A DNA stretch of 64,000 nt, from contig JBBQGV010000015.1 of assembly GCA_038323375.1 (NCBI GenBank), positions 974 to 64,973 of the forward strand. Direction: 5' to 3'. The notes beneath the pieces are model-generated. The model was not told the origin of the DNA. It made no database searches and saw only the letters and a list, made by a program, of their open reading frames with translations. This document shows, in pieces, positions 1 through 64,000 of the stretch (the stretch's first letter is position 1; the number at the start of each line of letters is the position of its first letter). The position numbers and the translations under genes were made by a program. Source of the stretch: Chitinophagales bacterium. Its GTDB lineage: Bacteria; Bacteroidota; Bacteroidia; Chitinophagales; Saprospiraceae.

Positions 1-99
1 ATATCCATACCTGTTCTTTTCATCCAAGACCTCCACAAAATACACCCCGCTTGCCCAGTCAACAGTTGAAACAGGAGCGGTATTGCCTGTAACTTCCTT

Positions 100-921
100 T
101 TAGTAAACAATCTTGCCGGTAGTGTCTTTAATGTTAAAACAATACCTGTTGCCAGCATTTTGGAATTCAATGTTAAATTGATCGCGCACAGGGTTGGGGA
201 ACAGTTTGATTCCAAATTGACCATCCGTTTCAGGGTTGTCGCTTGATGATAATAAAGTATTACAGTTAGAGACATAGTTCAATTCTATTTCGTCATCTTT
301 ATAGCACAAAAGCCGGGTGTCCACACCGTCAACTGCTGAATGACAAACATATTCATCGAGAAAAAAATAAGCGCAGGGGAAATCCGTTGGATCAAGTGGA
401 TCAGGTAAACGAGTCATTCCAGCCCCTTCAATAATCTGAAAGGGCAGCGGAAAAACCTCCACATTATCAGGATTATTGACAAACCGACAATGCTGAACAG
501 CACGTGTAGCTCCTTCTATCATAAGTATGCCGGTACTGTCAACAACATAATTTACCATTACCATAATGCCAAATATGAAGCTCTCAAAAGTAATCGTATC
601 CCCGGTAATGGCATCGAAATCGTAAATTTTCTGAAATTGTTGGGTATTGTGGTGGTAGGAATACACTTTATTACCATCTGCATAAGCGAATCGGAAACTT
701 GTCGTGTGATCACGCGTATTAAAAACATTTATGGCTTTGCAAGGCGTTCCAGTTAGGATTGTATCTCCTTGCACGGCAAAATTGAATGTAGTTAACGAGC
801 TCGGAATAAAACTAATGCCAGATTCCACGACCCATCTCTGGCCATCTCTGAGCCATGCGTTTTGTGCATTTGCAGGCGAAAAAATGATGACAAAAAAAGC
901 AAGGGTGAGGTAAGTTCTCAT
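100..921 (-). CDS. secreted protein with T9SS C-terminal sorting domain
   Basis: 273-aa ORF. N-terminal signal peptide MRTYLTLAFFVIIFSPANAQ. C-terminal KLFPNPVRDQFNIEF... is typical of Bacteroidota T9SS CTDs. Confidence 0.6.
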   Translation of the reverse strand: MRTYLTLAFFVIIFSPANAQNAWLRDGQRWVVESGISFIPSSLTTFNFAVQGDTILTGTPCKAINVFNTRDHTTSFRFAYADGNKVYSYHHNTQQFQKIYDFDAITGDTITFESFIFGIMVMVNYVVDSTGILMIEGATRAVQHCRFVNNPDNVEVFPLPFQIIEGAGMTRLPDPLDPTDFPCAYFFLDEYVCHSAVDGVDTRLLCYKDDEIELNYVSNCNTLLSSSDNPETDGQFGIKLFPNPVRDQFNIEFQNAGNRYCFNIKDTTGKIVY

Positions 922-992
922 AAGTTTTGATTTAAAATTAGGGTATTTTTACAAAACAATTGCTTCAATCCGATACGCATAAACCAATAGTG

Positions 993-2417
993 TCAGTCCT
1001 TTGACAATTGCTCAACCCTTTTCAGTAAATTAAACAATATGGCTACATCCGTCCGCGGATTCACCAGCGTCACTCGTAACCACGTCAGCCCCCGCAATTG
1101 CGTTTGCACGATATAAAAATGCCCGTCTTCAACAATTGCTTTTCGGATGCGCGCATTTAGCTGGTTGTTGGCTGCTGCATCGCCCGAGCCGAGGTAGCGA
1201 AAACACACGATGTTGCATTCGGGCTCAACCGCCAATTCAAAATTGGGGTGGTTTTGAATCAATCCCGCAAAAGTGGCGCCCAGGTCGTACATGCGCGTCA
1301 CGAAAGTATCGAACAGCACCGTTCCATGGGTGCGCCAAAGCACATAAACCTTCGCGCCCATCATCACCTTTGTGCACTCGAACGTACGTCGGGCGAGGTT
1401 AAACCACTCCGGATCAGTGGCTTGTCCAAACAAGTATTGCGCTTTTTGATTGAACGTTTGATGGCTGTGCGCCCCGTTTTTAAAAACTAAAGCCGTGGTC
1501 ACCGCAGGTGTGAGGAGCATTTTGTGAAAATCCATCACCACCGAATCGGCCAACGAAATGCCTTTCACCAAATGGCGGTATTTTTGGGAAAAGACCGAAG
1601 CTCCACCGTGCGCGCCATCCACATGAAACCAAAGGTTGTGCTTAGCGCAAAACGCAGCGATTGCTTCCAGGTCATCAAAAGAACCAGTGGACGTGGAGCA
1701 GGCGCTGCCCACCACGGCGATGACTTCCAAACCGCTGTCCATCGCATTTTGGTAGGATTCCTCCAGCAATTCCGTGCGCATTTGAAACCGGTCATTCACC
1801 GGAATTTTGATGATCCCTGCTTCGCCCCAGCCCATGATGCGCGCGGTGCGATCCACGCAATAATGCGCTTCTTCCGACACCATCAATGCCATTGGACGAA
1901 CATTGCCTTCCTGCCAGACATTGGCTTCCGCCCGGATGCTGCGGGCCGCGAGCATGGCCGTCAGGTTGGCTAACGTGCCGCCGGAGGTCAGGAAGCCGTC
2001 TGCTTCCGGTCCAAAACCCATTTGTTTGGCCAAAGCGCGCACCACATTGACTTCGATTGCCGTGCCCGGAATACCCATTTCATAAACCCCCATCCCATTG
2101 TTGAGAAAATCGCCCAACAGGCCCGCCAAAGCAGCAATGGGCGCCGGCGGACTGATCTGATGCCCCATATAGCGTGGGTGGTGCAGTTGAACCGATTCGG
2201 TTAAAATCTCCTGCAATAGATCTACGGCGTCTCCACCCGGCGCCGCAGGGTCGAACTGCCAGCGTTCGAGCGCCTCGTCGGGTTGCCGCCAGGAGATGGC
2301 TTTTTCCGTCAGGCCGTGTTGCGTGTTGCTTAAATGGTTCGCTAAGGTATCAATCAGCCGATGTCCGGCTTCCCGAAAGGCTTCCGGGTCGTAAACTTGC
2401 GACAGTATATCTTCCAT
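993..2417 (-). CDS. group II pyridoxal-phosphate-dependent decarboxylase (diaminobutyrate/aspartate/glutamate decarboxylase-like)
   Basis: 474-aa ORF with HVDGAHGG and the DFHKML PLP-lysine motif. Length and layout fit fold-type I amino-acid decarboxylases. Confidence 0.8.
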   Translation of the reverse strand: MEDILSQVYDPEAFREAGHRLIDTLANHLSNTQHGLTEKAISWRQPDEALERWQFDPAAPGGDAVDLLQEILTESVQLHHPRYMGHQISPPAPIAALAGLLGDFLNNGMGVYEMGIPGTAIEVNVVRALAKQMGFGPEADGFLTSGGTLANLTAMLAARSIRAEANVWQEGNVRPMALMVSEEAHYCVDRTARIMGWGEAGIIKIPVNDRFQMRTELLEESYQNAMDSGLEVIAVVGSACSTSTGSFDDLEAIAAFCAKHNLWFHVDGAHGGASVFSQKYRHLVKGISLADSVVMDFHKMLLTPAVTTALVFKNGAHSHQTFNQKAQYLFGQATDPEWFNLARRTFECTKVMMGAKVYVLWRTHGTVLFDTFVTRMYDLGATFAGLIQNHPNFELAVEPECNIVCFRYLGSGDAAANNQLNARIRKAIVEDGHFYIVQTQLRGLTWLRVTLVNPRTDVAILFNLLKRVEQLSKD

Positions 2418-2498
2418 GATTCATTTGTTTTGAGTTGCAAGATTCATAATTCGGAAAAGATTTCTGAAATATGGTCAGGAATAAATATCTTGCTCTTT

Positions 2499-2633
2499 CT
2501 AATTAGTGTCTGTCCATTTAGTCCTGTGTCTGCTCTTTAGAGTTCGAGAACAAGGCGTGTTTTGCCCTAAACTCCCGATTTTGGGGCAAAACATAACGCA
2601 GCTATCGGACTCTAAAGACAAACACTAATTAAA
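2499..2633. repeat. REP-1 palindromic intergenic element (terminal inverted TAATTAGTGTYTGTC, internal CTTTAGAG/CTCTAAAG)
   Basis: Nested inverted repeats lie between divergent genes. Related copies occur at 21100-21182 and 46690-46740. Confidence 0.6.
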
Positions 2634-2642
2634 ACGAAAACC

Positions 2643-4124
2643 ATGACTTTTGAAGAATACCGCCGCCATGACGCAACTGCGCTGGCCGAACTCGTACGCA
2701 CCCGCGCGCTGAAAGCTTCCGAAATCCTCGAACTCGCCATTGCGCGGTCGGAAGCAGTGAATCCGAAAATCAACGCCATTATCCATCCGACCTACGATCT
2801 GGCGCGGAAAATGGCGGATTCGATCACTCCGGACTTGCCATTTGCGGGAGTACCCCTGCTGATCAAAGACCTGCTGATGGAGGTGGAAGGTCTGCCCATG
2901 CACCAGGGTTGCCGGGGTTTTAAGGGTTATGTTTCCAAACAGGACAGTTATGTGGTCGGAAAGTACCGCCGCGCCGGCATGTTGTTTCTCGGCAAGACCA
3001 ACCTGCCGGAATTCGGTTTGACGCCTTTCACGGAACCGGAACTTTACGGCCCCACGCTCAATCCCTGGGATCTCACCCGTACGACCGGCGGCTCCAGCGG
3101 CGGTTCGGCAGCGGCGGTGGCGGCAGGCATTACGCCGATTGCCACAGCCAACGACGGCGGCGGCTCCATCCGCATTCCGGCTTCCTGTTGCGGGCTTTTT
3201 GGGCTCAAACCCAGTCGCGGGCGGGTCAGCCTGGGCCCGGTGGCCGGAGAGCTCTGGAGTGGTGCCGTTTCGGAAGGCTGCGTCAGTCGCTCGGTGCGCG
3301 ACAGTGCGGCCCTGCTCGACTTGATTCAAGGTGATGGGTTGGGAGAACTGTACCTTACGCAACGGCCCGGCCGGCCTTACGCGGAGGAGGTTCAAGCCAC
3401 GCCGCCACGCCTGCGCATTGGTTTTGCCACCACGCATACGCTGGGGCAACAAACAGAACCAGAATGCATTGCCGCCGTGCAACACACTGCAAAATTGCTG
3501 GAATCGCTGGGCCACGAGGTGGAGGAAGTCCCCCTCCCCTATCGCAAAGAAGACCTGACCAAAATTTTCGTGATGATGGTTTTCGGGGAAGCTGCTGCCG
3601 ACGTCGGGGAGTTGGAATTGTTCCTGGGCCGCAAAGCAAGGCCATCGGATGTGGAGCAAAGTACCTGGGCGCTCTACCTGCTGGGGCGGGCATATTCCGC
3701 CTTGGACTTTGCATTAGCCAAGCGCCAGTGGAATGAAATCGCGCGGCGAGCCGCCGCCTTTCACGAACGATACGACCTGTTGCTGACGCCTACCCTCGCC
3801 ATGAAACCTTTCGTTACCGGTGCCCTGCAACCGACCAAACAGGAACGGTTGTTAATTCGCATCATCAGCACGTTTGGATTAAAAGGGTTGCTGCGCGCCA
3901 ACGTGGACGAATTGGCAGAAAAAATATTTGCCTTCATCCCCTTCACGCCTTTGGCCAATATGACCGGGCAACCTTCCATGTCGGTTCCATTGTACTGGAC
4001 GGAAGACAGCCTTCCGGTGGGGAGTATGTTTACCGCAAATATCGGGCGGGAAGATTTGTTGTTTCAGTTGGCGGGGGAGTTGGAAAAGGCGCAGCCGTGG
4101 TTTGAGCGGATGCCAGTGATTTGA
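2643..4124 (+). CDS. amidase (amidase-signature family)
   Basis: 493-aa ORF with the [14 protein letters not shown] amidase signature and a conserved Ser-cisSer-Lys context. Confidence 0.9.
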
Positions 4125-4698
4125 GTGGTTATTGGTGGGGCTTACTCCATATGTGGTTACTTCTTCCAACATCAGCCACGTTGAAAGAATACGTGATAGC
4201 CAGGAAACAGGAGCCACCACGCTGTTTCTTTTCTACAATTTGTGGGCTGAATGCCGAAACGTCTCACTGGGGAATAATTTATAGAAACCTAATGATAAAA
4301 ACCCCGACAGGGGTTGAACGTGAATAGACGCGGGGTATTGGTTGGCAACCCTGACAGGGGTTGAATGAAAAATAAGTTTAAAGGTTGAGATAGATACACC
4401 GCAAATAGGGCATTATATTCAACCACTTTACGGTTGCCCACGCTACCGACGCATTTCCCTACCTCTGATTGCATCCGAGGCTATTACACATTCAATCCCT
4501 TCGGGATTTCACCCGTACACCGGGATAGAATGAAAGCGGCGAGCAACCGCGATTCTGATGTCGGTAGAAAATCGAATTGTCCCGTTTTGTGCCGTAGGTA
4601 CGTAATATAGCCTCAATATTGCGTACCTACGGCACGCTAACCCATACGAAATGCTCCGGGTTTCGCCGATCCGGAGATCGGCGGTACAAAGTCACGAT

Positions 4699-5070
4699 TT
4701 ACACGAAATCATTCTGTGTATCCTTTGGCGCATGCACATCTTCGGGGAATTTCCCGCAGCGGCCACCCCACCGGCTTTTCCAATGTTCGCGTTCTTCCGC
4801 CGTCATGTTCGCCCAGCGATCGGCCATTTTTTGCTTCCAGTAGTGGTGTCGAGGCCCGCCGCCCCAGCCACCGCCGGGTCGAAAACCACCGGTCAGCAAG
4901 CGTGACAAGACCAATAAACCTAAGGATTGCCCTAAACCAAGCACCGGCAATCCGAATATACCGGGCATGAGCGCATTCCACAACAGCATGGTCGCAAAAC
5001 TTGCGGCCACCAAAAAGAACGCGCCGAAAAACATGAATTTTAAGACTTTAAAAGCTTTGAACCCTTTCAT
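4699..5070 (-). CDS. small membrane protein downstream of an ECF sigma factor (possible anti-sigma or partner)
   Basis: 123-aa ORF starting 11 nt after the sigma-factor stop. Two hydrophobic helices and a Gly/Trp-rich tail; no recognisable family. Confidence 0.45.
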   Translation of the reverse strand: MKGFKAFKVLKFMFFGAFFLVAASFATMLLWNALMPGIFGLPVLGLGQSLGLLVLSRLLTGGFRPGGGWGGGPRHHYWKQKMADRWANMTAEEREHWKSRWGGRCGKFPEDVHAPKDTQNDFV

Positions 5071-5080
5071 TTTTTTGATT

Positions 5081-5686
5081 TTAATCGTTCAACCATTCGT
5101 CGTACAATGCGCGGAGTTGTTCGCGCAGTTCCAGCACTGCATAGCGTTTGCGTGTCAGCAAGGTGTTCACCGGCACGCCGGTTTTTTCGGCAATCGCTTT
5201 AAACGGAATGCCTTCCAGTTCGTGCCAGACAAAAACATCGCGTTGCGCTTCGGGCAGGGTGTCAAGGGCTTCTTCGAGGGCTTCCAGCAACGCTTCCCGG
5301 AAAAGCGTGGCTTCGGCATCGTTGAAATCCGGCGTTAACAAGCTGTCTAACAGGTACAAATCCGCGCGATCTTCAGAACCTTCTACCGTCGGCACCGTCA
5401 ATTCCTGCATCAGCACCGGCTTTTTCTTCCGGTAGCGGTCGGTGATCTTATTGCGGGCCACCGCAAACAACCAGGCCGCGAACTGCTCCACCGGTTTCAT
5501 CAGGCGCTCCATTTCTGACAACTCATAAAAAACATCCTGCACGATGTCTTCCGCATCTTCTAATCGCGGCACCCGGAGGCGCACAAAAGACAGGAGCCTG
5601 CCGCTTTCTTCGCGGAAGACCTCGCTGATTTTGCTGCGCCTTTCAGTGGCGTTGTCCGGTATTGCAGATGCTGTTTTCGACTCCAT
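5081..5686 (-). CDS. RNA polymerase ECF-type sigma-70 factor
   Basis: 201-aa ORF. Region 2 (DIVQDVFYEL...) and a region 4 helix-turn-helix (GIPFKAIAEKTGVPVNTLLTRKRYA). Confidence 0.85.
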   Translation of the reverse strand: MESKTASAIPDNATERRSKISEVFREESGRLLSFVRLRVPRLEDAEDIVQDVFYELSEMERLMKPVEQFAAWLFAVARNKITDRYRKKKPVLMQELTVPTVEGSEDRADLYLLDSLLTPDFNDAEATLFREALLEALEEALDTLPEAQRDVFVWHELEGIPFKAIAEKTGVPVNTLLTRKRYAVLELREQLRALYDEWLND

Positions 5687-5827
5687 ACAATTAGGGAGAC
5701 GAACGAGTGGTGGGGATATTTTAAAAATTGTGGTTATTTTTTAAAATCGGCTTTGGAAAAAACAGGCGCCATCCTGAAATCTATTCCAGAATAGCTCATG
5801 TAAAATTTACAACCAAATAATATCCAA

Positions 5828-6415
5828 TCAGTTGAGAATTATCTTTTTTAAAATTCGTTTTCCATTTGATTGAATGGTGAGGTGATAATTGCCACGGGCA
5901 ATGTCCCGAAGATCAAAAGCAAATTGGTTCTCGCCTTTAGATAAGATCAGGTTTTCACCTAACCGCTTTACTAATCTCCCTGTTCCATCGTAAAGATCAA
6001 TAGATGTTTTTTCTTCTTTTTGAACAAAGAAAGACAAGTAGATTGCATCTTTAGCAGGATTTGGGTAGAGTAGGAAGCTAGTGCCCTCATCCAAAACCGC
6101 ATAATTTTCTTGAGGAAAAATGATTCGTTTAACCGTAAATTCATCCGATCGTGCCTGTAATTGCCCATCATTGCCTTCGATTGGTTCCATGACTAAAGTG
6201 GCGGCAAAAACACCCTCGATGTATAATTGATCCCCAACTAATTCCCAATCAGCAGGCTCCGTTTCAGCCATATTGAAGAAATCCATCGGGCTTGCATAGG
6301 AGACCGCCAAGGTTGTCACATGTTCAGGCAAATTGTTGATCTGCGCGGCTTTGATGCCATCCAGAAAAAGGGACCCTTCTTTGATTTCGACATTGGGGTT
6401 CAAATTGTCGCCCAT
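5828..6415 (-). CDS. T9SS C-terminal-domain protein fragment without a signal peptide; possibly the 3' part of a nonsense-interrupted gene
   Basis: 195-aa ORF ending in a T9SS CTD (LLYPNPAKDAIYLSF...). It has no signal peptide. It is in the same frame as upstream ORF 6449-6658, separated only by a TAG at 6449-6451. Confidence 0.5.
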   Translation of the reverse strand: MGDNLNPNVEIKEGSLFLDGIKAAQINNLPEHVTTLAVSYASPMDFFNMAETEPADWELVGDQLYIEGVFAATLVMEPIEGNDGQLQARSDEFTVKRIIFPQENYAVLDEGTSFLLYPNPAKDAIYLSFFVQKEEKTSIDLYDGTGRLVKRLGENLILSKGENQFAFDLRDIARGNYHLTIQSNGKRILKKIILN

Positions 6416-6448
6416 GATTGCACGCGGGCCATCATCTACACAATCCCA

Positions 6449-6658
6449 CTACCAGTTATCTGATTGTTGAAGCGTCATGTGCCCGCAGCAAGCGTTTATC
6501 ATACTCCCATTTGGCCCAACAGGCAGCGCGGTTATTTCATAGCACCTTGGAGGATTCGTAACGTTTTGCTGATCCCATTTGCATAAAATTAGTTTGGCCT
6601 GTGCTGAATAGGTCATGCTTAGCAAAGCGAGCACAAGGAAAAAAGTAGTCCGTTTCAT
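6449..6658 (-). CDS. signal-peptide-bearing 69-aa ORF; possibly the 5' part of the interrupted T9SS cargo gene
   Basis: Signal peptide MKRTTFFLVLALLSMTYSAQA. In frame with 5828-6415. Confidence 0.4.
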   Translation of the reverse strand: MKRTTFFLVLALLSMTYSAQAKLILCKWDQQNVTNPPRCYEITALPVGPNGSMINACCGHMTLQQSDNW

Positions 6659-6732
6659 AACAACAATTTCAAGGTTAATAAAATACTATTGATGTTTTGA
6701 ATTAAACATCAATCAAAATGATCCTCAACGTA

Positions 6733-6822
6733 TTGTGTCTGAAAATAGTGTTTGAAGTAAGCGTGTGCAAGTTGCAAAAAATGAGGTTGTCAAGACCTTC
6801 TTCATTTTTACAACAACATTAA
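6733..6822. repeat. about 90-bp direct repeat, copy 1 (partner at 7629-7721)
   Basis: TTGTGTYTGAAAATAGTGTTTGAAGTAARCGTGTGCAAGTTGCAAAAAA...TTCATTTTTACAAMAACATTAA is present twice in the same orientation, flanking the AT-rich gene 6895-7413. Confidence 0.7.
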
Positions 6823-6894
6823 GTTTGAAAAACGAAACGGCGTTGCTTCCGATTTGGAAACAACACCGTTCTATATCTATTATTGTTATCCTGA

Positions 6895-7413
6895 TTAATT
6901 ATTACCCCCTGGGGGAGGCGAAGGCTGGCAATCAAATTCTCGAACGGTCATACTACATGGGCATCCTCCATTGCATTGAAACGTGACAGAGCCGTTATGA
7001 ATAGTGCCACTGGGTGTACAGGAGCATTCACCATTACAAGATATGGTATAACATTTATCAGGAGCATCTCTGAAAAAAGAAACCTCTTTTACAAAAATAA
7101 CTTTACTGCTTTTACCTTCATCATTTGAAATTTCGATAAACATAGCTGTTTGATTATCAGCTTCAAGGAAGTTGAAATTAATAATATGGAAATCAGCCCT
7201 TGATTTAAACAATTGAATTACTGAAGGTTTAATAGCCTCTTTCAACGCCCCGATTGACTCCGAAATCCAAACACCATTTGGTGAAATAATTTCTTGAATA
7301 TTTTGTTCTTGCATTTCTTCTATTTTAGGATAGATATCTTTAGAACATGCAAATGCTAATATGCTAATAAAAATTAGCGTAATTTTGGAAAACAAGTTCT
7401 TAAAGTTCATCAC
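6895..7413 (-). CDS. lipoprotein with a Cys-rich C-terminus, function unknown
   Basis: 172-aa ORF. Lipobox ILAFAC|S. The C-terminal 50 aa carry 8 Cys (CYTISCNGECSCTPS...QCNGGCPCS...DC). Visibly AT-rich compared with its neighbours. Confidence 0.5.
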   Translation of the reverse strand: MMNFKNLFSKITLIFISILAFACSKDIYPKIEEMQEQNIQEIISPNGVWISESIGALKEAIKPSVIQLFKSRADFHIINFNFLEADNQTAMFIEISNDEGKSSKVIFVKEVSFFRDAPDKCYTISCNGECSCTPSGTIHNGSVTFQCNGGCPCSMTVREFDCQPSPPPGGNN

Positions 7414-7628
7414 TTTTTTTTAAAAAATTATCCTTTTTTTATTTAAGATGGCTTCAGGAATCCCCATCACTGATATTGGTAGTTATTAAAAAATGTCTCT
7501 AAGAACTTATACTGATATAGTCAATTGTCTAAATGCATCCTAATTAATAAATAGACATTTACTAGCTAATTAACAGCATACTGCACTAATGTGGTAGATG
7601 CTCCTTGTTGCAAACGCCCCCGCAATGT

Positions 7629-7721
7629 TTGTGTTTGAAAATAGTGTTTGAAGTAAACGTGTGCAAGTTGCAAAAAAAAATGAGCTTGTCGAGCCCATAT
7701 TCATTTTTACAAAAACATTAA
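7629..7721. repeat. about 90-bp direct repeat, copy 2
   Basis: See 6733-6822. Confidence 0.7.
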
Positions 7722-7853
7722 CACCAATCTCTCTTTTCGTCCATCAAAATCCACCGTTCGTCGGAAAATGAAAAAAAACGAAAAAAAATCAGGAAACTTT
7801 TGAACCGCCGAAAGTTTCCGCTGTTATTCAGCAAACAAAAAGTAGAAGTAAGC

Positions 7854-8456
7854 ATGTTTGGAATGGAGCAGATATTATCGAAGTGCGAGCAGTATTTTAT
7901 GCGTAACGGACTGAAAAGCACGACGATGGATGATGTATGCCGGTTCATGGGGATTTCTAAAAAAACCCTTTATCAATTCATTGAACAGAAATCCGATCTC
8001 ATCCACCGAATTGTGCAAAGGCGGGTTCAGGAAGAGCAACAAATGGCTAAAGCCATCCTGATCGAATCAGAAAATGCTATTGACGAGTTGATGCGCATCA
8101 GCAGGCATGTGCATGAAAAATTACAACAAACGGCACCAAGCATTTTATATGATCTTCAAAAATACTACCACCGCAGTTGGGAATTGATGGAGCAACACCG
8201 CAAAGATTTTGTGGTGGGAATAATCAAAGCCAACATCGAACGTGGCATGAAAGAAGGGCTTTACCGGAACGATCTTCAGACGGACCTCGTTACAGCGATT
8301 TTTTCATGTGCTTTAGCAGCCATGGTTGATGAAGGTTTTTATGCCGGAAATGAGTACAAACCATCAGAAGCCCATCGGGTTTTTATTGATTACCATATTC
8401 GGGGCATTGCTTCGGAAAGAGGGATGGAGCTGTATGAGGGGTATTTGAGGATTTGA
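7854..8456 (+). CDS. TetR/AcrR family transcriptional regulator
   Basis: N-terminal HTH (GLKSTTMDDVCRFMGISKKTLYQF). The ATG at 7854 is preferred over the TTG at 7800. It lies directly upstream of the efflux operon. Confidence 0.85.
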   Translation: MFGMEQILSKCEQYFMRNGLKSTTMDDVCRFMGISKKTLYQFIEQKSDLIHRIVQRRVQEEQQMAKAILIESENAIDELMRISRHVHEKLQQTAPSILYDLQKYYHRSWELMEQHRKDFVVGIIKANIERGMKEGLYRNDLQTDLVTAIFSCALAAMVDEGFYAGNEYKPSEAHRVFIDYHIRGIASERGMELYEGYLRI

Positions 8457-8641
8457 GCGCGGGCAGAGCCGGTAGGGTGCGCCCCTCGCGGTCGCCCAAA
8501 CACCCGAAATGATTTGAAGATTCGAGGATTTGAGAACAGAACGAACAACGCTCAACGCTCAACGCTCAACCCTTCACAAACCACACAGACCAATTTAATA
8601 CCAATAATAAAAGCACTCATTCAACTTTAACATAACAATTT

Positions 8642-10039
8642 ATGCGCACCAGATTTTTCCCGATCACCCTGCTGTTGTGGAGCCTGCTGACTCTGCTGAC
8701 AGCACAACTAAGCGCGCAACCTCAAAGCTTCAGCCTGAAACAGGCGGTGGAATATGGTTTGGCCAACCACAACTCTATCCGAAGCGCGCGCATGGACGTC
8801 CCTTATGCCGAAGCGGAAATCAAGGAATACAAAGCGATTGGAATGCCCAAATTGGAGGGCAACATCAGCTACCAGTATTTTCTTGAACTGCCCGTTTCTT
8901 TTTTGCCCGACTTCCTCACCCCAGCGGTGGAGAATACGCTGCTGAATTACGACCTGATCACCGAGGACCAACTGACGCCTTCTAACGGAGGCTTGTTCCC
9001 CGCGCAATTCGGTACCAACAACAGCCTATCGGCCAGCCTCAATTTCAGTGCGTTGATCTTCGACGGCGCTTATTTTGTCGGGTTGAAAGCCATAAAAGGC
9101 TTGCGCGAACTACGACAGGTGCAGATCGGCATCCCCGAACAGGATGTGGCTTACAACATCCGCAAAGCTTACCTTGCGGTGTTGGTCACCCGCGAAGGCA
9201 CGGCGTTGGTGAACAAAAACATCACCAATTTAGAAAAACTGCTTGGCGAAACCCGCGAAATCTACAAAAATGGTTTTGCGGAACTGCTGGATGTGGACCG
9301 GCTGGAATTGTCGCTTGCCAACCTGCAAACCGAGCAGGAAGTGCTGCAACGCCAGGAGCAAACAGCGATTACCCTGCTGAAGTTTCAAATGCAGTACCCC
9401 ATCAGCCAACCCCTGGAGTTGACAGATAAAATTGCAGATATGCAGATGGAAGTAGCCGACCCGGCACTGAGCGGCACCTACCTTTTCGACAACCGCGTCG
9501 AATACCAGGTACTCAAAAAAAGTTTTTACCTGAACGAGCTGAACATTGAACGCTTCCGCAAATCGTATTTCCCCTCGGTGGTAGGCTCGGCCTCTTACAG
9601 CCAGTCTTTGCAACGCAACAAACTATTCGACGGCGATGAAGCTGGCTTTTTCCCCACTTCCTTAATGGGTTTGCACATCAACGTTCCGATTTTTGATGGG
9701 TTCGACCGCAGGAGCAAGATCCAGAAAGCCTCGATTGACCGGGACAAAATTGGCCTGCAAATCAGAGACTTCGAACAAGTGATGGCTTTTCAGATCGAAT
9801 CGTCGCGCATTGCTTACCTCAATGCGAACGACCGCCTGAAAGCGCGGCAAAAAACCCTGGAACAGGCAGAACGCATCTTCAATACCACTCAAATTAAGTG
9901 GCGGGAAGGCGTGGGCTCCAGTTTTGAGGTCACCAATGCCGAGCGCGAGGTGTATACCGCGCAAGCCAACCTGCTGAATGCCTGGTACGACCTGGCAAAT
10001 GCAAAAATGGATCTGGAAAAGGCAATGGGCGTGAAGTAA
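8642..10039 (+). CDS. TolC-family outer-membrane efflux protein
   Basis: 465-aa ORF with a signal peptide and the duplicated coiled-coil/OEP repeat architecture. First gene of the efflux operon. Confidence 0.85.
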   Translation: MRTRFFPITLLLWSLLTLLTAQLSAQPQSFSLKQAVEYGLANHNSIRSARMDVPYAEAEIKEYKAIGMPKLEGNISYQYFLELPVSFLPDFLTPAVENTLLNYDLITEDQLTPSNGGLFPAQFGTNNSLSASLNFSALIFDGAYFVGLKAIKGLRELRQVQIGIPEQDVAYNIRKAYLAVLVTREGTALVNKNITNLEKLLGETREIYKNGFAELLDVDRLELSLANLQTEQEVLQRQEQTAITLLKFQMQYPISQPLELTDKIADMQMEVADPALSGTYLFDNRVEYQVLKKSFYLNELNIERFRKSYFPSVVGSASYSQSLQRNKLFDGDEAGFFPTSLMGLHINVPIFDGFDRRSKIQKASIDRDKIGLQIRDFEQVMAFQIESSRIAYLNANDRLKARQKTLEQAERIFNTTQIKWREGVGSSFEVTNAEREVYTAQANLLNAWYDLANAKMDLEKAMGVK

Positions 10040-10169
10040 TAGCCCCCCAACCCCTCCTTCGACTGCCGCTCAGGCGGCAAAAGGGGGAGTTGTCACGATA
10101 GAGGTAACACCTTTTAGAAAGGTGTCACCTCAATTAATCAAAAACTTACAATCAATTAGAATAACCGTT

Positions 10170-11300
10170 ATGAAAAGGACTATCCTATTTTCTATAATCG
10201 CCCTTGCTTTTTCGGCCTGCACGTCAGGCAGCGGCGATGACCTCGCCTCTAAAAGGGCGCAATTGGCTGCTTTTCAGACCCAAAAGAACGAACTGGAAGA
10301 CAAAATTCTGCAATTGGAGGCCGAAATCGCTAAAATGAGCGAAGGTACCGTACAGCGCGAAATCGCCAAAGCAGTGACTTTGGAAACGCTCCAGACTTCT
10401 CCGTTTTCTCACTACATCGAGGTGCGCGGGAACATCGAGGCGAAGCAAAGCCAGAGCGTGAATGCCGGAATGCCCGGTCAGTTGAAAAAGGTCTATGTAG
10501 TAGAGGGCCAACAAGTGTCGAAAGGGCAGTTGATCGCCGAAGTAGACGCCACTTCCATGCGGCAATCCATGCGGCAATTGGAGATCAATATTGAAACGGC
10601 CAAGACCGTGTACGAACGCCAGCAAAAACTGTGGGAGCAAAAAATTGGTAGCGAAATCCAGTACATCCAGGCCAAATCGGGCTACGAGTCGCTCGTTCTA
10701 CAATTGGCTTCCGTGAAAGAGCAGTTTAAATACGCCAGAATTACTGCCCCGATTGGTGGCACGGTTGATGCGGTGTATCTGAAAACGGGTCAATCCGTGG
10801 CACCGGGAATGCCGGTTGTGAACATCGTCAATACGTCTGACCTGCGCGCAGTAGCCAAAGTTCCGGATTCTTACTCAGATAAAGTGCGTGAAGGGTTGTC
10901 GGTAAAAATCATGCTGCCCGACACCAAAGATACCATCAACAGCAAAATCATTCTGGTGAGCAAGGCCATCAACCAAATGTCCAGAACCTTTACGGTAGAA
11001 TGCGCGGTGCCCGCAAGATCAAACATCAAGCCCAATATGTATGCGGTCGTTTCGATCAACGACCAGAACCTGAGCAATGCACTCATCGTGTCGGAAAACA
11101 TCGTTCAGTCGGACGAAAAAGGCAAGTTTATCCTGATTGCGGTCGAAAAAGACGGCAAATCCCGGGCAGAAAAACGCTACGTGGTGACCGGATTGTCGTA
11201 CAACGGCAAAATCCAGATCAAATCAGGTCTCAACGCCGGTGAAAAAATTATTTCGATGGGCTACCAGACGGTGACGGACGGACAGTTGCTGACGCTTTAG
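10170..11300 (+). CDS. efflux RND transporter periplasmic adaptor (HlyD/MFP) lipoprotein
   Basis: Lipobox ALAFSAC, then coiled-coil, lipoyl and beta-barrel segments (ITAPIGGTV). Start taken at the ATG at 10170. Confidence 0.85.
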   Translation: MKRTILFSIIALAFSACTSGSGDDLASKRAQLAAFQTQKNELEDKILQLEAEIAKMSEGTVQREIAKAVTLETLQTSPFSHYIEVRGNIEAKQSQSVNAGMPGQLKKVYVVEGQQVSKGQLIAEVDATSMRQSMRQLEINIETAKTVYERQQKLWEQKIGSEIQYIQAKSGYESLVLQLASVKEQFKYARITAPIGGTVDAVYLKTGQSVAPGMPVVNIVNTSDLRAVAKVPDSYSDKVREGLSVKIMLPDTKDTINSKIILVSKAINQMSRTFTVECAVPARSNIKPNMYAVVSINDQNLSNALIVSENIVQSDEKGKFILIAVEKDGKSRAEKRYVVTGLSYNGKIQIKSGLNAGEKIISMGYQTVTDGQLLTL

Positions 11301-11537
11301 GTTAGCCCCCTAACCCCCAAAGGGGGGAATTCGTTGTTCGTTGTTCGTTAGCGTCAGGATGGATTGAAAGGGATATTCCTAACATAGTTTCTTACGACAC
11401 GATCATCGCTTATTGTCGCATCATCGTTGTCCCCAACGAACAACACTTAACGAACAACGATTCTGACACCAAATCGGCCAATTTTCATTAGTACGGCTCA
11501 AAATCCCCCTTGGGGATTGAGGGCTAAAACACACCTA
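11301..11537. repeat. about 237-bp element with about 50-bp imperfect terminal inverted repeats between the adaptor and pump genes
   Basis: The left end is TTAGCCCCCTAACCCCCAAAGGGGGGAATTCGTTGTTCGTTGTTCGTTA. The right end is its imperfect reverse complement (...TAACGAACAACGA...CCCCCTTGGGGATTGAGGGCTAA). Confidence 0.5.
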
Positions 11538-11538
11538 T

Positions 11539-14500
11539 ATGGATTTCCTAAAACATATAAAAGAATTCAAGCCTACCAGTTGGTCCATCAACAACAAAAC
11601 CAGCGTGTATATCTTTACGATACTCATCACGCTGACGGGGCTTTCCATTTTCATCAGCATTCCCAAAGAGCAGTTTCCCGACGTGGTGATTCCGACGATT
11701 TTCGTTTCGACGATTTATCCGGAAGGTGCGAACCCGGAAGACATTGAAAAGCTCATCACCAAACCCATTGAAAACCAGCTTAAATCCATCAACGGCGTCA
11801 AGCGCGTAACGAGTCGCTCGGTTCCGAACCTTTCTTTGGTCACCGTTGAATTCAACACCGACGTGGAGACTGCCGAAGCCAAACAAAAGGTAAGCGACGC
11901 GGTGGATAAGGCCAAAAACGACCTGCCTACCGACCTCGACCAGGATCCCCAGATTCAGGAAGTGGACATTTCGGAGCAACCCATCATGCAGGTGAATATT
12001 GTGGGCGATTTGCCGCTGACGCAATTGAACAAATACGCTAAAGACCTGGAGGATAAGATTGAAGGTCTCAAAGAAATCACCCGGGTAGATGTCATCGGCG
12101 CACCCAAGCGCGAAATTCAGGTGAATATTGATTTGTACAAAATGCAAATGTCGGGCTTTTCTTTTTCCGACATTGAAAGCGCCATTGCCGGCCAGAACGT
12201 AAACATTTCGGCAGGGGAATTGCGCATCAATGAATTGCGGCGCACGCTGCGGGTCATTGGCGAGTTCAAGAACATGAGCGATATTGAGAACATCATGGTG
12301 CGTTCATTCCGGGGCAATGCCGCTTTTTTGAGAGACATCGCTACGGTGACTGACGGGTTTGAAGAAAAACAGGATTTTGCACGCCTTGACGGCAAAGCGG
12401 TCATTACCCTCAGTGTCATCAAACGCGCAGGCCAGAACCTAATTGGCGCATCCGAAAAAATTGTGGCCATCACGGACGAATACCAACGCACCAAGCTGCC
12501 ACCGGGCGCAGGCATCACGATCACCGGCGATACAGCCGATCAAACCAAAGTGCAGCTCAATGACCTGATCAATACCGTCATTCTGGGCTTTTTGTTCGTT
12601 TTCTTTATCCTGCTGTTTTTTATGGGACTGGAAAGCGCTTTTTTTGTGGCTTTGGCAGTACCGTTGTCCACCATGCTTGCTTTCCTCTTCATGCCTTCGC
12701 TGGGTTTCACGCTGAACATCATGGTTTTGTTCTCGTTGCTGCTGGCGTTGGGGATTATTGTGGACGACGCCATTGTGGTCATTGAAAATACGCACCGGAT
12801 TTTTCATCAGCATCCGGAAATTGACATCAAAACGGCAGCCAAAGCGGCGGCGGGTGAGGTGTTTGCCCCGGTATTGGCAGGTACCCTGACCACGATTGCG
12901 CCGTTTTTCCCGTTACTTTTCTGGCCGGGCATTGCCGGTAAGTTCATGAAGTTTCTGCCGATGACCCTGATCATCACCTTGTTTGCATCCTTGTTCGTCG
13001 CCTTCATCATGAACCCCGTTTTTGCGGTGGATACCATGAAACGCGAAGATGCAGTTAGGAAATCGAAATTTCGGAGAACGTTGCGCCCCATGGCTATTTT
13101 CGGCGTTTTGGCCCTGATTTCTTATTTGGCGGGCAGTCTGCTGATGGGGAACTTAGCCATGGTTTTAGTTTTTTCGGTACCTTTATACATCTTCATCATC
13201 CAACCCGTTGCAGAAGGATTCCAGTTAGGGGCATGGCCAGCTTTCATCCGCGGCTACCGAAATGTGTTGAATTTCCTGGTCAACCGCCGGGGTATGCCTT
13301 ATGTGGCTATTTTCAGCACGGTGGTGTTGTTGTTCCTGTCCATCGGTTTATTTGTTGCCTCCAATCCCAAAGTGGAATTTTTCCCGGAAGGGCAACCCAA
13401 TTTTGCGTTTGTCTATTGTAAATTGCCGGTAGGAACCGATGCCAGCGTAACCGACTCGTTGACCAAATTGATCGAAAAGAAGGTGTACGAAGTCATTGGG
13501 CAAAACAACCCGAACGTCAAATCGGTGATCACCAACGTCGGCATCGGCGCAGGCGACCCGATGGATCCCGACCGCGTTGTGACGCCGCACAAGAGCAAGG
13601 TGGCCGTGGCTTTCGTTCCGTTCGAAAAGCGCCGCGATTTCAATACCGCTGAAACCCTGAATAAAATCAGGGAAAACATCAAAGGCATCCCGGGCGCTGA
13701 AATTTCTGTGGAAAAAGAACCCAGCGGCCCGCCCGTAGGCAAGCCGATTACCGTTGAAATTGGCGGCGACGACTACGAAACCCTGGCAGGGATTCAGACC
13801 GAAGTGATTAATAAAATTGCAGCCGCAGGGATTGAAGGCATTGAAGATTTGCGCTCCGACCTCGTGCGCAACAAGCCAGAAATCCTGATCAAGGTGGATG
13901 TGCCCAAAGCGCAGGCCGACGGATTGAGCAGTGCCCAGATCGTGTTAGACATCCGAAAAGCGCTTTTTGGTTCGGAAGCCTCCAAGTTCCGCGACGCTGA
14001 AGAAGATGAAGATACGCCCATTATGGTGCGCCTTGATCCGGTTTACCGCGACCGACTGGAGGACTTGATGAACATGGAAATTGCCTTTATGGATATGGGT
14101 TCGGGCATGTTCAAACAAGTTCCGATTTCCGCTTACGCTACCATTGAATACACCACAACCTTCACCGGCATCAACCGCAAAGGCTTCCGACGGGTGGTGA
14201 CGTTGGGCTCGAATGTGTTGGGCGGTTACAATGCCAACGAAATTGTAGGGCAAATCAACCAGGTCATTTCTACCCTCGATTTGCCGGAAGGCTACGACGT
14301 GAAGATGACCGGCGAGCAGGAAGACCAGGCGGAAACCACCGGCTTCCTTGGTTCGGCGTTCCTCGGCGCACTGGCGCTAATGTTCCTGATCATGGTGACG
14401 CAGTTTAACAGCGGCTCCAAACCGTTCATCATTTTTTCAACCGTTTTGTTCAGCCTCATCGGGGTGTTCCTCGGGCACGCCATCACCGGCATGACCATGT

Positions 14501-14961
14501 CCATCATCATGACCGGGGTCGGGATTTTTGCCCTTTCGGGAATTGTGATCCGAAACGGGATTCTGCTGCTGGAATTTGCGGACGTGTTGCAACAACGCGG
14601 CGTCCCATTCCGGGAAGCCATCATCGAAGCCGGTACCACCAGGATCACGCCGGTATTCCTGACGGCCATCTGTTCCATCGCAGGGTTGATTCCGTTAGCC
14701 ATCGGCTTGAATATGAGTTTCTCCAGCCTGCTGACCACCGGGCATGCACATTTTTACCTCGGCGGCGACAACGTTGCGTTCTGGGGCCCACTGGCGTGGA
14801 CGATGATTTTTGGTCTGATTGTAGCCACCTTCCTGACGTTGCTGGTGGTGCCTTGTATGCTGTATGCTTATGAAAGCTTCCGCAAAGGGGTATCGAACGT
14901 GCTCGGCCGTAGCCTTGTACGCAAGAAAGAACCGCAGGTAGAAGAATACCTATCAGAATAA
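11539..14961 (+). CDS. efflux RND transporter permease (AcrB/AcrD/AcrF family)
   Basis: 1140-aa ORF with a 12-TM layout, two large periplasmic loops and conserved RND motifs (VDDAIVVIEN). Confidence 0.95.
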   Translation: MDFLKHIKEFKPTSWSINNKTSVYIFTILITLTGLSIFISIPKEQFPDVVIPTIFVSTIYPEGANPEDIEKLITKPIENQLKSINGVKRVTSRSVPNLSLVTVEFNTDVETAEAKQKVSDAVDKAKNDLPTDLDQDPQIQEVDISEQPIMQVNIVGDLPLTQLNKYAKDLEDKIEGLKEITRVDVIGAPKREIQVNIDLYKMQMSGFSFSDIESAIAGQNVNISAGELRINELRRTLRVIGEFKNMSDIENIMVRSFRGNAAFLRDIATVTDGFEEKQDFARLDGKAVITLSVIKRAGQNLIGASEKIVAITDEYQRTKLPPGAGITITGDTADQTKVQLNDLINTVILGFLFVFFILLFFMGLESAFFVALAVPLSTMLAFLFMPSLGFTLNIMVLFSLLLALGIIVDDAIVVIENTHRIFHQHPEIDIKTAAKAAAGEVFAPVLAGTLTTIAPFFPLLFWPGIAGKFMKFLPMTLIITLFASLFVAFIMNPVFAVDTMKREDAVRKSKFRRTLRPMAIFGVLALISYLAGSLLMGNLAMVLVFSVPLYIFIIQPVAEGFQLGAWPAFIRGYRNVLNFLVNRRGMPYVAIFSTVVLLFLSIGLFVASNPKVEFFPEGQPNFAFVYCKLPVGTDASVTDSLTKLIEKKVYEVIGQNNPNVKSVITNVGIGAGDPMDPDRVVTPHKSKVAVAFVPFEKRRDFNTAETLNKIRENIKGIPGAEISVEKEPSGPPVGKPITVEIGGDDYETLAGIQTEVINKIAAAGIEGIEDLRSDLVRNKPEILIKVDVPKAQADGLSSAQIVLDIRKALFGSEASKFRDAEEDEDTPIMVRLDPVYRDRLEDLMNMEIAFMDMGSGMFKQVPISAYATIEYTTTFTGINRKGFRRVVTLGSNVLGGYNANEIVGQINQVISTLDLPEGYDVKMTGEQEDQAETTGFLGSAFLGALALMFLIMVTQFNSGSKPFIIFSTVLFSLIGVFLGHAITGMTMSIIMTGVGIFALSGIVIRNGILLLEFADVLQQRGVPFREAIIEAGTTRITPVFLTAICSIAGLIPLAIGLNMSFSSLLTTGHAHFYLGGDNVAFWGPLAWTMIFGLIVATFLTLLVVPCMLYAYESFRKGVSNVLGRSLVRKKEPQVEEYLSE

Positions 14962-15002
14962 CGCAACAGCAAGACCTCTTTCTGAACCGGAATTTATGAT
15001 TA

Positions 15003-15039
15003 GCGGTCCTGCGACTTGGAGTTGCAGGACCGCTTTTTT
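15003..15039. terminator. bidirectional Rho-independent-type hairpin between convergent genes
   Basis: GCGGTCCTGC-N11-GCAGGACCGC followed by TTTTTT. Confidence 0.6.
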
Positions 15040-15041
15040 GT

Positions 15042-16577
15042 CTATTCCAGCACCACAAACTTCTGCAATGGCAATGGCCCCCGCTCTGATTGGACGGACA
15101 AAAAATAAATACCCGCTGACAAGCCGCTTATGGCCATGCCCGCCACGCCGCCATTAAATTCCAGCATGTCCTGTTTCACTAGCTTGCCCAGCGCGTCATA
15201 AATCCGTACCGAGGTTCGGTGCAGCCCGGGTTCCCCAGTTTCTACCGACACCCGATCGCGGGCAGGGTTGGGATAAATGTTCAGGGCCTCCCAAAGTGGC
15301 AGCGCCTCCTCCACCCCCACCACCAACTCACAAGGTGGCGCAGGCGTTTCCCCCTCCACCAAAGGCCCAAGGCGGTAATTGGGAAAATGCGGCATACTCC
15401 GAAACATCGGATAAGGCAATTGAATAGCGTGCTGCTCCACGCCACAAGCCAACCCTGGCTCATCCGGATAGTGGATGACGTGAATGACGTCACAACTGTT
15501 GCAATAGCAGTACATGCGGCAGTCGGGGCCTAATTGAAGCCGTTCAAACCAGGTTTCAAACGGCGAAACGTATCCATCATATTCTGCCACTACCTGCACA
15601 CTACCTGCAATGTCTTCCACTTCCGTATCGAACTGCATCATCGTTTCTGAAGTGGTGATGTAGAGATAGCGGGAATTCGGGGAAAACGCCGCGCCGCCCA
15701 CCGGGTAATCGTCGTTTTCAATGGGGATATACTGAAAATTGCTCAACAAACCCGTGCTGCGGTCAAAATCATATAAATGGATGCCGTCTATCGGGGAATA
15801 ATTGACATATTTACTGCCATCGGGGGAGAAGTTGGCTTGACCGGAACCTTGGCCTAATCGCGTAGAAGAATCCCCTATTGTTTGTAAAAAAGGCCCATGT
15901 AGTCCAGTTTCGTCTAACAATAAATGATAATGTTTGTTAGATAAATATTCTCTGGTGAAAATCCACCAAATTTCACCATTTGCATGTTTTACTGCGGTCA
16001 ATTCTCCAAAATTAAGAGTATCTTCAATTACTGGTTCGTTTTTAATGATAACTCGTCCCAAACCCTCATTAGCATTCATGTCTATTTCGGTGACATACAA
16101 TACATTAGTTAAAACATCGAAAACAGGGTTTGTTACATATATGATTCCTAAATGCAGTAAGTAATACTGATTAGAACTACTTGGACTTGGAAGCGCTAAG
16201 ACACTTTGGCGACCTGCCGTATATCCGCCTAACGATCCGTCGCATTGAGCTGAGTGTACTTGTCCCGGATTTAAATTGTTTCCATTTTCCATCAACCCAT
16301 GATTGGCATTTGCTATTTGACAACCATTTGTATAAAACGCAAGATCGCCCGTAGCACTACTCATTATTGCTACGCTACCAAAAAGGCTTAGCAAGAGATT
16401 TCTACTTCCAGTTATAACGGTAGATTCATTAAAATCGAGAAAAGAGCCTTCAATTCCAGGAATCGTATCGTTATAATCATAGCCAAAAAGCCAGATGTAG
16501 TCATGTTTTTGAGCAATCAACTTAGCACTGAAAATAAAAAGCATGATGAGAAAGAAGTATTTCTTTTTCATGACCAA
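15042..16577 (-). CDS. secreted T9SS C-terminal-domain protein
   Basis: 511-aa ORF. Signal peptide MVMKKKYFFLIMLFIFSAKLIAQ. C-terminal NIYPNPARDRVSVE... CTD. Confidence 0.65.
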   Translation of the reverse strand: MVMKKKYFFLIMLFIFSAKLIAQKHDYIWLFGYDYNDTIPGIEGSFLDFNESTVITGSRNLLLSLFGSVAIMSSATGDLAFYTNGCQIANANHGLMENGNNLNPGQVHSAQCDGSLGGYTAGRQSVLALPSPSSSNQYYLLHLGIIYVTNPVFDVLTNVLYVTEIDMNANEGLGRVIIKNEPVIEDTLNFGELTAVKHANGEIWWIFTREYLSNKHYHLLLDETGLHGPFLQTIGDSSTRLGQGSGQANFSPDGSKYVNYSPIDGIHLYDFDRSTGLLSNFQYIPIENDDYPVGGAAFSPNSRYLYITTSETMMQFDTEVEDIAGSVQVVAEYDGYVSPFETWFERLQLGPDCRMYCYCNSCDVIHVIHYPDEPGLACGVEQHAIQLPYPMFRSMPHFPNYRLGPLVEGETPAPPCELVVGVEEALPLWEALNIYPNPARDRVSVETGEPGLHRTSVRIYDALGKLVKQDMLEFNGGVAGMAISGLSAGIYFLSVQSERGPLPLQKFVVLE

Positions 16578-16637
16578 ATATGTTAACAGGCGATAACCGA
16601 CAAGGAGGCTATCGCCTGAGTGATTGAAGGAATAATG

Positions 16638-17414
16638 TTATCTGACTACGGAAAACTTGGCCGCGGGCAATGTAAGGTTTTCTCCTTCTACTTGCAGAAA
16701 GTAGATGCCCGGCAAAAGATCGTTTACGTCAAATGAAGCAGTACCGGATTCCAAAGCTAATGTCGCAGTCTTCAGCTTTTTGCCAAGTACATTGTAAATC
16801 ACCACATCCACTTGCGTTGTCTCTTTGAGATTGGTTGTTAATGCAATCCAGTCAGCCGCAGGGTTAGGATATAGGCTAATCGAAGGCAATGCTGCCGGCG
16901 ACGGCTGGCGGCGCAAAGGCACAGCAATGGTACACAAGACGGAGTCTTCGTAAGTGGTGTCCGGAGCAACCAAAGCGTACAGGCTGCGCGCAAAATAAAC
17001 CGCTTGCCCCCCTTCCAACGGGCACATTGTGGCGATGGCCAGCAGGGTATCTTTTTGGGTATTCGTGAAGGTATCTATACCCGAAGCAATGGAATTAAAA
17101 AACAGGCGGTTGACAATCTGAAGCATTTCGGCGGGCGTCTCCGTCGTCGTAATGGCGTCGTTATCCGTTTTTAGTGCGGCAAGGCCGGCTTCTGAGTCTT
17201 CCAAAATCCGAATCCCAAGCGTATCTAAGGAGAAACCAATAGCCGATGCAGCGGCAACAATCGCTGCTTTCAACCCCAGCAGGCTGTCCGCTTCGGCTTC
17301 TGTGGAAGCGGTGTTGGCCTGAATACTGAGGCTGAGTAAGGCTTCAAATTTTGTTACCAACAGGCTATCGTACGCTGCGAGGTCTTCCAGGTCTTTTTCT
17401 GCGGGTATCAACAC
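16638..17414 (-). CDS. T9SS CTD-bearing ORF without a signal peptide; probably the 3' part of a frameshifted gene
   Basis: 258-aa ORF with a GTG start and a C-terminal SLYPNPAADWIALT... CTD. It overlaps the upstream ORF by 7 nt in a different frame. Confidence 0.5.
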   Translation of the reverse strand: MLIPAEKDLEDLAAYDSLLVTKFEALLSLSIQANTASTEAEADSLLGLKAAIVAAASAIGFSLDTLGIRILEDSEAGLAALKTDNDAITTTETPAEMLQIVNRLFFNSIASGIDTFTNTQKDTLLAIATMCPLEGGQAVYFARSLYALVAPDTTYEDSVLCTIAVPLRRQPSPAALPSISLYPNPAADWIALTTNLKETTQVDVVIYNVLGKKLKTATLALESGTASFDVNDLLPGIYFLQVEGENLTLPAAKFSVVR

Positions 17415-19336
17415 CGCTTGAGCAGGCCAATGTAGTGGTCTTTGAATTCGTTGCCGCGGAGCAAGGAGCCTTCGTTCAGCCCAAAAAACTGGATGCCAAG
17501 TTCGGTTTCATCCATGATGTTGCAGGTTACATTGCTGCTTGTGGAGTTGGCACCGAAAATCCCCTTTGTTTCGGTAAAGGAGACGGCGTCCGGTTCGATA
17601 ATTTCATTGCAACTCACTAAGGGTTTCCAGGAACCCAAAAAACGAATGCCATCGTATTCGACATTGTCATCTGCCATAAAAATGGTATTGTTGACTATTT
17701 TGATAAAACTGCCTGAAGTAACCTGAATGCCGGTACGGGCATTCGACAGGGCAATGAAATTATCCAGAACTTTGTAAACACCCTCAAATCCGATCGGGGT
17801 TTCATTTATCCGTATTCCGATGGCATCCGGAAGCGTACCCACTTCATCCATAGATATATCGTTGTTTTGGATGGTAGCGTAACTTGGTATGTTTTCCAGC
17901 AAATGAATACCTGCCTGAGAAGCTTCTATTACATTATTATAAATATTGAAGCGCCCACTAAAGTTCACCCTCACTCCGTAAATAACATTCGTCATATAGT
18001 TGTCTGTAACTGTCAGGCGGGTTCCGGAGCAACTAATTGCACCGAAGCAGTTAATAAATGTTGGAGCATAGTCTTTGCCTAAGCCTTTTTGCTGAAAAAG
18101 CCGTTGACCAGTTGAACCGCCGGTGGTGCGAATAGCATAACCTGAGCCCGGAGTGCCCGCAGTTACGATGTTTTCAAAGCTGTTGTAATTGCAAACTACA
18201 TTACTTTCATAAGAAAGGATGCCGTTGCGCAGGTTTTTGAAATGGTTTTTTAATGTTTTATTAGGCGCTGAAATATCAATAGCCGAAAGGTTGGAGAGTG
18301 ATATCCCTGTTAGTCCTTTTTGGCCTGCATAAGGTGGCAACAGGCCGCCTTCTATTAAAAAAGTATTGTTGGACAAGCGGGTAACATTTACAGCGCCAAA
18401 TTCATTCTTGCTTTGGGCACGAAGACTGATCAGGTTATTGATAAAATCCGTATTCGCTATATTCAGTGTTGACCCTGCCCCGGCGAATATCGCATCTTTG
18501 CCATCCCGTATAGTGCAATTAATAACCACCAATTCGCCGCCTGGTTTGACTTCAATAGCATCCCACATGGCTTCGCAGCCATAAATTTCTACGTTGATCA
18601 GGGTAAGTTTTTGGCCGTTCAATACAATGATTTTTGCGTTTTCTTTCATAATGATGGTCCCTGGAGCAATAAAGGATCGAAAACAATAGTCTTCATCAAC
18701 AATTAATGTACCGTCAATTACAAGATTATCCATCTGGCACTCATTCTCATTCACGCAGCATACCTCAACGAGAGGAGCGTCCGGGTCAACGATGCTTTGC
18801 TGAGCTTCCGATACCTCAACTGTACCTTCAATGATACCAAAATCGCCTAAGAGAACTATATTACCTGCAGCATCACCTGAACCAGGAACACCAACAACAC
18901 CTGCTTCTACTGAAACCGGTACGTTTCCTGAGAGAGGTAATGTCTCCTCACTAAGTCTAAGTTGAAAATAATAAATCTTGGTTTCGTTCGCCGCAAAAGA
19001 TGCAGTTCTGTCTATTTTTACATAGGTAAGTGGCGGGAATTCTTCAGTATAAGGCGTTCCAAAACCTGGAGCGGTACATATTTCCAGTGTTGACTCTACA
19101 AATGCAATGGTAATTTCTACTGTAGCAGCAGCGCCTAAATTTTTGACCTCTGCTGTAAATTCGATGCACCCGCAGTAACGATTATCCAACGTATTCGAAT
19201 TGTTACTTAACGACACGTCTATGACAGGCGTAAATACCGGGGTAGAAGCAGTTGCGTGATTAGTCATGAGTAAGCAGGAAAAAAGTAAAAGAGTGATCAG
19301 GTAGACGGTAGACGGTAGACGTCTCCCAGATTGCAA
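17408..19336 (-). CDS. secreted right-handed beta-helix repeat protein; probably the 5' part of a frameshifted T9SS cargo gene
   Basis: 642-aa ORF with a signal peptide and repetitive N-x-I/V beta-helix-like repeats. It has no CTD of its own. Confidence 0.55.
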   Translation of the reverse strand: MQSGRRLPSTVYLITLLLFSCLLMTNHATASTPVFTPVIDVSLSNNSNTLDNRYCGCIEFTAEVKNLGAAATVEITIAFVESTLEICTAPGFGTPYTEEFPPLTYVKIDRTASFAANETKIYYFQLRLSEETLPLSGNVPVSVEAGVVGVPGSGDAAGNIVLLGDFGIIEGTVEVSEAQQSIVDPDAPLVEVCCVNENECQMDNLVIDGTLIVDEDYCFRSFIAPGTIIMKENAKIIVLNGQKLTLINVEIYGCEAMWDAIEVKPGGELVVINCTIRDGKDAIFAGAGSTLNIANTDFINNLISLRAQSKNEFGAVNVTRLSNNTFLIEGGLLPPYAGQKGLTGISLSNLSAIDISAPNKTLKNHFKNLRNGILSYESNVVCNYNSFENIVTAGTPGSGYAIRTTGGSTGQRLFQQKGLGKDYAPTFINCFGAISCSGTRLTVTDNYMTNVIYGVRVNFSGRFNIYNNVIEASQAGIHLLENIPSYATIQNNDISMDEVGTLPDAIGIRINETPIGFEGVYKVLDNFIALSNARTGIQVTSGSFIKIVNNTIFMADDNVEYDGIRFLGSWKPLVSCNEIIEPDAVSFTETKGIFGANSTSSNVTCNIMDETELGIQFFGLNEGSLLRGNEFKDHYIGLLKRC

Positions 19337-19788
19337 GGCAATGCGTTTGGTTTTTTCATAATTATTAGAAATTTGGTTAAATGATGGTCGTAATTTAATT
19401 GATTCAAATTAATTATCCAAATTTATACAGTTAATTTGTAAGACATTATACAAAAAAACATATCCATCCTGCGACTTGAAGCCGCTGGGCCGCTTTTCGT
19501 TCCTCCATTATTTTAGCCGGTTTGTGCTCCATGGAAAAACACGAAGCATTCTACCTCCTTGAGAGAAGTCAGCATCCAGACTTTTACTGAAAAAGTCGTA
19601 GTACCACTTTTGTTGACTTACTTCATAGTTATTTAGACCAATTACATGTTTCACAAAAGGATAAAAAAGTAGTAACATTTTCAGCCAACTTCCGTTTGAC
19701 CATTTTACAGGGTTAATCAGTTTTTCATAACCTGTAGGCTATTTCACACACACGATACTTATTCCACGAACTTGAAAAGACATTTTAT

Positions 19789-21105
19789 ATGCGTAAGACT
19801 TACTTAGTTTTTTTCACAATTATGGCATTTATATTTGCCTGCAAGCATGAGTCTTTTGGTACCCTTGACCTGGAGATGACGCAACTCATCGGAGACTTGA
19901 AGCAATATCGCCTCCCCAACAGCGATGATTACGCCAATATTCCACAATCTTCGGCAAATCCGCTCACGGCAAACAAAGTGAGCCTCGGCAAAATGTTGTT
20001 CTTTGAGCCGGGCTTCGGCGTAGAGGCCACGCACGCTGAAAACAGGCGGACTTTTACTTGTGCTTCCTGCCATATTCCTTCCGCCGGATTCCGTCCCGGG
20101 CGCTTTCAGGGCATTGCCGATGGCGGCCTGGGCATCGGACTTAACGGCGAAGGCCGGATGATGTCTTCCATTTACGTTCCCAGCGAAATTGACGCGCAAG
20201 GTGCCCGCCCGCTAAGCGTGCTGAATGTGGCTTTTGTAAGCAATACCATGTGGAACGGATCTTTTGGCTCGGAGGGGGTTAACGTGGGTACAGAAGCCCG
20301 CTGGGGGGTAGCCGACCCGGGCACGGCCATCAACCACGAACGATTGGGTGCCCTGGAAGGCCAGAATATTGAAGGGTTAAAAGTCCACCGACTGCTATAT
20401 ACCAAAGAACTCGTGGAAGCGAACGGCTACAAACAGTTCTTCGATGAAGCCTTTCCGGATGTGCCCACAGCCGAGCGCTACACCCGCAAAACGGCCAGCT
20501 TTGCCATCTCTGCCTACCTGCGTTCGCTGCTGACTACCGAAGCGCCGTTTCAGCGTTGGCTGAAAGGAGACCGGGCAGCTATGAGCGACGATCAAAAACG
20601 CGGCGCCATTGCATTTTTTGGAAAAGCCGGCTGCAACCGCTGCCACAATGAGCCAAACCTTGGTTCTGTAACCTTTCAGGCGCTCGGCGTAGAAGATTTG
20701 TTTGAAAACGGCGGCTTAAAAACTTCGGAAGCAGACCTGCGCAATCTGGGCCGCGGCGGCTTCACCGGAAATCCGGAAGATTTATATAAATTCCGGGTTC
20801 CGCAGCTTTATAACCTGGGCGATTCCGGCCCCTATTTCCACGGCAGCAGCAAACAAACGCTGGAAGAAGTGGTCGAATACTTCAACAATGGCGTCCACGA
20901 AAATCCGAGGGTGCCCGTGAGCCAGATTTCGCCTTTTTTCCACCCGCTCGGCTTGAACGAAGAAGAGAAAAAAGACTTAGTTGCTTTTATCCGCGACGGG
21001 TTGAGGGATCCGAATTTGCAGCGGTACGTTCCTGAGCAAATCATGTCTGGTTTGTGTTTTCCGAATAATGACTATGTGTCGCAGGCGCAAACGGGTTGTA
21101 ATTAG
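19789..21105 (+). CDS. di-haem cytochrome c peroxidase
   Basis: 438-aa ORF with two CxxCH motifs (CASCH, CNRCH) and an N-terminal lipoprotein/signal sequence. Confidence 0.85.
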   Translation: MRKTYLVFFTIMAFIFACKHESFGTLDLEMTQLIGDLKQYRLPNSDDYANIPQSSANPLTANKVSLGKMLFFEPGFGVEATHAENRRTFTCASCHIPSAGFRPGRFQGIADGGLGIGLNGEGRMMSSIYVPSEIDAQGARPLSVLNVAFVSNTMWNGSFGSEGVNVGTEARWGVADPGTAINHERLGALEGQNIEGLKVHRLLYTKELVEANGYKQFFDEAFPDVPTAERYTRKTASFAISAYLRSLLTTEAPFQRWLKGDRAAMSDDQKRGAIAFFGKAGCNRCHNEPNLGSVTFQALGVEDLFENGGLKTSEADLRNLGRGGFTGNPEDLYKFRVPQLYNLGDSGPYFHGSSKQTLEEVVEYFNNGVHENPRVPVSQISPFFHPLGLNEEEKKDLVAFIRDGLRDPNLQRYVPEQIMSGLCFPNNDYVSQAQTGCN

Positions 21106-21182
21106 TGTCTGTCTTTAGAGTGCGATAGCGGTGTTGTGCTCGAACGCTAAAGAGCAGACACGGGATTAAAAAGACAGACAGC
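21100..21182. repeat. REP-1 palindromic element copy
   Basis: ATTAGTGTCTGTCTTTAGAGTGCGATAGCGGTGTTGTG...CTAAAGAGCAGACAC, overlapping the peroxidase stop codon. Confidence 0.6.
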
Positions 21183-21642
21183 AAATAAGGGTGTCACTCG
21201 AAGTGTAATGTCGTCAACTTAGCGAACGATTACCACGAAGTGGTTGAAAATGAATAGGGGGTTGTGTAAAGAGGCAAAAGGCAAAGTGCAAAAGGCAATT
21301 TTGTTTCATAACACCTGTTGCTTTTGAAAACAAACAGAACGACTTTTTGAAATCATCCAATTTCGCAGAATTATTGCCTTTTGCACTTTGCACCTTAGTA
21401 CACAGCCCCGTAGGTCGCATAAACGAAATGTAACGCGCAACCCCGAATGGGGTTGAATCTTAATACGCCACATGCCATGGTCAGCAAATTGAAGCCAGTG
21501 CCGGGCAAAGTGCATTGGTAAATACGTCACAGTGGCCTGCAGGTATATATTTCTGCATCCTCTACGAAGATGCCGGACAGGCAAATAACCAATCGGCGCA
21601 TCACGCCAGCTTATTGCCGTTTACGATGGCTTCCTGTCTTTT

Positions 21643-22158
21643 TTGCCCACTACTTTTTTTGAGCACATGCTGGCTCCTGACGGTAAAATTTACGTTACCT
21701 CCACCAACGGGGTTAACCGCTTGCATGTCATCCACAACCCCAACGAGCCGGGTGCAGCCTGCAATCTGGAACAGCATGGCATTCGGCTACCCACTTTTCA
21801 TGCCTTTGCGGCACCCAATTTTCCGCATTTCCGGCTCTACGACCTTCCGGGCAGCCCGTGCGATACGCTGGGCATTTCTACGGCTGATCAGGAACCGGAA
21901 CCGCAGGAAGAAGGGATCAAGATTTTTCCTAATCCAGCGGATGGAATGGTGTATATCCAACTGCCCCCGGATGTTGCTGGGAAACTGCGGGTGTGGAATG
22001 CCGCAGGCCAAGTGATGTTCCACGAGGAAATCCGGGAGCGTGCCGGGCAACGCCTGTCAATAAATACTGCGCAGTGGCCTGCGGGGATATATTTTTGTAC
22101 GCTGCAAAGCGATGGCGGCAGGGCAAGCCGACGGGTTGCTTTTGTTGTGAATCATTGA
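21643..22158 (+). pseudogene. 5'-truncated paralogue of the 15042-16577 T9SS cargo gene
   Basis: The 171-aa ORF aligns by eye with only the C-terminal third of the 511-aa protein (VIHxPxEPGxACxxEQHxIxLP...FPxxRL, then the CTD). It has no signal peptide. A second orphan CTD tail (VNTSQWPAGIYFCIL) lies just upstream at about 21515-21560. Confidence 0.55.
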
Positions 22159-22289
22159 GCACTTTTGCATCGCAATAAGACCTGATGTGTGGGTATTTCA
22201 AAAATTAAACCACTCCTTCGGCAATAATCCCCTGCTATATTGTAGTTTTAAGGTCTCTCTTATTGTGTTTAAAAAATCGCCGATAACGA

Positions 22290-23843
22290 ATGGACAAAAT
22301 CAAAATCCTGTGGGCAGACGACGAGATTGACCTGCTGAAACCTCAGTTGCTGTTTTTAGAAAAAAAAGGATACGAAGTCATAACCGTCACCAACGGTTTC
22401 GATGCGCTGGAAGAAGTGGAAAATATACACGACATTGATGTGGTTTTTCTGGACGAGAGTATGCCCGGGATTACCGGCCTGGAAACTTTAGTCAAAATCA
22501 AAGCCACGAATCCGCTGCTGCCCGTGGTGATGATCACCAAAAACGAAGCCGAGCACATCATGGAAGAAGCGCTGGGTTCCCAGATTTCCGACTACCTCAT
22601 CAAGCCCGTCAATCCGAATCAGATTTTGCTTACGCTGAAAAAAATCATTGACAACAAACGCTTGGTGCGCGAAAAAACCAGTTCCAACTACCAGCAGGAT
22701 TTTCGCCAGATTTTCATGCAAATCAACAGCGGGCTGAGCTTTGAGGAATGGGTAGACGTGTACCGGAAAATCATCAACTGGGAAATCAAAATTGACGAAT
22801 CGCAGTCGGTGGAAATGCGCGACATCCTGTCCAGTCAAAAGCAGGAAGCCAACAACGCTTTCAGCAAATTCATCGCCAAAAACTATATAGACTGGGTGCA
22901 AAAAGGCAATGGCCCCGTGATGTCGAACACGCTGTTGCGCAGCAAAGTGTTCCCGAAAATGAGCGACGACATCCCCACCGTGGTGCTGTTGTTGGACAAC
23001 CTGCGCTACGACCAGTGGAAAGCCATTGAGCCAACCATCACCGAATTGTTTCGGGTGGAAAAGGAAGACTATTTTTACAGCATTTTGCCTACTTCTACCC
23101 AATACAGCCGCAACTCAATCTTTGCTGGTCTGCTGCCGCTTGAAATCGAAAAACGCTACCCTGACTGGTGGAAAAACGACAACGACGAAGGCGGCAAAAA
23201 CCTGCATGAGCACGATTTGTTAGGGGAACAAATCAAGCGCACGTTTCGCAAAGAATTGCGCTTCGATTACGTCAAAATAACCACCGTGGCTCAGGCGCGG
23301 CAGCTTCAGGACAACATCTTCAACTACCTGCAGAGCAACTTGATGGTAATTGTTTACAACTTCATAGACATGCTTTCGCACGCCCGCACGGAAATGGAGG
23401 TCTTGAAAGAATTAGCCGGCGATGAAAAGGCGTACCGTTCGCTCACACGCTCTTGGTTTGTGAATTCTCCGCTGTGGGCAGCCCTGCAAAAGGCGGCAGA
23501 ACGCGACATCCAATTGGTCGTGCTCACCGACCACGGCACCATTCGCGTCAATACGCCGTCAAGGGTAGTTGGCGACCGGGAAACGACCACCAACCTACGG
23601 TATAAAGTTGGCCGCAACCTGCAATACGAGCGCCGCGACGTACTCGAAGTACGCGAGCCGGAAAAAGCAGGTCTGCCGCGCCCCAATGTGAGTTCGGCGT
23701 TTATTTTTGCCAAAGAGGATGCGTTTTTCCTCTATCCGAACAACTACAACCACTACCACAATTATTACAAAAACACATTCCAGCACGGCGGTATTTCGCT
23801 GGAGGAGATTATTTGTCCGGTTATTCATTTGAGAACAAAATAA
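22290..23843 (+). CDS. porX: PorX-type response regulator (CheY receiver + PglZ/alkaline-phosphatase-superfamily domain)
   Basis: 517-aa ORF. Receiver domain (ILWADDE...VVFLDESMPGITG...KP) followed by PglZ motifs (LLLDNLRYDQW, HGGISLEE). Length and architecture match T9SS PorX. Confidence 0.8.
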   Translation: MDKIKILWADDEIDLLKPQLLFLEKKGYEVITVTNGFDALEEVENIHDIDVVFLDESMPGITGLETLVKIKATNPLLPVVMITKNEAEHIMEEALGSQISDYLIKPVNPNQILLTLKKIIDNKRLVREKTSSNYQQDFRQIFMQINSGLSFEEWVDVYRKIINWEIKIDESQSVEMRDILSSQKQEANNAFSKFIAKNYIDWVQKGNGPVMSNTLLRSKVFPKMSDDIPTVVLLLDNLRYDQWKAIEPTITELFRVEKEDYFYSILPTSTQYSRNSIFAGLLPLEIEKRYPDWWKNDNDEGGKNLHEHDLLGEQIKRTFRKELRFDYVKITTVAQARQLQDNIFNYLQSNLMVIVYNFIDMLSHARTEMEVLKELAGDEKAYRSLTRSWFVNSPLWAALQKAAERDIQLVVLTDHGTIRVNTPSRVVGDRETTTNLRYKVGRNLQYERRDVLEVREPEKAGLPRPNVSSAFIFAKEDAFFLYPNNYNHYHNYYKNTFQHGGISLEEIICPVIHLRTK

Positions 23844-23844
23844 T

Positions 23845-24384
23845 ATGTCGCGTTCCAATATCATTTACCTCGTCGTCATCCTGGCTGTGCTGGGATTTCT
23901 GGCCGGGCGTCATTTCTACATGCAGCCTAAATTCATCAACGGGGAGCGGGCACCGGACTTTTCGGGGACAACCTTAGCTGGCTATCCGATGCAATTGTCG
24001 CAATTGCGCGGCCAATATGTGCTCGTTGATTTTTGGGGGAGCTGGTGCGGCCCCTGCCGTGCGGAAAACCCAAAGTTGGCGGAAGTGTACGAACAGTTTC
24101 GCAATGCGACTTTTAAAGATGGCACAGGGTTCACCATCGTCAGCATCGGCATCGAACGCGATTCTTTGCCCTGGCGACGCGCCGTTCGCGATGACCGCAT
24201 GCGCTGGCCTTACCACTTGATAGAATACACGCCCAACCTCAAGTTTTTTGACGCGCCGATTGCCAACCTGTATCGCGTGAAGCAGGTGCCCACCAAATAC
24301 CTGCTCAACGGCGACGGCGTCATCATCAGCGTGAATCCGGATACCGGGGCGTTGGAAAAAGTCCTTCGGGAACGGGTGAAGTAG
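23845..24384 (+). CDS. TlpA-family thiol:disulfide oxidoreductase
   Basis: 179-aa ORF with an N-terminal membrane anchor and a WGSWCGPC thioredoxin active site. Confidence 0.85.
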   Translation: MSRSNIIYLVVILAVLGFLAGRHFYMQPKFINGERAPDFSGTTLAGYPMQLSQLRGQYVLVDFWGSWCGPCRAENPKLAEVYEQFRNATFKDGTGFTIVSIGIERDSLPWRRAVRDDRMRWPYHLIEYTPNLKFFDAPIANLYRVKQVPTKYLLNGDGVIISVNPDTGALEKVLRERVK

Positions 24385-24385
24385 A

Positions 24386-24478
24386 AGGGGCAAGTTTGCA
24401 AGCAGGCAAATTGGCAAGGGGCAAACTCGCAAGTTTGCAAACTTGCCCCTTGCCAATTTGCAAACTTGCCCCTTGCAA
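24386..24478. repeat. compound palindromic repeat and probable terminator (GGGGCAAGTTTGCAA units)
   Basis: GCAAATTGGCAAGGGGCAA ... TTGCCCCTTGCCAATTTGC plus repeated AGGGGCAAGTTTGCAA/TTGCAAACTTGCCCCT units between the tlpA-like gene and grpE. Confidence 0.5.
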
Positions 24479-24562
24479 CAAACATCTGCCATTTTGACGC
24501 ATCCCCCACCTCTGGCAAAGAAATTGCTATTCAACATAAGATTATTAAAATTCAAGGCGGTA

Positions 24563-25141
24563 ATGAACGATAAAGAATTAGAAGTAAATCTGGAATCCAC
24601 GATGGAGGAACTGGAGCAGTCGGAAGTTACAGACCTGAACGAGGAGGCTGTGGAAAACGAGCAAACGCAGGACGCGCAAGCTTCTTCAGGCCAGGAACTG
24701 GAAAATTTAAAAATGCAACACGAGGAATTGAAAGACAAATACCTGCGTCTGTACGCAGAATTTGAAAACTACAAAAAACGCGCCCTCAAGGAAAAAATTG
24801 ACTACATGGCTACAGCCGCACAAGACACCTTGACAGCGTTGTTGCCTGTTTTGGACGATTTTGACAGGGCTAAAAAAGCGGCTGATGCCGAAAACAGCCC
24901 GGAACCGTTCAGCGAAGGCGTTACTTTGGTGTACCACAAATTAAACACCACCTTGAAAAACAAGGGATTGACGGCAATGGAATCAACCGGCAAGGCTTTT
25001 GACCCCGAATTTCATGAGGCCGTCGTGGAAATTCCCGCGCCAAGCGAAGACAGGAAAGGCAAAGTCATGGACACCATTGAAACCGGGTACCAATTGAAAG
25101 ATAAAATAATCCGCTACGCCAAGGTAGTGGTAGGCAAATAA
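24563..25141 (+). CDS. grpE: nucleotide exchange factor GrpE
   Basis: Acidic N-terminus, then LKDKYLRLYAEFENYKKR and a C-terminal beta-domain. The ATG at 24563 is preferred over the ORF-track start, which lies inside the palindromic repeat. Confidence 0.9.
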   Translation: MNDKELEVNLESTMEELEQSEVTDLNEEAVENEQTQDAQASSGQELENLKMQHEELKDKYLRLYAEFENYKKRALKEKIDYMATAAQDTLTALLPVLDDFDRAKKAADAENSPEPFSEGVTLVYHKLNTTLKNKGLTAMESTGKAFDPEFHEAVVEIPAPSEDRKGKVMDTIETGYQLKDKIIRYAKVVVGK

Positions 25142-25147
25142 GCACTA

Positions 25148-26311
25148 ATGGCAAAAAGAGACTTTTATGAAGTGCTTGGCGTGACCAAAATCGCAAGCGC
25201 AGATGAAATCAAAAAGGCATACCGAAAGCAGGCCCTTGAGCACCACCCGGACCGCAACCCCAACAACAAAGCAGCGGAGGACAAGTTCAAGGAAGCGGCC
25301 GAGGCTTATGAGGTGTTGAGCGACGCCGACAAAAAGGCGCGCTACGATCGCTATGGCCATGCCGGCGTCAGCGATCAGGGCGGCGGCGGATACAGCAGCA
25401 GTGGCGGCATGACGATGGAGGACATCCTGCGCCAGTTTGGAAGCATGTTTGGCGACAGCGGCGGATTTGGCGAAGATCCCTTTGGCAGGAGCGGCGGCGC
25501 ACAGCGACCCGCAGGCGGCCAACGCGGCTCCAACCTGCGCATCAAAGTCAGCTTGTCGCTCGAAGAAATTTCAAGCGGCGTTACCAAAAAAATCAAAGTC
25601 AGGAAACACGTCACTTGCAATGTGTGCAGCGGCAGCGGAGCCAAAGACAGCAGTTCGGTAAAAACCTGCGGCACTTGTCGCGGTTCGGGCTATGTGCGCC
25701 AGGTGCGCAATACGTTTCTGGGGCAAATGCAAACCACTTCGCCGTGTCCGACCTGTAGTGGTTCGGGAACGGTGATTTCTGCTTTTTGCGGCAATTGCAA
25801 AGGCGATGGCCGCATGTACGCCGAAGAAACCATAGACATTGAGATCCCCGGTGGCGTGGAAGAAAACATGCAGCTTTCGATGCGGGGCAAAGGCAACGCC
25901 GGCGTCAAAGGCGGTCCGGCAGGCGATTTGCTCATCAGCATCGAAGAGACGAAACATGAAGCGCTCCAACGCGACGGCATGAACCTGATTTACGACCTGT
26001 ACATCAACTTCGCCGATGCTGCTTTGGGCACCTCAATTGAAGTACCGACTATTGATGGCCGGGTGAAAATCAAAATTCCGTCCGGCACCCAATCAGGCAA
26101 GATGTTCCGCCTGAAAGATAAAGGTTTACCTTCGGTGCAAAGCCACGGGCGCGGCGACCAGATCGTTCACGTGAACGTTTGGACGCCGAAAAAACTGAAC
26201 GACGAAGAAAAGCGCCTGTTGGAAAAATTGCGCGAAATGCCCAACCTGCAACCGCAGCCGGGAAAGGATGATCGCGGTTTTTTTGACCGGATGAAAGATT
26301 ATTTTAAGTGA
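25148..26311 (+). CDS. dnaJ: molecular chaperone DnaJ
   Basis: J domain with HPD, a G/F-rich linker and four CxxCxGxG zinc-finger repeats. Confidence 0.95.
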
Positions 26312-26397
26312 TTGGTGATTGATGTGGCACGTACCTCATCAATTCAGAGGTAACTATTTAGCACATAAAAATGGAATAAGCAGGCATCTACAGGAAG

Positions 26398-26476
26398 TGG
26401 ACTAAAGCCCGCGAAACGGAGCAGCACACGCGCCACGCGTTTGGTCGGTTCTTCGTTTCGCGGGCTTTAGTCCGCC
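26398..26476. repeat. REP-2 hairpin (GGACTAAAGCCCGCGAAACG / CGTTTCGCGGGCTTTAGTCC), likely dnaJ terminator
   Basis: Perfect 20-bp inverted repeat separated by about 38 nt. The same motif is amplified at 45218-45850 and 46764-46806. Confidence 0.65.
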
Positions 26477-26596
26477 TAAGTTAATCGTCGTATGCGAATG
26501 AGCGCATCTTCAAACGCATCGTTGTTTGCTCTACGGACGCTGTGGGTAAACAGTTACATTCAGAAAATGGATTTTTGCGGTAAAAAGTTAAGAACA

Positions 26597-27076
26597 ATGA
26601 ATAAATTCCTTCCAGCAATCTTTGCCTTCGCCTCAATGTTCCTCTATGGCTGCGGCCCGAATTATTTGCTGGAAGGCCGGCACGATTTCCCCGACACCCA
26701 ATGGACTTATGCCGATTCGCTGCGTTTTGAATTCGAGGTCGAAGATACGACCCGCATTTACAACCTGTATGCAGAACTTACACACAGCGTAGACTACAGT
26801 TTTCAGAACCTCTACACCCATATCCACACGATCATGCCTTCCGGCCAACGCCTGACCAAATTGGTCTCCTTAGAGCTAACCAACAAACTTGGGATATGGT
26901 CGGGCGATTGCAACAGCAAAACCTGCGAGATTCGCCTGCCCGTTCAGGAAGACCTTTATTTCAACCAGATGGGCCATTACACCATTGTAGTGGAGCAATT
27001 TATGCGCCAGGATCAACTGCCCGGGCTGGATAATTTTTCGTTGCTGATTGAAGAATTGGAAAAGAAAAGGCAGTAA
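26597..27076 (+). CDS. gldH: GldH-like gliding-motility/T9SS lipoprotein
   Basis: About 159 aa from the ATG at 26597. Lipobox FLYGC. The spacing of W..D...F.F, YN, Y.FQNLY, GxWSG and Y...V.Q.MR recalls GldH. This is recognition by eye only. Confidence 0.55.
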   Translation: MNKFLPAIFAFASMFLYGCGPNYLLEGRHDFPDTQWTYADSLRFEFEVEDTTRIYNLYAELTHSVDYSFQNLYTHIHTIMPSGQRLTKLVSLELTNKLGIWSGDCNSKTCEIRLPVQEDLYFNQMGHYTIVVEQFMRQDQLPGLDNFSLLIEELEKKRQ

Positions 27077-27100
27077 GAGGTAGCCATTCAATTCAAAATT

Positions 27101-27526
27101 TCACCACCTGCCTGTATACCTCATTCTGTTCTTGTCATAGGCTTGCAACTGGTAAATCCCGCCGGGTAACCACGACAAGTGTACTTCATCCGGGGTTTCA
27201 AAACTTTGAATACTGTATACTAACTGCCCTGTTGCGTTGAAAACCATCATTTCATTGAAGGAAATATCCTCTGCTCCAGCAATTTTCACCAGTCCGTGTG
27301 AAGGGTTTGGAGAAATGGCTAAAGGAACTGCGCCTATGTGCTCTTCAGTATCAGTAGTGATCCAGTAGCAAGGAGTATAATCAGGAGCCTTGTGCGGCTT
27401 GAATCTAAGTCCATAAATAGCTTGGGCTCCTAACCCTTCAACCTCCCTTTGAACGCCTACTACAGGGCTAATCCCCGATAGTGCTTCTGCTGTTAGTTCA
27501 AAAGAATAAGAGCTTTGACTGGCCAT
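27101..27526 (-). CDS. T9SS CTD-bearing ORF without a signal peptide; possibly the 3' part of a nonsense-interrupted gene
   Basis: 141-aa ORF with a C-terminal ISPNPSHGLVKI... CTD. It is in frame with 27581-27847 and separated from it by a single TAA. Confidence 0.45.
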   Translation of the reverse strand: MASQSSYSFELTAEALSGISPVVGVQREVEGLGAQAIYGLRFKPHKAPDYTPCYWITTDTEEHIGAVPLAISPNPSHGLVKIAGAEDISFNEMMVFNATGQLVYSIQSFETPDEVHLSWLPGGIYQLQAYDKNRMRYTGRW

Positions 27527-27580
27527 ACATGCACATATAGGAGGAAATCCATCCAGATCAAAGGGATCTGTTACATCTAT

Positions 27581-27847
27581 TTAGTGATTACTTAGAAAAG
27601 AGCCGCAAATACACACATTGTTAAGAAAGTATGCACTATCCCACGACACAGGAATAGGCTGATATTTAGACCAGACAAAAATGAAAATTAATGAACCGGA
27701 ATAGCAATTATGGGCTGGAATAAACTGGCCGTATTCTATGATAACTTTTGACAAGGCATTGTTGAAAGAAAGAGCAGCCTGTTGGCTATAAAGATGACTG
27801 ACAGGAACAAAGCATGACCATATAATTAGCATTGCTTTCGTTTTCAT
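27581..27847 (-). CDS. signal-peptide-bearing 88-aa ORF; possibly the 5' part of the interrupted gene
   Basis: Signal peptide MKTKAMLIIWSCFVPVSHLYSQQ. Same frame as 27101-27526. Confidence 0.4.
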   Translation of the reverse strand: MKTKAMLIIWSCFVPVSHLYSQQAALSFNNALSKVIIEYGQFIPAHNCYSGSLIFIFVWSKYQPIPVSWDSAYFLNNVCICGSFLSNH

Positions 27848-27850
27848 GGC

Positions 27851-28681
27851 TTAAATCTTTAGGGTAGTTCTTGAAATAATCACTCCATCCAGAATTAAGA
27901 CTAAAAAGTAGGTTCCCGTAGGAACTGCGCTTGTATTCAGTACTTCCTGATATGAGCCTGATTGGGAAACATATTCGGAAGACAACAGTATTTCGTTGCC
28001 CGAACCTGCAGGAAACAGGAAAACGTCCATCTTTCCTGTTACTTCGGTGTCATATTCTACCGTGAGCGAATTTTCAAAAGGATTGGGATAATAGCCCGTT
28101 AATTCATAATGAGGCGCTGTTTCCACGAGGCAGCCGCCGCTTGGCAAAGCAGGCAAACGAAACGTATATTCCTCTACAGCCTCCGTTTCGCAAGGACTTA
28201 TTAACGATAGTCGGAGTTTGTAATTGGTATTAGCTTGCAAGCCGTACATGTACGCGCTGGAATATTTGGGGTTCCGCGAAATACAAAATGTTCGGGCTTC
28301 ATCCGGTGTGCATCCATGATCGTAAATCAGATTGTCATTCATGGTCAGAATTTCAACTTTGTATTTGTCTTCGTTCATGGAAGCCATTAATTGAAAACAG
28401 TAACTACAATCTTCTGATACAGATTCATCAGGGAATACATGAATATTGGCCATCGGGGGTGGGCAATCACCGCCAACCTGTGCGATATAAGGGCAATATC
28501 CTTGTTCGCTTAATTTTGAAAGCATTCTATTTATCTGACAGGCTGTGAAAGCTCCATCATTTGGAAAGCCTTGCTCACTGAACGATTCTTCGGTATTTCC
28601 GCAGGAGCGAAGTCCAGCGCCCTCCTGAGCCGAGAGACTATAGAAATAAGGATTAATCAAAACAAACAACATCGGTGCCAA
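27851..28681 (-). CDS. secreted T9SS C-terminal-domain protein
   Basis: 276-aa ORF with a hydrophobic N-terminus and a C-terminal YYPNPFENSLTVEY... CTD. Confidence 0.6.
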   Translation of the reverse strand: MAPMLFVLINPYFYSLSAQEGAGLRSCGNTEESFSEQGFPNDGAFTACQINRMLSKLSEQGYCPYIAQVGGDCPPPMANIHVFPDESVSEDCSYCFQLMASMNEDKYKVEILTMNDNLIYDHGCTPDEARTFCISRNPKYSSAYMYGLQANTNYKLRLSLISPCETEAVEEYTFRLPALPSGGCLVETAPHYELTGYYPNPFENSLTVEYDTEVTGKMDVFLFPAGSGNEILLSSEYVSQSGSYQEVLNTSAVPTGTYFLVLILDGVIISRTTLKI

Positions 28682-28860
28682 TTTATTAACGTTTTTGATA
28701 ATCCCCCCCCTTGACCATCAGGGGCATACGGCAAAAAAGCATGGTAATTTTTCTCATAAACTCATTCGTTTTGAGGTAAATAGAACTGTTTCGTCCTGTG
28801 CAAGTTACAGAAATTTTCATTAAAAAAAAACTGGTAATTGAACTGTAATCAATGCAGCTA

Positions 28861-29036
28861 TAAGAGCTTGTTTGGGTTTTCGTGATCGAGCGAGGCGAGG
28901 AGATTTTGTTTTAGACAAAACGGATTTTGCCCCGACCGCGGTCGGGGTAACCGGCAGCTACGGCGAAAAAATCCAATGCCGTATAAAATAAAATTTGCCG
29001 CCCGTAGCCGATTGACGGAAATCCAAACAAGCTCTA
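28861..29036. repeat. about 175-bp MITE-like element with terminal inverted repeats AGAGCTTGTTTGG / CCAAACAAGCTCT
   Basis: 13-bp perfect termini plus internal hairpins (GCCCCGACCGCGGTCGGGG). The flanks read ...CTATA|AG and CT|AAG..., so a TSD is not clean. Confidence 0.4.
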
Positions 29037-29093
29037 AGTATCATTTATTGCAGCAGGCTTCGTATTTTGGGCGCAACCAAACCCGCTCCTGCC

Positions 29094-30863
29094 ATGACGA
29101 CAGATATTGCCATTGTTCTCTCCATCATTTTCGTAGCCGTTGTCTTGTTTATCTGGGAGCGCTTTTCCGTAGATACCGTTTCCATTTTGGTCATGATCGC
29201 GTTGATGGCCACAGGCATTCTCAGCCCGGGGGAAGGCTTTGCCGGTTTCAGTAACCCTGCCACGCTCACCGTAGGCGCTATGTTTGTGATCAGTACTGCC
29301 GTATTCAAAAGCGGCATCATGAACAATATCAGTCAGATATTGATTAAAGCGGGGCGTACGAATTTCAGCTTATGCCTGCTGTTCATTATGCTGATCGCGG
29401 GTGCATTGTCTGCTTTCATTAATGATACAGCTGTGGTTGCGCTGTTGATGCCGGTGGTCATTCAGGTAGCCAAAGAATCCAAAATCAGCCCGTCCAAACT
29501 CCTCATGCCCCTGTCTTTTGGTGCGCTGCTCGGTGGCATTTGCACGCTAATCGGGACGTCTACCAATATTTTGGTAAGCGGTATTGCTGAAAAGCAGGGT
29601 TTGCCTGCATTTGGCATGTTTGAAATGGCGCCTGCGGGGATTTGTTTTTTAGCTGCCGGAATCATTTACATTTTGGTAGCCGGTCAATTTTTACTCCCCA
29701 GCCGCAAAGCCAACCTCGATCCTGCCGACGATTTTGAAATGGGAAAATATTTGGCCGAAATCATTTTGTTGTCCAATTCCAAATCCGCCGGAAAAACCAT
29801 CGAAGCCTGTCCGCTGACCAAAGATTTTGATATTGAAATCCTGCAGGTCACCCGCGAAGACGGTGTCGTTGAATTTCCAAGCCCACACACCATGCTTCGT
29901 GCCGGCGACCTGCTCAAAGTGCGCTGTAATATTGACCGACTCAAGCAATTGGCTGTCCGCGAAGGCATTCAGGTCAAAGGCGATACCTTGCACGAAGCTG
30001 CTAAAAACCTGGCGCTGTACGAAACCTTAGTGACGCCGGATTCTCAATTCATTGACCAATCTCTGGCCGAATTACAATTCAAACAAACTTATACTGGTGC
30101 CAGCGTATTGGCCATTCGCAGCCACGGGAACATCATCCACGAAAAAATTGCCCACACCCAACTCAAATCCGGCGACATCCTGCTCTTGCGCTCTGACAAG
30201 CAAGCCATTCGCCTGCTGAGCCAAAGCAAAAACCTGCTTATTCTCAATGAATTTGAACAAAAAAAGACCAATTATACAAAAGTTATAGCCACCTTGTCCA
30301 TCGTATTTGCAGCCATGACTGTTGCAGCAACAGGCGCTATGCCCATTGTACTCAGTGCAGCCATTGGGATCATTTTGCTGATTATACTGGGTATTTTAAA
30401 ACCCGAAGAAGCCTATCAGGCCATCGAATGGAAAGTAATTTTTATGCTGGCCGGCGTGCTTTCGATGGGGGCGGCGTTGGAAAAAACCGGCGCTGCGGCC
30501 CTGCTTGGGCAAGGCATCAACGACACCATCGGCAGTTACGGCCCCGTAGCTGTGCTGTCTGCCTTTTTTATCATTACCAGCCTGCTCACCAACATCATGT
30601 CGAACAACGCCACCTCAGCCCTGCTGGCGCCCATTGCCATTGTCACAGCGGAGAGTATGGGCATCAGTTCGCGCCCGTTGCTGATGGCAGTTGTTTTTGC
30701 TGCGTCCATGAGTTTTATGACGCCGATTGGTTACCAGACCAATACCATGATTTACGGTCCCGGCAATTATAAATTCAAGGACTATTTGTTAGTTGGCACG
30801 CCGCTGAATATTCTAGTATGGCTGCTGGCGATGTTTTTGCTGCCGAAGATGTTTCCGTTTTGA
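29094..30863 (+). CDS. SLC13/DASS-family anion permease with two central TrkA-C domains
   Basis: Multi-TM N- and C-terminal halves flank two TrkA-C-like repeats (EIILLSNS...GKTI; ETLVTPDS...). The ATG at 29094 is preferred over the TTG at 29067. Confidence 0.85.
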   Translation: MTTDIAIVLSIIFVAVVLFIWERFSVDTVSILVMIALMATGILSPGEGFAGFSNPATLTVGAMFVISTAVFKSGIMNNISQILIKAGRTNFSLCLLFIMLIAGALSAFINDTAVVALLMPVVIQVAKESKISPSKLLMPLSFGALLGGICTLIGTSTNILVSGIAEKQGLPAFGMFEMAPAGICFLAAGIIYILVAGQFLLPSRKANLDPADDFEMGKYLAEIILLSNSKSAGKTIEACPLTKDFDIEILQVTREDGVVEFPSPHTMLRAGDLLKVRCNIDRLKQLAVREGIQVKGDTLHEAAKNLALYETLVTPDSQFIDQSLAELQFKQTYTGASVLAIRSHGNIIHEKIAHTQLKSGDILLLRSDKQAIRLLSQSKNLLILNEFEQKKTNYTKVIATLSIVFAAMTVAATGAMPIVLSAAIGIILLIILGILKPEEAYQAIEWKVIFMLAGVLSMGAALEKTGAAALLGQGINDTIGSYGPVAVLSAFFIITSLLTNIMSNNATSALLAPIAIVTAESMGISSRPLLMAVVFAASMSFMTPIGYQTNTMIYGPGNYKFKDYLLVGTPLNILVWLLAMFLLPKMFPF

Positions 30864-30876
30864 CGGAGTGCAGGAA

Positions 30877-32721
30877 TTAAGTCAGCAAATACCCAAACTC
30901 CTGCAAACGGCGTTTCACAGCCGCATAATTCCCTTTGGGGATAATGACCATAAAGCCCTCTGCTTTGATGATCAATGGCTTAAGAACAGGGTCTTGCGCC
31001 ACTAACTGGATCAGAGCCTTGTTGTCGGGCGGTATTTGCAGTACTTTGGGTTCATCTACCTGCTCGAAGGGGTTGATCTTATGGATCATATCCTGAAAGA
31101 AGGCTTGCCAGTTGGGCGGCAGTTTTTCGCCGATGATTTGTTTGAACAGGGCAATTTTGCCTTCCAATTCCTTTTTCGACCGAATATTTTTGAGAAAAAT
31201 CTGGCTGTCGGTGCGAAACCGGTTGGCACCAAGCCGTTCGGTGTAAGGCTCCAGAATCGCAGCGGCAGAGGCATCGGAAGCATCGGTCATGATGAGCAGG
31301 GTATCGGGAGAAAGTATAATATGGGTATCGGAGGCGATGCCGGAACTGTCGTAAACCTTGGTGATCCCACAAACAAAATCACCGAGTTTGGTGCGCCGCA
31401 CGTAGCGCAACCCATCCCAGGAGGAGTAGCAATCGCGCCCCATGGTTTCCAGGCCAGGATGGTCGTAGGCAATGTCGCACAGGCCAAATGCTGCGAAGAG
31501 GAAAAAAGAACCGCGCAGGAAGGGAATATCAACCGCCAGGCCAATCTGAGCGGACGTAATAAAGTGCTTGTTATTATAGAAATTTACCTCCGGATCCGTC
31601 CGGTCTAAATATTCATAGTAGAGCTTGTTGGTAATGTAGTAATTCGCCATAGGCCGAATGTCAATCAGGTTGAACCGCACGAAGTGGCGGATATTCTCAA
31701 AAGGAACCCATTCGCCAGCAGGCAGTGCCGCCAGTAGGTTGCGTATTTCAAGCTCTTTATGTTTTGTCACATCGTAGTTTTCCACAGTGGCCATACCTTT
31801 GAGATCGGGTAGTACGAGTGGCGCAGAAGGGATCAATGTGGGGTATTTTTTTTCAAACAAATCCTGAATCATTTGCGGGGTGTCGGCTGCATTTTTCGTG
31901 CTATTGCCATAAACGGCAAAACCCGCCAACAAGGCCGTACGCAGGGTACGCATCTTTTTATCCGCAGCATCGGGGAAGAACTCCTGAAGGCTAAGGCTGC
32001 GGTTCATTTTGGGCAAACTGATATGTGTCGGGCGGTTTTTGGCGGTATATCCTATCTGCCCCTGTTGCTTGTATGACAGTACCCGGGGCCATTCGAGCAG
32101 AATATCGCGTTCACCGGTGGTATAGGTATGTTGAGTAGGTTCGGGGGCGGCTATCGGGCTTAGTTTTGCGTAGTCGGGCAGGTCATAATAGCCGGCCAGC
32201 AATTGGCGCAAGGCAGGCGGCAGGCCGAGATTGAGCTTAACAGGAGTCGCGTAATAATAACCATAGCTGTGGTTCATCCGTTCGTCATAAAGCAAGTTAA
32301 ATTGGGGCAGTATGATTTTCTTTTCTTCTATTCTGTCGTAATAGGTTTTATGGCGCTCTAGTGAATAAACTTTCACACCAAATCGCTTTTCGATCTCTAC
32401 ATCGTCCAATTGTTCTTCCCAAATCATTGTTTGCCATACTTTTTCAACGTCTTCTGGCAAAAACCGCAGAAAGGCCTCGTAAATTTTTCTTGAACCGAAT
32501 GGCAATGCACAAATCTTCGTCATTGGTTCTTTCGGAAGGGTTTTCGCGTTCGTCGCTAATTTTAGCAATTCTGCATCAGCCCCTTCAGCAATGAGCATAT
32601 CGGCGTACTTCGCTATGAATTTTTTAGCTAACCCCCAATACCGCGAAGTCAGATCATCTTTGGTGAAACTTCCCCCAAGGATAGCGACTACTGATGTTAA
32701 TTGCTTTGTAAATGCGTTCAT
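30877..32721 (-). CDS. hypothetical protein translationally coupled to the SNF2 helicase
   Basis: 614-aa ORF. Its start overlaps the SNF2 stop by 4 nt (ATGA). No family recognised and no SWIM CxCxnCxH motif seen. Confidence 0.6.
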   Translation of the reverse strand: MNAFTKQLTSVVAILGGSFTKDDLTSRYWGLAKKFIAKYADMLIAEGADAELLKLATNAKTLPKEPMTKICALPFGSRKIYEAFLRFLPEDVEKVWQTMIWEEQLDDVEIEKRFGVKVYSLERHKTYYDRIEEKKIILPQFNLLYDERMNHSYGYYYATPVKLNLGLPPALRQLLAGYYDLPDYAKLSPIAAPEPTQHTYTTGERDILLEWPRVLSYKQQGQIGYTAKNRPTHISLPKMNRSLSLQEFFPDAADKKMRTLRTALLAGFAVYGNSTKNAADTPQMIQDLFEKKYPTLIPSAPLVLPDLKGMATVENYDVTKHKELEIRNLLAALPAGEWVPFENIRHFVRFNLIDIRPMANYYITNKLYYEYLDRTDPEVNFYNNKHFITSAQIGLAVDIPFLRGSFFLFAAFGLCDIAYDHPGLETMGRDCYSSWDGLRYVRRTKLGDFVCGITKVYDSSGIASDTHIILSPDTLLIMTDASDASAAAILEPYTERLGANRFRTDSQIFLKNIRSKKELEGKIALFKQIIGEKLPPNWQAFFQDMIHKINPFEQVDEPKVLQIPPDNKALIQLVAQDPVLKPLIIKAEGFMVIIPKGNYAAVKRRLQEFGYLLT

Positions 32722-35700
32722 TTTCCGAGCAACAATTTAATGTCATCCTCTGAAAGCGCTTTCAAAGAAGCGCCATCAGCGGAAATGATGTTATCGAAGA
32801 GTTCTTTTTTGAGTTGTTGCAACTGCAGTATTTTTTCCTCGATACTGCCCTGTGCTATGAGCTTGTAAGCCAGCACTTTGTTTGTTTGGCCAATGCGGTG
32901 CGCCCGGTCTATGGCCTGATTTTCAGCAGCCACATTCCACCAGGGGTCATAAATAAAAATGGTGTCGGCAGCGGTGAGGTTAAGCCCTACCCCACCGGTT
33001 TTCAACGTCATTAAAAATACGCGGCAGTCGGGGTCGTTCTGGAAGCGATTGACGAGCGATTCGCGGTCGCGGGTAGCACCCGTCATGGACACATAGCCCA
33101 CCCCGGCATCATCCAAACGCGAAGAGATGCTCTCTATGGCCGCCAGGAAATTGACAAAAATAAGCGCTTTGTGCCCATTGGCAAGCGCGTCCATGAGTTG
33201 TTCTTCCAGCAGTTCCAGCTTGGCGCTCTCCACGCGGCCTTCGGTAAGCGCTTCCGGCACCGTGGCTATTTGTCGCAATTCGCTCAATGCCTGAAACACA
33301 AAAAACTGGGCACCTGCCACGCCTTTTTCTTTGATCTGCGTGTTGACCGCTTCTGCAAAGTACTGCCGGCGTTGCTCGTAGAGGCGTTTTTGCGCTTCGC
33401 CCATTTCCACATAAAGGGTTTGCTCTATTTTGTCGGGCAGGTCGGCCAACACGTCCCTTTTGAGGCGGCGCAGCACGAAGGGGTATATTTTGCGCCGCAG
33501 TTGGAGCGTGGCTGCTTTGTCGTTATGCTTTTGGATGGGCACAAGGTAGTCCTCATTGAACTGAGCAGCCGAGCCGAACATCGCAGGGTTGAGGAAGTGA
33601 AACAGCGCGTACAACTCACCGAGGTTGTTTTCAATGGGCGTGCCGCTGAGCGCTAACCTATATTTTCCGCGCAACAACAGCGCCGCTTTGGTGGTTTGGG
33701 TGGTCAGGTTTTTGATGTTCTGCGATTCGTCGAGGATGACGTAGTAAAACGGCTCCTCTTTGAGTTTTTCAATCTCGTTGCGCATGGTGGCGTACGTAGT
33801 AAACACGAGGTTGGAGCTGCGCATGGCCTCGTATTCCCGACTCAATCCGTAAAAAGTATACGTGCTGAGTTGTGGGGCAAACCGCTTCACCTCGCGCTCC
33901 CAGTTGAAAAGCAGACTGCGGGGCATCACGATGAGCGTAGGCGTTTTTTCTTTGGGATAAATGGTGGCCAGCAAAGCAATGGCTTGCAACGTTTTACCAA
34001 GCCCCATATCATCGGCTAAGCAGCCGCCGAGTTGTTGCTCGTGCAGGTAACTCAGCCATTTGAATCCCTGTTCCTGATAGGGACGGAGTTTGGCGTCTAA
34101 TTTTGGCAGTTTGGCCTTTTGGGCGCTGAGTCCGTTGAATCCCTCAAAAATATTGCGCGAACGCTCAAATACCTTGTCTTTGGCGGCCTCCTCCAAAAGT
34201 TCGTCCATGAGCGGCAAATCGAAAAAAGAGAGCTGTGCTTTTTTCCCCTTTTTTTTGAATAGCCGTTCTAAGCGCCGGACGTAAGCTTCATTAAGCAGGG
34301 CATGGGTGCCGTCATTGAGTTGAATGTAGCGGTTTTTGTTGTATTGAGCTAAGGCATCGAACAGGCTGATTTTTTCGCCCTCGAAATCCAATTCCACGCT
34401 GCCCTCGAAAAAGTCAATGGAGTGACTGAGGTTGAGCTGGAGTTTGGGCGAACGGGTATTAATCTTGTAAGACCGCAATTTTTCTGCGCCGAACACGGTG
34501 TAAGTCGCCAGCAGATTCGGCAATTCGGAATAAATAAAAGCGGCAGCAGTTTCTTCAGGAACGACGAAGAGGCTGCCGTCAAGCATGATCTCATCGCGGT
34601 CGTTTTTCCGCTTTTTAGGTTCGTGCTTGCGCAGCAAATGCAGGATATTGCCTGCGAGTACCTCGGTTGGTGCCTGATCTATGTACTTCACCGTGACCGT
34701 GAGCGCCATGTCGTTGATTTCGGCATAGCGGTAGAGGTCAAATTGCTCTAATGCGTTAAAATCTAAGTCGGCCAGGCTTTGGCCTACGCGCAGGTAGAGG
34801 GCATTGTCATCGCCTATTTTTTCAAAAATCAGACAAGGAGCCGCCTTGATTTTATCGTCGGGGCGCGACACAAGTTGGTAGCCCTGATACAAAAGGTCGA
34901 GGTTTTCGAGGTAAGAAAAAACCAACGCGAGAAACAAAGGCAGGTCGCGGCGCGCTACTTCCGTATTAAACCAGGAAATAGCTGCAAAATTACTGCCCGT
35001 TGGTGCCACTTCTATGAGTTGGTTGGCCGCTATAACAAACTGCTCGGTCACTACCCTGAAATCGTCCAGTTGATTTGCATTGTGTTGTAAGGACAGGCGC
35101 GAACGAAGAAACCCTTCGCGGTCGGAAGCCGTGAGATGCAGACGCAATTGGCCGGGCAAGTCCGAAAATTCCAGCGGTTTCAAAGCGGCATCCACCACAT
35201 TATCGCAATGACGCAGGGCTTCCAACAGGAATGGATGCTGTGCCAAATAGGTCTTGTCTGCCGGGTGTTCCCAGTTGATGACGAAGCTGTTCTTTTCCTG
35301 AATTTGCTCCAACACGCGCAGCACGTTCCGCACGGCACCACCATAATTGAGGTAGCTGGTTTCCACGGTGCGGCCTTTTGCATTCACCACCAGGAGAAAA
35401 GCACCAAACTCATCAAAATTGATCTGAAAAAACACCTCAGCATAAGCGCGCGACGTTTTTTGCTGAAAGGTGGTGCGCTTAAACCGCTCAAAAGAAAATG
35501 GCTGGCGATCCGAAACAACCGGAGGTGTTGCAGCAGGCATCGGGCTATCCGAACTGGCTGATCTCGCTACGGTCGTTTTTTTCTTTTCAGGCTTAACATC
35601 CGCAGCTTTTATTACACCACCGGGTTTTCTGCCCCGCTGCTTGAATAATGGCGCAGGTAATATCATTATGTCTCCTTTTTCAGCCAGCTCAATATCTGTC

Positions 35701-35933
35701 AGAAAAAGGTTCATTTCATCAAAATCATACCCATCCCGAAGACTCGCCCGGACAAAAGTCGTCGGCATTTTTTCCAGGGTTTCGAAATTCCATTTTATCG
35801 TGACAAGCGTTTCTTCTCCGGGCATTTCATCAATACGCGTGATGTAGCCCTGCCATCCGCTTAGGTCGTATTTCTCCATATCAGGGTCTTTAACGCCTGA
35901 TTTTATCCTGACAAAATCGTTAATTTTAAACAT
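32718..35933 (-). CDS. SNF2/Rad54-family helicase with a large N-terminal extension
   Basis: 1071-aa ORF. Motif I LADDMGLGKTLQ, motif II ILDESQNIKN, motif III LSGTPIENNLGELYALFHFLNP, motifs V/VI LKTGGVGLNLTAADTIFIYDPWWN...QAIDRAHRIGQ. Confidence 0.9.
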   Translation of the reverse strand: MFKINDFVRIKSGVKDPDMEKYDLSGWQGYITRIDEMPGEETLVTIKWNFETLEKMPTTFVRASLRDGYDFDEMNLFLTDIELAEKGDIMILPAPLFKQRGRKPGGVIKAADVKPEKKKTTVARSASSDSPMPAATPPVVSDRQPFSFERFKRTTFQQKTSRAYAEVFFQINFDEFGAFLLVVNAKGRTVETSYLNYGGAVRNVLRVLEQIQEKNSFVINWEHPADKTYLAQHPFLLEALRHCDNVVDAALKPLEFSDLPGQLRLHLTASDREGFLRSRLSLQHNANQLDDFRVVTEQFVIAANQLIEVAPTGSNFAAISWFNTEVARRDLPLFLALVFSYLENLDLLYQGYQLVSRPDDKIKAAPCLIFEKIGDDNALYLRVGQSLADLDFNALEQFDLYRYAEINDMALTVTVKYIDQAPTEVLAGNILHLLRKHEPKKRKNDRDEIMLDGSLFVVPEETAAAFIYSELPNLLATYTVFGAEKLRSYKINTRSPKLQLNLSHSIDFFEGSVELDFEGEKISLFDALAQYNKNRYIQLNDGTHALLNEAYVRRLERLFKKKGKKAQLSFFDLPLMDELLEEAAKDKVFERSRNIFEGFNGLSAQKAKLPKLDAKLRPYQEQGFKWLSYLHEQQLGGCLADDMGLGKTLQAIALLATIYPKEKTPTLIVMPRSLLFNWEREVKRFAPQLSTYTFYGLSREYEAMRSSNLVFTTYATMRNEIEKLKEEPFYYVILDESQNIKNLTTQTTKAALLLRGKYRLALSGTPIENNLGELYALFHFLNPAMFGSAAQFNEDYLVPIQKHNDKAATLQLRRKIYPFVLRRLKRDVLADLPDKIEQTLYVEMGEAQKRLYEQRRQYFAEAVNTQIKEKGVAGAQFFVFQALSELRQIATVPEALTEGRVESAKLELLEEQLMDALANGHKALIFVNFLAAIESISSRLDDAGVGYVSMTGATRDRESLVNRFQNDPDCRVFLMTLKTGGVGLNLTAADTIFIYDPWWNVAAENQAIDRAHRIGQTNKVLAYKLIAQGSIEEKILQLQQLKKELFDNIISADGASLKALSEDDIKLLLGK

Positions 35934-36650
35934 TGCTGGCTGGTTTCATGATGGCAAACCTAAGCAAGATGACAGATATTTTTCGGATTTTTTAAACCAA
36001 ATCCTCCAGCGGCAACACCTTTTCCACCAATCCACCTCTCCAACTCCAACAACTCCTGCTTATATTCAAATAATACGGCACATTTTCCGCCACCACAATG
36101 TCGGGGGGAGGTAGTGGATTAGCATCGAAGGCATCTTAATAATTTTATAACTTTGCTAAAAATATCCCGATTACCTTACATCAAGCAGCCATGAATACGC
36201 AGGTTTTAAAGTATCAACTGAAGTCATTAGAAAAGCTTCCGGTCAAGATTTGGGACGACTCTAAGGAAGCTTCGGTGCATCTTGCGCGCTCCATTGCCTT
36301 AGCCGTTCGGCAAAAACAACAAGATGGTGAAAAGATCATGCTTGACATAGGAGCGTGTCGTAAATAACTTACCTGTTTGACCACATTGACATCCAGCGGA
36401 AAAACATCCACATTCCAAGCGGCGTCATTCCGATGGATCAGGTCGAAGCTTATTGCAAAAACTATGAAAAACTGGTCTAGGAGCACGGCGGAATTGACAT
36501 CCAATTGCTGGGCATTAGGCGCACCGGGCATATCGGCTTCAACGGGCCGGGCAACTACAAATTCCGGGATTACCTGACCGTGGGCACGCCCCTGAATATC
36601 CTGGTTTGGCTGCTGGCGATGTTTTTGCTGCCGAAGGTGTTTCCGTTTTA
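35930..36650. pseudogene. mosaic scar of duplicated fragments: SNF2-upstream spacer + nagB-upstream region + decayed nagB 5' CDS + solo MITE-A end + last 32 codons of an SLC13 paralogue
   Basis: By eye, 35930-36030 matches 41320-41350 plus 41536-41607. 36040-36350 matches 46822-47120. 36351-36375 is a MITE-A terminus. 36376-36553 matches 47288-47465. 36553-36650 matches 30765-30863. Stop codons and deletions are present throughout. Confidence 0.7.
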
Positions 36651-36759
36651 AAATTCCATCAAAAATTCACCCCAATTCGCCCCTTTCCTCCCCTGATTCA
36701 TCCGTTTCCATTGGTGATCGCCTTCATGGACGCCTACTTTTGTAAGAAAAAAGAACGTC

Positions 36760-39160
36760 ATGAGTAAAAAATTATGCTTATTAGGCTTATTCGTATTAGG
36801 AATGTATGGAAGTATCCGGAGTCAGAGTGCCATCAGTGGCCGGGTTATTGACCAGCAGGGAGCTGCTGTGGACTTCGCCAATATTCTATTACTGAATTCA
36901 AAAGACTCTTCTTTGATAAAAGGAGAATTGAGTGATGAAAATGGCCAATGGACTATGCAGATTCCTTTCACCGGAACGTTTATCCTGCGCGTAACGATGC
37001 TGGGATATAGCGATTACGATTACCCGCCATTTACCATCAGGAAAACTGAAGAAGCCATGCAGTTGCCGGAAGCGCGGCTGCAATCCAGTTCCATTCAGCT
37101 TGCGGCTGTAGAAATAACGGCGCGCAAACCTTTCCTCGAACAACGCGCAGGCAAGCTGGTCGTCAATGTAGACCAAAGCATTACCGGACAAGGTGGCACG
37201 TTGGTAGATGTGCTGATGAAAGCGCCGGGGCTGGTGGTCATGAATGGCAAATTGAAAATAGGCAGGCCGTTCGGGTGTTACGATCCTGATAGATGGCAAA
37301 CCGACGCGGTATATGGACATTGAAGCCCTGCTCCGCGAAATGCCAGCAGACAACATCGAACGCATAGAAATCATACACCAGCCTGACGCCAGTTACGATG
37401 CGGACGGCACCGGAGGCGTCATCAACGTCATCCTGAAGAAAAATGTCCTGCTGGGCACTAATGGCAGCTTCTTGCTGGCGGGTGGTATGGGCAAACTTCC
37501 CAAATACCGCACGGCTATGGCGATCAACCACGGTGCCGGCCCCTGGAAAATGTCCTTCAACGGCGGTTATATGTATCGTTCCAATTATGAAGAATTGCAC
37601 CTCAACCGCATTGTGGGCGATTCAGAATTTGACCAAAGCAATTTTAAACCTTCCACCCCCTACACGGGCTATTTCCGATCCAATATTGACTGGAACCCGT
37701 CGAAACGCCATGTTTTTGGATTATCGCTCGGCTATACCGCCACCACGAACAACCGCCTGCACACCAATACGACAGCCATCGGATTTACAGGGTCAACCCC
37801 CTATATTGAATTGGAAACAAAAAACCAGCTCAACAAAAAAACCAATCAGTACATCACGGGCGGCAACTACACGTTCCTAATTGATACCAGCGGGCAAAAA
37901 TTAGAAGCAGACCTGAGTTGGATCGGGTTTAACCGACAGGGGTCGAGCCTTGCCAACACGGCAGTTACCATGGGTGAAAATGTTCCTTATCCATCCTGGC
38001 GAAATGAGGAGCCTTCCTTAACCAATATCACGGTGGCAAGAGTGGATTATACCCGCCCCATCACAGAAGCCATCAAGGTGCAGGCAGGCGTAAAATACAG
38101 CTATGCAGGTATTGACAACAACCTAAAATCGTGGAATGAAAACAGCGGCGAATGGATGAGAAATCCACAGCAAACCAACCATTTCTTGTACACGGAACAT
38201 ACCGGAGCAGCGTACCTGAATGCCAGTTATGTTCATAAAAACTGGGAAGCCAATGTGGGGCTGCGTTATGAAGACAATTACGCAAAAGGGCGTTCACTGA
38301 CGCTGGATTCTACCAAAACCCGGCACTTGCAGCAACTGTTCCCAAGCTTCAGTCTGGCCGCTCCCATGGGCAAACACTTCGGATTGTCGGCTTCCTACAG
38401 CTACCGGATTGAGCGCCCCAACTATCAGACCCTGAATCCATTTATCTACTATTACGATCCGTATACTTTTGAAAAAGGCAATACCGACCTGCTTCCCGAA
38501 CTGACGCACTCTGGTAAACTGACACTGACTTACGACAAACACCCGTTCATCGCCCTGGAATATTCGCACACCAAAGACATCATTACGCTGGTGACTGAGC
38601 AGGACGACGCAACTGGCGCAGCGTATGCCGCTACCGTGAACCTGGATTACCTGCAACGCTACGGCGGTAGTGTGTTTTTCCCGATGGAATTTGCGAAGGG
38701 CCTCTCCGGATACGGCAGTTTGATGTTGTTTTACAACCGCTATTCGTCGGATTACCTCGGCGGCAATTTCGACCGCGATGTGCTGTCGTTCTCCGCTTAC
38801 CTCCAGGTAGCTTACAAAATCGGCAGCGGCTGGTCGGCAGAACTCTCCGGCTGGTATCAGGGCGAAGGCATAGAAGGCATTATGAATTACAAGCCATTTT
38901 ATTCGGCAAGCATGGGCATCCAAAAGAAACTGCTGGACAACCGCGCCAATGTGCGGCTCTCTTATGACGCCTTCGCTTTCCGCAACTGGCGGGGAACGCT
39001 CGAATACCAGAATATGGACATGGAAGTGACCTCCATCTGGGAAACCCGCGTAGTGCAGGCCACGTTTACCTGGCAGTTTGGAAGCCGTTTTCTGAGCAAA
39101 GACCGCCAGCGCGCCAACAGTAGTGCAGAAGAAACATCCAGAGCAGGCCGAAAAGATTAA
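36760..39160 (+). pseudogene. TonB-dependent-receptor-like outer-membrane beta-barrel protein (CarboxypepD_reg + OMP_b-brl_3 type), frameshifted
   Basis: ORFs 36760-37323 and 37313-39160 are in different frames. The expected GVTILIDGKPTRYMDIE continuation is readable in the second frame from about 37275. Confidence 0.7.
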
Positions 39161-39322
39161 TATTCCGAATACAGTCGCATCATCTACAGGGGTTGTGTAA
39201 GAGGAGGCTGACTCATAAGGCAAGTTGCCACTTATGAGACCCCTTCTTTACACAACCACCTGCTCCTTGTTTTTGGCTCACCCTGAAAGCTTTTTTTATC
39301 TTTTTCTGAAAGTTTCAAAGGA

Positions 39323-40400
39323 TTGCTTATGTTAGTGTCCGCATTTTCACCGGAAAACATCATTCGGATGCTTAGTTTGAGGGAATTGTTCAGGTTTGGT
39401 TTGCGACAGCCTTCGCGCAGCGACTGGTTTGTCACGTTAGCCTATTGGATAGGTGCCTCGCCTTTTATCCTGAGCAGTTATCTTGGTGACAGCCCTTTCT
39501 TACAGGCCATCGGTGGGATGGTGTTTACCATTCTTTTCGATACTACGTCCGTATTTATCCTGGTCTTCGGCATTTTTGCCACGTACATTCCAAGGCGACA
39601 ATACTTAGCTTTATTGGTGGCTACTGTTGCGCTGTTTGCCGTCAATTCATTAGTTTACAATTACGGCTACGGCATCATTTTTGGGTGGGAATACCGGTCG
39701 CCAAGTTTCGAGTTATTGCTTTGGGGGGTGCTGCGGCATGCCCAGAGTTACGGCATCCTGGCAGCCATCATGATCGGAAAGCAGTTTTTCGACATCCAGA
39801 AGCAGTTTTTTGAGTTGGAAAAAGAGAAGCGCGAGAATGAACTAAAAATGCTCAAGTCGCAGATTGACCCGCATTTTTTTGTTCAACAACCTCAATATCC
39901 TGGATGTCCTGATCGAACGCGATCCGGCGGCAGCCCGGGTTTATCTCAACCACCTGGCTTCCCTTTACCGCTACCTCATCCGGCACAAAGACGAAGAAGT
40001 AGTGTCGCTGTACGACGAGTAGGCTTTCGCTAAAGACTATATTTACTTGTTGCAACAACGCTTTGGAGACGCCTTCAAGTTTGATCTTCAGGGCAATGCC
40101 GCTGATATGCAGACCTTTTTTATTCCGCCCGGCGCCATGCAAACGGTTATTGAAAACGTCGTCAAACACAATGAGGGCGACGATCATCAGCCCATCATGG
40201 TGTCTATTTTGTTGGAAAATGACGCAATTCTGGTGCGCAATACACTGCGACCAAAATTGGAAAGCGCCGAAAGCAATGGTACAGGCTTAGCCAACCTGCA
40301 GGCGCGTTATCGTTTATTAGTTGATCAAACCCCCGATATCCGGCGCGACAACGGCGAATTCGCTGTGCGTTTGCCGCTGATCCGGGGCGTAAAAGCCTGA
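39323..40400 (+). pseudogene. LytS/YehU-type sensor histidine kinase, inactivated by a T7 homopolymer frameshift and an in-frame TAG
   Basis: A multi-TM N-terminus is followed by LKSQIDPHF. After the T run at 39874-39880 the expected LFNNLNILDVLIE reads in the +1 frame. A TAG at 40020-40022 then precedes the HATPase part (ORF 40047-40400). Confidence 0.7.
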
Positions 40401-40405
40401 ACCGT

Positions 40406-41176
40406 ATGCGCGTATTTATCCTGGAGGATGAAGCGCTTGCCGCACAACGACTGATGGAATTCATCCGGATTGCACATCCGGATGCCCAGATTGTGGGGTG
40501 GGAAAAAACAATCCGGCAGGGCATGTTATGGCTGCAACAAAATGAGGAACCCGACCTCCTGTTTTCCGACATTGAACTGCTGGACGGCAATGTATTCCGA
40601 CTCTATGAGGCGCACCGTGTCAATTGTCCCGTCATTTTCACCACCGCTTACGACCAGTTTCTCCTTCAGGCTTTTCAAGTCAACGGCATTGCTTACCTGC
40701 TAAAGCCTTACGATCTGGAACAGTTCAAACAGGCCATTGCTAAATACAACCGCTTATTTGGCACTCCCACAGCGCCGGTGCTGACAGAAGCGGTGCTGGC
40801 ACAACTGAAGCAGGCTTTCCAGCCCGCGTTTGCACAATACAAGCAGCGCTTCACCGTGCGCATGGGCGGCGGCATTTATCTCCTGAATACCGAAGACATT
40901 CAATGCTTTACTGCTGAGGACAAATTGGTGCTGGCCTGCACCGCCGAAGGCAAACGCTACCCGCTCAACCAAACAATTGCTGAATTAGAAGGTATGCTTG
41001 ACCCGCGTCGTTTTTTTAAAATCAACCGCGGCGACATCGTCAACATCATAGCCATTCGGAAAATTGAACCCCATTTTAACGACCGGCTGGCAGTTACAGT
41101 GGTGGGGATTCCAAGTTTTTTGGTAACGAGCGCAGCACGCACGTCGGAGTTTCGGAAGTGGCTGGAGGAGGGTTAG
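40406..41176 (+). CDS. LytR/AlgR-family response regulator (receiver + LytTR DNA-binding domain)
   Basis: 256-aa ORF. Receiver (ILEDE...LLFSDIELLDG...KP) and LytTR (FFKINRGDIVNI). Confidence 0.9.
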   Translation: MRVFILEDEALAAQRLMEFIRIAHPDAQIVGWEKTIRQGMLWLQQNEEPDLLFSDIELLDGNVFRLYEAHRVNCPVIFTTAYDQFLLQAFQVNGIAYLLKPYDLEQFKQAIAKYNRLFGTPTAPVLTEAVLAQLKQAFQPAFAQYKQRFTVRMGGGIYLLNTEDIQCFTAEDKLVLACTAEGKRYPLNQTIAELEGMLDPRRFFKINRGDIVNIIAIRKIEPHFNDRLAVTVVGIPSFLVTSAARTSEFRKWLEEG

Positions 41177-41233
41177 TGGTTGTGTAAAAAGACCTGGCAC
41201 TTATCTATTAGTATGGCAGACAAGTCTTGCATC

Positions 41234-41323
41234 TTATTCCCTCCTAAACTCGTTATCGCATTTTCCCGTATCTGGATCTTCAACCCCGGGTTTCACCTTG
41301 ACAAGGTCGTTTATTTTAAACAT
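41234..41323 (-). pseudogene. remnant of the first about 18 codons of an SNF2-helicase paralogue
   Basis: It translates to MFKINDLVKVKPGVEDPD..., compared with MFKINDFVRIKSGVKDPD at the start of 32718-35933. The upstream spacer is also duplicated. Confidence 0.6.
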
Positions 41324-41355
41324 TGCTGGCTGGTTTCATGATGGGCAAACCTAAG

Positions 41356-41535
41356 AAGCGTGTCGTGAATAACTTACCGGTTTGCGCGGTGGCTTTTTCC
41401 ATCATGCAGCGTTGATCGTCGGTCGCGTAGCTTAGGCTATACTCCCTTCTCGCGCCTTGCCTGATGAAAAAATCTGACATGCTGAGCCTGTCGAAGCACC
41501 TCGCCCAATTCACGCAACTTATTTACGACACGCTC
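41356..41535. mobile_element. MITE-A (180 bp), 20-bp imperfect TIRs, 5-bp TSD CTAAG
   Basis: Left end AAGCGTGTCGTGAATAACTT. Reverse complement of the right end GAGCGTGTCGTAAATAAGTT. CTAAG occurs at 41351-41355 and 41536-41540. The uninterrupted paralogous site at 35957-35963 reads AACCTAAGCAAG. Confidence 0.75.
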
Positions 41536-41733
41536 CTAAGCAAGATGACGGATATTTTTCGGAATTTTTAAAACAAATCCTCCAGCGTCAACACCTTTTC
41601 CACCAACCCGAGGCTGTGCAGGTTGTGTTTCAAGCCAAAAGTGGTCACCATCGTCAACATCAGGTGTTTTCGGGTTTGGGTGACCCTGTGAAAAACCCAC
41701 ATTTTGTTTCGTGAAGTTATTGGTGGCGGAATA

Positions 41734-41780
41734 GCGGGTTACGTGTCGGACACTTTGAAAGTGTCCGACACGTAACCCGC
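41734..41780 (-). terminator. long perfect hairpin immediately after the stop of the 191-aa gene
   Basis: GCGGGTTACGTGTCGGACACTT-TGA-AAGTGTCCGACACGTAACCCGC, a stem of about 22 bp, 3 nt downstream of the TGA at 41784-41786. There is no obvious U-tract. Confidence 0.55.
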
Positions 41781-41783
41781 TAT

Positions 41784-42359
41784 TCAACGCGCAAGGTTCT
41801 TGATCTGCTCTTTCAGTTCATAAGCCTGCACTGCCGTTCGCCGGAGAACGCGGTTTTCTCTCAAGACCTCCAGACTTGCTTCCATGCGCTCCGTAGAAAG
41901 CCCTTCCGGGAAAATTTGCCGAAAGCTTTGCTGCACCGCTTCCGTCGTAAAAGCCTTCCCCGGTAATTTGGAAATGGCATAAATCACTTGCGCTTCCTGA
42001 TCCGTGAACTGAATTTTCAGTTTGGGATAAAAATCAATCAATAACATGACGAAGCCGTAGATGATCTTTTTCACCGTTTCATCAAACAGCGCAATGCCCG
42101 CGTATTGGCCGATGAACTTCAGGATCTCTTCGGTGGAAAGCCGCGCAATATTGGTTAGTTTAAATGACTCGGCGCTGTGTTTGCCAGAGGAGTCCTGCTC
42201 CTGCCTGATAGAACGCGTTTCTTTGCTTTCGGCGATGGGGCGTGGAACAAGCTGAATGTTTTCGTGTAAGATGTCGAGCGTGGCTTCATCCAGCGCCATG
42301 CCGTGCTTTTCCAATGCGGCTGTAAGGTAAGCCGCCAAAATGTCTCTTTGATTTTCCAT
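41784..42359 (-). CDS. hypothetical 191-aa protein, last gene of the Roc-CHAT module
   Basis: It starts 13 nt after the stop of the 957-aa gene. It is helical, with a possible C-terminal winged-helix (LEVLRENRVLRR). No family recognised. Confidence 0.6.
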   Translation of the reverse strand: MENQRDILAAYLTAALEKHGMALDEATLDILHENIQLVPRPIAESKETRSIRQEQDSSGKHSAESFKLTNIARLSTEEILKFIGQYAGIALFDETVKKIIYGFVMLLIDFYPKLKIQFTDQEAQVIYAISKLPGKAFTTEAVQQSFRQIFPEGLSTERMEASLEVLRENRVLRRTAVQAYELKEQIKNLAR

Positions 42360-42372
42360 GATCCTGCGTTTT

Positions 42373-45216
42373 TTATTGAGGGTAGATGCGCTGGCCGTTG
42401 TAGTAGGCTTCGATTAGCTTGGGAATATCCTTATCGGATAGGTTTGCCCGGCTTATCCCCCGCCTAATTGACTGTTCGAGGCTTTTATTTTTAACTAAAT
42501 TCCGATAAACCCCGGCTGCAAAAATACGCGCTGTTTCGGAAAATATCTCTTTGGTGGTACCAATGGTAAAAATACCAACCTTGCTGATAGCTACCGCTTG
42601 TTCGCGGCTGTGACAGGCGTTGAGAAATACCAACTTGAGTTGAGGCAAGTCTTCTTTGAAGTTGCGAAAAAGGACTTCCAGTTGCTCGGATGACAGGACT
42701 TCTTTTCCATTTTTTCCATTACTGTGCAGCACTAACCCCGCAGGTTGCTTGATGATGCCTTCGGGATCCATGTCTCCCTCCTCCTGCCCATGTCCGCAAA
42801 AGTGTAAAATAGACGGCTCATGACGCTCAATTGCATCGTGCATATCACTTAGACTTGCCTGTTCACATATCTCTATACAAAACTCCCCTTCCCCTTGAAC
42901 GCTATCTTTAAGGCTGCTCCTGATGGATTCGCTCTCGATCTCCCAACTTATTAGTTTTTCCGTTGGATTGGCTTGCAAAAACAATAATGTCACTTTCTCC
43001 TGCCCAAATTCCAGTGGGGGAATGGGTATGGATAAAGACTGTTCAGCCCCCAGCTTTTCCACCCCCAATTTCTGAATTAAGCGCTCGGTTTGGGCTTGGT
43101 GTGCTTCTTTTGGAAGCTCCAATTTACCCTGATCCCGGCGTCCCAAAAATATTTTCAGATCTTCAACGGCCACCAGTGTGTCATTTTCGGCGGGTATCCG
43201 GTCTTGTTGCCAATTTTTCAACTTGGACATATTTACATAATCCTGACCATTGAGACTCACCCACTCTTGCACAGCTTCACCTTGCAGTTCTTCGATTGTG
43301 TTGCGGATTTTATCCATCAACCCCAGGTTATGCTTGTCGCAAAGGATATTGATGTCGTAGGCGTGCCTGCCACGATGAGTAGCGCGCTGCACGGTTACCA
43401 TCGCATAGTGCCCGGATTCTTTGACGACAATGCCATGTTGCCAGATGTCTTTGGTATCGGCTAATGACTGCGCTCTGACAATAAACCGCTGCATGGTGCC
43501 CTGATGCAGGAAATCGTGCCGGTATTGTATATACAGCATTTTCGACAAGCCCTGTACTACCTCAACAATGGAAGGCTCATCTTTCGGCAACAGTTGTGGT
43601 GCTATAAACTGCCGTTCTGCCAGAGGAACTTGGCGGTATTTATCTTCTTCCTTCTGTTCAGTAACTTCAAAACAAAGTTCGCAACTGATCATGAAGCTGA
43701 TAAAAAGTTCCTGTTCTGCCGGCGACGGCTGTTTTTTTGACCATATTTCCTGTAAGTTAGCACCTGAAAAACGGCCTTTGAGCGTATCCCGCAGGTAATG
43801 ATACTGCAACTTATTATTCCGGTTAAACACAGCATAAACCGCCTCAATAGCCCAGCTTTGATCCAGCATAACGGCGTTGCCAAAATAACCTTCCCGATAA
43901 AATACCACCCCGGTTTGTGCGAGCCATTTGAGCACATCCATTGGGTGTTCGATATGGTAATCTCCTGCAATGTCAAAATACTCATCCAAAGGCAGGGCTT
44001 TAGTCCCGGATCGCAACAGATCGCGCAGATGTTGTCTAAGGTTAGCCCAGGTTAAAGGCAGTTGTTTTTCGATACCCAGCCGTCGTTCAATGGCTTCCTT
44101 AACCGTAAACAGCAGCTTATTGCAGCCGTTGTTTCTTTTATCTGATATGAAAGAGTCTATCTGAAGAAAATCCATAGGTTTGTATCGCTGATCCAAAGCG
44201 TATTCGTCCGGGTGGCGGCTATTGTCTGCCTGGCTTTTGGTTTTTACGACAATTACGGGACTGTTACCACCCTGATGACGGATATAATGCAGCCAATAGT
44301 CTAATGAGAAATTCTCGTATTGACGTTCTTCGCCATCCTCTTGAATGGGACTCTCAGGATTTTGGCGCGTCTCCTCATCCCATAGAGCCAGATACACCGC
44401 ATTGACCTGCATAAACAGCCGGTGAGTAGCATGGTAGATGTCCTGCCCGCCAAAGTCCCAAAGATTCAGAATGAACGGAAAATCCGAAGGCTGTTCGCGA
44501 GGATATTGCTCCAGCACCACGCCATGAGTGGACAAATGGCGCTGCTCAAAGGTCTCATACACTAAGCGCTCTACCAGACAACTCTTCCCTACGCCTCCGT
44601 TACCCACCAGCAGTACTTTAAATTCCTTGTTTTCAGTCTCTCCATTGCCCAACTCCTGCAGAAAGCGTTGCATAAAAGGCAAACTGCTACCACTCACATC
44701 AGCGGCCTGCCTTTTAGCGCTGGTGAGTGGATTGCCTTTGAGAAAAAATTGTACCAATTTGGGAAAGCGAACCAGCAAATGGGCCGAAAATTCATTCAGT
44801 TGATTGTCACTGAGATCCAGGTGGCGCAGTTGAGCCAATTGCCCCACCAGTATAAAAGTCTTTAGTTTATTTCTGCTCGCATCCAACCAGCGCAGCCTGT
44901 CAAAGCCTGCGGGGAACTTCAGTTCGCCCTCCAGGCCGCTGTCGCTCACATCTAAGTGTTCCAGCGCGGGCAGCGCTGCCTGAAATTCCAGTTTTTTAAG
45001 CTGCTCATTGTTGCCAAGATTGAGGTATTGCAAATCCGGTAGTGCCGGCAAACTCAATTCCCCCACATCCAGCTTCGTGGCGCAAATACCAATGACCTCC
45101 CTCGCCTTGTTACAGCAAAAGGCATTCGGCGCAAAAAATTGCCGCAGCGCCGTCAAATCCGACTGCTCCTCAAAACTGACCCCAAAAAGGGTTTTCAAAA
45201 ATTGTTCTGGTTCCAT
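42373..45216 (-). CDS. LRR-Roc(GTPase)-COR protein with a C-terminal CHAT/caspase-like protease domain
   Basis: LRRs (LQYLNLGNNEQL, LEHLDVSDSGL, LRWLDASRNKL, LRHLDLSDNQL). Roc G1 LLVGNGGVGKS, G3 LWDFGGQ, G4-like VVKTKSQAD. A long COR-like middle region. C-terminal His/Cys dyad context ILHFCGHG ... LVFLNACHS. The ATG at 45216 is preferred; the ORF track extends to 45246. Confidence 0.8.
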   Translation of the reverse strand: MEPEQFLKTLFGVSFEEQSDLTALRQFFAPNAFCCNKAREVIGICATKLDVGELSLPALPDLQYLNLGNNEQLKKLEFQAALPALEHLDVSDSGLEGELKFPAGFDRLRWLDASRNKLKTFILVGQLAQLRHLDLSDNQLNEFSAHLLVRFPKLVQFFLKGNPLTSAKRQAADVSGSSLPFMQRFLQELGNGETENKEFKVLLVGNGGVGKSCLVERLVYETFEQRHLSTHGVVLEQYPREQPSDFPFILNLWDFGGQDIYHATHRLFMQVNAVYLALWDEETRQNPESPIQEDGEERQYENFSLDYWLHYIRHQGGNSPVIVVKTKSQADNSRHPDEYALDQRYKPMDFLQIDSFISDKRNNGCNKLLFTVKEAIERRLGIEKQLPLTWANLRQHLRDLLRSGTKALPLDEYFDIAGDYHIEHPMDVLKWLAQTGVVFYREGYFGNAVMLDQSWAIEAVYAVFNRNNKLQYHYLRDTLKGRFSGANLQEIWSKKQPSPAEQELFISFMISCELCFEVTEQKEEDKYRQVPLAERQFIAPQLLPKDEPSIVEVVQGLSKMLYIQYRHDFLHQGTMQRFIVRAQSLADTKDIWQHGIVVKESGHYAMVTVQRATHRGRHAYDINILCDKHNLGLMDKIRNTIEELQGEAVQEWVSLNGQDYVNMSKLKNWQQDRIPAENDTLVAVEDLKIFLGRRDQGKLELPKEAHQAQTERLIQKLGVEKLGAEQSLSIPIPPLEFGQEKVTLLFLQANPTEKLISWEIESESIRSSLKDSVQGEGEFCIEICEQASLSDMHDAIERHEPSILHFCGHGQEEGDMDPEGIIKQPAGLVLHSNGKNGKEVLSSEQLEVLFRNFKEDLPQLKLVFLNACHSREQAVAISKVGIFTIGTTKEIFSETARIFAAGVYRNLVKNKSLEQSIRRGISRANLSDKDIPKLIEAYYNGQRIYPQ

Positions 45217-45217
45217 A

Positions 45218-45486
45218 CGCTTTGTTTCGCGGGCTTCGTTTCGCACGCTTCGTTTCGCACGCTTTGTTTCGCACGCTTTGTTTCGCGGGCTTCAGTCCGC
45301 TTTGTTCCACACGCTTTGTTTCGCGGGCTTCAGTCCGCTTTGTTTCGCACGCTTTGTTTCGCGGGCTTTGTTTCGCGGGCTTCAGTCCGCTTTGTTTCGC
45401 ACGCTTCGTTTCGCACGCTTTGTTTCGCGGGCTTCAGTCCGCTTTGTTTCGCACGCTTCGTTTCGCACGCTTCAGTCCGCTTTGTT
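45218..45486. repeat. degenerate 12-14-nt tandem array built from REP-2 half-sites (GCTTYGTTTCGCRS / GCTTCAGTCCGC), minus orientation
   Basis: About 20 consecutive units begin 2 nt upstream of the Roc-CHAT start codon. Confidence 0.8.
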
Positions 45487-45580
45487 ACCCCCACAGTTCA
45501 ACTGTTCATTCATATATATCATTAGGTAGTTCATATAGCCAGGCTGTAGTGTGGATAGCCTACAAAATTTTCTTTTCTTT

Positions 45581-45835
45581 TGACAGCGGACTAAAGCCCG
45601 CGAAACAAAGGAAACAAAGCACACGAAGCGAACCCGTGAAATAAACGCTTTACGCTTTTGACAGCGGACTAAAGCCCGCGAAACAAAGCACACGAAGCGA
45701 ACCCGTGAAATAAACGCTTTACGCTTTTGACAGCGGACTAAAGCCCGCGAAACAAAGGAAACAAAGCACACGAAGCAAACCCGTGAAATAAATGCTTTAC
45801 GCTTTTGACAGCGGACTAAAGCCCGCGAAACAAAG
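45581..45835. repeat. tandem 78/69/78-nt repeats plus a partial unit, each containing GCGGACTAAAGCCCGCGAAAC (REP-2, plus orientation)
   Basis: Units start at 45581, 45659, 45728 and 45806. The 9-nt length difference is a GAAACAAAG duplication. The array is inverted relative to 45218-45486. Confidence 0.85.
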
Positions 45836-45892
45836 CCGCGACTCCCCGCGACACAAAAAAATAAAGGGTAAAAGGGTAAAAGTGACCAAGGG

Positions 45893-46636
45893 TTAGTACC
45901 GAGCCAGGCGAAAACCGATATTGAGGCTCCTGTTAACAGCATTGAAGAGGAAGTAGCGGTAGGACACCCGACAGAAGTCATCGTTGATGTTCCAGGACCC
46001 GCCACGAACCACGCGGCCAGCGCCATTGCTCTCTGCCCAGGCGCTGCCGTCCTGTGGCGCCTTTTTGTAATCATCCTGCCAATGATCCGCACACCATTCC
46101 CATACGTTGCCGCTCATGTCGTACAAACACAGTTCGTTGGGCAATTTCAGTCCGACGGGCTTTGTGGCACGGTGGCTGTTTTGCCTGAACCAACCCACCT
46201 CTTTCAACTGGTGGCTGCCCGCGTAAGGAAAGCCCAGACTCTGTCGCCCGCCCCGGGCTGCGTATTCCCATTGTGCTTCCGTTGGCAGGCGAAACCGGCG
46301 GCCATCCTGCTCATTTAGCTGCTGGATGTTGGGCAGGGCATTGAGTTTTTCCAGAAAAAGCCGGGTGTCGTCCCATGAAATCTGCTCGACGGGCAGGTCA
46401 GCACCTTTAAAGTGGGAAGGATTGTCCTGCATCACGCCCTGCCATAGTGCCTGGGTCACCGGGTATTGGCCGATCTCAAAAGATGCGATCTTGACGGGGT
46501 GGATGGGATTTTCATTGCGATATGCATCACGGCCCATCATAAAATCGCCGCCCTCCACGGTTACCATCGGAATGGATAAGCCATCGGCTATGGGGATATT
46601 CAGGATAGGAACAAGCGGTTTGTTTTGCACGAGCAC
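45893..46636 (-). CDS. formylglycine-generating-enzyme (SUMF1/FGE-sulfatase) family protein without a signal peptide
   Basis: 247-aa ORF. MVTVEGGDFMMG, RLPTEAQWEYAARGG, GNVWEWCAD, RVVRGGSW. GTG start at 46636, or a downstream ATG. Confidence 0.85.
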   Translation of the reverse strand: MLVQNKPLVPILNIPIADGLSIPMVTVEGGDFMMGRDAYRNENPIHPVKIASFEIGQYPVTQALWQGVMQDNPSHFKGADLPVEQISWDDTRLFLEKLNALPNIQQLNEQDGRRFRLPTEAQWEYAARGGRQSLGFPYAGSHQLKEVGWFRQNSHRATKPVGLKLPNELCLYDMSGNVWEWCADHWQDDYKKAPQDGSAWAESNGAGRVVRGGSWNINDDFCRVSYRYFLFNAVNRSLNIGFRLARY

Positions 46637-46689
46637 AGGGTTTGTTTTTGAGTTGGCGGCTTCAAAACGGCATAAAGCTAAGGTTTTTT

Positions 46690-46806
46690 TTAATGTCTGT
46701 CTTTATAGTCCGATAGCTGCGTTGTGCGAAGGCTCAAAACTGGTCATTTACACGAGTAACCTACGGCGGACTGAAGCCCGCGAAACAAAGCACACGCGAA
46801 ACGAAA
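46690..46806. repeat. REP-1 half-copy (46690-46740) followed by a REP-2 half-site (46764-46806)
   Basis: TAATGTCTGTCTTTATAGTCCGATAGCTGCGTTGTG and GGCGGACTGAAGCCCGCGAAACAAAGCACACG. Confidence 0.55.
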
Positions 46807-46966
46807 CCCTACACCACCAACTCCAACGACTCCTGCTTATTCAAGTAATACGGCACATTTTCCGCCACCACAATGTCGGGGGGGAGGTAGTGGATTAGCA
46901 TCGAAGGCATCTTAATAATTTTATAACTTTGCTAAAAATATCGCGATCACGTTACATCAAACAGCC

Positions 46967-48886
46967 ATGAATACGCAGGTTTTAAAGTATCAGTTGAAGT
47001 CATTAGAAAAGCTTCCAGTCAAGATTTGGGACGACTCTAAGGAAGCTTCGGTGCACATTGCGCGCTCCATTGCCTTAGCCGTTCGGCAAAAGCAGCAGGA
47101 CGGCGAAAAAATTGTACTTGGTCTGGCAACAGGCTCCTCCCCCATCAAGGTTTACGAAGAATTGGTGCGCATTCACAAGGAAGAAAAACTAAGTTTTTCC
47201 AATGTAGTCACCTTCAACTTAGATGAATACTATCCCATGGATCCCGGCGCGCAACAAAGCTATGTGCGCTTTATGAACGAATACCTGTTTGACCACATTG
47301 ACATCCAGCGGGAAAACATCCACATCCCAAGCGGTGTCATTCCGATGGATCAGGTGGAAGCTTATTGCAAAAACTATGAAAAACTGATCGAGGACCACGG
47401 CGGAATTGACATCCAATTGCTGGGGATTGGGCGCACCGGGCATATCGGCTTCAACGAGCCAGGCTCCTGGGAAGACTCCGAAACCCGGATGGTGCGTTTA
47501 GACACCCTTACCCGCCGCGACGCCATCAAGGATTTCATTTATGAAGATGCAGTACCCTATCGTGCTATCACAATGGGCATTGCCACCATCATGAAGTCGA
47601 AAACGATCTACCTGATGGCCTGGGGCAGCCACAAAGCCGCCATTGTTAAAGAAGCGGTAGAAGGTTCGATCACTACATCTGTTCCGGCTACCTACCTCCA
47701 AAAACATCCCAACATCAAGGTTTATGTGGACGCCAGCGCCTCCACCGAGTTATCCCGCATCAACACGCCGTGGTTAGTAGGCATTTGCAACTGGAACGAA
47801 GACCTGGTTTGCAAAGCCGTGGTCTGGCTGTCGCTGAAAACTGGCAAACCCATCCTGAAACTGACCGACGAAGATTATAGCGAAAACCACCTGAGCGACC
47901 TGACCATAGAATACGACGACGCTTATAACATCAACATCAAAATTTTCAACCGCCTGCAACACACCATCAGCGGCTGGCCAGGCGGCAAACCCAACGCCGA
48001 CGACACCCACCGGCCCGAACGCGCCAAACCGGCCAAAAAGCGCTGCATCATCTTCAGTCCGCACCCCGACGACGATGTCATTTCGATGGGCGGCACGTTC
48101 CTGCGCTTGGTAGACCAGGGGCACGAGGTACACGTGGCCTACCAGACTTCGGGCAATATTGCGGTGCACGACCACGACGCCCTGCGCTATGCAGAGTTTT
48201 TGAAAGAACTTTCTGAATTTACCGGGCCTGCCGACGACAAATTGCACACGCTCAGCAAAAAGGTCATCCAGTTTCTCGGGGAAAAACAACCCGATCAGTC
48301 GGACATTGCCGAAGTGCGTCAGATGAAGGGCCTCGTAAGAAGAGGAGAAGCGCGCGCAGGTGCTCGTTTTTGCGGCTTACAAGACCACCACATCCACTTC
48401 CTCGACATGCCATTTTACGAAACCGGGCGCACACGCAAAAAACCGGTGGGGGAAGCAGACATTCAGCTTCTCGTGGACTTATTGGTGAAAGTAAAGCCGC
48501 ACCAGGTTTACGCAGCCGGAGATCTCGCCGATCCGCACGGCACGCACCGGGTATGTCTGGAAGCGATTTTCGAGGCATTCAGGCGCTTGCAGGACGCTGC
48601 CTGGATGAAAGACTGCTGGCTTTGGCTGTACCGGGGTGCCTGGCACGAATGGTCAATTGACGAAATTGAAATGGCGGTTCCCATCAGCCCGAAAGAAATG
48701 GATCGCAAGCGCAAGGCCATTTTTATGCACCAAAGTCAAAAAGACCGGCCGCCTTTCCCCGGCGACGACAATCGCGAATTCTGGCAGCGCGCCGAAGAGC
48801 GCAACCGCGAAACGGCCAACCTCTACCGGGCGTTGGGGCTGGCGGAATATGAGGCGATGGAGGCGTTTCGGAGGTGGAAGTTTTAG
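46967..48886 (+). CDS. nagB: long-form glucosamine-6-phosphate deaminase (NagB domain fused to an LmbE/PIG-L-like domain)
   Basis: 639-aa ORF. N-terminal [29 protein letters not shown]-terminal FSPHPDDDVISMGG. Confidence 0.85.
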   Translation: MNTQVLKYQLKSLEKLPVKIWDDSKEASVHIARSIALAVRQKQQDGEKIVLGLATGSSPIKVYEELVRIHKEEKLSFSNVVTFNLDEYYPMDPGAQQSYVRFMNEYLFDHIDIQRENIHIPSGVIPMDQVEAYCKNYEKLIEDHGGIDIQLLGIGRTGHIGFNEPGSWEDSETRMVRLDTLTRRDAIKDFIYEDAVPYRAITMGIATIMKSKTIYLMAWGSHKAAIVKEAVEGSITTSVPATYLQKHPNIKVYVDASASTELSRINTPWLVGICNWNEDLVCKAVVWLSLKTGKPILKLTDEDYSENHLSDLTIEYDDAYNINIKIFNRLQHTISGWPGGKPNADDTHRPERAKPAKKRCIIFSPHPDDDVISMGGTFLRLVDQGHEVHVAYQTSGNIAVHDHDALRYAEFLKELSEFTGPADDKLHTLSKKVIQFLGEKQPDQSDIAEVRQMKGLVRRGEARAGARFCGLQDHHIHFLDMPFYETGRTRKKPVGEADIQLLVDLLVKVKPHQVYAAGDLADPHGTHRVCLEAIFEAFRRLQDAAWMKDCWLWLYRGAWHEWSIDEIEMAVPISPKEMDRKRKAIFMHQSQKDRPPFPGDDNREFWQRAEERNRETANLYRALGLAEYEAMEAFRRWKF

Positions 48887-49220
48887 TAACTTATTTTTTT
48901 TGATGCACCGGCGGCGGCCACGCCGATTTGGTGCTGCCCTGAAACATGGTGCAAGTGCGCGTAAAACTGAGCCGCTGAGACAGCAACCACGGCCTCGTGC
49001 TACCGGGCGAAGGCAAAGGCAATTTTGAACCGTTGCCCTCCGTAGCAAGCGGCATCCGCCTGAAAGGAGAAGTGTGGGCAGTGAAAATGGCCAGGCTTGG
49101 CTCCCGCGTACTCTTGCGTTTATCTTCTAATCATCAAAAGTCTCAAAAAGTCGCCTCAAAAAGCAACAATTCAGAAAATAAGGCGTTTTGTTGCGAATAA
49201 TTCGCAAAAACCCTCTTATT

Positions 49221-50137
49221 ATGCTGCTTCAATTTTCAGTTCGGAATTTTAGAACCTTCAAAGACAAAGCCTCTTTGAGCCTGATTGCTTCTAATTATGA
49301 CAAAGAGACTAGAGCAAGGGATTAGTTAGGAATAATGCCTTGTTACTCTCCGTTGCTGCGCAATTTAATGATAACATTTCCGAAAACGTTATTACCTGGT
49401 TTAACAGCTTAAAAACCATTTCAGGGCTAAGGGAAGAAGAGTATCAAGGCTATACAATGAATAGAACTCAAGATTCCCAATACAAAGATAAAATACTTGA
49501 TTTGCTTAAGTTCGCAGACATAGGGATTCATGATATAAAGCTCAAAATGCTTAATATTGATCAACTCCCCAAAGATATGCCCGATGAATTAAAACAATTA
49601 TTAACCAAAATAGCCAGAGAAAATGAAACTGAAATTTTTTCTGATATTTTAACTTCCCATAAAAAATTTGATGGATCAAAAAAATATGTCGGAGATACTA
49701 TATTGTCTTTAATTGACGATGAATCCTCCGGTACACGAAAATTTTTTGCTTTAACAGGGCTTATTTTAGACTCTATTGAAAACGGGCATACCTTAATTGT
49801 TGATGAACTGGATGCCAAACTGCATCCAAATTTAGTCTGTGAGATTGTTGCTCTTTTCAACTCTGGAAAATCCAATGCCAATAATGCACAACTCATTTTC
49901 AATACGCACGATACGAATCTCTTAAGCTCAGGTTTATTTAGGAGAGACCAAATCTGGTTTACAGAAAAAGATAAATTTGGAGCAGCAAAGTTGTATTCCA
50001 TGGCAGATTTTAAATCTGATGAGGTAAGGAAAAATGAAGCATTTGAGGAAACCTACCTTAGAGGAAAATATGGAGCTGTTCCTTTTTTGACGCACTTTGA
50101 TGAATTGACACTACAGAAACCTATTCCTGCAAAATGA
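49221..50137 (+). pseudogene. AAA_21-type ATPase (RloA/abortive-infection-like) with an internal deletion removing the Walker A region
   Basis: 49221-49325 encodes MLLQFSVRNFRTFKDKASLSLIASNYDKE... and then stops. ORF 49340-50137 carries the distal half (DESSGTRKFF, Walker B LIVDELDAKLHP, IFNTHD, RRDQIWFTEKD). No GxxGxGKS is present. Confidence 0.65.
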
Positions 50138-50534
50138 AAAACAAACAAGCAGATCAAATTGCGGCCAAAAAAAGACATCATGTTCAATTAAAAGAGAAAC
50201 GAAGAAGCGAACCTTTGCTGGAAAGAAATGGATCATTCTCCATCTTGAGGATCATTAGGGAGGCGGGATGAACAGAAGTGATTATGATGCTAAAATCAAC
50301 AACCTTTTAAGACCTTATAACCTTGTTTACGATGGAAAGAATAGTAAAATCATCACAGATGATTTTTTTGATCTGCTTGATGGCGTAGATGAAAAAACGA
50401 ATAAAGAGAGAAAGCTTTTAGCAATCAAGCGGGCTAAAAGGACTTATGATTTGTTTGATCATACAAATCCGGCAAGTGAAGAATCCTCAACGACTGTATT
50501 CAGGCTCGTTGAAGAATTATTGAAATATATTTAA
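50134..50534 (+). pseudogene. RloB-like (Toprim-type partner) remnant
   Basis: The start overlaps the ATPase stop (ATGA). A KWIILHLEDH-like motif is out of frame. Only a C-terminal 88-aa ORF (50268-50534) remains intact. Confidence 0.4.
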
Positions 50535-50554
50535 TACAACAAACCACACCCTCC

Positions 50555-50916
50555 ATGCCCACTTCCCGCCGCAAATTCATCCGCCAAACTGCTGCTGCCG
50601 CCATGGGTACCGGTTTTACAACCATGTTGCCTTTGGACGCCATTGCACAAATGAGGTGCCGCGTTTCTGCCAATGACAAAATCAATGTTGGCCTCATTGG
50701 CTGCAAAGGCATGGGGTGGTCGAACCTGAGCACCTTGTTGATAAACGTACCCGAAGCCGAGTGCATCGCTTTAGCCGACGTGGATCAAAGCGTGCTGGAC
50801 GAACGGGCAGAAAAGTCTATTGGGATGCGGCATCAGGTGCGTTCAAAAACGATACAGAAGCGAATGCTTTGCTCAAAGCAAATTATCAAAATGGCTGGAA
50901 ATTGCCAAAGAGTTAA
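50555..50916 (+). pseudogene. Gfo/Idh/MocA-family oxidoreductase with a Tat signal, internally deleted
   Basis: A twin-arginine leader SRRKFIRQTAAAAMG and Rossmann start INVGLIGCKGMG join directly, with a frame change, to the extreme C-terminus (VYWDAASGAFKNDTEANALLKANYQNGWKLP). Confidence 0.65.
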
Positions 50917-50987
50917 CCATTTTTCAACAAGACCAACCAAGCGCTTGTTATAGCATTCGTCGCCCCAAAATTAATGTAAGCTGATTT

Positions 50988-51881
50988 ATGATACCGAACT
51001 TCAATTTTCAAAAAAAGAGACTGACGCTGCCTGATCAAACGACCGTGGCTTACTTAGATACCGGGCACGATGCGGCTAAGCCTACCCTCGTCATGGTGCA
51101 TGGCTTAGGCAACAATGCTTCTGTTTGGCTCAGGCTGATGGCGCAAATTCAGGGTCAGTACCGCTGTATTGCCTTAGATTTGCCTGCTCATGGAGATTCG
51201 CAAGCCTGCACCCAAGCGTGTGGAATTAATTATTTTTCAGCAACCGTTGAGGGTCTTATTGAAGGCTTACAATTAGGCCAGGTGATGCTCATGGGCCACT
51301 CTATGGGTGGGTTGGTTTCGATCAAAACTATTTTGCGAAAGCCCACAGTCGTCAAGCAGTGCATTTTACTTGCCCCTGCTGGTTTTGAAACCTTTACGCT
51401 CAAGGAAAAAGCCTGGTTAAAAGCCATTTATGCGGTATGGATGCTCAAAAAGATGAGTGCAGCACGTATGGAACAGCAAACCAGAGAAAGTTTTTTCCGA
51501 TTCCCGCCTGATTTTGAGTTTGCCGTACAGGAAATTATCGCCATTCGCGAATCTCCGGAGGCATTCGAGGCGTACTGCGAAACGCTGTCTTTGTGCATGA
51601 ACAGCCTGCTTAATGAGTCGGTTTTTGATACCCTTTCCACCATTAGTCTGCCGTGCACTGTATTTTTTGGCATAGAAGACCTGACCATTCCCAACAAAGT
51701 CCTTCATCCGAACCTCACAGCCATCGAAGTAGCCGAGCAGGGGACGCGGAAAATTCCCAATGCCACCCTGCACTTGATTCCTGAATGCGGCCATACCCTC
51801 CAATGGGAGGCAGCTGATCAGATTGCTGATTTTTTACTAAATTTGGTTAGCTACTCTTCTTCCGCAGGTTCCGGACGCTGA
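50988..51881 (+). CDS. alpha/beta-fold hydrolase
   Basis: 297-aa ORF. HGLGNN oxyanion region, GHSMGG nucleophile elbow and a C-terminal CGH. Confidence 0.85.
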   Translation: MIPNFNFQKKRLTLPDQTTVAYLDTGHDAAKPTLVMVHGLGNNASVWLRLMAQIQGQYRCIALDLPAHGDSQACTQACGINYFSATVEGLIEGLQLGQVMLMGHSMGGLVSIKTILRKPTVVKQCILLAPAGFETFTLKEKAWLKAIYAVWMLKKMSAARMEQQTRESFFRFPPDFEFAVQEIIAIRESPEAFEAYCETLSLCMNSLLNESVFDTLSTISLPCTVFFGIEDLTIPNKVLHPNLTAIEVAEQGTRKIPNATLHLIPECGHTLQWEAADQIADFLLNLVSYSSSAGSGR

Positions 51882-53052
51882 CCTCTTCCCAAGAACGGCA
51901 ACCGGCTAATCCCAGGGTCAGGTCAATGTCTGCCAACAAATTCGTGATGACCTCGCGAACGCCTGCTTCCCCGCCTACCGCCAGCGCTAAGGCATAAGGC
52001 CGTGCCACCAGTACCGCCTTTGCGCCTAAGGCCATCGCTTTGAATACGTCTGCGCCACGTCGGATGCCGCTGTCGAACAAGACGGTCAGTTCATCCCCGA
52101 CGGCATTGGCAATTTCCGGCAATACCACCAATGAGCCTACCGCACCATCTACCTGCCTTCCGCCATGATTGGAAACTACGATGCCATCCACGCCATAATC
52201 CAACGCTTTTCGGGCATCGTCTATGTGCTGAATGCCTTTGAGTATGATGGGCATCCGGGTGCAATTCCGGATAACGGACAAGTCGTTCCAAGTTAGGCCC
52301 GGCCCGGTAAATACCTTCGTAAAATGGCGGATGGCTTTGAATTTATTTTGCTCAGGGTCGCCGCCTACGGCCTCCCGGAATACCGGATCGCCGAAGTAAT
52401 TGGCCAAGCCGTGGCCGTGCAAAAATGGCAGGTATCCCAGCTGAATATCACGTTCGCGCCAAGCCAAAACCGGGGTATCAAGAGTCACCACTAAGGCCGA
52501 ATACCCGGCCTCTTCTGCCCTCCGAATGACACTCCTTGTAAAATCGTGGTCGCGCCCCCAATACAACTGAAACCAATGTGGGTTTTCTGCGTTTTCCCGG
52601 GCGATGTCTTCCATAGGCATAGATGACACGTTGCTAACCACTTGTGGCACCTTCATGGAACGCGCAGCACGGGCAACCGCCAATTCAGCTTCCGGGTGTG
52701 CAATGGACAATACACCTACCGGCCCGAGTAATAAGGGAGAAGGCAAGCGCTGTCCAAACAGTGTAACGCCCATATCTGCATTAGAAATATCCACCAACAT
52801 ACGTGGCACAATTTGCCAATCATCCAGCGCCTCCTGATTGTTGCGCATAGTTGTTTCCCCGCCAGCGCCGCCTGCAATGTAGGCAAAGGCTTCGGGTGTC
52901 ATTTTTTCCGAGGCTTCTTGAAGTAAGTCTTCATAAGAAACCGGAAATTTATTTTTCCGGTTGAACAGGCCATTCAGGTAAATGTGCATCTGTCGCTCTA
53001 CACCAAAGGAAGGGCGCTCCATTTGTAAGGTATCACCGGTTCTATTTTTCAT
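51847..53052 (-). CDS. FMN-dependent alpha-hydroxy-acid oxidase/dehydrogenase (lactate oxidase/LldD-like)
   Basis: 401-aa ORF with VVSNHGGRQVDG, ILKGI and DSGIRRGADVFKA motifs. Confidence 0.85.
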   Translation of the reverse strand: MKNRTGDTLQMERPSFGVERQMHIYLNGLFNRKNKFPVSYEDLLQEASEKMTPEAFAYIAGGAGGETTMRNNQEALDDWQIVPRMLVDISNADMGVTLFGQRLPSPLLLGPVGVLSIAHPEAELAVARAARSMKVPQVVSNVSSMPMEDIARENAENPHWFQLYWGRDHDFTRSVIRRAEEAGYSALVVTLDTPVLAWRERDIQLGYLPFLHGHGLANYFGDPVFREAVGGDPEQNKFKAIRHFTKVFTGPGLTWNDLSVIRNCTRMPIILKGIQHIDDARKALDYGVDGIVVSNHGGRQVDGAVGSLVVLPEIANAVGDELTVLFDSGIRRGADVFKAMALGAKAVLVARPYALALAVGGEAGVREVITNLLADIDLTLGLAGCRSWEEVSVRNLRKKSS

Positions 53053-53054
53053 AA

Positions 53055-54347
53055 TTAAAATAGTTTATTTAAATAAAAAACTGCCTGAATAAAATTAATT
53101 TCTAATTGATCAAAATGGTATCGTTTGCCTCCTGTTTGCTCGTTTTGCAGCGTGAGGCCGGGGAAATAGCGAACATTGGTGCGCAGTAAAAAGGATTGGA
53201 GGCGATTGGGGCGGATGTCCCATCCAAAAATATACCCCAATTTCCACTGGTCTTCTTTAGCCTGAAAAGCGGTGCCAGGGTTTAGTGCATCCCCGCCAAT
53301 GGCCTCCAACCGTTCCCAGCCCGGGCTTATTCCAATAAAAGGAACAAACCCCTTGTAATCAAACAAAGATTTGCAAAGGTCTAATGACAAGGCTTTGCGG
53401 CGAAACTCCAGCGTACTGCCATAAGCGCTAATTTCACTGTTGATGCTCCGGTAAGACAGGTTGAGGTGCGCGTCTAATTTGTGGTGATAATAGCCTGCGC
53501 CCCATTCTATAAAAACATTCCCCCCCCTGTGTCGGCCCATATAAGGTGCTACATCGGTTGATTCCTTCAGGAAAAAAGTAGAAGAAACGCCCACTGCTGC
53601 TGAAAAGGTATTGAGTTTACCTGCTTTCCCGAGGCGATCCTCCAGCTCTTTGGTACGGCCATTGAGCAAGTCTTCTTCTGCCGAAACCGTCGTGTCCAGT
53701 AAATAACGGTATCCTATTCTGAATTGAAGTGGGGGCAAACGGAGTGTCGAGGCAGCAACCCGATCGAAATAATAAGTAGCCTTGTTGTTGTACATCCACG
53801 TGGCTGACAATTCAAAATAGTGCTTTTTATTGGCAATGGTGCTTACCCCGGCATGAATTGGGTAGCTCACTTTATTGTAATTGGAGCCGTCGTCGCTTTT
53901 GTCGTCTGTTTTACCGAGGTATCTAAAATTCAACGAATTGAAAGACATGCCCACAAAAGGGCTAATTTTTGCGGTATAAGGCGTTTTCCACAAAAAATAT
54001 CGGAAACCGGTTTCTGTGCCGGTAGCATAATCCGTTGTTCGTGTGCCTGATTGCAAATTGAGGATGGGAATGTTGATAAAAAAATCCACTTTCCCCCAAA
54101 AATGCATACCGGAAATATTCAGGTGCGTCGCCGAACGCGGTGCAAAAGAAAGTTTGTCAGGCTCGCTGCCTGCCACACCCGACACCTTCGTTTCCCATGC
54201 GGGGGCATATCCGGTATAGATCCCGAAGCCACTCTGGGCAAAACGGTGTTGGGTTTTAGGAGAAATAACCTCCGAGTTTTCTTGTCCAATGATTATGGTA
54301 TTGGACACAAACAGCAGGCAGCAGAGCGAGACAAATAGACGCATCAT
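53055..54347 (-). CDS. outer-membrane beta-barrel protein, function unknown
   Basis: 430-aa ORF with a signal peptide, alternating aromatic/hydrophilic strands and a terminal ...YLNKLF. It starts 8 nt after the KS-like gene and ends 2 nt before the oxidase gene. Confidence 0.55.
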   Translation of the reverse strand: MMRLFVSLCCLLFVSNTIIIGQENSEVISPKTQHRFAQSGFGIYTGYAPAWETKVSGVAGSEPDKLSFAPRSATHLNISGMHFWGKVDFFINIPILNLQSGTRTTDYATGTETGFRYFLWKTPYTAKISPFVGMSFNSLNFRYLGKTDDKSDDGSNYNKVSYPIHAGVSTIANKKHYFELSATWMYNNKATYYFDRVAASTLRLPPLQFRIGYRYLLDTTVSAEEDLLNGRTKELEDRLGKAGKLNTFSAAVGVSSTFFLKESTDVAPYMGRHRGGNVFIEWGAGYYHHKLDAHLNLSYRSINSEISAYGSTLEFRRKALSLDLCKSLFDYKGFVPFIGISPGWERLEAIGGDALNPGTAFQAKEDQWKLGYIFGWDIRPNRLQSFLLRTNVRYFPGLTLQNEQTGGKRYHFDQLEINFIQAVFYLNKLF

Positions 54348-54355
54348 GATTGAAT

Positions 54356-55621
54356 TTAATTATATCGACTTAAAATAATGGAAGTTGTATTTCCACCAGC
54401 CTGGATGGAGTTGACCATCACCTTTTCCAAAGGTACGTGTTCCAATGTTTCTCCCGGAATGGTCACCCTGGCATTGGTGGGGTTATTAAAATAACTACCA
54501 GCCCAGCCCGTTCCAAGCACTTCTTCGTTTTGCATCATCAGCGCAGCCGCTACCAGCGAAGTTTGGCCCGAAGCCCCAAAAGTTTCCCCAATAAATGGTT
54601 TTATTGTGGTGTAGTAGAGGTCTTCATTTTTCCAGATTTCATCAATTGCCTTTCCTTCGTATTCGTTGTACTGCCAAGGCAGGCAAGAAGCCCCCACGAC
54701 ACAGTCGATATCCGAAGGCGCAAGCCCTGACAATTTTAAGCTTTCCTCCATTACGTGTTTGAAGTCGGCCTCATTTTTTTCAAAGAAGAAATTGTCGTGA
54801 GCGCCGTCAAAGCCGGTATTGTAATTGAGTACTTCTGCATAAATATCGGCACCTCTTTCCAGTGCATGGTCTAATTTTTCCAGAACCACAAAGGCCGCAG
54901 CTTCGCCAATAACGGTTTTTCGCTCGTTTTTTGCATAGTCGAGGGCACGTTTGAGGGCCGTTTCCGCAGTTGTATCGGCATTCTCCGAAGGGCAGTCAAG
55001 CAAATATCCGCTTTCGTTATAAAAAATCAAATGAATGTCCCTTATTTCATCAAAACCACCACAAATAATGATGTCGGCATCGTCATTTTTCAGGAGGTCG
55101 AAGCCGTAGCAAACGCTGTCTTCCCCCATCAGCAAAGAGCTTGAACCCCTGAATTTATAGTACCGCGTGGTGTCGCCCAAGACTGTATTCGACACCGTTT
55201 TTGTGAAGTCGAAAGGACTGGCTTTGCGCGGACCTTCGCGAAACAGCTTTTCCAGATAGGCTTCAACGGCTGCATTGGCCGCCATTGACGTATTCAGAAT
55301 CAGGCCAATCCGATCTGGTGAAAGCTGGTTGCCTTCCAGTTTGGCACTTTTGACTGCCGTTTGGCACCCCAACATGGCGAGTTGGGAGTACCGGAGTGGA
55401 AATGGCGCTTTCAAATCGGCAAAATATTCTTTGATGTTGATTTCCGGACACGGATAAAAATATGTCTGATCCAGCCCTGATTCGTTCCAGGTGTTTTTGA
55501 TAACGACCCCACTTTGTCCGGACTTGAGGCTTTGGTAATAAGTTTCAGCGCCAATGCCGATGCTGGAGACCATGCCTACTCCTGTGATAACGATGCGTTC
55601 ATTTTGTGGTATAGATTTCAT
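54356..55621 (-). CDS. ketosynthase-like protein lacking catalytic residues (chain-length-factor-like)
   Basis: The 421-aa thiolase-fold ORF is colinear with the KS at 62693-63898. The active-site TACASG position reads SLLMGED, and the two His motifs (HGTAT, GHALGAAG) are replaced (GASCLPW, GETFGASG). Confidence 0.75.
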   Translation of the reverse strand: MKSIPQNERIVITGVGMVSSIGIGAETYYQSLKSGQSGVVIKNTWNESGLDQTYFYPCPEINIKEYFADLKAPFPLRYSQLAMLGCQTAVKSAKLEGNQLSPDRIGLILNTSMAANAAVEAYLEKLFREGPRKASPFDFTKTVSNTVLGDTTRYYKFRGSSSLLMGEDSVCYGFDLLKNDDADIIICGGFDEIRDIHLIFYNESGYLLDCPSENADTTAETALKRALDYAKNERKTVIGEAAAFVVLEKLDHALERGADIYAEVLNYNTGFDGAHDNFFFEKNEADFKHVMEESLKLSGLAPSDIDCVVGASCLPWQYNEYEGKAIDEIWKNEDLYYTTIKPFIGETFGASGQTSLVAAALMMQNEEVLGTGWAGSYFNNPTNARVTIPGETLEHVPLEKVMVNSIQAGGNTTSIILSRYN

Positions 55622-55626
55622 AATAT

Positions 55627-56112
55627 TTAGCTAGGTTTGGTAAGGTGAACGGTAATATTTCCTTTAGCGACTACTTCGTTTTGTGCATCCAGTACTTTTC
55701 CGTCATATACCGAAAAGTCCATGAATTTTTGCTTAATGAATACAACTATTGTAAGCTCTGAATTCGGAAAAACCGGTTTAACAAAGGTGGTTTTATCAAT
55801 TTTAATGGCCCGGCCCATCATTTTTTTATCCGATATATTTTCTCCCGATGCAGTACCGATCTGGTTTTCGATCATTTCCATCCGGCCAAAAAGACCGCAT
55901 GTTTGGAACATCATTTCTACCAGAATAACCCCCGGCAGCATGGGATAACCCGGAAAATGGCCCTTAAAAAAAGGCATGTCGGCGTTTACCTGTGTTTTGG
56001 CGGTGAGCGAGACACCGGGTTCGTAGCTTACAATTTCGTCCACCAGCAACATGGGTGGGCGGTGTGGCAATAAAGTTGCCGGTTTGGGAAAAGTCAAGGT
56101 ATTCGTACTCAT
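55627..56112 (-). CDS. FabZ/FabA-like 3-hydroxyacyl-ACP dehydratase (hot-dog fold)
   Basis: 161-aa ORF with HFPGYPMLPGVILVEMMFQ. Confidence 0.8.
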   Translation of the reverse strand: MSTNTLTFPKPATLLPHRPPMLLVDEIVSYEPGVSLTAKTQVNADMPFFKGHFPGYPMLPGVILVEMMFQTCGLFGRMEMIENQIGTASGENISDKKMMGRAIKIDKTTFVKPVFPNSELTIVVFIKQKFMDFSVYDGKVLDAQNEVVAKGNITVHLTKPS

Positions 56113-56885
56113 ATTGTTTGTAATATTTTTGTAGATACTGAAATTTGATCTAATATAGAACGAGACAAATCTGCTTCTGAAAAATGTCGAACATCCATTA
56201 AAAATTGATTTTTACTGGCTACCCAGCATAAATAATCCCTGTCTATTTGTACCGATTTAAGTATGTATTCCTTGCGGCTGGTCAAGGCTGCGTCCATATC
56301 CCGAAGCCCTTTGCCCGAGCATTTCACCTGTGCTTCTAATGCTGTCCAGTCTTCTATGTTGATGGAATCTGCGTGCGTAGTCAGCCCTTTGACGGCTTGT
56401 CCGAAGCGCAAAAAACTGCTTCGGTCTTTTTTGCACTGTACGTCAATGCCTACAATGCCTTCGTAGTTGATGGCACAAGCAATCAAATCCCGGGAATGAG
56501 ACAGGTTAAAGTCAAAATCCCCTACCCGGATAAATGGCCGTCCAAGTGCATCGTATTGCATCGGAAAACTGGCAGGCGATGCATCGGGATATACTTCGCG
56601 GAGGCCTTCGTACACCAACAATTTACTCAGGATCGATTTTAGCCGGTCAGCATGTTTTAAGTAGCGACTCCACCGATTCCGGATGGCTTCCGGAAACAAA
56701 GTCGCGTATGCCAGTAACAGATCCTGAAAAGAATTACTTTTTTCATAATAAGCATAACATAATAAATTCGCCAAAGGTAACTTGCCGTTGCTCTTCAATG
56801 AGTGCCGTACAATTGGCAAGAGACCGGTGCTTGTCGCGAAATACCTGAACGAAGTCTTTCTGTACAATTTCTGAATATTCTGCAA
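56109..56885 (-). CDS. Sfp-type 4'-phosphopantetheinyl transferase
   Basis: 258-aa ORF. FNLSHSRDL, GIDVQ, WTALEAQVKCSGKG. It overlaps the dehydratase start by 4 nt. Confidence 0.75.
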   Translation of the reverse strand: MQNIQKLYRKTSFRYFATSTGLLPIVRHSLKSNGKLPLANLLCYAYYEKSNSFQDLLLAYATLFPEAIRNRWSRYLKHADRLKSILSKLLVYEGLREVYPDASPASFPMQYDALGRPFIRVGDFDFNLSHSRDLIACAINYEGIVGIDVQCKKDRSSFLRFGQAVKGLTTHADSINIEDWTALEAQVKCSGKGLRDMDAALTSRKEYILKSVQIDRDYLCWVASKNQFLMDVRHFSEADLSRSILDQISVSTKILQTI

Positions 56886-56915
56886 GTTTGTAGCTATAAG
56901 TATCCATTGATCTAT

Positions 56916-58127
56916 CTATTTATGAATTTCCAAAACGCCTATATTCAGTAGGTCTCTAATAAAAATTGATTCAAAGCCTTCTTCTTCCATCTCTTGTTTG
57001 AGCTTTATTGACATTTTAAAAAGGCTTTTAAAGCAAGGCTCTGTCAGTTGAAAACACTGGTATGTGCGCTTGTTCAATAAAAAACAGTCATTTTCAATCA
57101 TAAATAAGCCAAAATTGGTTTTATTAAACTTCAATTGGGTATTAGCTGGTAAATCTGCATAATTAGCGGTGCTAATGTCTCGGGTAGTACTCACTTCCGG
57201 CGGTAAATATTTGTGCAGATAAAGCCATGTTTCCCATTGATCGTAGTATTGTATCAGATATTTTTCCAGCTCACTGTATAACTTGCGGGTTACTTCCGGG
57301 ATGTATTCTTTGGGAGCTCCGGCCCACTCTTTGGGGTCTATTTTAGGCAAAAGCAAGACTTTTGGAGGTTTTCTTTCCTCATCCGGATAATAAGAAATCA
57401 CGGGAATAATCGGGCGTTTGTTCATCCAGGAAATGGCTGCAATCCCTTTTCGGGAATTGATTTCCTGGCCAAAAAATGGAATTCTTAAATGAAACTGTTC
57501 TGACTTGTGGAAAATACCGCCCCCACCAGTATTGCCGTCAATGTAGGCAATAATGGATTTGCCTTCATAAAGGCATTTTGAAAGCGTCATGGCAATATTA
57601 GGCGACTCTGCGTTCAAAAGATCAAAAAACGCAGTTACTCCAAATGCTTTGTGTATCTCGGCCACCTTTTTCCGGATGCTGTCTCCCTGACGATGGTAGG
57701 TGTTTTCATCTACAATCAAAACAAAATCAAGACCTTTACTTGCCACAATGCCGATAACCGACCGATAAGACCCCAGGTGGTAGGTACAAATAACCGCCGG
57801 GAAATTTTCGGGTGCTAAAGCAGCTTCTGCACCGACTACGTCCAAGCGGTCAATTAATTCCGGCATCCCGGTTTCTTCATTGAGCAGGGCACGGCCGTAA
57901 AGCAGCTTCAAATAAATATCTTCGTATGCTGACGCTGGTATGTGGGGCAAAAATCGTTCCAGATTTGCCGTCAGAAATGTAAAATCCTTTAGTTGTAGCT
58001 GATCGAATTTCCGCTGTTCCCGCAATTGGATTTCTTGCCTCAACCCTTTGTAGCTCTCCACGTGTGGAAGGACGTTCGGGCTTTTATTTGAACCAGATTG
58101 AAATACAGGTATCGTTTCGACTGTCAT
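56916..58127 (-). CDS. LpxL/HtrB-type (lipid A biosynthesis-like) acyltransferase with an extra C-terminal domain of about 90 aa
   Basis: 403-aa ORF. YHLGSY (Hx4-type motif), a FFGQEINSRKGIAAISWMNKRPIIPV block and QWETWLYLHKY. The tail (FGLFMIENDCFLLNKRTYQCFQLTEP...FIRDLLNIGVLE) resembles a PqqD-like peptide-binding fold. Judged by eye. Confidence 0.55.
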   Translation of the reverse strand: MTVETIPVFQSGSNKSPNVLPHVESYKGLRQEIQLREQRKFDQLQLKDFTFLTANLERFLPHIPASAYEDIYLKLLYGRALLNEETGMPELIDRLDVVGAEAALAPENFPAVICTYHLGSYRSVIGIVASKGLDFVLIVDENTYHRQGDSIRKKVAEIHKAFGVTAFFDLLNAESPNIAMTLSKCLYEGKSIIAYIDGNTGGGGIFHKSEQFHLRIPFFGQEINSRKGIAAISWMNKRPIIPVISYYPDEERKPPKVLLLPKIDPKEWAGAPKEYIPEVTRKLYSELEKYLIQYYDQWETWLYLHKYLPPEVSTTRDISTANYADLPANTQLKFNKTNFGLFMIENDCFLLNKRTYQCFQLTEPCFKSLFKMSIKLKQEMEEEGFESIFIRDLLNIGVLEIHK

Positions 58128-58141
58128 ACGTATTGCTATTT

Positions 58142-59443
58142 TTAATTTAAAACTTCCGTAGCCAACTGCTCTCTTCCTACCTCCTCGCAGTTAAAATTAT
58201 TGAGTGTAAAAAGATTAATGATGTTCAATATCAGCTCAACAGAGGTTTGCATAGTACGATCCTGCATATCCATATCCGGGTTCACCTCAACCAGGTCAAT
58301 GCCAATGATTCGGCGGTCCGTCAGCACCAATTGCAGCAGTTGAATCAGCTCCGAAAGATCCAGGCCATTGGCAACGGGGGTAGCGGTAGCAGGCGCAACA
58401 ACAGGATCTAGTACATCAATGTCAATGGTCAAATAGACTTGTGCGTCCATTGGAATGAAAGACAAGTCGAGTTCATCATGGATGGATTTTTTCAGGTCGC
58501 TGCACCAGAAAACATGCTGTTTCGAATTATGGGGCCGCCCCATGAGGTTAAATATCCCCCTGATTCCCATCTGATAAATGCCTTTTACTTTCGAAATTTC
58601 GAGGCACCGGCTGGCAAAATTGCCGTGATGGTGTACTTTTTCAGCGTGATTAAGACTGTCATACTTAGAGGTATAGGTATCCGTATGGGCGTCCATGTGT
58701 ACGATGTAAATGTCATCAAACACCGCCGATGCAGCTTTTACAATCGGATAGGTTACAGAGTGGTCGCCTCCAAGAAAAAACGGAATATTCCCTTGTTGGA
58801 AAATCTGGAGCGCTGTTTTTTCTATTTTCCGGTAGATATAGGATTTAGATTCGTGGATGCTGACAAATAAATTGCCCAGATCTTTGATTAAATCCTTTTG
58901 CAAAAGTTCGAAAAAACAAGAGTTACTTGAGTCAATGCCTACCGCTTCAAGGCTGTAATTCCCAGCGCTTGCTGCATCTAAGTGCAACTTGTATTCGTTG
59001 GTGTACTCCCGGAGTTTTTCCGGAAAATGCGCACAGCCCACTGATTTGGGATTGCCCCCGCCATAAGGAATTCCGACAAAGCATAAATTGGCAAAATGCG
59101 GGTTTGTTTCGTCGTTCAATCCAAAAAGCGTATGTTTTAGTCTTGTCAGTATAACGAGCTGGTCTTCGAGAATGTCATTCTGAAATACGAGCCCGCGACT
59201 TACAAAAGAAGACAATGCTTGTTGTAGATCACCTGTGGGGTACTGTGGGAAAGCGGCCATAAGACCTTCAAACGTTTTGGGGATTTCCAGAAACCGCAAA
59301 ATGCTCATTGCTGTTTCTTTTACCTGAAATACCTTCCCCGACAGGGTGTTGTACAATTTATGTGCTGCATCTTCTCCTTTTTCGCGCTCTATGAGCAAGT
59401 AAGGCGAAATGATGTAGTTGGTAATTACTTTATTGTTTTCCAT
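58142..59443 (-). CDS. arginase/agmatinase-family ureohydrolase fused to an N-terminal PqqD/RRE-like domain (candidate peptide arginase)
   Basis: 433-aa ORF. C-terminal GGDHSVTYP, HMDAHTD, TIDIDVLDP and DLVEVNP Mn-binding motifs. The N-terminal 90 aa (LYNTLSGKVFQVKETAMSILRFLEIPKTFEGLM...LSSFVSRGLV) are RRE-like. Confidence 0.8.
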   Translation of the reverse strand: MENNKVITNYIISPYLLIEREKGEDAAHKLYNTLSGKVFQVKETAMSILRFLEIPKTFEGLMAAFPQYPTGDLQQALSSFVSRGLVFQNDILEDQLVILTRLKHTLFGLNDETNPHFANLCFVGIPYGGGNPKSVGCAHFPEKLREYTNEYKLHLDAASAGNYSLEAVGIDSSNSCFFELLQKDLIKDLGNLFVSIHESKSYIYRKIEKTALQIFQQGNIPFFLGGDHSVTYPIVKAASAVFDDIYIVHMDAHTDTYTSKYDSLNHAEKVHHHGNFASRCLEISKVKGIYQMGIRGIFNLMGRPHNSKQHVFWCSDLKKSIHDELDLSFIPMDAQVYLTIDIDVLDPVVAPATATPVANGLDLSELIQLLQLVLTDRRIIGIDLVEVNPDMDMQDRTMQTSVELILNIINLFTLNNFNCEEVGREQLATEVLN

Positions 59444-60731
59444 CGCGTCTATTTCTTATCAGGTTTTTAATACTATTCCGCACAATGCCTGAATTATGTT
59501 GATAACGCTTGTAAAAAATAAATGAGAATATGGTCGTAGCAAGTGCTGTTTTTCCCATTGATTCAATGGCACAGACAGAAAAATCGAGCTGATAAATGTT
59601 GTAAAAAACTTGTTTCCATGCATAAAATGCTTGTCCGATAAATTTGATAACGACATAAGCAATATATCCCCAAAATACGTAGCTGCAAATAGAATAAATT
59701 GCCAAAAAAGGGTTCTTTACATTCACTAACTGCCGCGTTCTTTCAGAAACCTGGAATGGCAGGCTGGGAAAAATGCGCTTTAGGAACAAAGTCCACCAAG
59801 CATCTGACTGCAACCGCAGGTTCGGAAGCTTAAATAAATCGCTATAAATCCAGTAGCCGTCAAACCGGAAGAAGGGGTTAAAATTAATGAATATGGTTAC
59901 TGTATTGATAACGATCAGACTCCTGAGTATACTGATGGTTTCCATATCGTAGGAGTTTTTAACCCAGTAAATCAACCCAAGATTAATCAATAACTGGAAA
60001 AATATTCCTCCAAAATTCACAATAATGCGTTTGAGGCGGCTGAGTTTCCAGGTTTCAGTTACATCCGTATATAATACTGGAAAAATAAAATAGAAGCCAA
60101 AACCGATACTTTTGGGTGGCGCTTTGAACAAGTATGAGGAGGCCGCATGCCCCAGTTCATGGATAAAAAGAATGAAAATTGCTACCGGGTAATAGATAAA
60201 AATATGCCCCAAATTTTTTAGGCACTCGGTACCCGAACTGGCAAATGTCCCGCCGGCTGCCGCTGCATCGTTGTATTGCGAAAATTGCTGGATATAATAA
60301 TAATTCAAACCCGCACCCGCCAACAGAAGCGTAAAAAAAGGTATCGGATAAAAAAAGTATTTCAGTATTTCAAGGAGCCATTTAAGCTGCTCAAACCGAA
60401 AAACATCCCAATGGCCAGTAAACCCGGACAGCATTCTGTCGGTTTTGTTTTTTTCCAGGCTTTCATCGTGTATGACCTCACCTGCTTCATTAAATATTTT
60501 AAGAGGTTTAATTTTTTCTTCGATAATTTGGGCAACGGTTTCTTCTGTAAATTCATATTGACCACGAGACCAGTTGTTTAGGCTAACCGTAATTTCCGGT
60601 TTTGTCTTTTTCTCTGTCAGTTGATCTATGATGATACGCAACAATTCTCCTATGTAATAATTGGTGCCATTGATCTGCAACAGGTACTGTTTATTGTCGT
60701 TACCGGTTTCTACTTCTTGTATGGTGTACAT
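59430..60731 (-). CDS. polytopic membrane zinc metalloprotease (M50/site-2-protease-like, HELGH)
   Basis: 433-aa ORF with multiple TM helices and HELGHAASSY inside a helix. Its soluble N-terminal domain of about 110 aa could bind peptide. Confidence 0.65.
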   Translation of the reverse strand: MYTIQEVETGNDNKQYLLQINGTNYYIGELLRIIIDQLTEKKTKPEITVSLNNWSRGQYEFTEETVAQIIEEKIKPLKIFNEAGEVIHDESLEKNKTDRMLSGFTGHWDVFRFEQLKWLLEILKYFFYPIPFFTLLLAGAGLNYYYIQQFSQYNDAAAAGGTFASSGTECLKNLGHIFIYYPVAIFILFIHELGHAASSYLFKAPPKSIGFGFYFIFPVLYTDVTETWKLSRLKRIIVNFGGIFFQLLINLGLIYWVKNSYDMETISILRSLIVINTVTIFINFNPFFRFDGYWIYSDLFKLPNLRLQSDAWWTLFLKRIFPSLPFQVSERTRQLVNVKNPFLAIYSICSYVFWGYIAYVVIKFIGQAFYAWKQVFYNIYQLDFSVCAIESMGKTALATTIFSFIFYKRYQHNSGIVRNSIKNLIRNRRDGKQ

Positions 60732-60790
60732 AATATATTATTTTAATTTTAAATAGAGCTTGGTATAAAAGCGTTGCCGTTAACGCGATA

Positions 60791-60837
60791 ACAAAAAGGG
60801 GCCGGGATATTGAATATGATAACCCCATCCCAGCCCC
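60791..60837 (-). terminator. Rho-independent-type hairpin between the last precursor gene and the protease gene (possible attenuator)
   Basis: Minus-strand RNA reads GGGGCUGGGAU-N18-AUCCCGGCCCC followed by UUUUU. Confidence 0.6.
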
Positions 60838-60939
60838 TTATACGCAATCAAACTAAGTGACTACTAAATTGCAGTTGCAAGAACTACTACAAGGCGTTTT
60901 TCAGTTCTACATGCTGCATGATCGTAAAAAAATCAGGTA

Positions 60940-61080
60940 CTATCCAGCTGCGGGTGGCGCGGCGGGTGTTTTCACTGTGTTGCCACTGCAGCGTGCGGTA
61001 TCCACAGCCGCTACCGTCATTTCAAAACGGCCTTCCAATTCAACTACGGACAATGCATCTTTGATTTCAAAATTGTTCAT
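60940..61080 (-). CDS. candidate RiPP precursor peptide, 46 aa (variant core)
   Basis: Manual translation: MNNFEIKDALSVVELEGRFEMTVAAVDTARCSGNTVKTPAAPPAAG. It shares the conserved 31-aa N-terminal region with the three genes at 61752-62308. Confidence 0.6.
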   Translation of the reverse strand: MNNFEIKDALSVVELEGRFEMTVAAVDTARCSGNTVKTPAAPPAAG

Positions 61081-61161
61081 AATAAGTAAATTTTGGTAAT
61101 TAGAAAATTAGAAAATAAAAATCTCAGTCATTAGCAGTAAACAAAAGTCGGTCATACTAAG

Positions 61162-61323
61162 GGTCGCTGAAATAATAACTGTTCACTTTTCCAGGAGGTC
61201 TTTTGCTCCTACTCTGCGTTGGAGAACCACCTCCCTTAGCTATGGCTAAGGTCGGGAACCCCCGCCTCGGTTAGCCACAAAATGCCTTGCCTGGCAAAAG
61301 CGACACTTGTTAATTCAGCGCCC
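61162..61323. mobile_element. MITE-B copy 1 (162 bp), TIR GGTCGCTGAAATAATAAC / GGGCGCTGAATTAACAAG, TSD CTAAG
   Basis: CTAAG occurs at 61157-61161 and 61324-61328. It is near-identical in length and sequence to copy 2. Confidence 0.75.
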
Positions 61324-61473
61324 CTAAGGAATCAAACAGGATAAAGATGTATTTACCAGATCCATTCTATTGATGTGTATCATTTATAAGTTAGATACCA
61401 TTCGTGAGTTGCCAATCGGTTACAAGTATCTTTATTCCTGCTTTTTTCAGCAATTACTGGCTGTACTTTTCAA

Positions 61474-61574
61474 TTAGTTAGCCAAGGTCCTGGACTCATC
61501 GGAAACCGATTTGTTGATCTTGCTGTCGTTGCAACGTGCAGTATCCACGGCAGCTACGGTCAGTTCAAAACGAT
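61474..61574 (-). pseudogene. 5'-truncated precursor-peptide gene
   Basis: It encodes only ...RFELTVAAVDTARCNDSKINKSVSDESRTLAN. The N-terminal half and spacer are replaced by the junction ...AAAACGAT|ATAATTACGCTTAG next to MITE-B copy 2. Confidence 0.6.
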
Positions 61575-61588
61575 ATAATTACGCTTAG

Positions 61589-61750
61589 GGTCACTGAAAT
61601 AATAACTGTCCACTTTTCCAGGAGACCTTTTGCGCCTACCCTTCATTGAAGAACCGCCTCCCTTAGCTTTGGCAAAGGTCGTGAACCCCCGCCTTGATTA
61701 GCCACAAAATGCCTTGCCTGGCAAAAGCGACACTTATTAATTCAGCGCCC
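61589..61750. mobile_element. MITE-B copy 2 (162 bp), TSD CTTAG
   Basis: CTTAG occurs at 61584-61588 and 61751-61755. The right-hand TSD overlaps the stop codon of the 61752-61898 precursor gene. Confidence 0.75.
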
Positions 61751-61751
61751 C

Positions 61752-61898
61752 TTAGTTGGCCTGAGCAGGTTCAGAAGAGGCCTTCACATCTGCTTTGTTG
61801 TCGTTGCAACGTGCAGTGTCTACAGCGGCTACGGTCAGTTCAAAACGATTTTCGAGTTCTACCACTGACAGGGCATCTTTAGTGTCAAAATTGCTCAT
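61752..61898 (-). CDS. candidate RiPP precursor peptide, 48 aa
   Basis: Manual translation: MSNFDTKDALSVVELENRFELTVAAVDTARCNDNKADVKASSEPAQAN. Confidence 0.65.
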   Translation of the reverse strand: MSNFDTKDALSVVELENRFELTVAAVDTARCNDNKADVKASSEPAQAN

Positions 61899-61956
61899 GA
61901 TAAAAAGATTGATTGATTAAAAAATAGAATTAAGAGACGGCTTAAAATAATTACGC

Positions 61957-62103
61957 TCAGTTGGCCTGAGCAGGCTCAGAAGAGACCTTCACATCTGCTT
62001 TGTTGTCGCTGCACCGTGCAGTGTCCACAGCGGCTACGGTCAGTTCAAAACGATTTTCGAGTTCTACCACTGACAGGGCATCCTTAGTGTCAAAATTGCT
62101 CAT
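61957..62103 (-). CDS. candidate RiPP precursor peptide, 48 aa
   Basis: Manual translation: MSNFDTKDALSVVELENRFELTVAAVDTARCSDNKADVKVSSEPAQAN. Confidence 0.65.
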   Translation of the reverse strand: MSNFDTKDALSVVELENRFELTVAAVDTARCSDNKADVKVSSEPAQAN

Positions 62104-62161
62104 GATAAAAAGATTGATTGGTTAAAAAATAGAATTAAGAAATGGCTCAAAATGATTACGC

Positions 62162-62308
62162 TTAGTTGGCTTGAGCAGGCTCAGAAGAAGCCTTCACATC
62201 TGCTTTGTTGCCATCGCAGCGCGCAGTATCAACAGCGGCCACGGTAAGTTCAAAACGCTCTTCGAGTTCTACTGAGGACAGCGCATCTTTGATTTGAAAA
62301 GTTGACAT
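62162..62308 (-). CDS. candidate RiPP precursor peptide, 48 aa
   Basis: Manual translation: MSTFQIKDALSSVELEERFELTVAAVDTARCDGNKADVKASSEPAQAN. Confidence 0.65.
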   Translation of the reverse strand: MSTFQIKDALSSVELEERFELTVAAVDTARCDGNKADVKASSEPAQAN

Positions 62309-62387
62309 ACTTAAAAATTTAAATGGTTAAAAAATATGAATGAATTAGATTTTGCAAAAAGCGCTAATACCCTGATTGTGTGTTTAA

Positions 62388-62669
62388 TTAGTCTTCTGCT
62401 TCCACCAGCAGGTTGCGCTGAATCATCGCGCTCAGTGTCTCTACGTTCTGGAAGGATTCTTCGTTAAATTCCGTAGGAATGATTCCGAATTCTTCGCCGA
62501 GGCGGGTAGAGATTTCAAGGACAGCGAGGGAATCCTGAATAATTCCGGGATCTTCATCAGTCCCGAAAAACGGCGCATCGTTTTTGATGTCTGCTGCCGT
62601 AATGTCTTCCAATTCCAATACATCAATAATGCATTGTTTTACTTTTTCCTGAATTGCATTGAGTTCCAT
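62388..62669 (-). CDS. acyl carrier protein
   Basis: 93-aa acidic ORF with a DSL phosphopantetheine-attachment motif (IIQDSLAVLEI). Confidence 0.85.
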   Translation of the reverse strand: MELNAIQEKVKQCIIDVLELEDITAADIKNDAPFFGTDEDPGIIQDSLAVLEISTRLGEEFGIIPTEFNEESFQNVETLSAMIQRNLLVEAED

Positions 62670-62692
62670 AATCTTCTATTTTTATAAATTAA

Positions 62693-63898
62693 TTAATTAA
62701 AATTTCTGATTGCTACCGAGGCCATATTCCCTGAAAACCCGAAGGAGTTGGACAGTGCCAGGTTAATTTTATAGTCAATGGCTTTTCCTTCTACCAACCG
62801 AATGTTATCAGGAGTGACAATGGACTCTTTCACGTTAATGGAAGGGGGGACGAAGTTTTTGTAAACCCCCAAAGTTGTAGCGACAAACTCTACACTGCCC
62901 GCTGCCCCCAGCGCATGACCAATCAGTGATTTGGTAGAGCTGACATACACCGGGTGCCCATCTACCAATTGTTCGATGGCCCTGATCTCCATCTTGTCGT
63001 TCGCCAGCGTAGCGGTACCGTGTGCATTGATATAATCTACCTGACTGGGCGTAGCACCGGACATTTTAAGTGCATTGAACATGGCCTGCTTGGCAAAAAT
63101 GCCATCCGGGTGAGGCGCTGTGGCGTGATAAGCTTCGTTGACAATCGAATATCCTGAAACTTCTGCCAGAATCGGCGCATTCCTTTTTTGAGCCGACTCC
63201 AGGCTTTCCATTACTACGTAGGCAGCAGCATCGCCAAGGTTCAAGCCATCCCGGCCTTTATCGAAGGGCTGGCAAGCACCTTTCGACAGGGCAAACAGCG
63301 AGTTAAATCCGCTGTAAGTCAGGTAAGTAAATATATCAACCCCACCTGCAATCATACAATCTACCCGGTTACTCCGGATCAGATCGAAGGCTCTTCCGAT
63401 CGAGTTGGTGCCCGAAGCACAAGCTGTGGAGATCGTAGATAATGGGCCGCGTATGCCAAAATGGGCTGCGATTCGGGAAGTGATATTGGGCGTGATGTGC
63501 AACAACAACGCATAATCCCGCTCTTCGCCTTTAATTTTGTTTTTCACCCAATCCATAAAGGGATAACTTCCTCCAACCGACGTGCCAAGACAAAGCCCCA
63601 CGCGTCTGGGATCGGTGCTACTCAAGTCTAAATTTGCCCTTTCAAGCGCCTCACCGATCGCCCGCACCGACAATTCGCCAAGGATCGTAACGTCTTTTTC
63701 ACGGGCCGCTTCGTAAATACCCTGGTCAATGGTACATCCCTGGCGGCTTCTGAAGAACTCGTCAGACAAGTCAAAGCGTTGAGTAGAAATGTCTTTGAGG
63801 CCAGATTTGCCTTCACGCAGGTTTTGTTCAAATTCATCCAGATTATTGCCGATGGAGCAAATGACGCCCAAACCGGTCACAACTACTTTAGATGCCAT
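62693..63898 (-). CDS. beta-ketoacyl-ACP synthase (FabF/KAS II-like), catalytically complete
   Basis: 401-aa ORF with the Cys-His-His triad context STACASGTNS, NAHGTATLAND and GHALGAAG. Confidence 0.9.
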   Translation of the reverse strand: MASKVVVTGLGVICSIGNNLDEFEQNLREGKSGLKDISTQRFDLSDEFFRSRQGCTIDQGIYEAAREKDVTILGELSVRAIGEALERANLDLSSTDPRRVGLCLGTSVGGSYPFMDWVKNKIKGEERDYALLLHITPNITSRIAAHFGIRGPLSTISTACASGTNSIGRAFDLIRSNRVDCMIAGGVDIFTYLTYSGFNSLFALSKGACQPFDKGRDGLNLGDAAAYVVMESLESAQKRNAPILAEVSGYSIVNEAYHATAPHPDGIFAKQAMFNALKMSGATPSQVDYINAHGTATLANDKMEIRAIEQLVDGHPVYVSSTKSLIGHALGAAGSVEFVATTLGVYKNFVPPSINVKESIVTPDNIRLVEGKAIDYKINLALSNSFGFSGNMASVAIRNFN

Positions 63899-64000
63899 AA
63901 AACTATTTTTTTAGACTACTTGTCAATTAATCGCTGTTCTCAAAATTAGCCAGGAAGTATCTATCTTATTTTTTGCTATTTAAACCCTGGTTTTATACGC

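Follow-up and report, generated by a model that had tools for sequence, protein, structure and literature searches.

A ketosynthase/chain-length-factor-type module without an enoyl reductase that probably couples private acyl-chain synthesis to ribosomal peptides in many Bacteroidota

Gene content of the locus

The window, that is the whole stretch of 64,000 nucleotides that was analysed, carries a minus-strand operon which is found in many Bacteroidota and to which genes for an inactive ketosynthase (KS) homologue, a dehydratase and a phosphopantetheinyl transferase belong. Unless stated otherwise, all genes described here lie on the minus strand. The KS homologue (54356..55621, 421 aa) has a KS fold from which the Cys-His-His triad is absent and resembles a chain-length factor (CLF). 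Upstream of it lies a FabZ-type 3-hydroxyacyl-ACP dehydratase (DH; 55627..56112, 161 aa) that scores 71.7 bits against Pfam FabA (cut-off 23) and whose catalytic His (GHFPG) and Glu (VEMM) align with those of E. coli-type FabZ (6n3p), in agreement with an earlier note on this DNA that had called it FabZ-like. Its scores against the NCBIfam FabZ models fall below both cut-offs (NF000582, 89 against 113; TIGR01750, 86 against 155.15) and, judged by its sequence, the protein is a FabZ-like paralogue and not a FabZ equivalog. The DH gene directly precedes that of the inactive KS in all 26 loci of the family.

An acyl carrier protein (ACP; 62388..62669, 93 aa) was recognized at 21.8 bits by the PP-binding model (cut-off 20.8) and has its serine in a DSL motif. 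In parallel, the core of an Sfp-type 4'-phosphopantetheinyl transferase (PPTase; 56109..56774) would measure 221 aa if read from a TTG at 56774, its own ATG being lost. The single PPTase sequence reaches 26.3 bits, just below the Pfam cut-off of 27, and a profile of 16 orthologues matches Sfp (4mrt/1qr0, E 1.5e-19) over residues 9-226 of 4mrt, with G78, P80, S92, G109, D111, W143, E147 and K151 invariant. On these matches, the private ACP and PPTase that had been proposed earlier are real.

The earlier note had seen neither a ketoreductase (KR) nor an enoyl reductase (ER) in the window. The first half of this statement changes once the sequence beyond position 64000 is inspected, as a gene for a FabG-like KR of 255 aa lies immediately upstream at the window-equivalent positions 63993..64760 (L002:1367-2134(-)), with only its last 8 nt inside the window (63993..64000). 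It is located 94 nt upstream of the active KS gene on the same strand. Its product scores 205.3 bits against Pfam adh_short_C2, 62.3 bits against Pfam KR and 225.7 bits against the FabG subfamily model NF009466, above the cut-off of 222, and carries the TGGTRGIG and YSASK motifs. The second half stands, since enoyl reductase families were found in none of 67 extra ORFs of related loci, none of 9 ORFs upstream of the window and none of the 30 other ORFs of the window. The possibility that the missing reductases lie upstream and that the set is a standard fatty-acid-synthase (FAS) paralogue was thus confirmed for the KR, but without an ER the set falls short of a complete FAS paralogue. Discrete KR and DH alongside a KS/CLF pair, with no ER found in the cluster, is a feature of highly reducing type II polyketide synthases (PKS).

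The 403-aa protein encoded at 56916..58127 is assigned by fold search as an LpxM/PatA-like acyltransferase with a C-terminal winged helix similar to a RiPP recognition element (RRE). Its model (pLDDT 84.2) matches LpxM (5knk, Z 20.9, 262 residues aligned, rmsd 4.8) and PatA (7ojt, Z 20.5, 232 residues aligned, rmsd 3.0), the next match being PlsC at Z 9.4, while residues about 320-403 match PqqD (5sxy, Z 6.5), TbiB1 (6.0) and MibB (6.9). All of these matches came from the fold search, as the sequence profile of the protein found no match in the PDB, and an E value of 0.19 for the L004 orthologue against Pfam Lip_A_acyltrans (PF03279) leaves it outside that family at the sequence level. Four precursor-like ORFs of 46-48 aa were taken from the ORF list (60940-61080, 61752-61898, 61957-62103 and 62162-62308; region 60940..62308), together with a truncated one (61474-61548). 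This array sits inside the operon between the ACP and a protease gene and moves with the acyl module in relatives. The acyltransferase was detected in at least 16 of the 26 loci and precursor-like ORFs (by tblastn) in at least 11 of 26, both being lower bounds as loci span 10 kb on each side and contigs end. The predicted fusion of an acyltransferase to a leader-recognition domain suggests that the acyl module is linked to the four precursor genes, which supports the earlier proposal that it is tied to ribosomal peptides.

Several other genes accompany the module. An arginase-family enzyme (58142..59443, 433 aa) scores 178.6 bits against Pfam Arginase over residues 119-408 and 143.4 bits against an agmatinase model, under the cut-off of 174.3. 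The protease gene encodes an HExxH intramembrane metalloprotease-like protein (59430..60731, 433 aa) that stays below the cut-offs of both Peptidase_M50 (24.9 bits against 27.2) and the daptide HExxH model (77.3 bits against 300). A 430-aa protein (53055..54347), with relatives in L003-L006, L012 and L018, is possibly an outer-membrane beta-barrel according to weak OMP_b-brl (E 0.017) and PorG (E 0.007) matches. It is followed by an FMN-dependent enzyme of the alpha-hydroxy-acid dehydrogenase family (51847..53052, 401 aa; PF01070, 420 bits), which is part of the cluster in 7 loci of the Saprospiraceae type. This enzyme was considered as a hidden ER and rejected as the general ER, given its alpha-hydroxy-acid oxidase family membership and its presence in only those 7 loci. 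Finally, an alpha/beta hydrolase (50988..51881, 297 aa; Abhydrolase_1, 74 bits) is encoded on the plus strand, convergent with the operon, and its orthologues adjoin the FMN enzyme in L003, L004, L007, L012 and L019.

The inactive ketosynthase and its active counterpart

The 421-aa protein matches the N- and C-terminal ketoacyl-synt models of Pfam at 45.2 and 44.1 bits, respectively, and its AlphaFold model (pLDDT 88.9) superimposes on FabF 1j3n with a Z score of 48.3 (rmsd 2.4, 394 residues aligned). In the alignment with FabF of B. subtilis (4ls5), a gap stands opposite the Cys segment, the first His is replaced by Ala and the second by Glu. A MAFFT alignment that combined 29 inactive KS sequences with 3 active ones showed the same pattern. 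All 29 inactive rows are gapped at the Cys column, as part of a 4-column gap that corresponds to a deleted Cys loop; the first His site holds Ala in 16, Ser in 8, Gly in 4 and Glu in 1; the second is Glu in all 29, and the Lys is retained in every row. The claim that this homologue had lost its active-site Cys and both His residues was therefore borne out. Conversely, the active KS (62693..63898, 401 aa) keeps C160, H293, K323 and H328, which are invariant in 22/22 orthologues; the earlier note had already read the Cys and both His residues as kept.

The inactive KS family is tight, with 27 clusters at 38-100% identity, the next scores falling to 147 bits. All counts leave out loci L028 and L030-L071, which are ordinary KS genes that fit the search pattern without belonging to the family. 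As for constraint on the inactive KS, its dN against L004 is 0.128, compared with 0.083 for the active KS (dN values only, dS being saturated or undefined). A decaying pseudogene was rejected as an explanation, as every ORF is intact and conservation of the altered sites (GET and LPWQ) extends over loci of Saprospiraceae, Cytophagales-type, Chitinophaga and Flavobacterium origin. Both proteins score below the cut-off of the housekeeping FabF model TIGR03150 (493.75), with 149.7 bits for the inactive and 334.4 bits for the active KS, and the housekeeping FabF of the genome, encoded on C25, reaches 598.8 bits.

Various lines of evidence support the earlier view that the two proteins form a pair of the KS-alpha/KS-beta type. 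Their genes occur together in the related Bacteroidota loci and have diverged in step. The KR and KS genes are adjacent in 23 of the 26 family loci, the remaining 3 ending at contig edges, and a contiguous KR-KS-DH-CLF order was found in L011, L013, L015, L016 and L018. In a FastTree phylogeny of 97 rows, for which supports are local SH-like values only, all inactive KS and the C-terminal halves of fused proteins make up one group (57 rows, support 97), and the 22 cluster KS form a monophyletic group (100) whose sister group consists of the N-terminal halves of the fused proteins (96). Sub-clades of the KS and inactive KS trees are congruent. The fusions themselves occur naturally in related lineages, two KS domains being present in 75 of the best 150 representatives; among these best 150, the N domain has Cys and both His and the C domain none of the three in 56 of the two-KS fusions.

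A model of the complex between the two proteins resembles solved KS dimers and gave an ipSAE of 0.95 against 0.00 for the best control, a score that may stem from this resemblance alone, because every KS-fold protein dimerises via this face. Contacts agree at 98% or more, the pLDDT of the partner is at least 90, and the mark used was reached by 116/157 solved complexes and 2/215 mismatched pairs. In addition, the best PDB sequence matches of both proteins fall in one entry, 9s5h, in which chain B (266.4 bits, active KS) and chain C (112.8 bits, inactive KS) are annotated as 3-oxoacyl-ACP synthases. Altogether, the 421-aa protein would be the inactive chain-length-factor-type partner of the KS at 62693-63898, with which it would form a heterodimer and control chain length.

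A deletion at the ligase gene

The PPTase ORF had been reported earlier as a 258-aa frame reaching 56885. This extent proved incorrect, since what stands at 56775-56885 is left over, out of frame, from a deleted ligase gene. A remnant of an adenylate-forming (ANL) ligase, 48 codons long (56764..56907), shows 72% identity to residues 1-50 of the L004 ligase, a 497-aa AMP-binding protein. At the PPTase start, the ATG-AGT of relatives has become TTG-GCG, and in the DNA alignment the deletion join falls at an AATTT microhomology. At the scar, contigs from runs X4 and X7 are longer by about 1427 nt, and a contig from X14 is colinear with the window. The intact allele is present on near-identical metagenome contigs. 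A deletion of about 1.43 kb has taken the ligase gene as well as the PPTase's own ATG.

The ligase gene was found in 22 of 24 informative relative loci, and its profile matches generic ANL enzymes including NRPS A domains, oxalate-CoA ligase, MenE, DHB-AMP ligase and 4CL. The copy in this genome is probably impaired or uses a different starter, and it may even make nothing because both the ligase and the PPTase ATG are gone. In practical terms, this deletion variant is the wrong copy to clone.

Proposed pathway and its alternatives

Taken together, these genes probably represent a KS/chain-length-factor module without an ER that couples private acyl-chain synthesis to ribosomal peptides in many Bacteroidota and would serve a so far undescribed family of lipidated ribosomal peptides. 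In the pathway proposed, the KS/inactive KS pair would act with KR, DH, ACP and PPTase to elongate an ACP-bound starter with malonyl units, the starter being presumably loaded by the adenylate-forming ligase in relatives. Each round would include reduction and dehydration and no enoyl reduction, so that the ACP-bound product would be a 2-enoyl or polyenoyl chain, possibly a 3-hydroxy chain. The acyltransferase at 56916-58127, with its RRE, may then move this chain onto the precursor peptides. PatA uses acyl-CoA, and the acyl donor therefore need not be an ACP. A housekeeping enoyl reductase acting in trans could lead to a saturated chain. The earlier note had raised an unsaturated product or reliance on a housekeeping reductase, and either may apply. 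A tentative extension, which we hold with clearly less confidence, is an undescribed class of ribosomal lipopeptides whose conjugated enoyl, polyene or aryl-polyene-like tail would come from a private KS/CLF type II synthase with a starter chosen by the ligase and would be attached by an LpxM/PatA-type transferase that recognizes the leader via its own RRE.

Highly reducing KS/CLF pairs are known from aryl-polyene clusters (ApeO/ApeC) and from ishigamide synthesis (Iga11/Iga12, PDB 6kxd-f). In both systems, as in the present one, an active KS works beside an inactive partner of KS fold, KR, DH and ACP are discrete proteins and an ER is absent, and the model of the inactive KS superimposes on chain A of 6kxf (Z 46.7, 389 residues aligned, rmsd 2.5). 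They differ in that the inactive KS here is nearer to FabF (about 110 bits), with no CLF chain among the best 60 of 78 PDB matches, its Cys loop is deleted and not substituted, and the surrounding operon is one for ribosomal peptides. The heterodimer logic is also common to actinorhodin KS-alpha/KS-beta (1tqy), the active KS matching 1tqy_A at 163.2 bits. In KS-beta of the actinorhodin type, Gln replaces the active-site Cys; this Gln has no counterpart in the inactive KS, in which the Cys loop is a gap in every row. Moreover, aromatic type II PKS of the actinorhodin type do not reduce and dehydrate in every round, unlike the cluster proposed here. Known lipidated ribosomal peptides such as lipolanthines and goadvionins rely on GNAT-type acyltransferases, whereas the candidate transferase here resembles LpxM and PatA and bears an RRE, and a private KS/CLF module would supply the chain. 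Selidamides (PMC8784127) likewise carry an acyl chain on a ribosomal peptide, and their ornithine-forming pathways include an arginase-family gene, as does this cluster.

A further parallel is offered by anammox bacteria, in which a preprint describes amxFabF2/amxFabFmut, a FabF-like KS paired with an inactive homologue in which other residues, Glu among them, stand in place of the His residues, along with a private ACP and FabZ (bioRxiv 10.64898/2026.05.19.726425). The second His is likewise Glu in the inactive KS and in 9s5h_C. We infer that 9s5h is the anammox complex, although the main text of the preprint gives no PDB code. According to the same preprint, Val or Thr takes the place of the Cys in anammox, in contrast to the loop deletion seen here, and the two anammox genes lie side by side and work in the synthesis of ladderane lipids and not of peptides (bioRxiv 10.64898/2026.05.19.726425).

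This parallel also feeds the main competing explanation, namely a FAS paralogue whose rounds are completed by the housekeeping enoyl-ACP reductase, leading to a saturated or 3-hydroxy chain of set length on the peptides. Both KS proteins score best against FabF models, the KR exceeds the FabG subfamily cut-off, the DH is FabZ-like, the genome encodes the housekeeping FabF on C25, and the 9s5h chains, 3-oxoacyl-ACP synthases by annotation, fit the fatty-acid KS/CLF-like heterodimer of anammox bacteria (bioRxiv 10.64898/2026.05.19.726425). Nevertheless, every family locus retains a KR and a DH of its own and no private ER was found (0/67 extra ORFs), which makes this explanation rather unlikely. 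Clearly less probable still would be one or a few special condensations that begin from an unusual starter loaded by the ligase, for instance a 2-oxo-acid or an aryl acid, giving a small cyclic or branched block and no lipid tail, as for cispentacin (AmcB-H) or the coronafacic acid starter. In the cispentacin system, an adenylating enzyme also loads an ACP and a KS heterodimer works with a FabZ-like partner, and the ligase profile here resembles small-acid and aryl-acid ANL enzymes more than fatty-acyl-AMP ligases. Scores against the Amc models were obtained for the KS (AmcF, 208.8 bits), the ligase (AmcH, 111.3), the DH (AmcE, 43.1) and the ACP (AmcB, 16.7), but they lie far under the curated cut-offs (325, 370, 140 and 80, respectively) and under the FabF/FabZ scores, and the acceptor enzyme has a lipid-acyltransferase fold.

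The module could also make a free membrane lipid or a pigment of flexirubin-like or aryl-polyene-like type, the peptide array being an unrelated neighbour. An ER-less set of KS/CLF, KR, DH, adenylating enzyme, LPLAT-type acyltransferase and thioesterase does resemble aryl-polyene clusters, and the loci repeatedly contain alpha/beta hydrolases and outer-membrane genes of the TonB-dependent or SusC-like type. However, the precursor array lies within the operon between ACP and protease and moves with the module, and the acyltransferase bears an RRE-like domain. The KR scores 214.3 bits against the FlxB equivalog NF053542 (213.9 in the genome search, below the 260.8 of housekeeping FabG), under the cut-off of 340, and a true FlxB is absent from this genome while present in 10 of 121 Bacteroidota genomes. 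The 11 KS ORFs beside true FlxB genes all keep the Cys, His, Lys and His residues and none nests with the cluster KS or the inactive KS; in FastTree only, a wider, starred group of 33 rows unites 5 of the 11 with the cluster KS and the fusion halves of the N-terminal side. A free lipid or pigment is thus highly improbable. As for the type II PKS and aryl-polyene logic invoked in the earlier note, its KS/CLF part holds and the aryl-polyene part is a resemblance only, given the KR score below the FlxB cut-off and a cluster KS that does not nest among the FlxB-adjacent KS.

KS/chain-length-factor pairs are well known in polyketide synthesis and, very recently, in one fatty-acid pathway. In a literature search, no description was found of such a pair as part of an operon for ribosomal peptides that also encodes a lipid-A-type acyltransferase bearing an RRE. 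If the lipopeptide reading is true, it would represent a new enzyme solution for the lipidation of ribosomal peptides, and natural deletion variants that have lost the function would be circulating in the population. If the coupling model holds, the module would offer a compact, genetically encoded route by which gene-encoded peptides receive an acyl chain that is defined and may be unsaturated, of use for lipopeptide engineering. Members of the family are found in culturable bacteria, including Pseudarcicella hirudinis, Spirosoma and Chitinophaga, in which the model is directly testable.

A ketosynthase and its probable inactive partner

The window lies within a 5.9-Mb assembly of 202 contigs (G000:C15:974-64973), and its dead ketosynthase (dead KS, 54356-55621, minus strand), FabZ-type dehydratase (DH, 55627-56112, minus strand) and phosphopantetheinyl transferase (PPTase, core at 56109-56774, minus strand) are three genes inside a long minus-strand operon. 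The upstream end of this operon is formed, beyond the window, by the gene of a SusC-N-like protein of 735 aa, followed by those of two unknown proteins (210 and 253 aa) and of a FabG-like ketoreductase (KR) directly before the active ketosynthase (KS, 62693-63898). After the KS come an ACP (62388-62669), four precursor-like ORFs of 46-48 aa, an HExxH membrane protease-like gene, an arginase-family gene and a 403-aa gene (56916-58127) that precedes the PPTase, the DH and the dead KS. The downstream end consists of an unknown gene (430 aa) and an FMN-dependent dehydrogenase, all on the same strand, and a convergent alpha/beta hydrolase lies after it. The dead KS, DH and PPTase are separated from their neighbours by 2-8 nt or overlap them.

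The 421-aa dead KS scores above the cut-off of both Pfam KS domains, and its model (pLDDT 88.9, pTM 0.91) superposes on the Thermus thermophilus FabF 1j3n (Z 48.3, rmsd 2.4, 394 aligned residues). Compared with Bacillus subtilis FabF 4ls5, the segment carrying the active-site Cys is absent, the first His is Ala and the second is Glu. A protein collection search, in which 8000 candidates were scored and 265 proteins reached E <= 1e-10, delimited a tight family whose 27 clusters lie at 278-958 bits (38-100% identity), after which the scores fall to 147 bits. Relatives were found in Saprospiraceae, Lewinella and Neolewinella MAGs, which places the source organism in this part of the Bacteroidota. 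An alignment was made of P0001, 26 family clusters (P0003, identical to P0001, was omitted), three active KS and two dead proteins from outside the family. All 29 dead rows show a gap at the Cys, the first His is replaced by A (16), S (8), G (4) or E (1), the second is E in 29/29, and the catalytic-site Lys is retained in 29/29. The altered sites are conserved in turn (GET, LPWQ). The active KS keeps C160, H293, K323 and H328, invariant in 22/22 orthologues. The central observation of the earlier note, that one KS homologue has lost the Cys and both His residues while the other keeps them, is thus correct far beyond chance, given the loss of the triad and its conservation in the alignment. The genome carries no more than three KS-family genes: two are the KS and dead KS of the cluster, and the third is a housekeeping FabF on contig C25 (598.8 bits).

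The earlier note also proposed a KS-alpha/KS-beta-style pair split across the cluster, and linkage, phylogeny and gene fusions fit this proposal. A genome scan returned 69 loci, of which 26 are family members (L003-L027 and L029); the remainder, ordinary KS genes with the search pattern, were dropped. A FabZ-like gene is immediately upstream of the dead KS in 26/26 loci, and a KR is found next to a KS in 23; L003, L008 and L014, the three exceptions, end at contig edges. Culturable carriers of the cluster include Pseudarcicella hirudinis, Spirosoma validum and S. terrae, and Chitinophaga vietnamensis and C. silvisoli. The order KR-KS-DH-dead KS is uninterrupted in five loci, and the Chitinophaga and Flavobacterium group shows DH-dead KS-KR-KS-ACP. 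Since gene order varies in this way, the split pair of the window is one of several arrangements of one module. Two tandem ACP genes were observed after the KS in a Flavobacteriaceae and a Chitinophagaceae locus (L020, L025).

In a FastTree phylogeny of 97 rows, all dead KS and the C-terminal halves of fused proteins form one group (57 rows, support 97), and the 22 cluster KS fall into one clade (100) with the N-terminal halves as its sister group (96); the sub-clades match between the KS and dead-KS sides. Among 1.84 billion representatives, a profile search matched 48,237 at E <= 0.001, of which the best 150 were examined: 75 are two-domain proteins of ~800 aa and, among these, 56 have C/H/H in the N domain and none of the three in the C domain. 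Within the same best 150 of 48,237, 52 of the 75 single-domain proteins are devoid of Cys and first His and have the Lys and Glu. The change of the second His to Glu therefore characterises a large, old class of dead-KS partners and is not a local accident. The ~800-aa fusions of active and dead KS make up a large set among the representatives (P0130-P0268).

A complex model of KS and dead KS reached an ipSAE of 0.95 against 0.00 for the best control, a value that may echo solved KS dimers and demonstrates no more than likeness. Contact agreement was at least 98% and partner pLDDT at least 90; 116 of 157 solved complexes attain the mark used, as do 2 of 215 mismatched pairs. The best solved sequence relatives of the two proteins are chains of one entry, 9s5h (KS with chain B, 266.4 bits; dead KS with chain C, 112.8 bits), and chain C has Glu at the second His, as in the dead KS. 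This entry is presumably the anammox FabF2/FabFmut heterodimer, which a 2026 preprint describes as crystallised with its ACP, the Cys of FabFmut being replaced by Val or Thr and the His residues by Asn, Glu or Cys (bioRxiv 10.64898/2026.05.19.726425). Glu for His is common to FabFmut and the dead KS, whereas the Cys is substituted in the former and its whole segment is gone in the latter. The dead KS is conserved and is probably a chain-length-factor-type partner of the KS.

Reduction, dehydration and the aryl-polyene comparison

The earlier note saw a DH and neither a KR nor an enoyl reductase (ER). The first part of this absence does not hold, as a KR gene is found 94 nt upstream of the KS on the same strand (window-equivalent 63993-64760); it begins at the window end and was for this reason missed. 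Its product matches adh_short_C2 (205.3 bits) and Pfam KR (62.3 bits), exceeds the cut-off of the FabG subfamily model NF009466 (225.7 versus 222) and bears the motifs TGGTRGIG and YSASK. The second part stands in the ORFs examined: no ER turned up in the 9 ORFs that lie upstream as far as the contig end, the 30 other large window ORFs or 67 extra ORFs of at least 120 aa inside related loci (45 + 22). Genes recurring in these loci encode alpha/beta hydrolases or type II thioesterases, DUF2141 and DUF2306 proteins, TonB-dependent-type outer-membrane proteins and LytTR two-component pairs.

The DH retains the FabZ His and Glu. In two related clusters, LanB-N-like (Lant_dehydr_N) proteins of 862-878 aa were also observed (L011:12712-15348 and L018:12502-15090), so that some members of the family may in addition dehydrate Ser/Thr of peptides.

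The aryl-polyene logic suggested earlier appears to describe a functional resemblance and not family membership. True FlxB (> 340 bits) was identified in 10 of the 121 Bacteroidota genomes sampled. None is present in G000, whose highest-scoring protein is the housekeeping FabG (260.8 bits), with the cluster KR at 213.9. All 11 KS ORFs within 10 kb of FlxB (8 genomes) carry C/H/K/H, and none of them is placed inside either the clade of cluster KS or the group of dead KS.

The PPTase and a deleted ligase gene

The PPTase belongs to the Sfp-type family, as previously read (profile E 1.5e-19; D111, E147 and K151 invariant), but the 258-aa ORF with a TTG start is a 221-aa PPTase core plus 37 residues of ligase remnant, because of an out-of-frame join. 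In relatives, the PPTase is directly preceded by an AMP-binding (ANL) gene of 465-503 aa. Of the 26 loci, 22 have this gene, L017 and L026 lack it, and L003 and L008 do not cover the site; its profile matches ANL enzymes generally and not fatty-acyl-AMP ligases in particular. The genome of the window retains only the first 48 codons (56764-56907, 72% identical to L004). According to translation and DNA alignment, codon 48 is joined out of frame to PPTase codon 3 at an AATTT microhomology, and the PPTase ATG-AGT is lost, with TTG-GCG in its place. A deletion of ~1.43 kb has removed the ligase gene and the PPTase ATG (56764-56907, 56774), and the in-frame TTG formed at the junction (56774) could serve as start of the 221-aa PPTase. 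A second PPTase-like ORF is located on contig C26.

Public metagenome contigs were aligned to window 55600-58200. Single contigs from runs X4 and X7, at least 99% alike, cover both flanks with ~1427 extra nt at the junction, and two contigs from X1 diverge into unlike sequence at 56764 and 56780; the same population therefore probably contains an intact allele. As for the deletion allele, it is found in the window's assembly and in one 713-nt contig of low depth (4.2) from X14, colinear with the window across the junction and possibly from the same sample. The window's cluster copy is a deletion variant. In the Saprospiraceae MAG locus L017, the cluster is naturally devoid of the ligase gene and its acyltransferase and PPTase genes are 89 nt apart, which means that a ligase-free version also exists, apparently in orderly form.

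Probable link to ribosomal peptides and neighbouring features

The coupling of acyl genes to ribosomal peptides, likewise put forward in the earlier note, is supported by the 403-aa protein beside the acyl module. Sequence profiles gave no PDB match for it. Its model (pLDDT 84.2) resembles LpxM 5knk (Z 20.9, 262 aligned, rmsd 4.8) and PatA 7ojt (Z 20.5, 232 aligned, rmsd 3.0), followed by PlsC (Z 9.4), and residues ~320-403 fold like RiPP recognition elements (PqqD 6.5, TbiB1 with leader 6.0, MibB 6.9). The gene of this lipid-type acyltransferase sits between the precursor-processing genes and the acyl module. Of the evidence that peptides are the destination of the chain, this RRE-bearing acyltransferase, as read from its predicted fold, is the most direct.

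Overall, the module consists of a KS/CLF pair with KR, DH, ACP and PPTase, an adenylating enzyme in relatives and no ER, and it probably serves a lipo-RiPP family of Bacteroidota that seems not to have been described before. Gene content and folds apart, every step of the mechanism is inferred. Searches of literature with few subscription journals covered returned no account of such a cluster, which does not prove its absence.

Among the precursor-like ORFs, a fifth, truncated one (61474-61548, minus strand) starts inside the conserved DTARC region, with intact copies on either side. The FMN-dependent enzyme (51847-53052, minus strand) belongs to the alpha-hydroxy-acid oxidase family (420 bits) and scores 228.8 bits with the pre-mycofactocin synthase MftD model, below its cut-off of 470.85; it is inside the cluster in 7 Saprospiraceae-type loci only. 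At the cluster edge, an AAA_21 ATPase matching only the C-terminal half of its profile (49340-50137, plus strand) and an 88-aa piece matching the end of RloB (50268-50534, plus strand) look like fragments of a broken OLD/RloB-type pair. A 957-aa protein (42376-45246, minus strand) has LRR, Roc GTPase, COR-A/COR-B and CHAT protease domains, the make-up of a bacterial ROCO protein with a caspase-like domain fused to it. Finally, an ordinary RND efflux operon (OEP, HlyD-type adaptor and AcrB-type pump) occupies 8642-14958 on the plus strand, and several T9SS-sorted proteins (Por_Secre_tail) are encoded near it.

Follow-up and report, generated by a model that had tools for sequence, protein, structure and literature searches.

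An LpxL/PatA-fold acyltransferase with an RRE-like tail, probably a previously undescribed kind of enzyme that lipidates ribosomal peptides

Results and discussion

The window, a 64,000-nucleotide stretch of a Chitinophagales bacterium contig, encodes an acyltransferase fused to a C-terminal RRE-like domain. The fusion probably represents an as yet undescribed type of enzyme for the lipidation of ribosomal peptides, because its LpxL-type fold and leader-binding-type domain sit among precursor peptides, an arginase and private fatty-acid-synthesis genes. It is likely, in our judgement, that the product, a soluble or peripherally bound protein with the LpxL/PatA (LPLAT) fold, is an acyltransferase whose substrate has changed from lipids to a ribosomal peptide, and that it is guided by the leader, acts probably on ornithine and draws on an acyl-ACP donor. 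Within the literature searched, we found neither a precedent for an LpxL/LPLAT-type acyltransferase in RiPP biosynthesis nor any account of an LPLAT-fold enzyme that carries an RRE.

The acyltransferase gene and its cluster

The genes of the cluster other than the precursor genes are as follows:

58142..59443, minus strand: peptide arginase candidate with an N-terminal RRE-like domain (PF00491 at 2e-52, residues 119-408)
59430..60731, minus strand: HExxH intramembrane metalloprotease (M50/daptide-like) with an N-terminal RRE-like domain (NF041824 daptide_HExxH at 1e-21; NF058609)
56916..58127, minus strand: acyltransferase-RRE fusion gene, a 403-aa ORF with an ATG start
56764..56907, minus strand: remnant of an AMP-binding (acyl-AMP ligase-like) gene, first 48 codons (tblastn)
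56109..56885, minus strand: 4'-phosphopantetheinyl transferase (PPTase; PF22624, HetI/AcpT models)
55627..56112, minus strand: FabA/FabZ-type dehydratase (DH; PF07977 at 6e-20)
54356..55621, minus strand: second, divergent ketosynthase-like protein (PF00109, PF02801, weak scores)
53055..54347, minus strand: conserved signal-peptide protein (no Pfam match; weak PorG match)
51847..53052, minus strand: FMN-dependent alpha-hydroxy-acid dehydrogenase family enzyme (PF01070 at 1e-125)
50988..51881, plus strand: alpha/beta hydrolase at the cluster edge (PF00561, PF12697)
62388..62669, minus strand: dedicated acyl carrier protein (ACP; PF00550; DSL serine at residue 46-48)
62693..63898, minus strand: FabF-like ketosynthase (KS; PF00109, PF02801; ACASG active-site Cys)

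The ORF positions agree with the placement of the acyltransferase gene between the arginase fusion and the PPTase in an earlier reading made from the sequence alone (the sequence-only reading). The ORF begins 14 nt past the arginase stop codon, and its homologues align starting at residue 1 (n = 62; 275-431 aa, mostly about 340-431 aa).

The arginase candidate retains its metal motifs (GGDHS, DAHTD and DIDVLD), and the metalloprotease, with a HELGH motif at residue 191, is the probable leader peptidase. Membership of the cluster in the daptide/epipeptide class was rejected, as the HExxH scores fall far below the equivalog cut-offs and the other parts of those pathways are absent. The ACP is conserved across related clusters; the divergent KS-like protein, possibly a chain-length-factor (CLF) partner, stays next to the DH in relatives, and the dehydratase of the related cluster L001 gives ApeP-like and ApeI-like matches. 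Further conserved members are the signal-peptide protein (L001, L007-L009), which is possibly an outer-membrane beta-barrel, the FMN-dependent dehydrogenase (L001, L007 and L009) and the alpha/beta hydrolase (equivalents in L001 and L090). No GNAT domain was detected by Pfam in the ten cluster ORFs scanned, nor in L001.

The stretch between the acyltransferase and the PPTase start is filled by the ligase remnant, which the sequence-only reading had missed. The remnant is 75% identical (tblastn) to residues 1-48 of the AMP-binding protein of L001; the remainder of the gene is absent within the window, whereas the ligase is intact in related clusters L001, L002 and L007-L011. Because this gene has been lost, the copy of the cluster in the window may be partly decayed, and because the 5' end of the PPTase ORF overlaps the remnant, the true PPTase start is probably downstream of the TTG.

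The acyltransferase core

The domains and motifs of the fusion protein, all on the minus strand, are as follows:

57207..58067, minus strand: LpxL/PatA-fold acyltransferase domain, residues ~21-307 (AF2, Foldseek, PF03279 in homologues, hhalign)
57762..57782, minus strand: YHLGSYR motif, residues 116-122, with H117 as the predicted catalytic His
57525..57545, minus strand: YIDGNTG block, with D197, G198, N199 and G201 invariant
57399..57476, minus strand: FFGQ...RKG...PIIPV block (FFGQ 218-221, RKG 226-228, PIIPV 239-243)
57225..57239, minus strand: QWETW motif, residues 297-301, with E299 and W301 invariant
56925..57137, minus strand: C-terminal RRE-like (PqqD-like winged helix) domain, residues 331-401 (AF2, Foldseek)

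Direct searches with the window protein gave zero matches in Pfam (E<=10) and NCBIfam (E<=1) and, among PDB sequences (E<=10), a chance-level match alone, to an L-ribulose 3-epimerase (E 0.34). Since these direct profile searches were empty, assignment to the LpxL type required transitive, structural and profile-profile evidence. PF03279 is matched by 36 of 50 homologues at E<=0.01 (best 7e-10) and, at 1.3e-21 and above the gathering score, by the relative P0173; thus, the window protein is a divergent offshoot of PF03279. Foldseek comparison of the AF2 model (pLDDT 90.4) matched PatA and LpxM at E 5e-12 to 7e-11 with probability 1.0, PatA being the best structural match (E 5e-12, TMt 0.72) and LpxM following at E 5e-11 and TMt 0.61. 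Profile alignment by hhalign to E. coli LpxL, LpxM and LpxP was collinear over 235 columns at a low nominal probability (10.6%, E 0.003); with LpxL as a single sequence the C-terminal half alone was aligned, and the addition of LpxM and LpxP made the alignment collinear over the full length. These results bear out the earlier description of the core as LpxL-like. Searches of PDB sequences with the family profile yielded nothing but designed TIM barrels, a repeated low-complexity-like match that was rejected as spurious, and those with the PF03279-positive relative P0053 returned noise alone.

In the hhalign alignment, H117 is paired with the catalytic H132 of LpxL, D197 with D200 of the LpxL APDHD block, the FFGQ...RKG...PIIPV block with FAVEQAATTTG...LVPFVP, and QWETW with the C-terminal motif PEQYMW..HRRFK. 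All the motifs on which the sequence-only reading had relied were found, at the residues listed above. They are family invariants rather than chance resemblances, because 11 residues (H117, S120, D197, G198, N199, G201, R226, G228, E299, W301 and Y303) are invariant in a set of 50 homologues that reaches down to 22% identity with the window protein; R122 and P239 are each kept in at least 90% of the same set.

The HX4(D/E) dyad is incomplete: the His is present and invariant, and the residue at +5 is R122 where LpxL has E137. The catalytic machinery thus differs from that of LpxL and LpxM, the acid of the dyad being replaced by Arg. D197, on the strength of its conservation and alignment, is a candidate charge-relay partner of H117. 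The family also has no N-terminal membrane anchor, as judged by maximal 19-residue hydropathy in the first 100 residues (family median 0.60, versus 1.56 for the E. coli LpxL anchor). A housekeeping LpxL was ruled out by genomic context, the missing anchor and the C-terminal tail.

The earlier statement that this family uses acyl-ACP donors is partly right. The neighbouring ACP, PPTase and KS genes suggest an acyl-ACP donor, but the crystal structure of PatA, to which the model is structurally closest, contains an acyl-CoA analogue.

The C-terminal RRE-like domain

The extra C-terminal segment of about 90 residues is real and is conserved in every full-length homologue. It is joined to the acyltransferase domain by a linker of low confidence in the AF2 model (residues 308-330). 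Structure prediction supported the peptide-binding fold that had been proposed for it: modelled alone, the tail has a pLDDT of 93.6 and the order beta-beta-beta-beta-alpha-alpha-alpha-beta, and its best matches are leader-binding RREs. Foldseek placed TbiB1 with bound leader on top (probability 1.00, TM 0.55-0.59), followed among the top matches by a second lasso B1 protein (6jx3), ThcOx, CteB and SuiB, with E-values that are weak (>=0.02) for the isolated tail; TbiB1 was matched by the full-length model as well. In sequence searches, PF05402 (PqqD) was found in none of 33 isolated tails, which gave scattered single Pfam matches instead, and the tail profile found nothing among PDB sequences; the sole sequence link to PqqD is a sub-threshold Pfam match (E 0.011) in the tail of P0173.

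The likeness of the tail to the N-domain of the arginase, also remarked upon in the sequence-only reading, is present but weak in sequence (hhalign E 1e-3). Homology links the N-domains of the arginase and of the M50 protease (hhalign probability 95%), and each is weakly similar to the tail, in register, at E ~1e-3; hence all three enzymes carry a leader-binding-type module. The modelled tail of the acyltransferase is predicted to bind the precursor leader.

Precursor peptides and proposed mechanism

Four precursor genes and one remnant lie upstream of the acyltransferase gene:

62162..62308, minus strand: precursor copy 1, 48 aa, leader KDALSSVELEERFE, core ..TARC..
61957..62103, minus strand: precursor copy 2, part of a 205-bp tandem array
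61752..61898, minus strand: precursor copy 3, 205-bp tandem array
60940..61080, minus strand: precursor copy 4, 46 aa, divergent C-terminus
61474..61578, minus strand: fifth precursor remnant, 5'-truncated (..RFELTVAAVDTARCNDSK..; leader/core HMM, E 8e-10)

The four precursors have a conserved leader (..LSVVELExRFE..), and the window core holds one Arg (..TARC..), in keeping with the ELExRFE leader and Arg-Cys core common to precursors of this subfamily. The C-terminal RRE-like domain of the acyltransferase would bind this leader, and the RRE-arginase would turn the single core Arg into ornithine. With the leader still on, the acyltransferase would then place an acyl chain on a core side chain, the likeliest acceptor being the new ornithine delta-amine beside the conserved Cys. 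Synthesis of the chain would fall to the KS and its KS-like partner together with the DH and a KR encoded off the window, and the cluster's own ACP, primed by the cluster PPTase, would supply it. Finally, the RRE-bearing HExxH/M50 membrane protease would cut off the leader. What the analysis shows is the fold, the conserved His, the RRE-like fold of the tail and the linkage, across the family, to precursor peptides, arginase, protease and fatty-acid-synthesis-like genes; what we infer in this scheme is catalysis itself, the choice of acyl-ACP over acyl-CoA as donor, which atom is acylated and the sequence of the steps. Acylation of a side chain rather than of the N-terminus is expected because an RRE-bearing enzyme would need an attached leader, and N-terminal acylation once the leader is gone, as in the goadvionins, was rejected on account of the leader-binding-type domain.

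Acylation of an Orn or Lys side chain is indirectly supported by the motif statistics and by gene fusion. In loci with an arginase, the residue before the core Cys is Arg in 54 of 63 precursors and Lys in another five, whereas precursors in loci without arginase have Ser-Cys or Cys-Cys instead. P0136, encoded in the same type of cluster, is a natural single-chain fusion of an RRE-arginase with an acyltransferase-RRE, and its precursors have their sole core Arg within ..ADRC... In a high-GC relative (L091), the arginase gene overlaps a tandem double acyltransferase gene, which adjoins that of an MNIO RiPP enzyme. Ornithine cannot be the acceptor throughout the family, because about 60 of 86 related loci have no arginase and because a few ELExRFE-type precursors (L020, L022) contain no Cys or basic residue at all.

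Genomic context across the family

The family comprises at least 527 clusters at 50% identity (representatives at E<=1e-30) and is present in 168 species genomes; its hosts, many of them cultured, include Chryseobacterium, Spirosoma, Runella, Larkinella and Niabella. The complete cluster occurs in Chryseobacterium angstadtii KM, C. endalhagicum L7 and C. carnipullorum DSM 25581 (L016-L018). A small peptide ORF, nearly always containing Cys, adjoins the acyltransferase or sits in the cluster in 84 of the 86 related loci. The ELExRFE leader family accounts for 26 loci, with one leader motif common to all; in about 58 further loci, members of other peptide families are encoded immediately upstream. 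An arginase fusion, the neighbour that the sequence-only reading had proposed to look for in other genomes, accompanies the acyltransferase in 16 of the 86; an HExxH/M50 protease is present in 21. KS/DH genes occur in about 16, the acyltransferase in the window and in about 16 relatives being flanked by ACP, PPTase, a KS pair and DH. Orthologues in LPS loci devoid of peptides, the finding that would have told against a peptide substrate, were not encountered: besides the near-universal peptide ORF, gene-by-gene inspection of eleven related loci showed no lipid A or lpx genes.

The neighbours in related loci are arginase, M50, KS/ACP and LytTR/HK genes. Most family loci consist of precursor and acyltransferase without any fatty acid synthesis (FAS) genes, and most family members belong to minimal modules in which a Cys-containing peptide and an acyltransferase lie beside a LytTR regulator, alone or paired with an HK; in 58 of the 86 loci, a gene for a LytTR protein is found within 1.5 kb of the acyltransferase. 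We tentatively suggest, as a speculation well short of the reading of the window gene itself, that the fusion is the hallmark of a large Bacteroidota family, not described so far, of LPLAT-fold peptide lipidation enzymes guided by the leader, of which the minimal modules could be acylated autoinducing-peptide (quorum-sensing) systems.

Alternative explanations

The peptide could be the substrate with a different acceptor: S-acylation of the thiol of the conserved Cys, or O-acylation of a Ser or Thr hydroxyl, would replace acylation of ornithine, and the arginase would then have some other role, for example in charge tuning or in an S-to-N shift of the acyl group at a later stage. LpxL/PatA chemistry is O-acylation of hydroxyls, and we know of no characterised LpxL/PatA enzyme that N-acylates an amine. 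The Cys is common to nearly all precursor types while the residue before it varies with the presence of arginase (R/K with it, S/C elsewhere), and the many loci lacking arginase point the same way. However, the P0136 fusion and the L091 gene overlap argue for direct coupling of the arginase and acyltransferase steps, the precursors of L020 and L022 have no Cys to acylate, and in some precursors Lys stands in for Arg at the same position, much like the Lys/Orn acceptors of selidamides (PMC13647313). S- or O-acylation is, on balance, unlikely.

Two further explanations are far less probable. In one, the enzyme would be ApeD-like and transfer chains from ACP to a membrane lipid or glycolipid anchor in an aryl-polyene (APE)/flexirubin-like pathway, the peptide genes forming a separate, adjacent cluster. 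The type II FAS/PKS-like set of APE clusters (KS, CLF-like KS, ApeI/ApeP-like DH, KR and ACP) is indeed present across the window and its relatives, a conserved gene for what may be an outer-membrane protein comes after the FAS genes, and APE clusters hold an LPLAT-type acyltransferase with a proposed role in lipid-anchor attachment (PMC8253772). Yet what unites the family is the peptide and not lipid genes, most loci lacking FAS genes; the RRE-like tail is kept family-wide, the membrane anchor is missing, the acyltransferase is fused to a peptide arginase in P0136, and Pfam matches to glycosyltransferases, LolA-like proteins or MMPL/RND proteins are absent from the cluster genes of the window, L001, L002 and L090. 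It would be similarly surprising if the acyltransferase domain were catalytically dead or repurposed, for instance serving the arginase and protease as a scaffold or chaperone that binds the leader, or running in reverse as an esterase or transacylase. The near-invariant Arg in place of the HX4(D/E) acid and the empty direct profile searches would fit such a role, but the eleven invariant residues cluster in four acyltransferase blocks and include the catalytic His; moreover, the partner of the His in PatA is reportedly a Glu outside the HX4D motif, and the invariant D197 lies in the equivalent block. Leader-guided acylation of a core side chain, probably that of ornithine in the window cluster, is the reading that we prefer.

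Significance

Ribosomal lipopeptides are sought because they could stand in for NRPS lipopeptides, daptomycin and polymyxin among them, while being genetically programmable. To our knowledge, every RiPP N-acyltransferase characterised to date is a GNAT, the type of enzyme found at this step in known pathways. The sole other route to RiPP lipidation within the literature searched co-opts the lipoprotein pathway (PMC13647313, PMC13056109). If correct, our proposal would add a second, unrelated enzymatic route, combining an LpxL/PatA fold, its own RRE and a custom acyl-ACP, would show the recruitment of a membrane-lipid enzyme into peptide chemistry, and would open a family of the size given above to mining. 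If the minimal modules are indeed acylated autoinducing-peptide systems, they would be a Gram-negative counterpart of the Agr/ComX-type modified-peptide pheromones, and their linkage to LytTR makes lipidated peptide signalling in Bacteroidota directly testable.

Comparison with known systems

The window protein shares its fold (Foldseek E ~1e-11) with LpxL/LpxM (HtrB/MsbB) and PatA (PF03279, LPLAT superfamily), as well as collinear blocks: NLxxxxP, the catalytic His, xDxD/DGN, FxG...G...P..PV and QY/QWxxW..H(K/R). It differs in having Arg at His+5, the extra C-terminal RRE-like domain and no N-terminal anchor; its family was never seen in an LPS/PIM setting and adjoins precursor peptides, and its predicted acceptor is a peptide. 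The tail shares the beta3-alpha3 winged-helix topology of the lasso B1 RREs TbiB1 and TfuB1, with leader-bound RREs as its best matches, and differs from PqqD-like RREs in lacking a sequence-level PqqD match. ApeD of APE clusters likewise belongs to the LPLAT-superfamily acyltransferases and is encoded in a cluster of the type II FAS/PKS-like kind that includes ApeI/ApeP-like dehydratases (PMC8253772); unlike the window gene, it has a proposed role in lipid-anchor acylation and is not accompanied by an RRE, precursor peptides, an arginase or a nearby M50 protease.

A parallel in gene content exists with the selidamides (kamptornamide, phaeornamide and nostolysamides), in which, as in the window cluster, a ribosomal precursor is combined with a peptide arginase and an acyltransferase, and in which the acceptor is Orn formed from Arg, for which Lys is a natural substitute, as predicted here (PMC8784127; PMC13647313). 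Selidamides use a GNAT N-acyltransferase and draw on fatty acids of primary metabolism, whereas the window cluster has an acyltransferase of the LpxL/PatA fold and encodes its own ACP, KS, DH and PPTase; the ELExRFE leader type, the three maturases with RRE-like domains and the phylum Bacteroidota also set it apart. Goadvionins, lipolanthines and lipoavitides (PMC8784127; PMC13647313) resemble it in using dedicated FAS/PKS machinery from which an ACP-bound chain is passed to the peptide. In those pathways, GNATs acylate the N-terminus once the leader has been removed; by comparison, the combination of an LPLAT fold with an RRE in the window enzyme would imply leader-dependent acylation of a side chain.

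Gene cluster surrounding the acyltransferase fusion

The gene at 56916-58127 (-), an uninterrupted ORF with an ATG start, encodes a 403-aa protein that, as predicted from sequence and modelled structure, combines a divergent acyltransferase of the LpxL/PatA fold with an RRE-like domain and lies within a hybrid RiPP/FAS cluster. Databases already contain an identical protein, annotated as hypothetical and coming from a Saprospiraceae MAG, which places the window in Bacteroidota. The gene belongs to a co-directional series:

62693-63898 (-): FabF-like KS with ACASG
62388-62669 (-): ACP with DSL serine
60940-62308 (-): four precursor-like ORFs of 46-48 aa and one truncated copy
59430-60731 (-): HExxH/M50 protease
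58142-59443 (-): arginase fusion
58142-58480 and 60430-60731 (-): N-domains of the arginase and the M50 protease, about 100 aa each (hhalign)
56916-58127 (-): acyltransferase-RRE gene, between the arginase fusion and the AMP-binding remnant
56764-56907 (-): remnant of an AMP-binding (acyl-AMP ligase-like) gene, first 48 codons
Downstream of the remnant, in order (-): PPTase; FabA/Z-type dehydratase; second KS-like protein
51847-54347 (-): conserved secreted protein of unknown family, then FMN-dependent dehydrogenase

In the three upstream precursor genes, a 205-bp unit is repeated in tandem (61751-62290, 2.6 copies, 89% identity), and a fifth, 5'-truncated copy (..RFELTVAAVDTARCNDSK..) lies at 61474-61578 (-); the precursor cassette thus underwent recent duplication and partial decay. 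The AMP-binding remnant is 75% identical to an intact 497-aa gene of the related cluster L001; its remaining ~450 codons are deleted, so that the PPTase ORF, at its listed TTG start, overlaps the remnant. With its ligase gene cut to 48 codons, the pathway encoded here may be missing the starter-loading enzyme. The FMN-dependent enzyme, an alpha-hydroxy-acid dehydrogenase, and the signal-peptide protein (430 aa, no Pfam match), together at 51847-54347 (-), are also conserved at the cluster end in the closest relatives (L001, L007-L009).

Acyltransferase core

Searches with the protein itself gave no Pfam match (E<=10), no NCBIfam match (E<=1) and, among PDB sequences (E<=10), only a chance-level match to L-ribulose 3-epimerase (E 0.34). 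Despite these failures, homology of the core to LpxL is well supported by three independent routes: transitive sequence matches, predicted structure and profile-profile alignment. Homologues (n=62) are mostly 340-431 aa long, and 36 of the 50 scanned one by one match PF03279 (Lip_A_acyltrans; best E 7e-10); the more distant relative P0173 matches it at 1.3e-21, with the PlsC-type Acyltransferase family also above its threshold. Built from the family alignment, a confident AlphaFold2 model (pLDDT 90.4, pTM 0.87) significantly matches only two PDB proteins, mycobacterial PatA (E 5e-12, target TM 0.72) and LpxM of Acinetobacter (E 5e-11). The family profile aligns collinearly with E. coli LpxL/LpxM/LpxP over 235 columns (E 0.003), at a nominal probability of 10.6% that is low because the template comprises only three sequences. 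This alignment pairs NLxxxLP with NLELCFPE and QWExW..LHK with PEQYxW.HRRFK, and places H117 on catalytic H132 and D197 on D200. The LpxL/HtrB-type core with an RRE-like tail that the sequence-only reading had described is confirmed, and every motif it listed was located: YHLGSYR (116-122), FFGQ (218-221), RKG (226-228), PIIPV (239-243) and QWETW (297-301).

Eleven residues are invariant in homologues down to 22% identity (H117, S120, D197, G198, N199, G201, R226, G228, E299, W301 and Y303). Unlike LpxL, the protein has no N-terminal hydrophobic anchor, and a near-invariant Arg (R122) takes the place of the acidic residue in the HX4(D/E) dyad. The catalytic His of PatA is reportedly partnered by a Glu outside the HX4D motif; by analogy, invariant D197 could partner the His here.

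RRE-like tail and related modules

The full-length model shows a linker of low confidence at 308-330 and, beyond it (331-401), four strands, then three helices and one last strand. This topology was unchanged when the tail was modelled alone with 33 homologous tails (pLDDT 93.6), and it bears out the beta-beta-beta-helix pattern read earlier from ~90 C-terminal residues. As for whether this is a peptide-binding fold, the best Foldseek match of the modelled tail in the PDB is the lasso-peptide RRE TbiB1 with its leader (prob 1.00, TM 0.55-0.59), also matched by the full-length model (prob 0.99), followed by other TbiB1 chains, a second lasso B1 protein (6jx3), ThcOx, CteB and SuiB, with the NO66 winged-helix domain interleaved among them. 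The E-values of the tail matches are weak (0.02 at best), as is usual for an 80-residue domain. Neither a Pfam scan of 33 tails nor a tail profile run against PDB sequences gave a PqqD match; the only sequence-level link to PqqD comes from P0173, whose tail matches PF05402 below threshold (E 0.011).

The N-terminal ~100 residues of the arginase and the M50 protease are mutually homologous (hhalign prob 95%, E 5e-8), and each aligns in register with the acyltransferase tail at E about 1e-3. The similarity of tail and arginase N-domain proposed earlier is thus real but weak. Both N-domains look RRE-like in sequence, and all three maturases appear to carry a leader-binding-type module.

Family size and genomic context

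When 1.84 billion representatives were searched with a profile, at least 527 proteins matched at E<=1e-30 and, under the looser cut-off of E<=1e-3, 2314 did, most matches extending through the tail. Relatives are encoded by 168 species-level genomes, the best 80 almost all labelled Bacteroidota (one MAG is labelled Thalassovita), and occur in groups including Saprospiraceae, Chryseobacterium, Spirosoma, Runella, Larkinella, Niabella and Pedobacter. Among 86 related loci analysed for context, 84 have a small peptide ORF, nearly always Cys-containing, beside the acyltransferase or in its cluster; the other two are a 3.5-kb contig and a locus on a contig that stops 5 kb downstream of the acyltransferase. 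Lipid A genes were absent from all 11 related loci inspected gene by gene. Orthologues in the loci examined therefore do not sit in peptide-free LPS loci, an arrangement that would have spoken against a peptide role. The leader motif of the window, (L/I)x(V/I)xELExR(F/L/H/Q)E, recurs in precursors of 26 loci; about 50 Spirosomataceae loci have another peptide (MKKQFxIK...CC or ..SC..) ending 1 nt ahead of the acyltransferase reading frame, and smaller groups have ..SC..TPPLPPG or ..SSC.. peptides. The M50 protease occurs in 21 of the 86 loci, the KS/DH set in about 16 and the arginase fusion in 16; AMP-binding and KR genes are found in the closest relatives.

A LytTR protein is encoded within 1.5 kb of the acyltransferase in 58 of the 86 loci. 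Most family members are minimal modules of a Cys-containing peptide and an acyltransferase beside a LytTR regulator (loci L004-L005 and L021-L086; for example L027 8585-11059 and L005 9678-12982), with a divergently encoded membrane-bound LytTR protein in Spirosoma and a histidine kinase and LytTR response regulator directly downstream in Niabella and Agriterribacter. The layout resembles peptide-pheromone cassettes, and the tight linkage suggests that many family members could make lipidated signalling peptides. An outer-membrane protein, histidine kinase and LytTR trio directly flanks precursor genes in the Hymenobacter locus L003; in the window, an OMP_b-brl_3 protein, a 248-aa ORF without Pfam match and a LytTR response regulator (37262-41176 (+)) are separated from the cluster by over 10 kb that includes unrelated genes. 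A 972-aa LRR-Roc-COR-CHAT protein (42373-45291 (-)), in which a ROCO-type GTPase is joined to a caspase-like CHAT domain, and a neighbouring AAA_21/AbiEii-like ATPase (49340-50137) may mark an island for defence or signalling that has nothing to do with the acyltransferase. In loci L002, L010, L011, L023 and L024, the acyltransferase/FAS/precursor cluster adjoins class I lanthipeptide genes (LanB, split LanB C-domain, LanC), and in the precursors a spacing of about 9 residues separates Thr from Cys (..EMTAAAQEADRC..); some of these products may therefore be lipidated lanthipeptides.

Acyl acceptor and donor

With a leader-recognition-type domain of its own, the enzyme would be expected to act on a precursor that retains its leader, which favours a side chain over the N-terminus as acceptor. 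In the window's cluster, the best candidate is ornithine next to Cys. The only Arg outside the leader of the window precursors is that of ..TARC.., and in arginase-containing loci with ELExRFE-type leaders the residue before the first core Cys is Arg in 54 of 63 precursors and Lys in 5. Arginase and acyltransferase are tied together by P0136, a single 829-aa protein in which RRE-arginase and acyltransferase-RRE are naturally fused (L090 8001-10490, GCA_041392765.1) in the same cluster type, beside about eight tandem precursors ending ..ADRCSGN.. whose only core Arg lies in ..ADRC.., and by locus L091 (1148-5737, a 53% GC metagenomic contig), where an upstream arginase gene overlaps that of P0173. 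P0173 and P0188 (829-854 aa) each comprise two acyltransferase-RRE units in tandem. The next gene in L091 encodes a MNIO-family RiPP enzyme (MbnB/TglH/ChrH family); the family may thus reach outside Bacteroidota and occur together with further kinds of RiPP chemistry.

Ornithine cannot be the acceptor family-wide, because arginase-free loci have Ser-Cys or Cys-Cys in place of Arg-Cys and because a few precursors lack both Cys and a basic residue. That replacement, and the O-acylation catalysed by characterized LpxL/PatA enzymes, make acylation at S or O a serious rival to acylation of the ornithine N.

The modelled fold does not decide the identity of the acyl donor. The earlier attribution of acyl-ACP donors to this enzyme type holds in part: LpxL and LpxM use acyl-ACP, and PatA, the best structural match, was crystallized with an acyl-CoA analogue in the matched PDB entry. 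Neighbouring genes argue for a cluster-made acyl-ACP: the window encodes the ACP, PPTase, FabF-like KS, a divergent KS-like partner and an ApeI/ApeP-like dehydratase, and relatives add a KR and an acyl-AMP ligase.

The most probable function is leader-guided acylation of the precursor, which would place a chain from a dedicated acyl-ACP on it, probably onto Arg-derived ornithine. From sequence and structural models, we consider it likely that the enzyme acylates a peptide precursor, and hold ornithine as the specific acceptor and a dedicated acyl-ACP as the specific donor with less confidence. The peptide-acyltransferase interpretation is supported at the level that computation allows.

Comparison with known systems

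The proposed pathway resembles that of selidamides in following arginase action with side-chain acylation of Orn or Lys, and those of goadvionins, lipolanthines and lipoavitides in feeding a RiPP from dedicated FAS/PKS machinery. All four are acylated by GNAT acyltransferases (PMC8784127, PMC13647313); Pfam found no GNAT among the window cluster ORFs. Among LPLAT-type acyltransferases within type II FAS/PKS-like clusters, the nearest precedent is ApeD of aryl polyene clusters, whose proposed acceptor is a lipid anchor (PMC8253772). The literature searched describes no LpxL/LPLAT-type enzyme in RiPP biosynthesis and no RRE fused to one, which is not proof of absence. Lipo-RiPP biosynthesis is already known; here it would proceed with an enzyme class new to RiPPs.

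Follow-up and report, generated by a model that had tools for sequence, protein, structure and literature searches.

The question raised by this locus is what a ureohydrolase of the arginase fold acts on when it is fused to a domain resembling the RiPP recognition elements (RREs), a small guanidino compound or an arginine within a ribosomal peptide. The gene lies on contig JBBQGV010000015.1 of a Saprospiraceae assembly (GCA_038323375.1), in a window of 64,000 nucleotides, which is the whole stretch of DNA that was analysed (Table 1). A sequence-only reading of the gene had taken the fusion as architectural evidence for a leader-guided peptide arginase, and this proposal is supported by the profile, fold and family searches described here, as well as by the precursor peptides and the further RREs encoded next to the gene. 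Judging from sequence, structure models and analogy with known pathways, we consider it likely that the protein converts a peptidyl arginine into ornithine on the adjoining precursors, guided by their leaders. Such enzymes are sought as tools for introducing ornithine into ribosomal peptides.

Table 1. Features of the RRE::arginase cluster, in window positions
Feature	Position	Strand	Basis or remark
FMN-dependent dehydrogenase	51847..53052		identity via the L003 homologue only
Second, divergent ketosynthase-like protein	54356..55621	(-)	PF00109 + PF02801 ~1e-11; fabF 9e-44, below cutoff
FabA/ApeP-like dehydratase	55627..56112	(-)	PF07977 6e-20
4'-Phosphopantetheinyl transferase-like protein	56109..56885	(-)	AASDHPPT_N 9e-6; HetI, AcpT models
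PatA/LpxM-like acyltransferase, 403 aa, domain aa ~22-307	56916..58127	(-)	family Pfam, AF2, Foldseek
C-terminal RRE of acyltransferase, aa ~331-401	56925..57137	(-)	Foldseek, hhalign
HLGSYR of acyltransferase	57762..57779	(-)	
RRE::arginase gene	58142..59443	(-)	ORF, 433 aa
Arginase/ureohydrolase catalytic domain, aa 119-408	58220..59089	(-)	PF00491 E 2.3e-52; PDB agmatinases
VEVNP motif, aa 385-389	58277..58291	(-)	E386 invariant, 70 sequences
DIDVLDP motif, aa 341-347, Mn ligands D341, D343	58403..58423	(-)	invariant, 70 sequences
DAHTD motif, aa 251-255, Mn ligands D251, H253, D255	58679..58693	(-)	invariant, 70 sequences
GGDHS motif, aa 225-229, Mn ligand His228	58757..58771	(-)	invariant, 70 sequences
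N-terminal RiPP recognition element, aa ~9-89, bbbb-aaa-b	59177..59419	(-)	AF2, Foldseek, family profile
HExxH intramembrane metalloprotease, 433 aa	59430..60731	(-)	NCBIfam models below cutoff
HELGH of protease	60147..60161	(-)	
N-terminal RRE-like domain of protease, aa ~4-86	60474..60722	(-)	hhalign vs arginase RRE
Precursor copy 5, 46 aa, MNNFEIKDALSVVELEGRFEMTVAAVDTARCSGNTVKTPAAPPAAG	60940..61080	(-)	ORF
5'-truncated precursor remnant, ..RFELTVAAVDTARCNDSKINKSVSDESRTLAN	61474..61582	(-)	abuts 172-nt repeat at 61584-61755
Precursor copy 3, 48 aa	61752..61898	(-)	ORF
Precursor copy 2, 48 aa	61957..62103	(-)	ORF
Precursor copy 1, 48 aa, MSTFQIKDALSSVELEERFELTVAAVDTARCDGNKADVKASSEPAQAN	62162..62308	(-)	ORF; Arg at positions 18, 30 only
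Acyl carrier protein	62388..62669	(-)	PF00550 E 2e-4; position conserved in L001-L003
Beta-ketoacyl synthase	62693..63898	(-)	PF00109 + PF02801

The two domains of the fusion protein

As to the catalytic domain, the sequence-only reading had called it a complete arginase fold with four canonical motifs, and both statements hold. The match to PF00491 is far beyond chance (178.6 bits versus a cutoff of 22, E 2.3e-52) and extends over positions 2-277 of the 280 in the profile, while the motifs GGDHS, DAHTD, DIDVLDP and VEVNP are all located in the 433-aa translation, with the six ligands of the binuclear Mn center (H228, D251, H253, D255, D341, and D343) in place. In a family alignment of 70 sequences, with identities down to 24%, G225-S229, D251/H253/D255, D341/D343 and E386 are invariant, and such conservation in sequences so diverged argues for a domain that is predicted to be an active enzyme, kept by selection.

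The specificity of the domain is a separate matter. Its best solved relatives are agmatinases (1e-25 to 1e-22, PDB), with a guanidinobutyrase and a guanidinopropionase also among the best sequence matches, and the agmatinase equivalog TIGR01230 is matched at E 1e-41. No sign of an opened active site was seen. These similarities would fit a small-molecule amidinohydrolase, acting on agmatine, on arginine, or on a guanidino-acyl starter or product of a lipid pathway built of a ketosynthase (KS) and an acyl carrier protein (ACP), with the N-domain serving as a regulatory or oligomerisation winged helix. However, the protein scores below the TIGR01230 cutoff (143.4 bits versus 174.3), as it does for PRK02190 (133 versus 302) and generally for the NCBI equivalog models of agmatinase, arginase and formimidoylglutamase. 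The SpeB-type agmatinases and guanidino-acid hydrolases, while most similar to it in sequence and alike in fold and in metal ligands, are stand-alone enzymes of ~300 aa with small-molecule substrates, whereas the window protein is longer by its N-terminal RRE extension, falls short of the equivalog cutoff and is encoded in a RiPP operon.

This extension had been put at about 200 aa, and here the earlier estimate needs correction to about 118 aa, since PF00491 begins at aa 119 and since ordinary agmatinases mostly align from aa ~100-120. The latter comes from a profile search of genome contigs with the full-length alignment, which returned ordinary agmatinases throughout, from many phyla, and no true family members, because its search patterns had been drawn from GGDHS and DIDVLD; most of these alignments start at query aa ~100-120, with some shorter local matches, and the search thus serves as a control for the absence of the N-domain from ordinary agmatinases. 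The extension consists of the RRE, at aa ~9-89, and of a low-confidence linker of ~30 aa.

The first ~90 aa had been described as an RRE-type winged helix, PqqD/RRE-like, and the RRE part of this description stands, by profile and by fold search, whereas the Pfam PqqD model itself gives no match. PF05402 does not recognize the N-domain of the window protein even at E<=10, and among 45 family members it matches three, weakly, with a best E of 0.026. Because neither PqqD nor any other model of Pfam or NCBIfam matches aa 1-120, the assignment had to be made from a profile of the family and from a modelled structure. The profile, built from 45 full-length homologues aligned over their N-terminal parts, finds as its best match the N-terminal RRE of TigE, a radical-SAM/SPASM RiPP maturase (8VPO, aa 4-93, E 4.7e-10), a structure that is among the reference RREs used in PMC12710340, and more weakly the RRE region of CteB (E 0.22). 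The AF2 model of the N-domain (mean pLDDT 75.6; 79-90 over aa 11-90) is composed of four strands (aa 9-12, 16-20, 28-32, and 37-41), three helices (aa 43-51, 58-64, and 70-82) and one further strand, followed by a disordered linker. The top matches of this model in the PDB by Foldseek are TigE, TbiB1, TfuB1 (6JX3), MccB, TruD, LynD, CteB, PbtF-RRE, PqqD (5SXY), and SuiB, with RREs or RRE-containing maturases making up 17 of the 18 top matches and with TMt values of 0.63-0.70 to the stand-alone RREs. The match at rank 7, TruD, which we take to be a cyanobactin heterocyclase like LynD, was counted here as RRE-containing. The profile and fold searches that the sequence-only reading had proposed as its check thus both return RREs, and not an unrelated fold. 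Residues ~9-89 are, by profile and by model, a genuine RRE, and they would be expected to bind a leader peptide. That the top matches, both in sequence and in fold, are peptide-binding RREs rather than DNA-binding regulators argues against the regulatory winged helix that a small-molecule enzyme would call for.

TigE, CteB, and SuiB thus resemble the window protein not only in detectable homology of the RRE but also in its N-terminal fusion to a catalytic domain, the difference being in the catalytic partner, which is a radical-SAM domain in these enzymes and a ureohydrolase here. This fusion is not a one-off, as a survey of its distribution, also proposed earlier, demonstrates. More than 100 full-length homologues are found (380-442 aa, 85-97% query coverage), the named hosts all being Bacteroidota (Saprospiraceae, Chondrinema, Spirosoma, Pedobacter, Fibrella, Neolewinella, Aquimarina, and Sungkyunkwania). 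Chryseobacterium carnipullorum, Spirosoma validum and Chondrinema litorale are carriers that can be cultivated. When 1.84 billion representatives were searched with the N-domain profile, 159 matches were obtained at E<=1e-3, and the best 150 of these include 65 proteins with both GGDHS and DxHxD, 12 with the radical-SAM motif CxxxCxxC, and 37 short proteins, so that, with clustering at 50% identity, the N-domain is combined with the arginase motifs in at least 65 clusters. All of the fusion proteins are annotated simply as 'arginase family', 'agmatinase' or 'hypothetical'; the window protein itself is 100% identical to a Saprospiraceae MAG entry labelled merely 'arginase family protein'.

Precursor peptides and gene neighborhood

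Upstream of the arginase, between the protease and the ACP genes, are four tandem ORFs for peptides of 46-48 aa, along with one 5'-truncated copy, following the pattern M..KDALSVVELExRFE(L/M)TVAAVDTARC and then a variable tail, with Arg at positions 18 and 30 only. Among the codon differences between copies, synonymous changes predominate (12:8, 12:7, and 5:2), and the ORFs are judged to be under purifying selection. The sequence-only reading makes no mention of these genes. No Pfam or NCBIfam family covers the peptides, and the region has no match in Rfam.

The same peptide family adjoins the RRE::arginase in other genomes. Across an alignment of 19 precursors, E14, L15, E16, R18, and E20 do not vary, and 18 of the sequences have R30 and C31. 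A profile search expands the family to 218 clusters, all annotated as 'hypothetical', and among the best 120 of these the leader motif ELExRxE is found in every one, an 'RC' downstream of the leader in 118, a single downstream Arg in 96, and a hypervariable tail of 3-21 aa past the RC. The leader Arg and the RC Arg are exactly 12 residues apart in 99 of the 118, and this fixed spacing fits an enzyme that is anchored to the leader. The two exceptions of the 120 have Lys at the RC position ('KC', as in ..DTNKCDD..), as one would expect of an Arg that serves to provide a side chain with a primary amine; Lys takes the place of Orn as the acyl acceptor in selidamides as well (PMC13647313), and the natural substitution fits such a role here. 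The conserved Cys, considered as a possible lipoprotein signal of the kind found in DAG-RiPPs (PMC13056109), was rejected on inspection by eye, as the peptides begin with an acidic, non-hydrophobic stretch and an Arg at -1 is not part of a lipobox.

Two other neighbors of the arginase carry RREs of their own. The start of the arginase gene overlaps, as noted earlier, with an upstream ORF for an HExxH membrane protease, the overlap amounting to 14 nt. The NCBIfam matches of the protease, daptide_HExxH (1.2e-21) and YydH/LiaK (4.8e-14), are both models of RiPP metalloproteases and both below cutoff. The cytosolic N-terminal part of this protease shows homology to the RRE of the arginase (hhalign probability 92.8%, E 4e-7). 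The gene directly downstream of the arginase encodes a PatA/LpxM-like acyltransferase, which has no Pfam match itself, while 34 of 48 members of its family match PF03279 (lipid A acyltransferase), and the AF2 model (pLDDT 89.6) matches PatA (2.4e-11) and LpxM (3.3e-11) by Foldseek. The only PDB matches of its family sequence profile, designed TIM barrels, are considered spurious; PatA and LpxM emerged from the fold search. The ~70 aa at the C-terminus of the acyltransferase again have the bbbb-aaa-b order and match the RRE of TbiB1 by Foldseek with a probability of 0.99 and the RRE of the arginase by hhalign at 90.1%.

We compared 12 contexts, namely the window, L001-L003, and L084-L091, some of them reached by way of the enzyme and others by way of the precursors. 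Precursors, the HExxH membrane protease and the RRE::arginase occur together in all 12, and the acyltransferase in nine; it was not found in L001, L002, or L091, within the 8-10 kb flanks that were examined. Fatty-acid-type genes, namely those for KS, KS-like protein, ACP, KR, FabA/ApeP-like DH, PPTase and AMP-ligase, are present in some clusters only. In the minimal clusters (L085, L088, and L089), which consist of precursors, protease and RRE::arginase without any fatty-acid genes, the acyltransferase is the only other tailoring enzyme.

These contexts bear on the two readings in which the peptides are not the substrates. The small-molecule amidinohydrolase gains from the KS, ACP, DH, and PPTase genes of the window cluster, but the minimal clusters keep the fusion beside precursors and protease where such genes are absent, and the precursors retain one Arg at a fixed spacing; taken with the scores and the RRE matches above, these data make it decidedly unlikely. 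An ornithine-lipid type of small-molecule pathway, also considered, was rejected in view of the three RREs and of the clusters without fatty-acid genes. Even less probable, to the point of being hardly credible, is an arginase domain that is catalytically dead or acts as a scaffold, with the small ORFs not being substrates, given that every metal ligand is invariant in 70 diverged sequences and that the precursor ORFs, apparently under purifying selection, accompany the enzyme in each of the contexts.

A proposed maturation route

A leader-guided peptide arginase, the reading that we prefer, would work as follows. The RRE at aa ~9-89 would bind the precursor by its conserved leader segment, ..VELExRFE.., and the tethered binuclear-Mn ureohydrolase would hydrolyse the guanidinium of Arg30 in the 'RC', the sole downstream Arg, usually 12 residues past the leader Arg, yielding peptidyl-ornithine and urea. 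The freed delta-amine would then most likely be acylated by the neighboring PatA/LpxM-like acyltransferase, which has an RRE as well, with acyl-ACP supplied by the KS/ACP/DH genes of the cluster or by primary metabolism, and the RRE-bearing HExxH membrane protease would cut off the leader. That acylation and leader removal follow the arginase step is the most likely order by analogy with selidamides. The acyl group may instead be placed on the neighboring Cys or on the new N-terminus, and acylation of Orn by this acyltransferase cannot be universal, as the enzyme is missing in three of the 12 contexts.

A peptide arginase could also have a different target, such as a substrate already modified by acylation or Cys chemistry, the leader residue R18, or a C-terminal Arg exposed by cleavage between R and C. 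Precedents for the first exist in KgrD and PbsE, both of which require a substrate that has already been modified (PMC12703449, PMC12257519), and the invariant Cys beside the Arg suggests coupled chemistry, while R18 is strictly invariant within the leader motif. However, the acyltransferase is the only other tailoring enzyme in the minimal clusters, R18 is most likely held by the RRE as part of the motif, and it is at the RC position and not at R18 that Lys replaces Arg. We consider a target of this kind unlikely, if somewhat less so than a small-molecule substrate, and retain Arg30 of the unmodified peptide as the probable site.

The cluster probably represents an uncharacterised RiPP family of Bacteroidota, the peptides of which are probably lipidated. 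A more ambitious reading, which we offer tentatively and regard as slightly less likely than not, would make this an undescribed class of ribosomal lipopeptides in Bacteroidota, in which a single type of RRE is found, one copy apiece, in three enzymes: an arginase of the canonical fold would unmask an Orn amine at the fixed 'RC' site, an acyltransferase of the PatA/LpxM fold, a lipid A/PIM-type enzyme taken over for work on peptides, would N-acylate it from acyl-ACP, and an intramembrane HExxH protease would release the product at the membrane. The selidamide logic would then have been reinvented in full with non-homologous enzymes.

Comparison with known systems

Enzymes of the ureohydrolase fold that convert peptidyl Arg to Orn are established in the OspR family and in KgrD (PMC12703449, PMC10028609). 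One point of comparison is the OspR type (OspR, KspR, PhaR, FlmR, OhkR, and PbsE), which shares with the proposed activity the reaction, Arg to Orn and urea, and a leader-dependent role in RiPP maturation, and which is likewise encoded in RiPP clusters beside Arg-containing precursors, as is the case in the window. These enzymes, however, belong to PF12640, possess atypical motifs and a dimerisation insert, with no RRE described (PMC10028609, PMC12703449), and the dimer cleft is the presumed binding site of the OspR leader, whereas the window protein belongs to PF00491, with canonical motifs and a fused RRE. PF00491 is its sole Pfam match at E<=0.1, PF12640 being absent, and the sequence has GGDHS and DIDVLDP in place of the OspR-type motifs as defined in PMC12703449.

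Another point of comparison is KgrD of the enteropeptin pathway, a PF00491 Mn arginase that requires a thiomorpholine-modified substrate (PMC12703449). Like the predicted enzyme, it belongs to a RiPP cluster, and it converts a peptidyl Arg beside a Cys-derived residue to Orn (PMC12703449). The thiomorpholine is made by a radical-SAM enzyme, while no radical-SAM gene is found among the annotated genes of the window at 54356-63898; KgrD also differs in its Enterococcus host, in its precursor family and in the N-methylation downstream. In the literature searched, KgrD was nowhere found to be described with a fused RRE.

A third is presented by the selidamides, in which acylation of Orn after the arginase step is established (PMC8784127, as cited in PMC12703449), the Orn being fatty-acylated. 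The two-step scheme proposed here, unmasking of an amine through Arg-to-Orn conversion and then N-acylation, would be the same, with Lys as a natural alternative acceptor in both. The enzymes are different and non-homologous at both steps, a PF12640 arginase and a GNAT in the selidamides versus a PF00491 RRE fusion and a PatA/LpxM-fold acyltransferase::RRE here, for which acylation is a prediction; the host here is of the Bacteroidota, and the window has no lanthionine synthetase.

In the literature searched, the coverage of which is incomplete, with many subscription papers outside it, we found neither an RRE-fused arginase nor these precursors or this cluster type described, nor any precedent for an acyltransferase of the lipid A type in a RiPP pathway or acting on peptides. 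The main text of a survey paper on RREs and one of its supplementary files do not mention arginases. If the proposal is true, it would provide a simple and portable leader-guided catalyst for Arg-to-Orn conversion, with a short leader motif, ELExRxE, and a target 12 residues downstream, and it would mean that the PF00491 fold was recruited to peptides a second time, independently. The genes around it suggest a family of lipopeptide RiPPs that has yet to be mined, with its 218 precursor clusters and at least 65 fusion clusters (50% identity). Some of the relatives encode additional enzymes, LanB/LanC in one (L086), a LanKC-type enzyme in another (L084), and radical-SAM enzymes in two (L087 and L091).

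The arginase module across RiPP chemistries

The arginase module, made up of precursor genes, protease and arginase with its N-terminal RiPP recognition element (RRE), is found in relatives' loci alongside differing enzymes. One example is Pedobacter sp. PAMC26386 (L086), which carries six identical precursor copies and in which the module is joined by LanB and LanC-like enzymes. Other examples are L087 and L091, which pair it with radical-SAM enzymes, and L084, which pairs it with a LanKC-type enzyme. Given these pairings, the module looks like a unit that can be carried from one RiPP chemistry to another. Natural variation touches the proposed substrate as well: in two precursor homologues (P0385 and P0420), the RC-site Arg, near-invariant elsewhere, is replaced by Lys (..DTNKCDD..); both sequences come from short metagenome contigs of 1-2 kb.

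Recognition domains on the protease and the acyltransferase

The HExxH protease of the window is related to RiPP proteases of the daptide and YydH/LiaK types, and its cytosolic N-terminal RRE-like domain is homologous to the arginase RRE. Another RRE is C-terminal in the predicted acyltransferase, which has HLGSYR in place of the usual HxxxxD/E-type motif, and in whose family H117, D197, R226 and E299 are invariant. A lipid A-type acyltransferase carrying a peptide-recognition domain appears to be undescribed.

Features of the window cluster and of its closest syntenic relative, L003
Feature	Location	Strand	Remarks
FMN-dependent alpha-hydroxy-acid dehydrogenase-like gene and predicted outer-membrane beta-barrel	window 51847-54347	-	barrel ~430 aa
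The same gene pair	L003 16546-19682
Second ketosynthase-like protein	window 54356-55621	-	very divergent (Pfam about 1e-11)
Dehydratase	window 55627-56112	-	weak ApeI/ApeP matches too
Predicted PatA/LpxM-fold acyltransferase with C-terminal RRE	window 56916-58127	-	403 aa; annotated 'hypothetical protein'
HExxH intramembrane protease	window 59430-60731	-
172-nt element, copy 1	window 61157-61328
Fifth precursor copy, 5'-truncated	window 61474-61582	-	..RFELTVAAVDTARCNDSKINKSVSDESRTLAN
172-nt element, copy 2	window 61584-61755
AMP-binding ligase	L003 12531-14027		between acyltransferase and PPTase

Lipid genes and extent of the cluster

By eye, the second ketosynthase-like protein is without the usual active-site Cys context and would thus be chain-length-factor-like. 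These features, together with the dehydratase matches, make the lipid genes resemble aryl-polyene-type type II systems more than housekeeping FAS. When the cluster is compared with L003, no AMP-binding ligase gene is found at the corresponding window site (56885-56916), and the places equivalent to KR and other upstream genes of L003 would fall past the window end at 64000. The dehydrogenase-like and beta-barrel genes come after the cluster in both loci, which suggests that they are members of it.

A probable insertion in the precursor array

The two copies of the 172-nt element are 90% identical, and for each of them folding predicts a long, imperfect hairpin with a minus-strand energy of about -75 kcal/mol; the window holds no further copies, and Rfam gave no match. 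The element looks like a small MITE-like insertion inside the precursor array. As its second copy directly adjoins the fifth precursor copy, the insertion probably removed the start of that gene. This truncated copy is the only one of the window precursors with an extra Arg in its tail.
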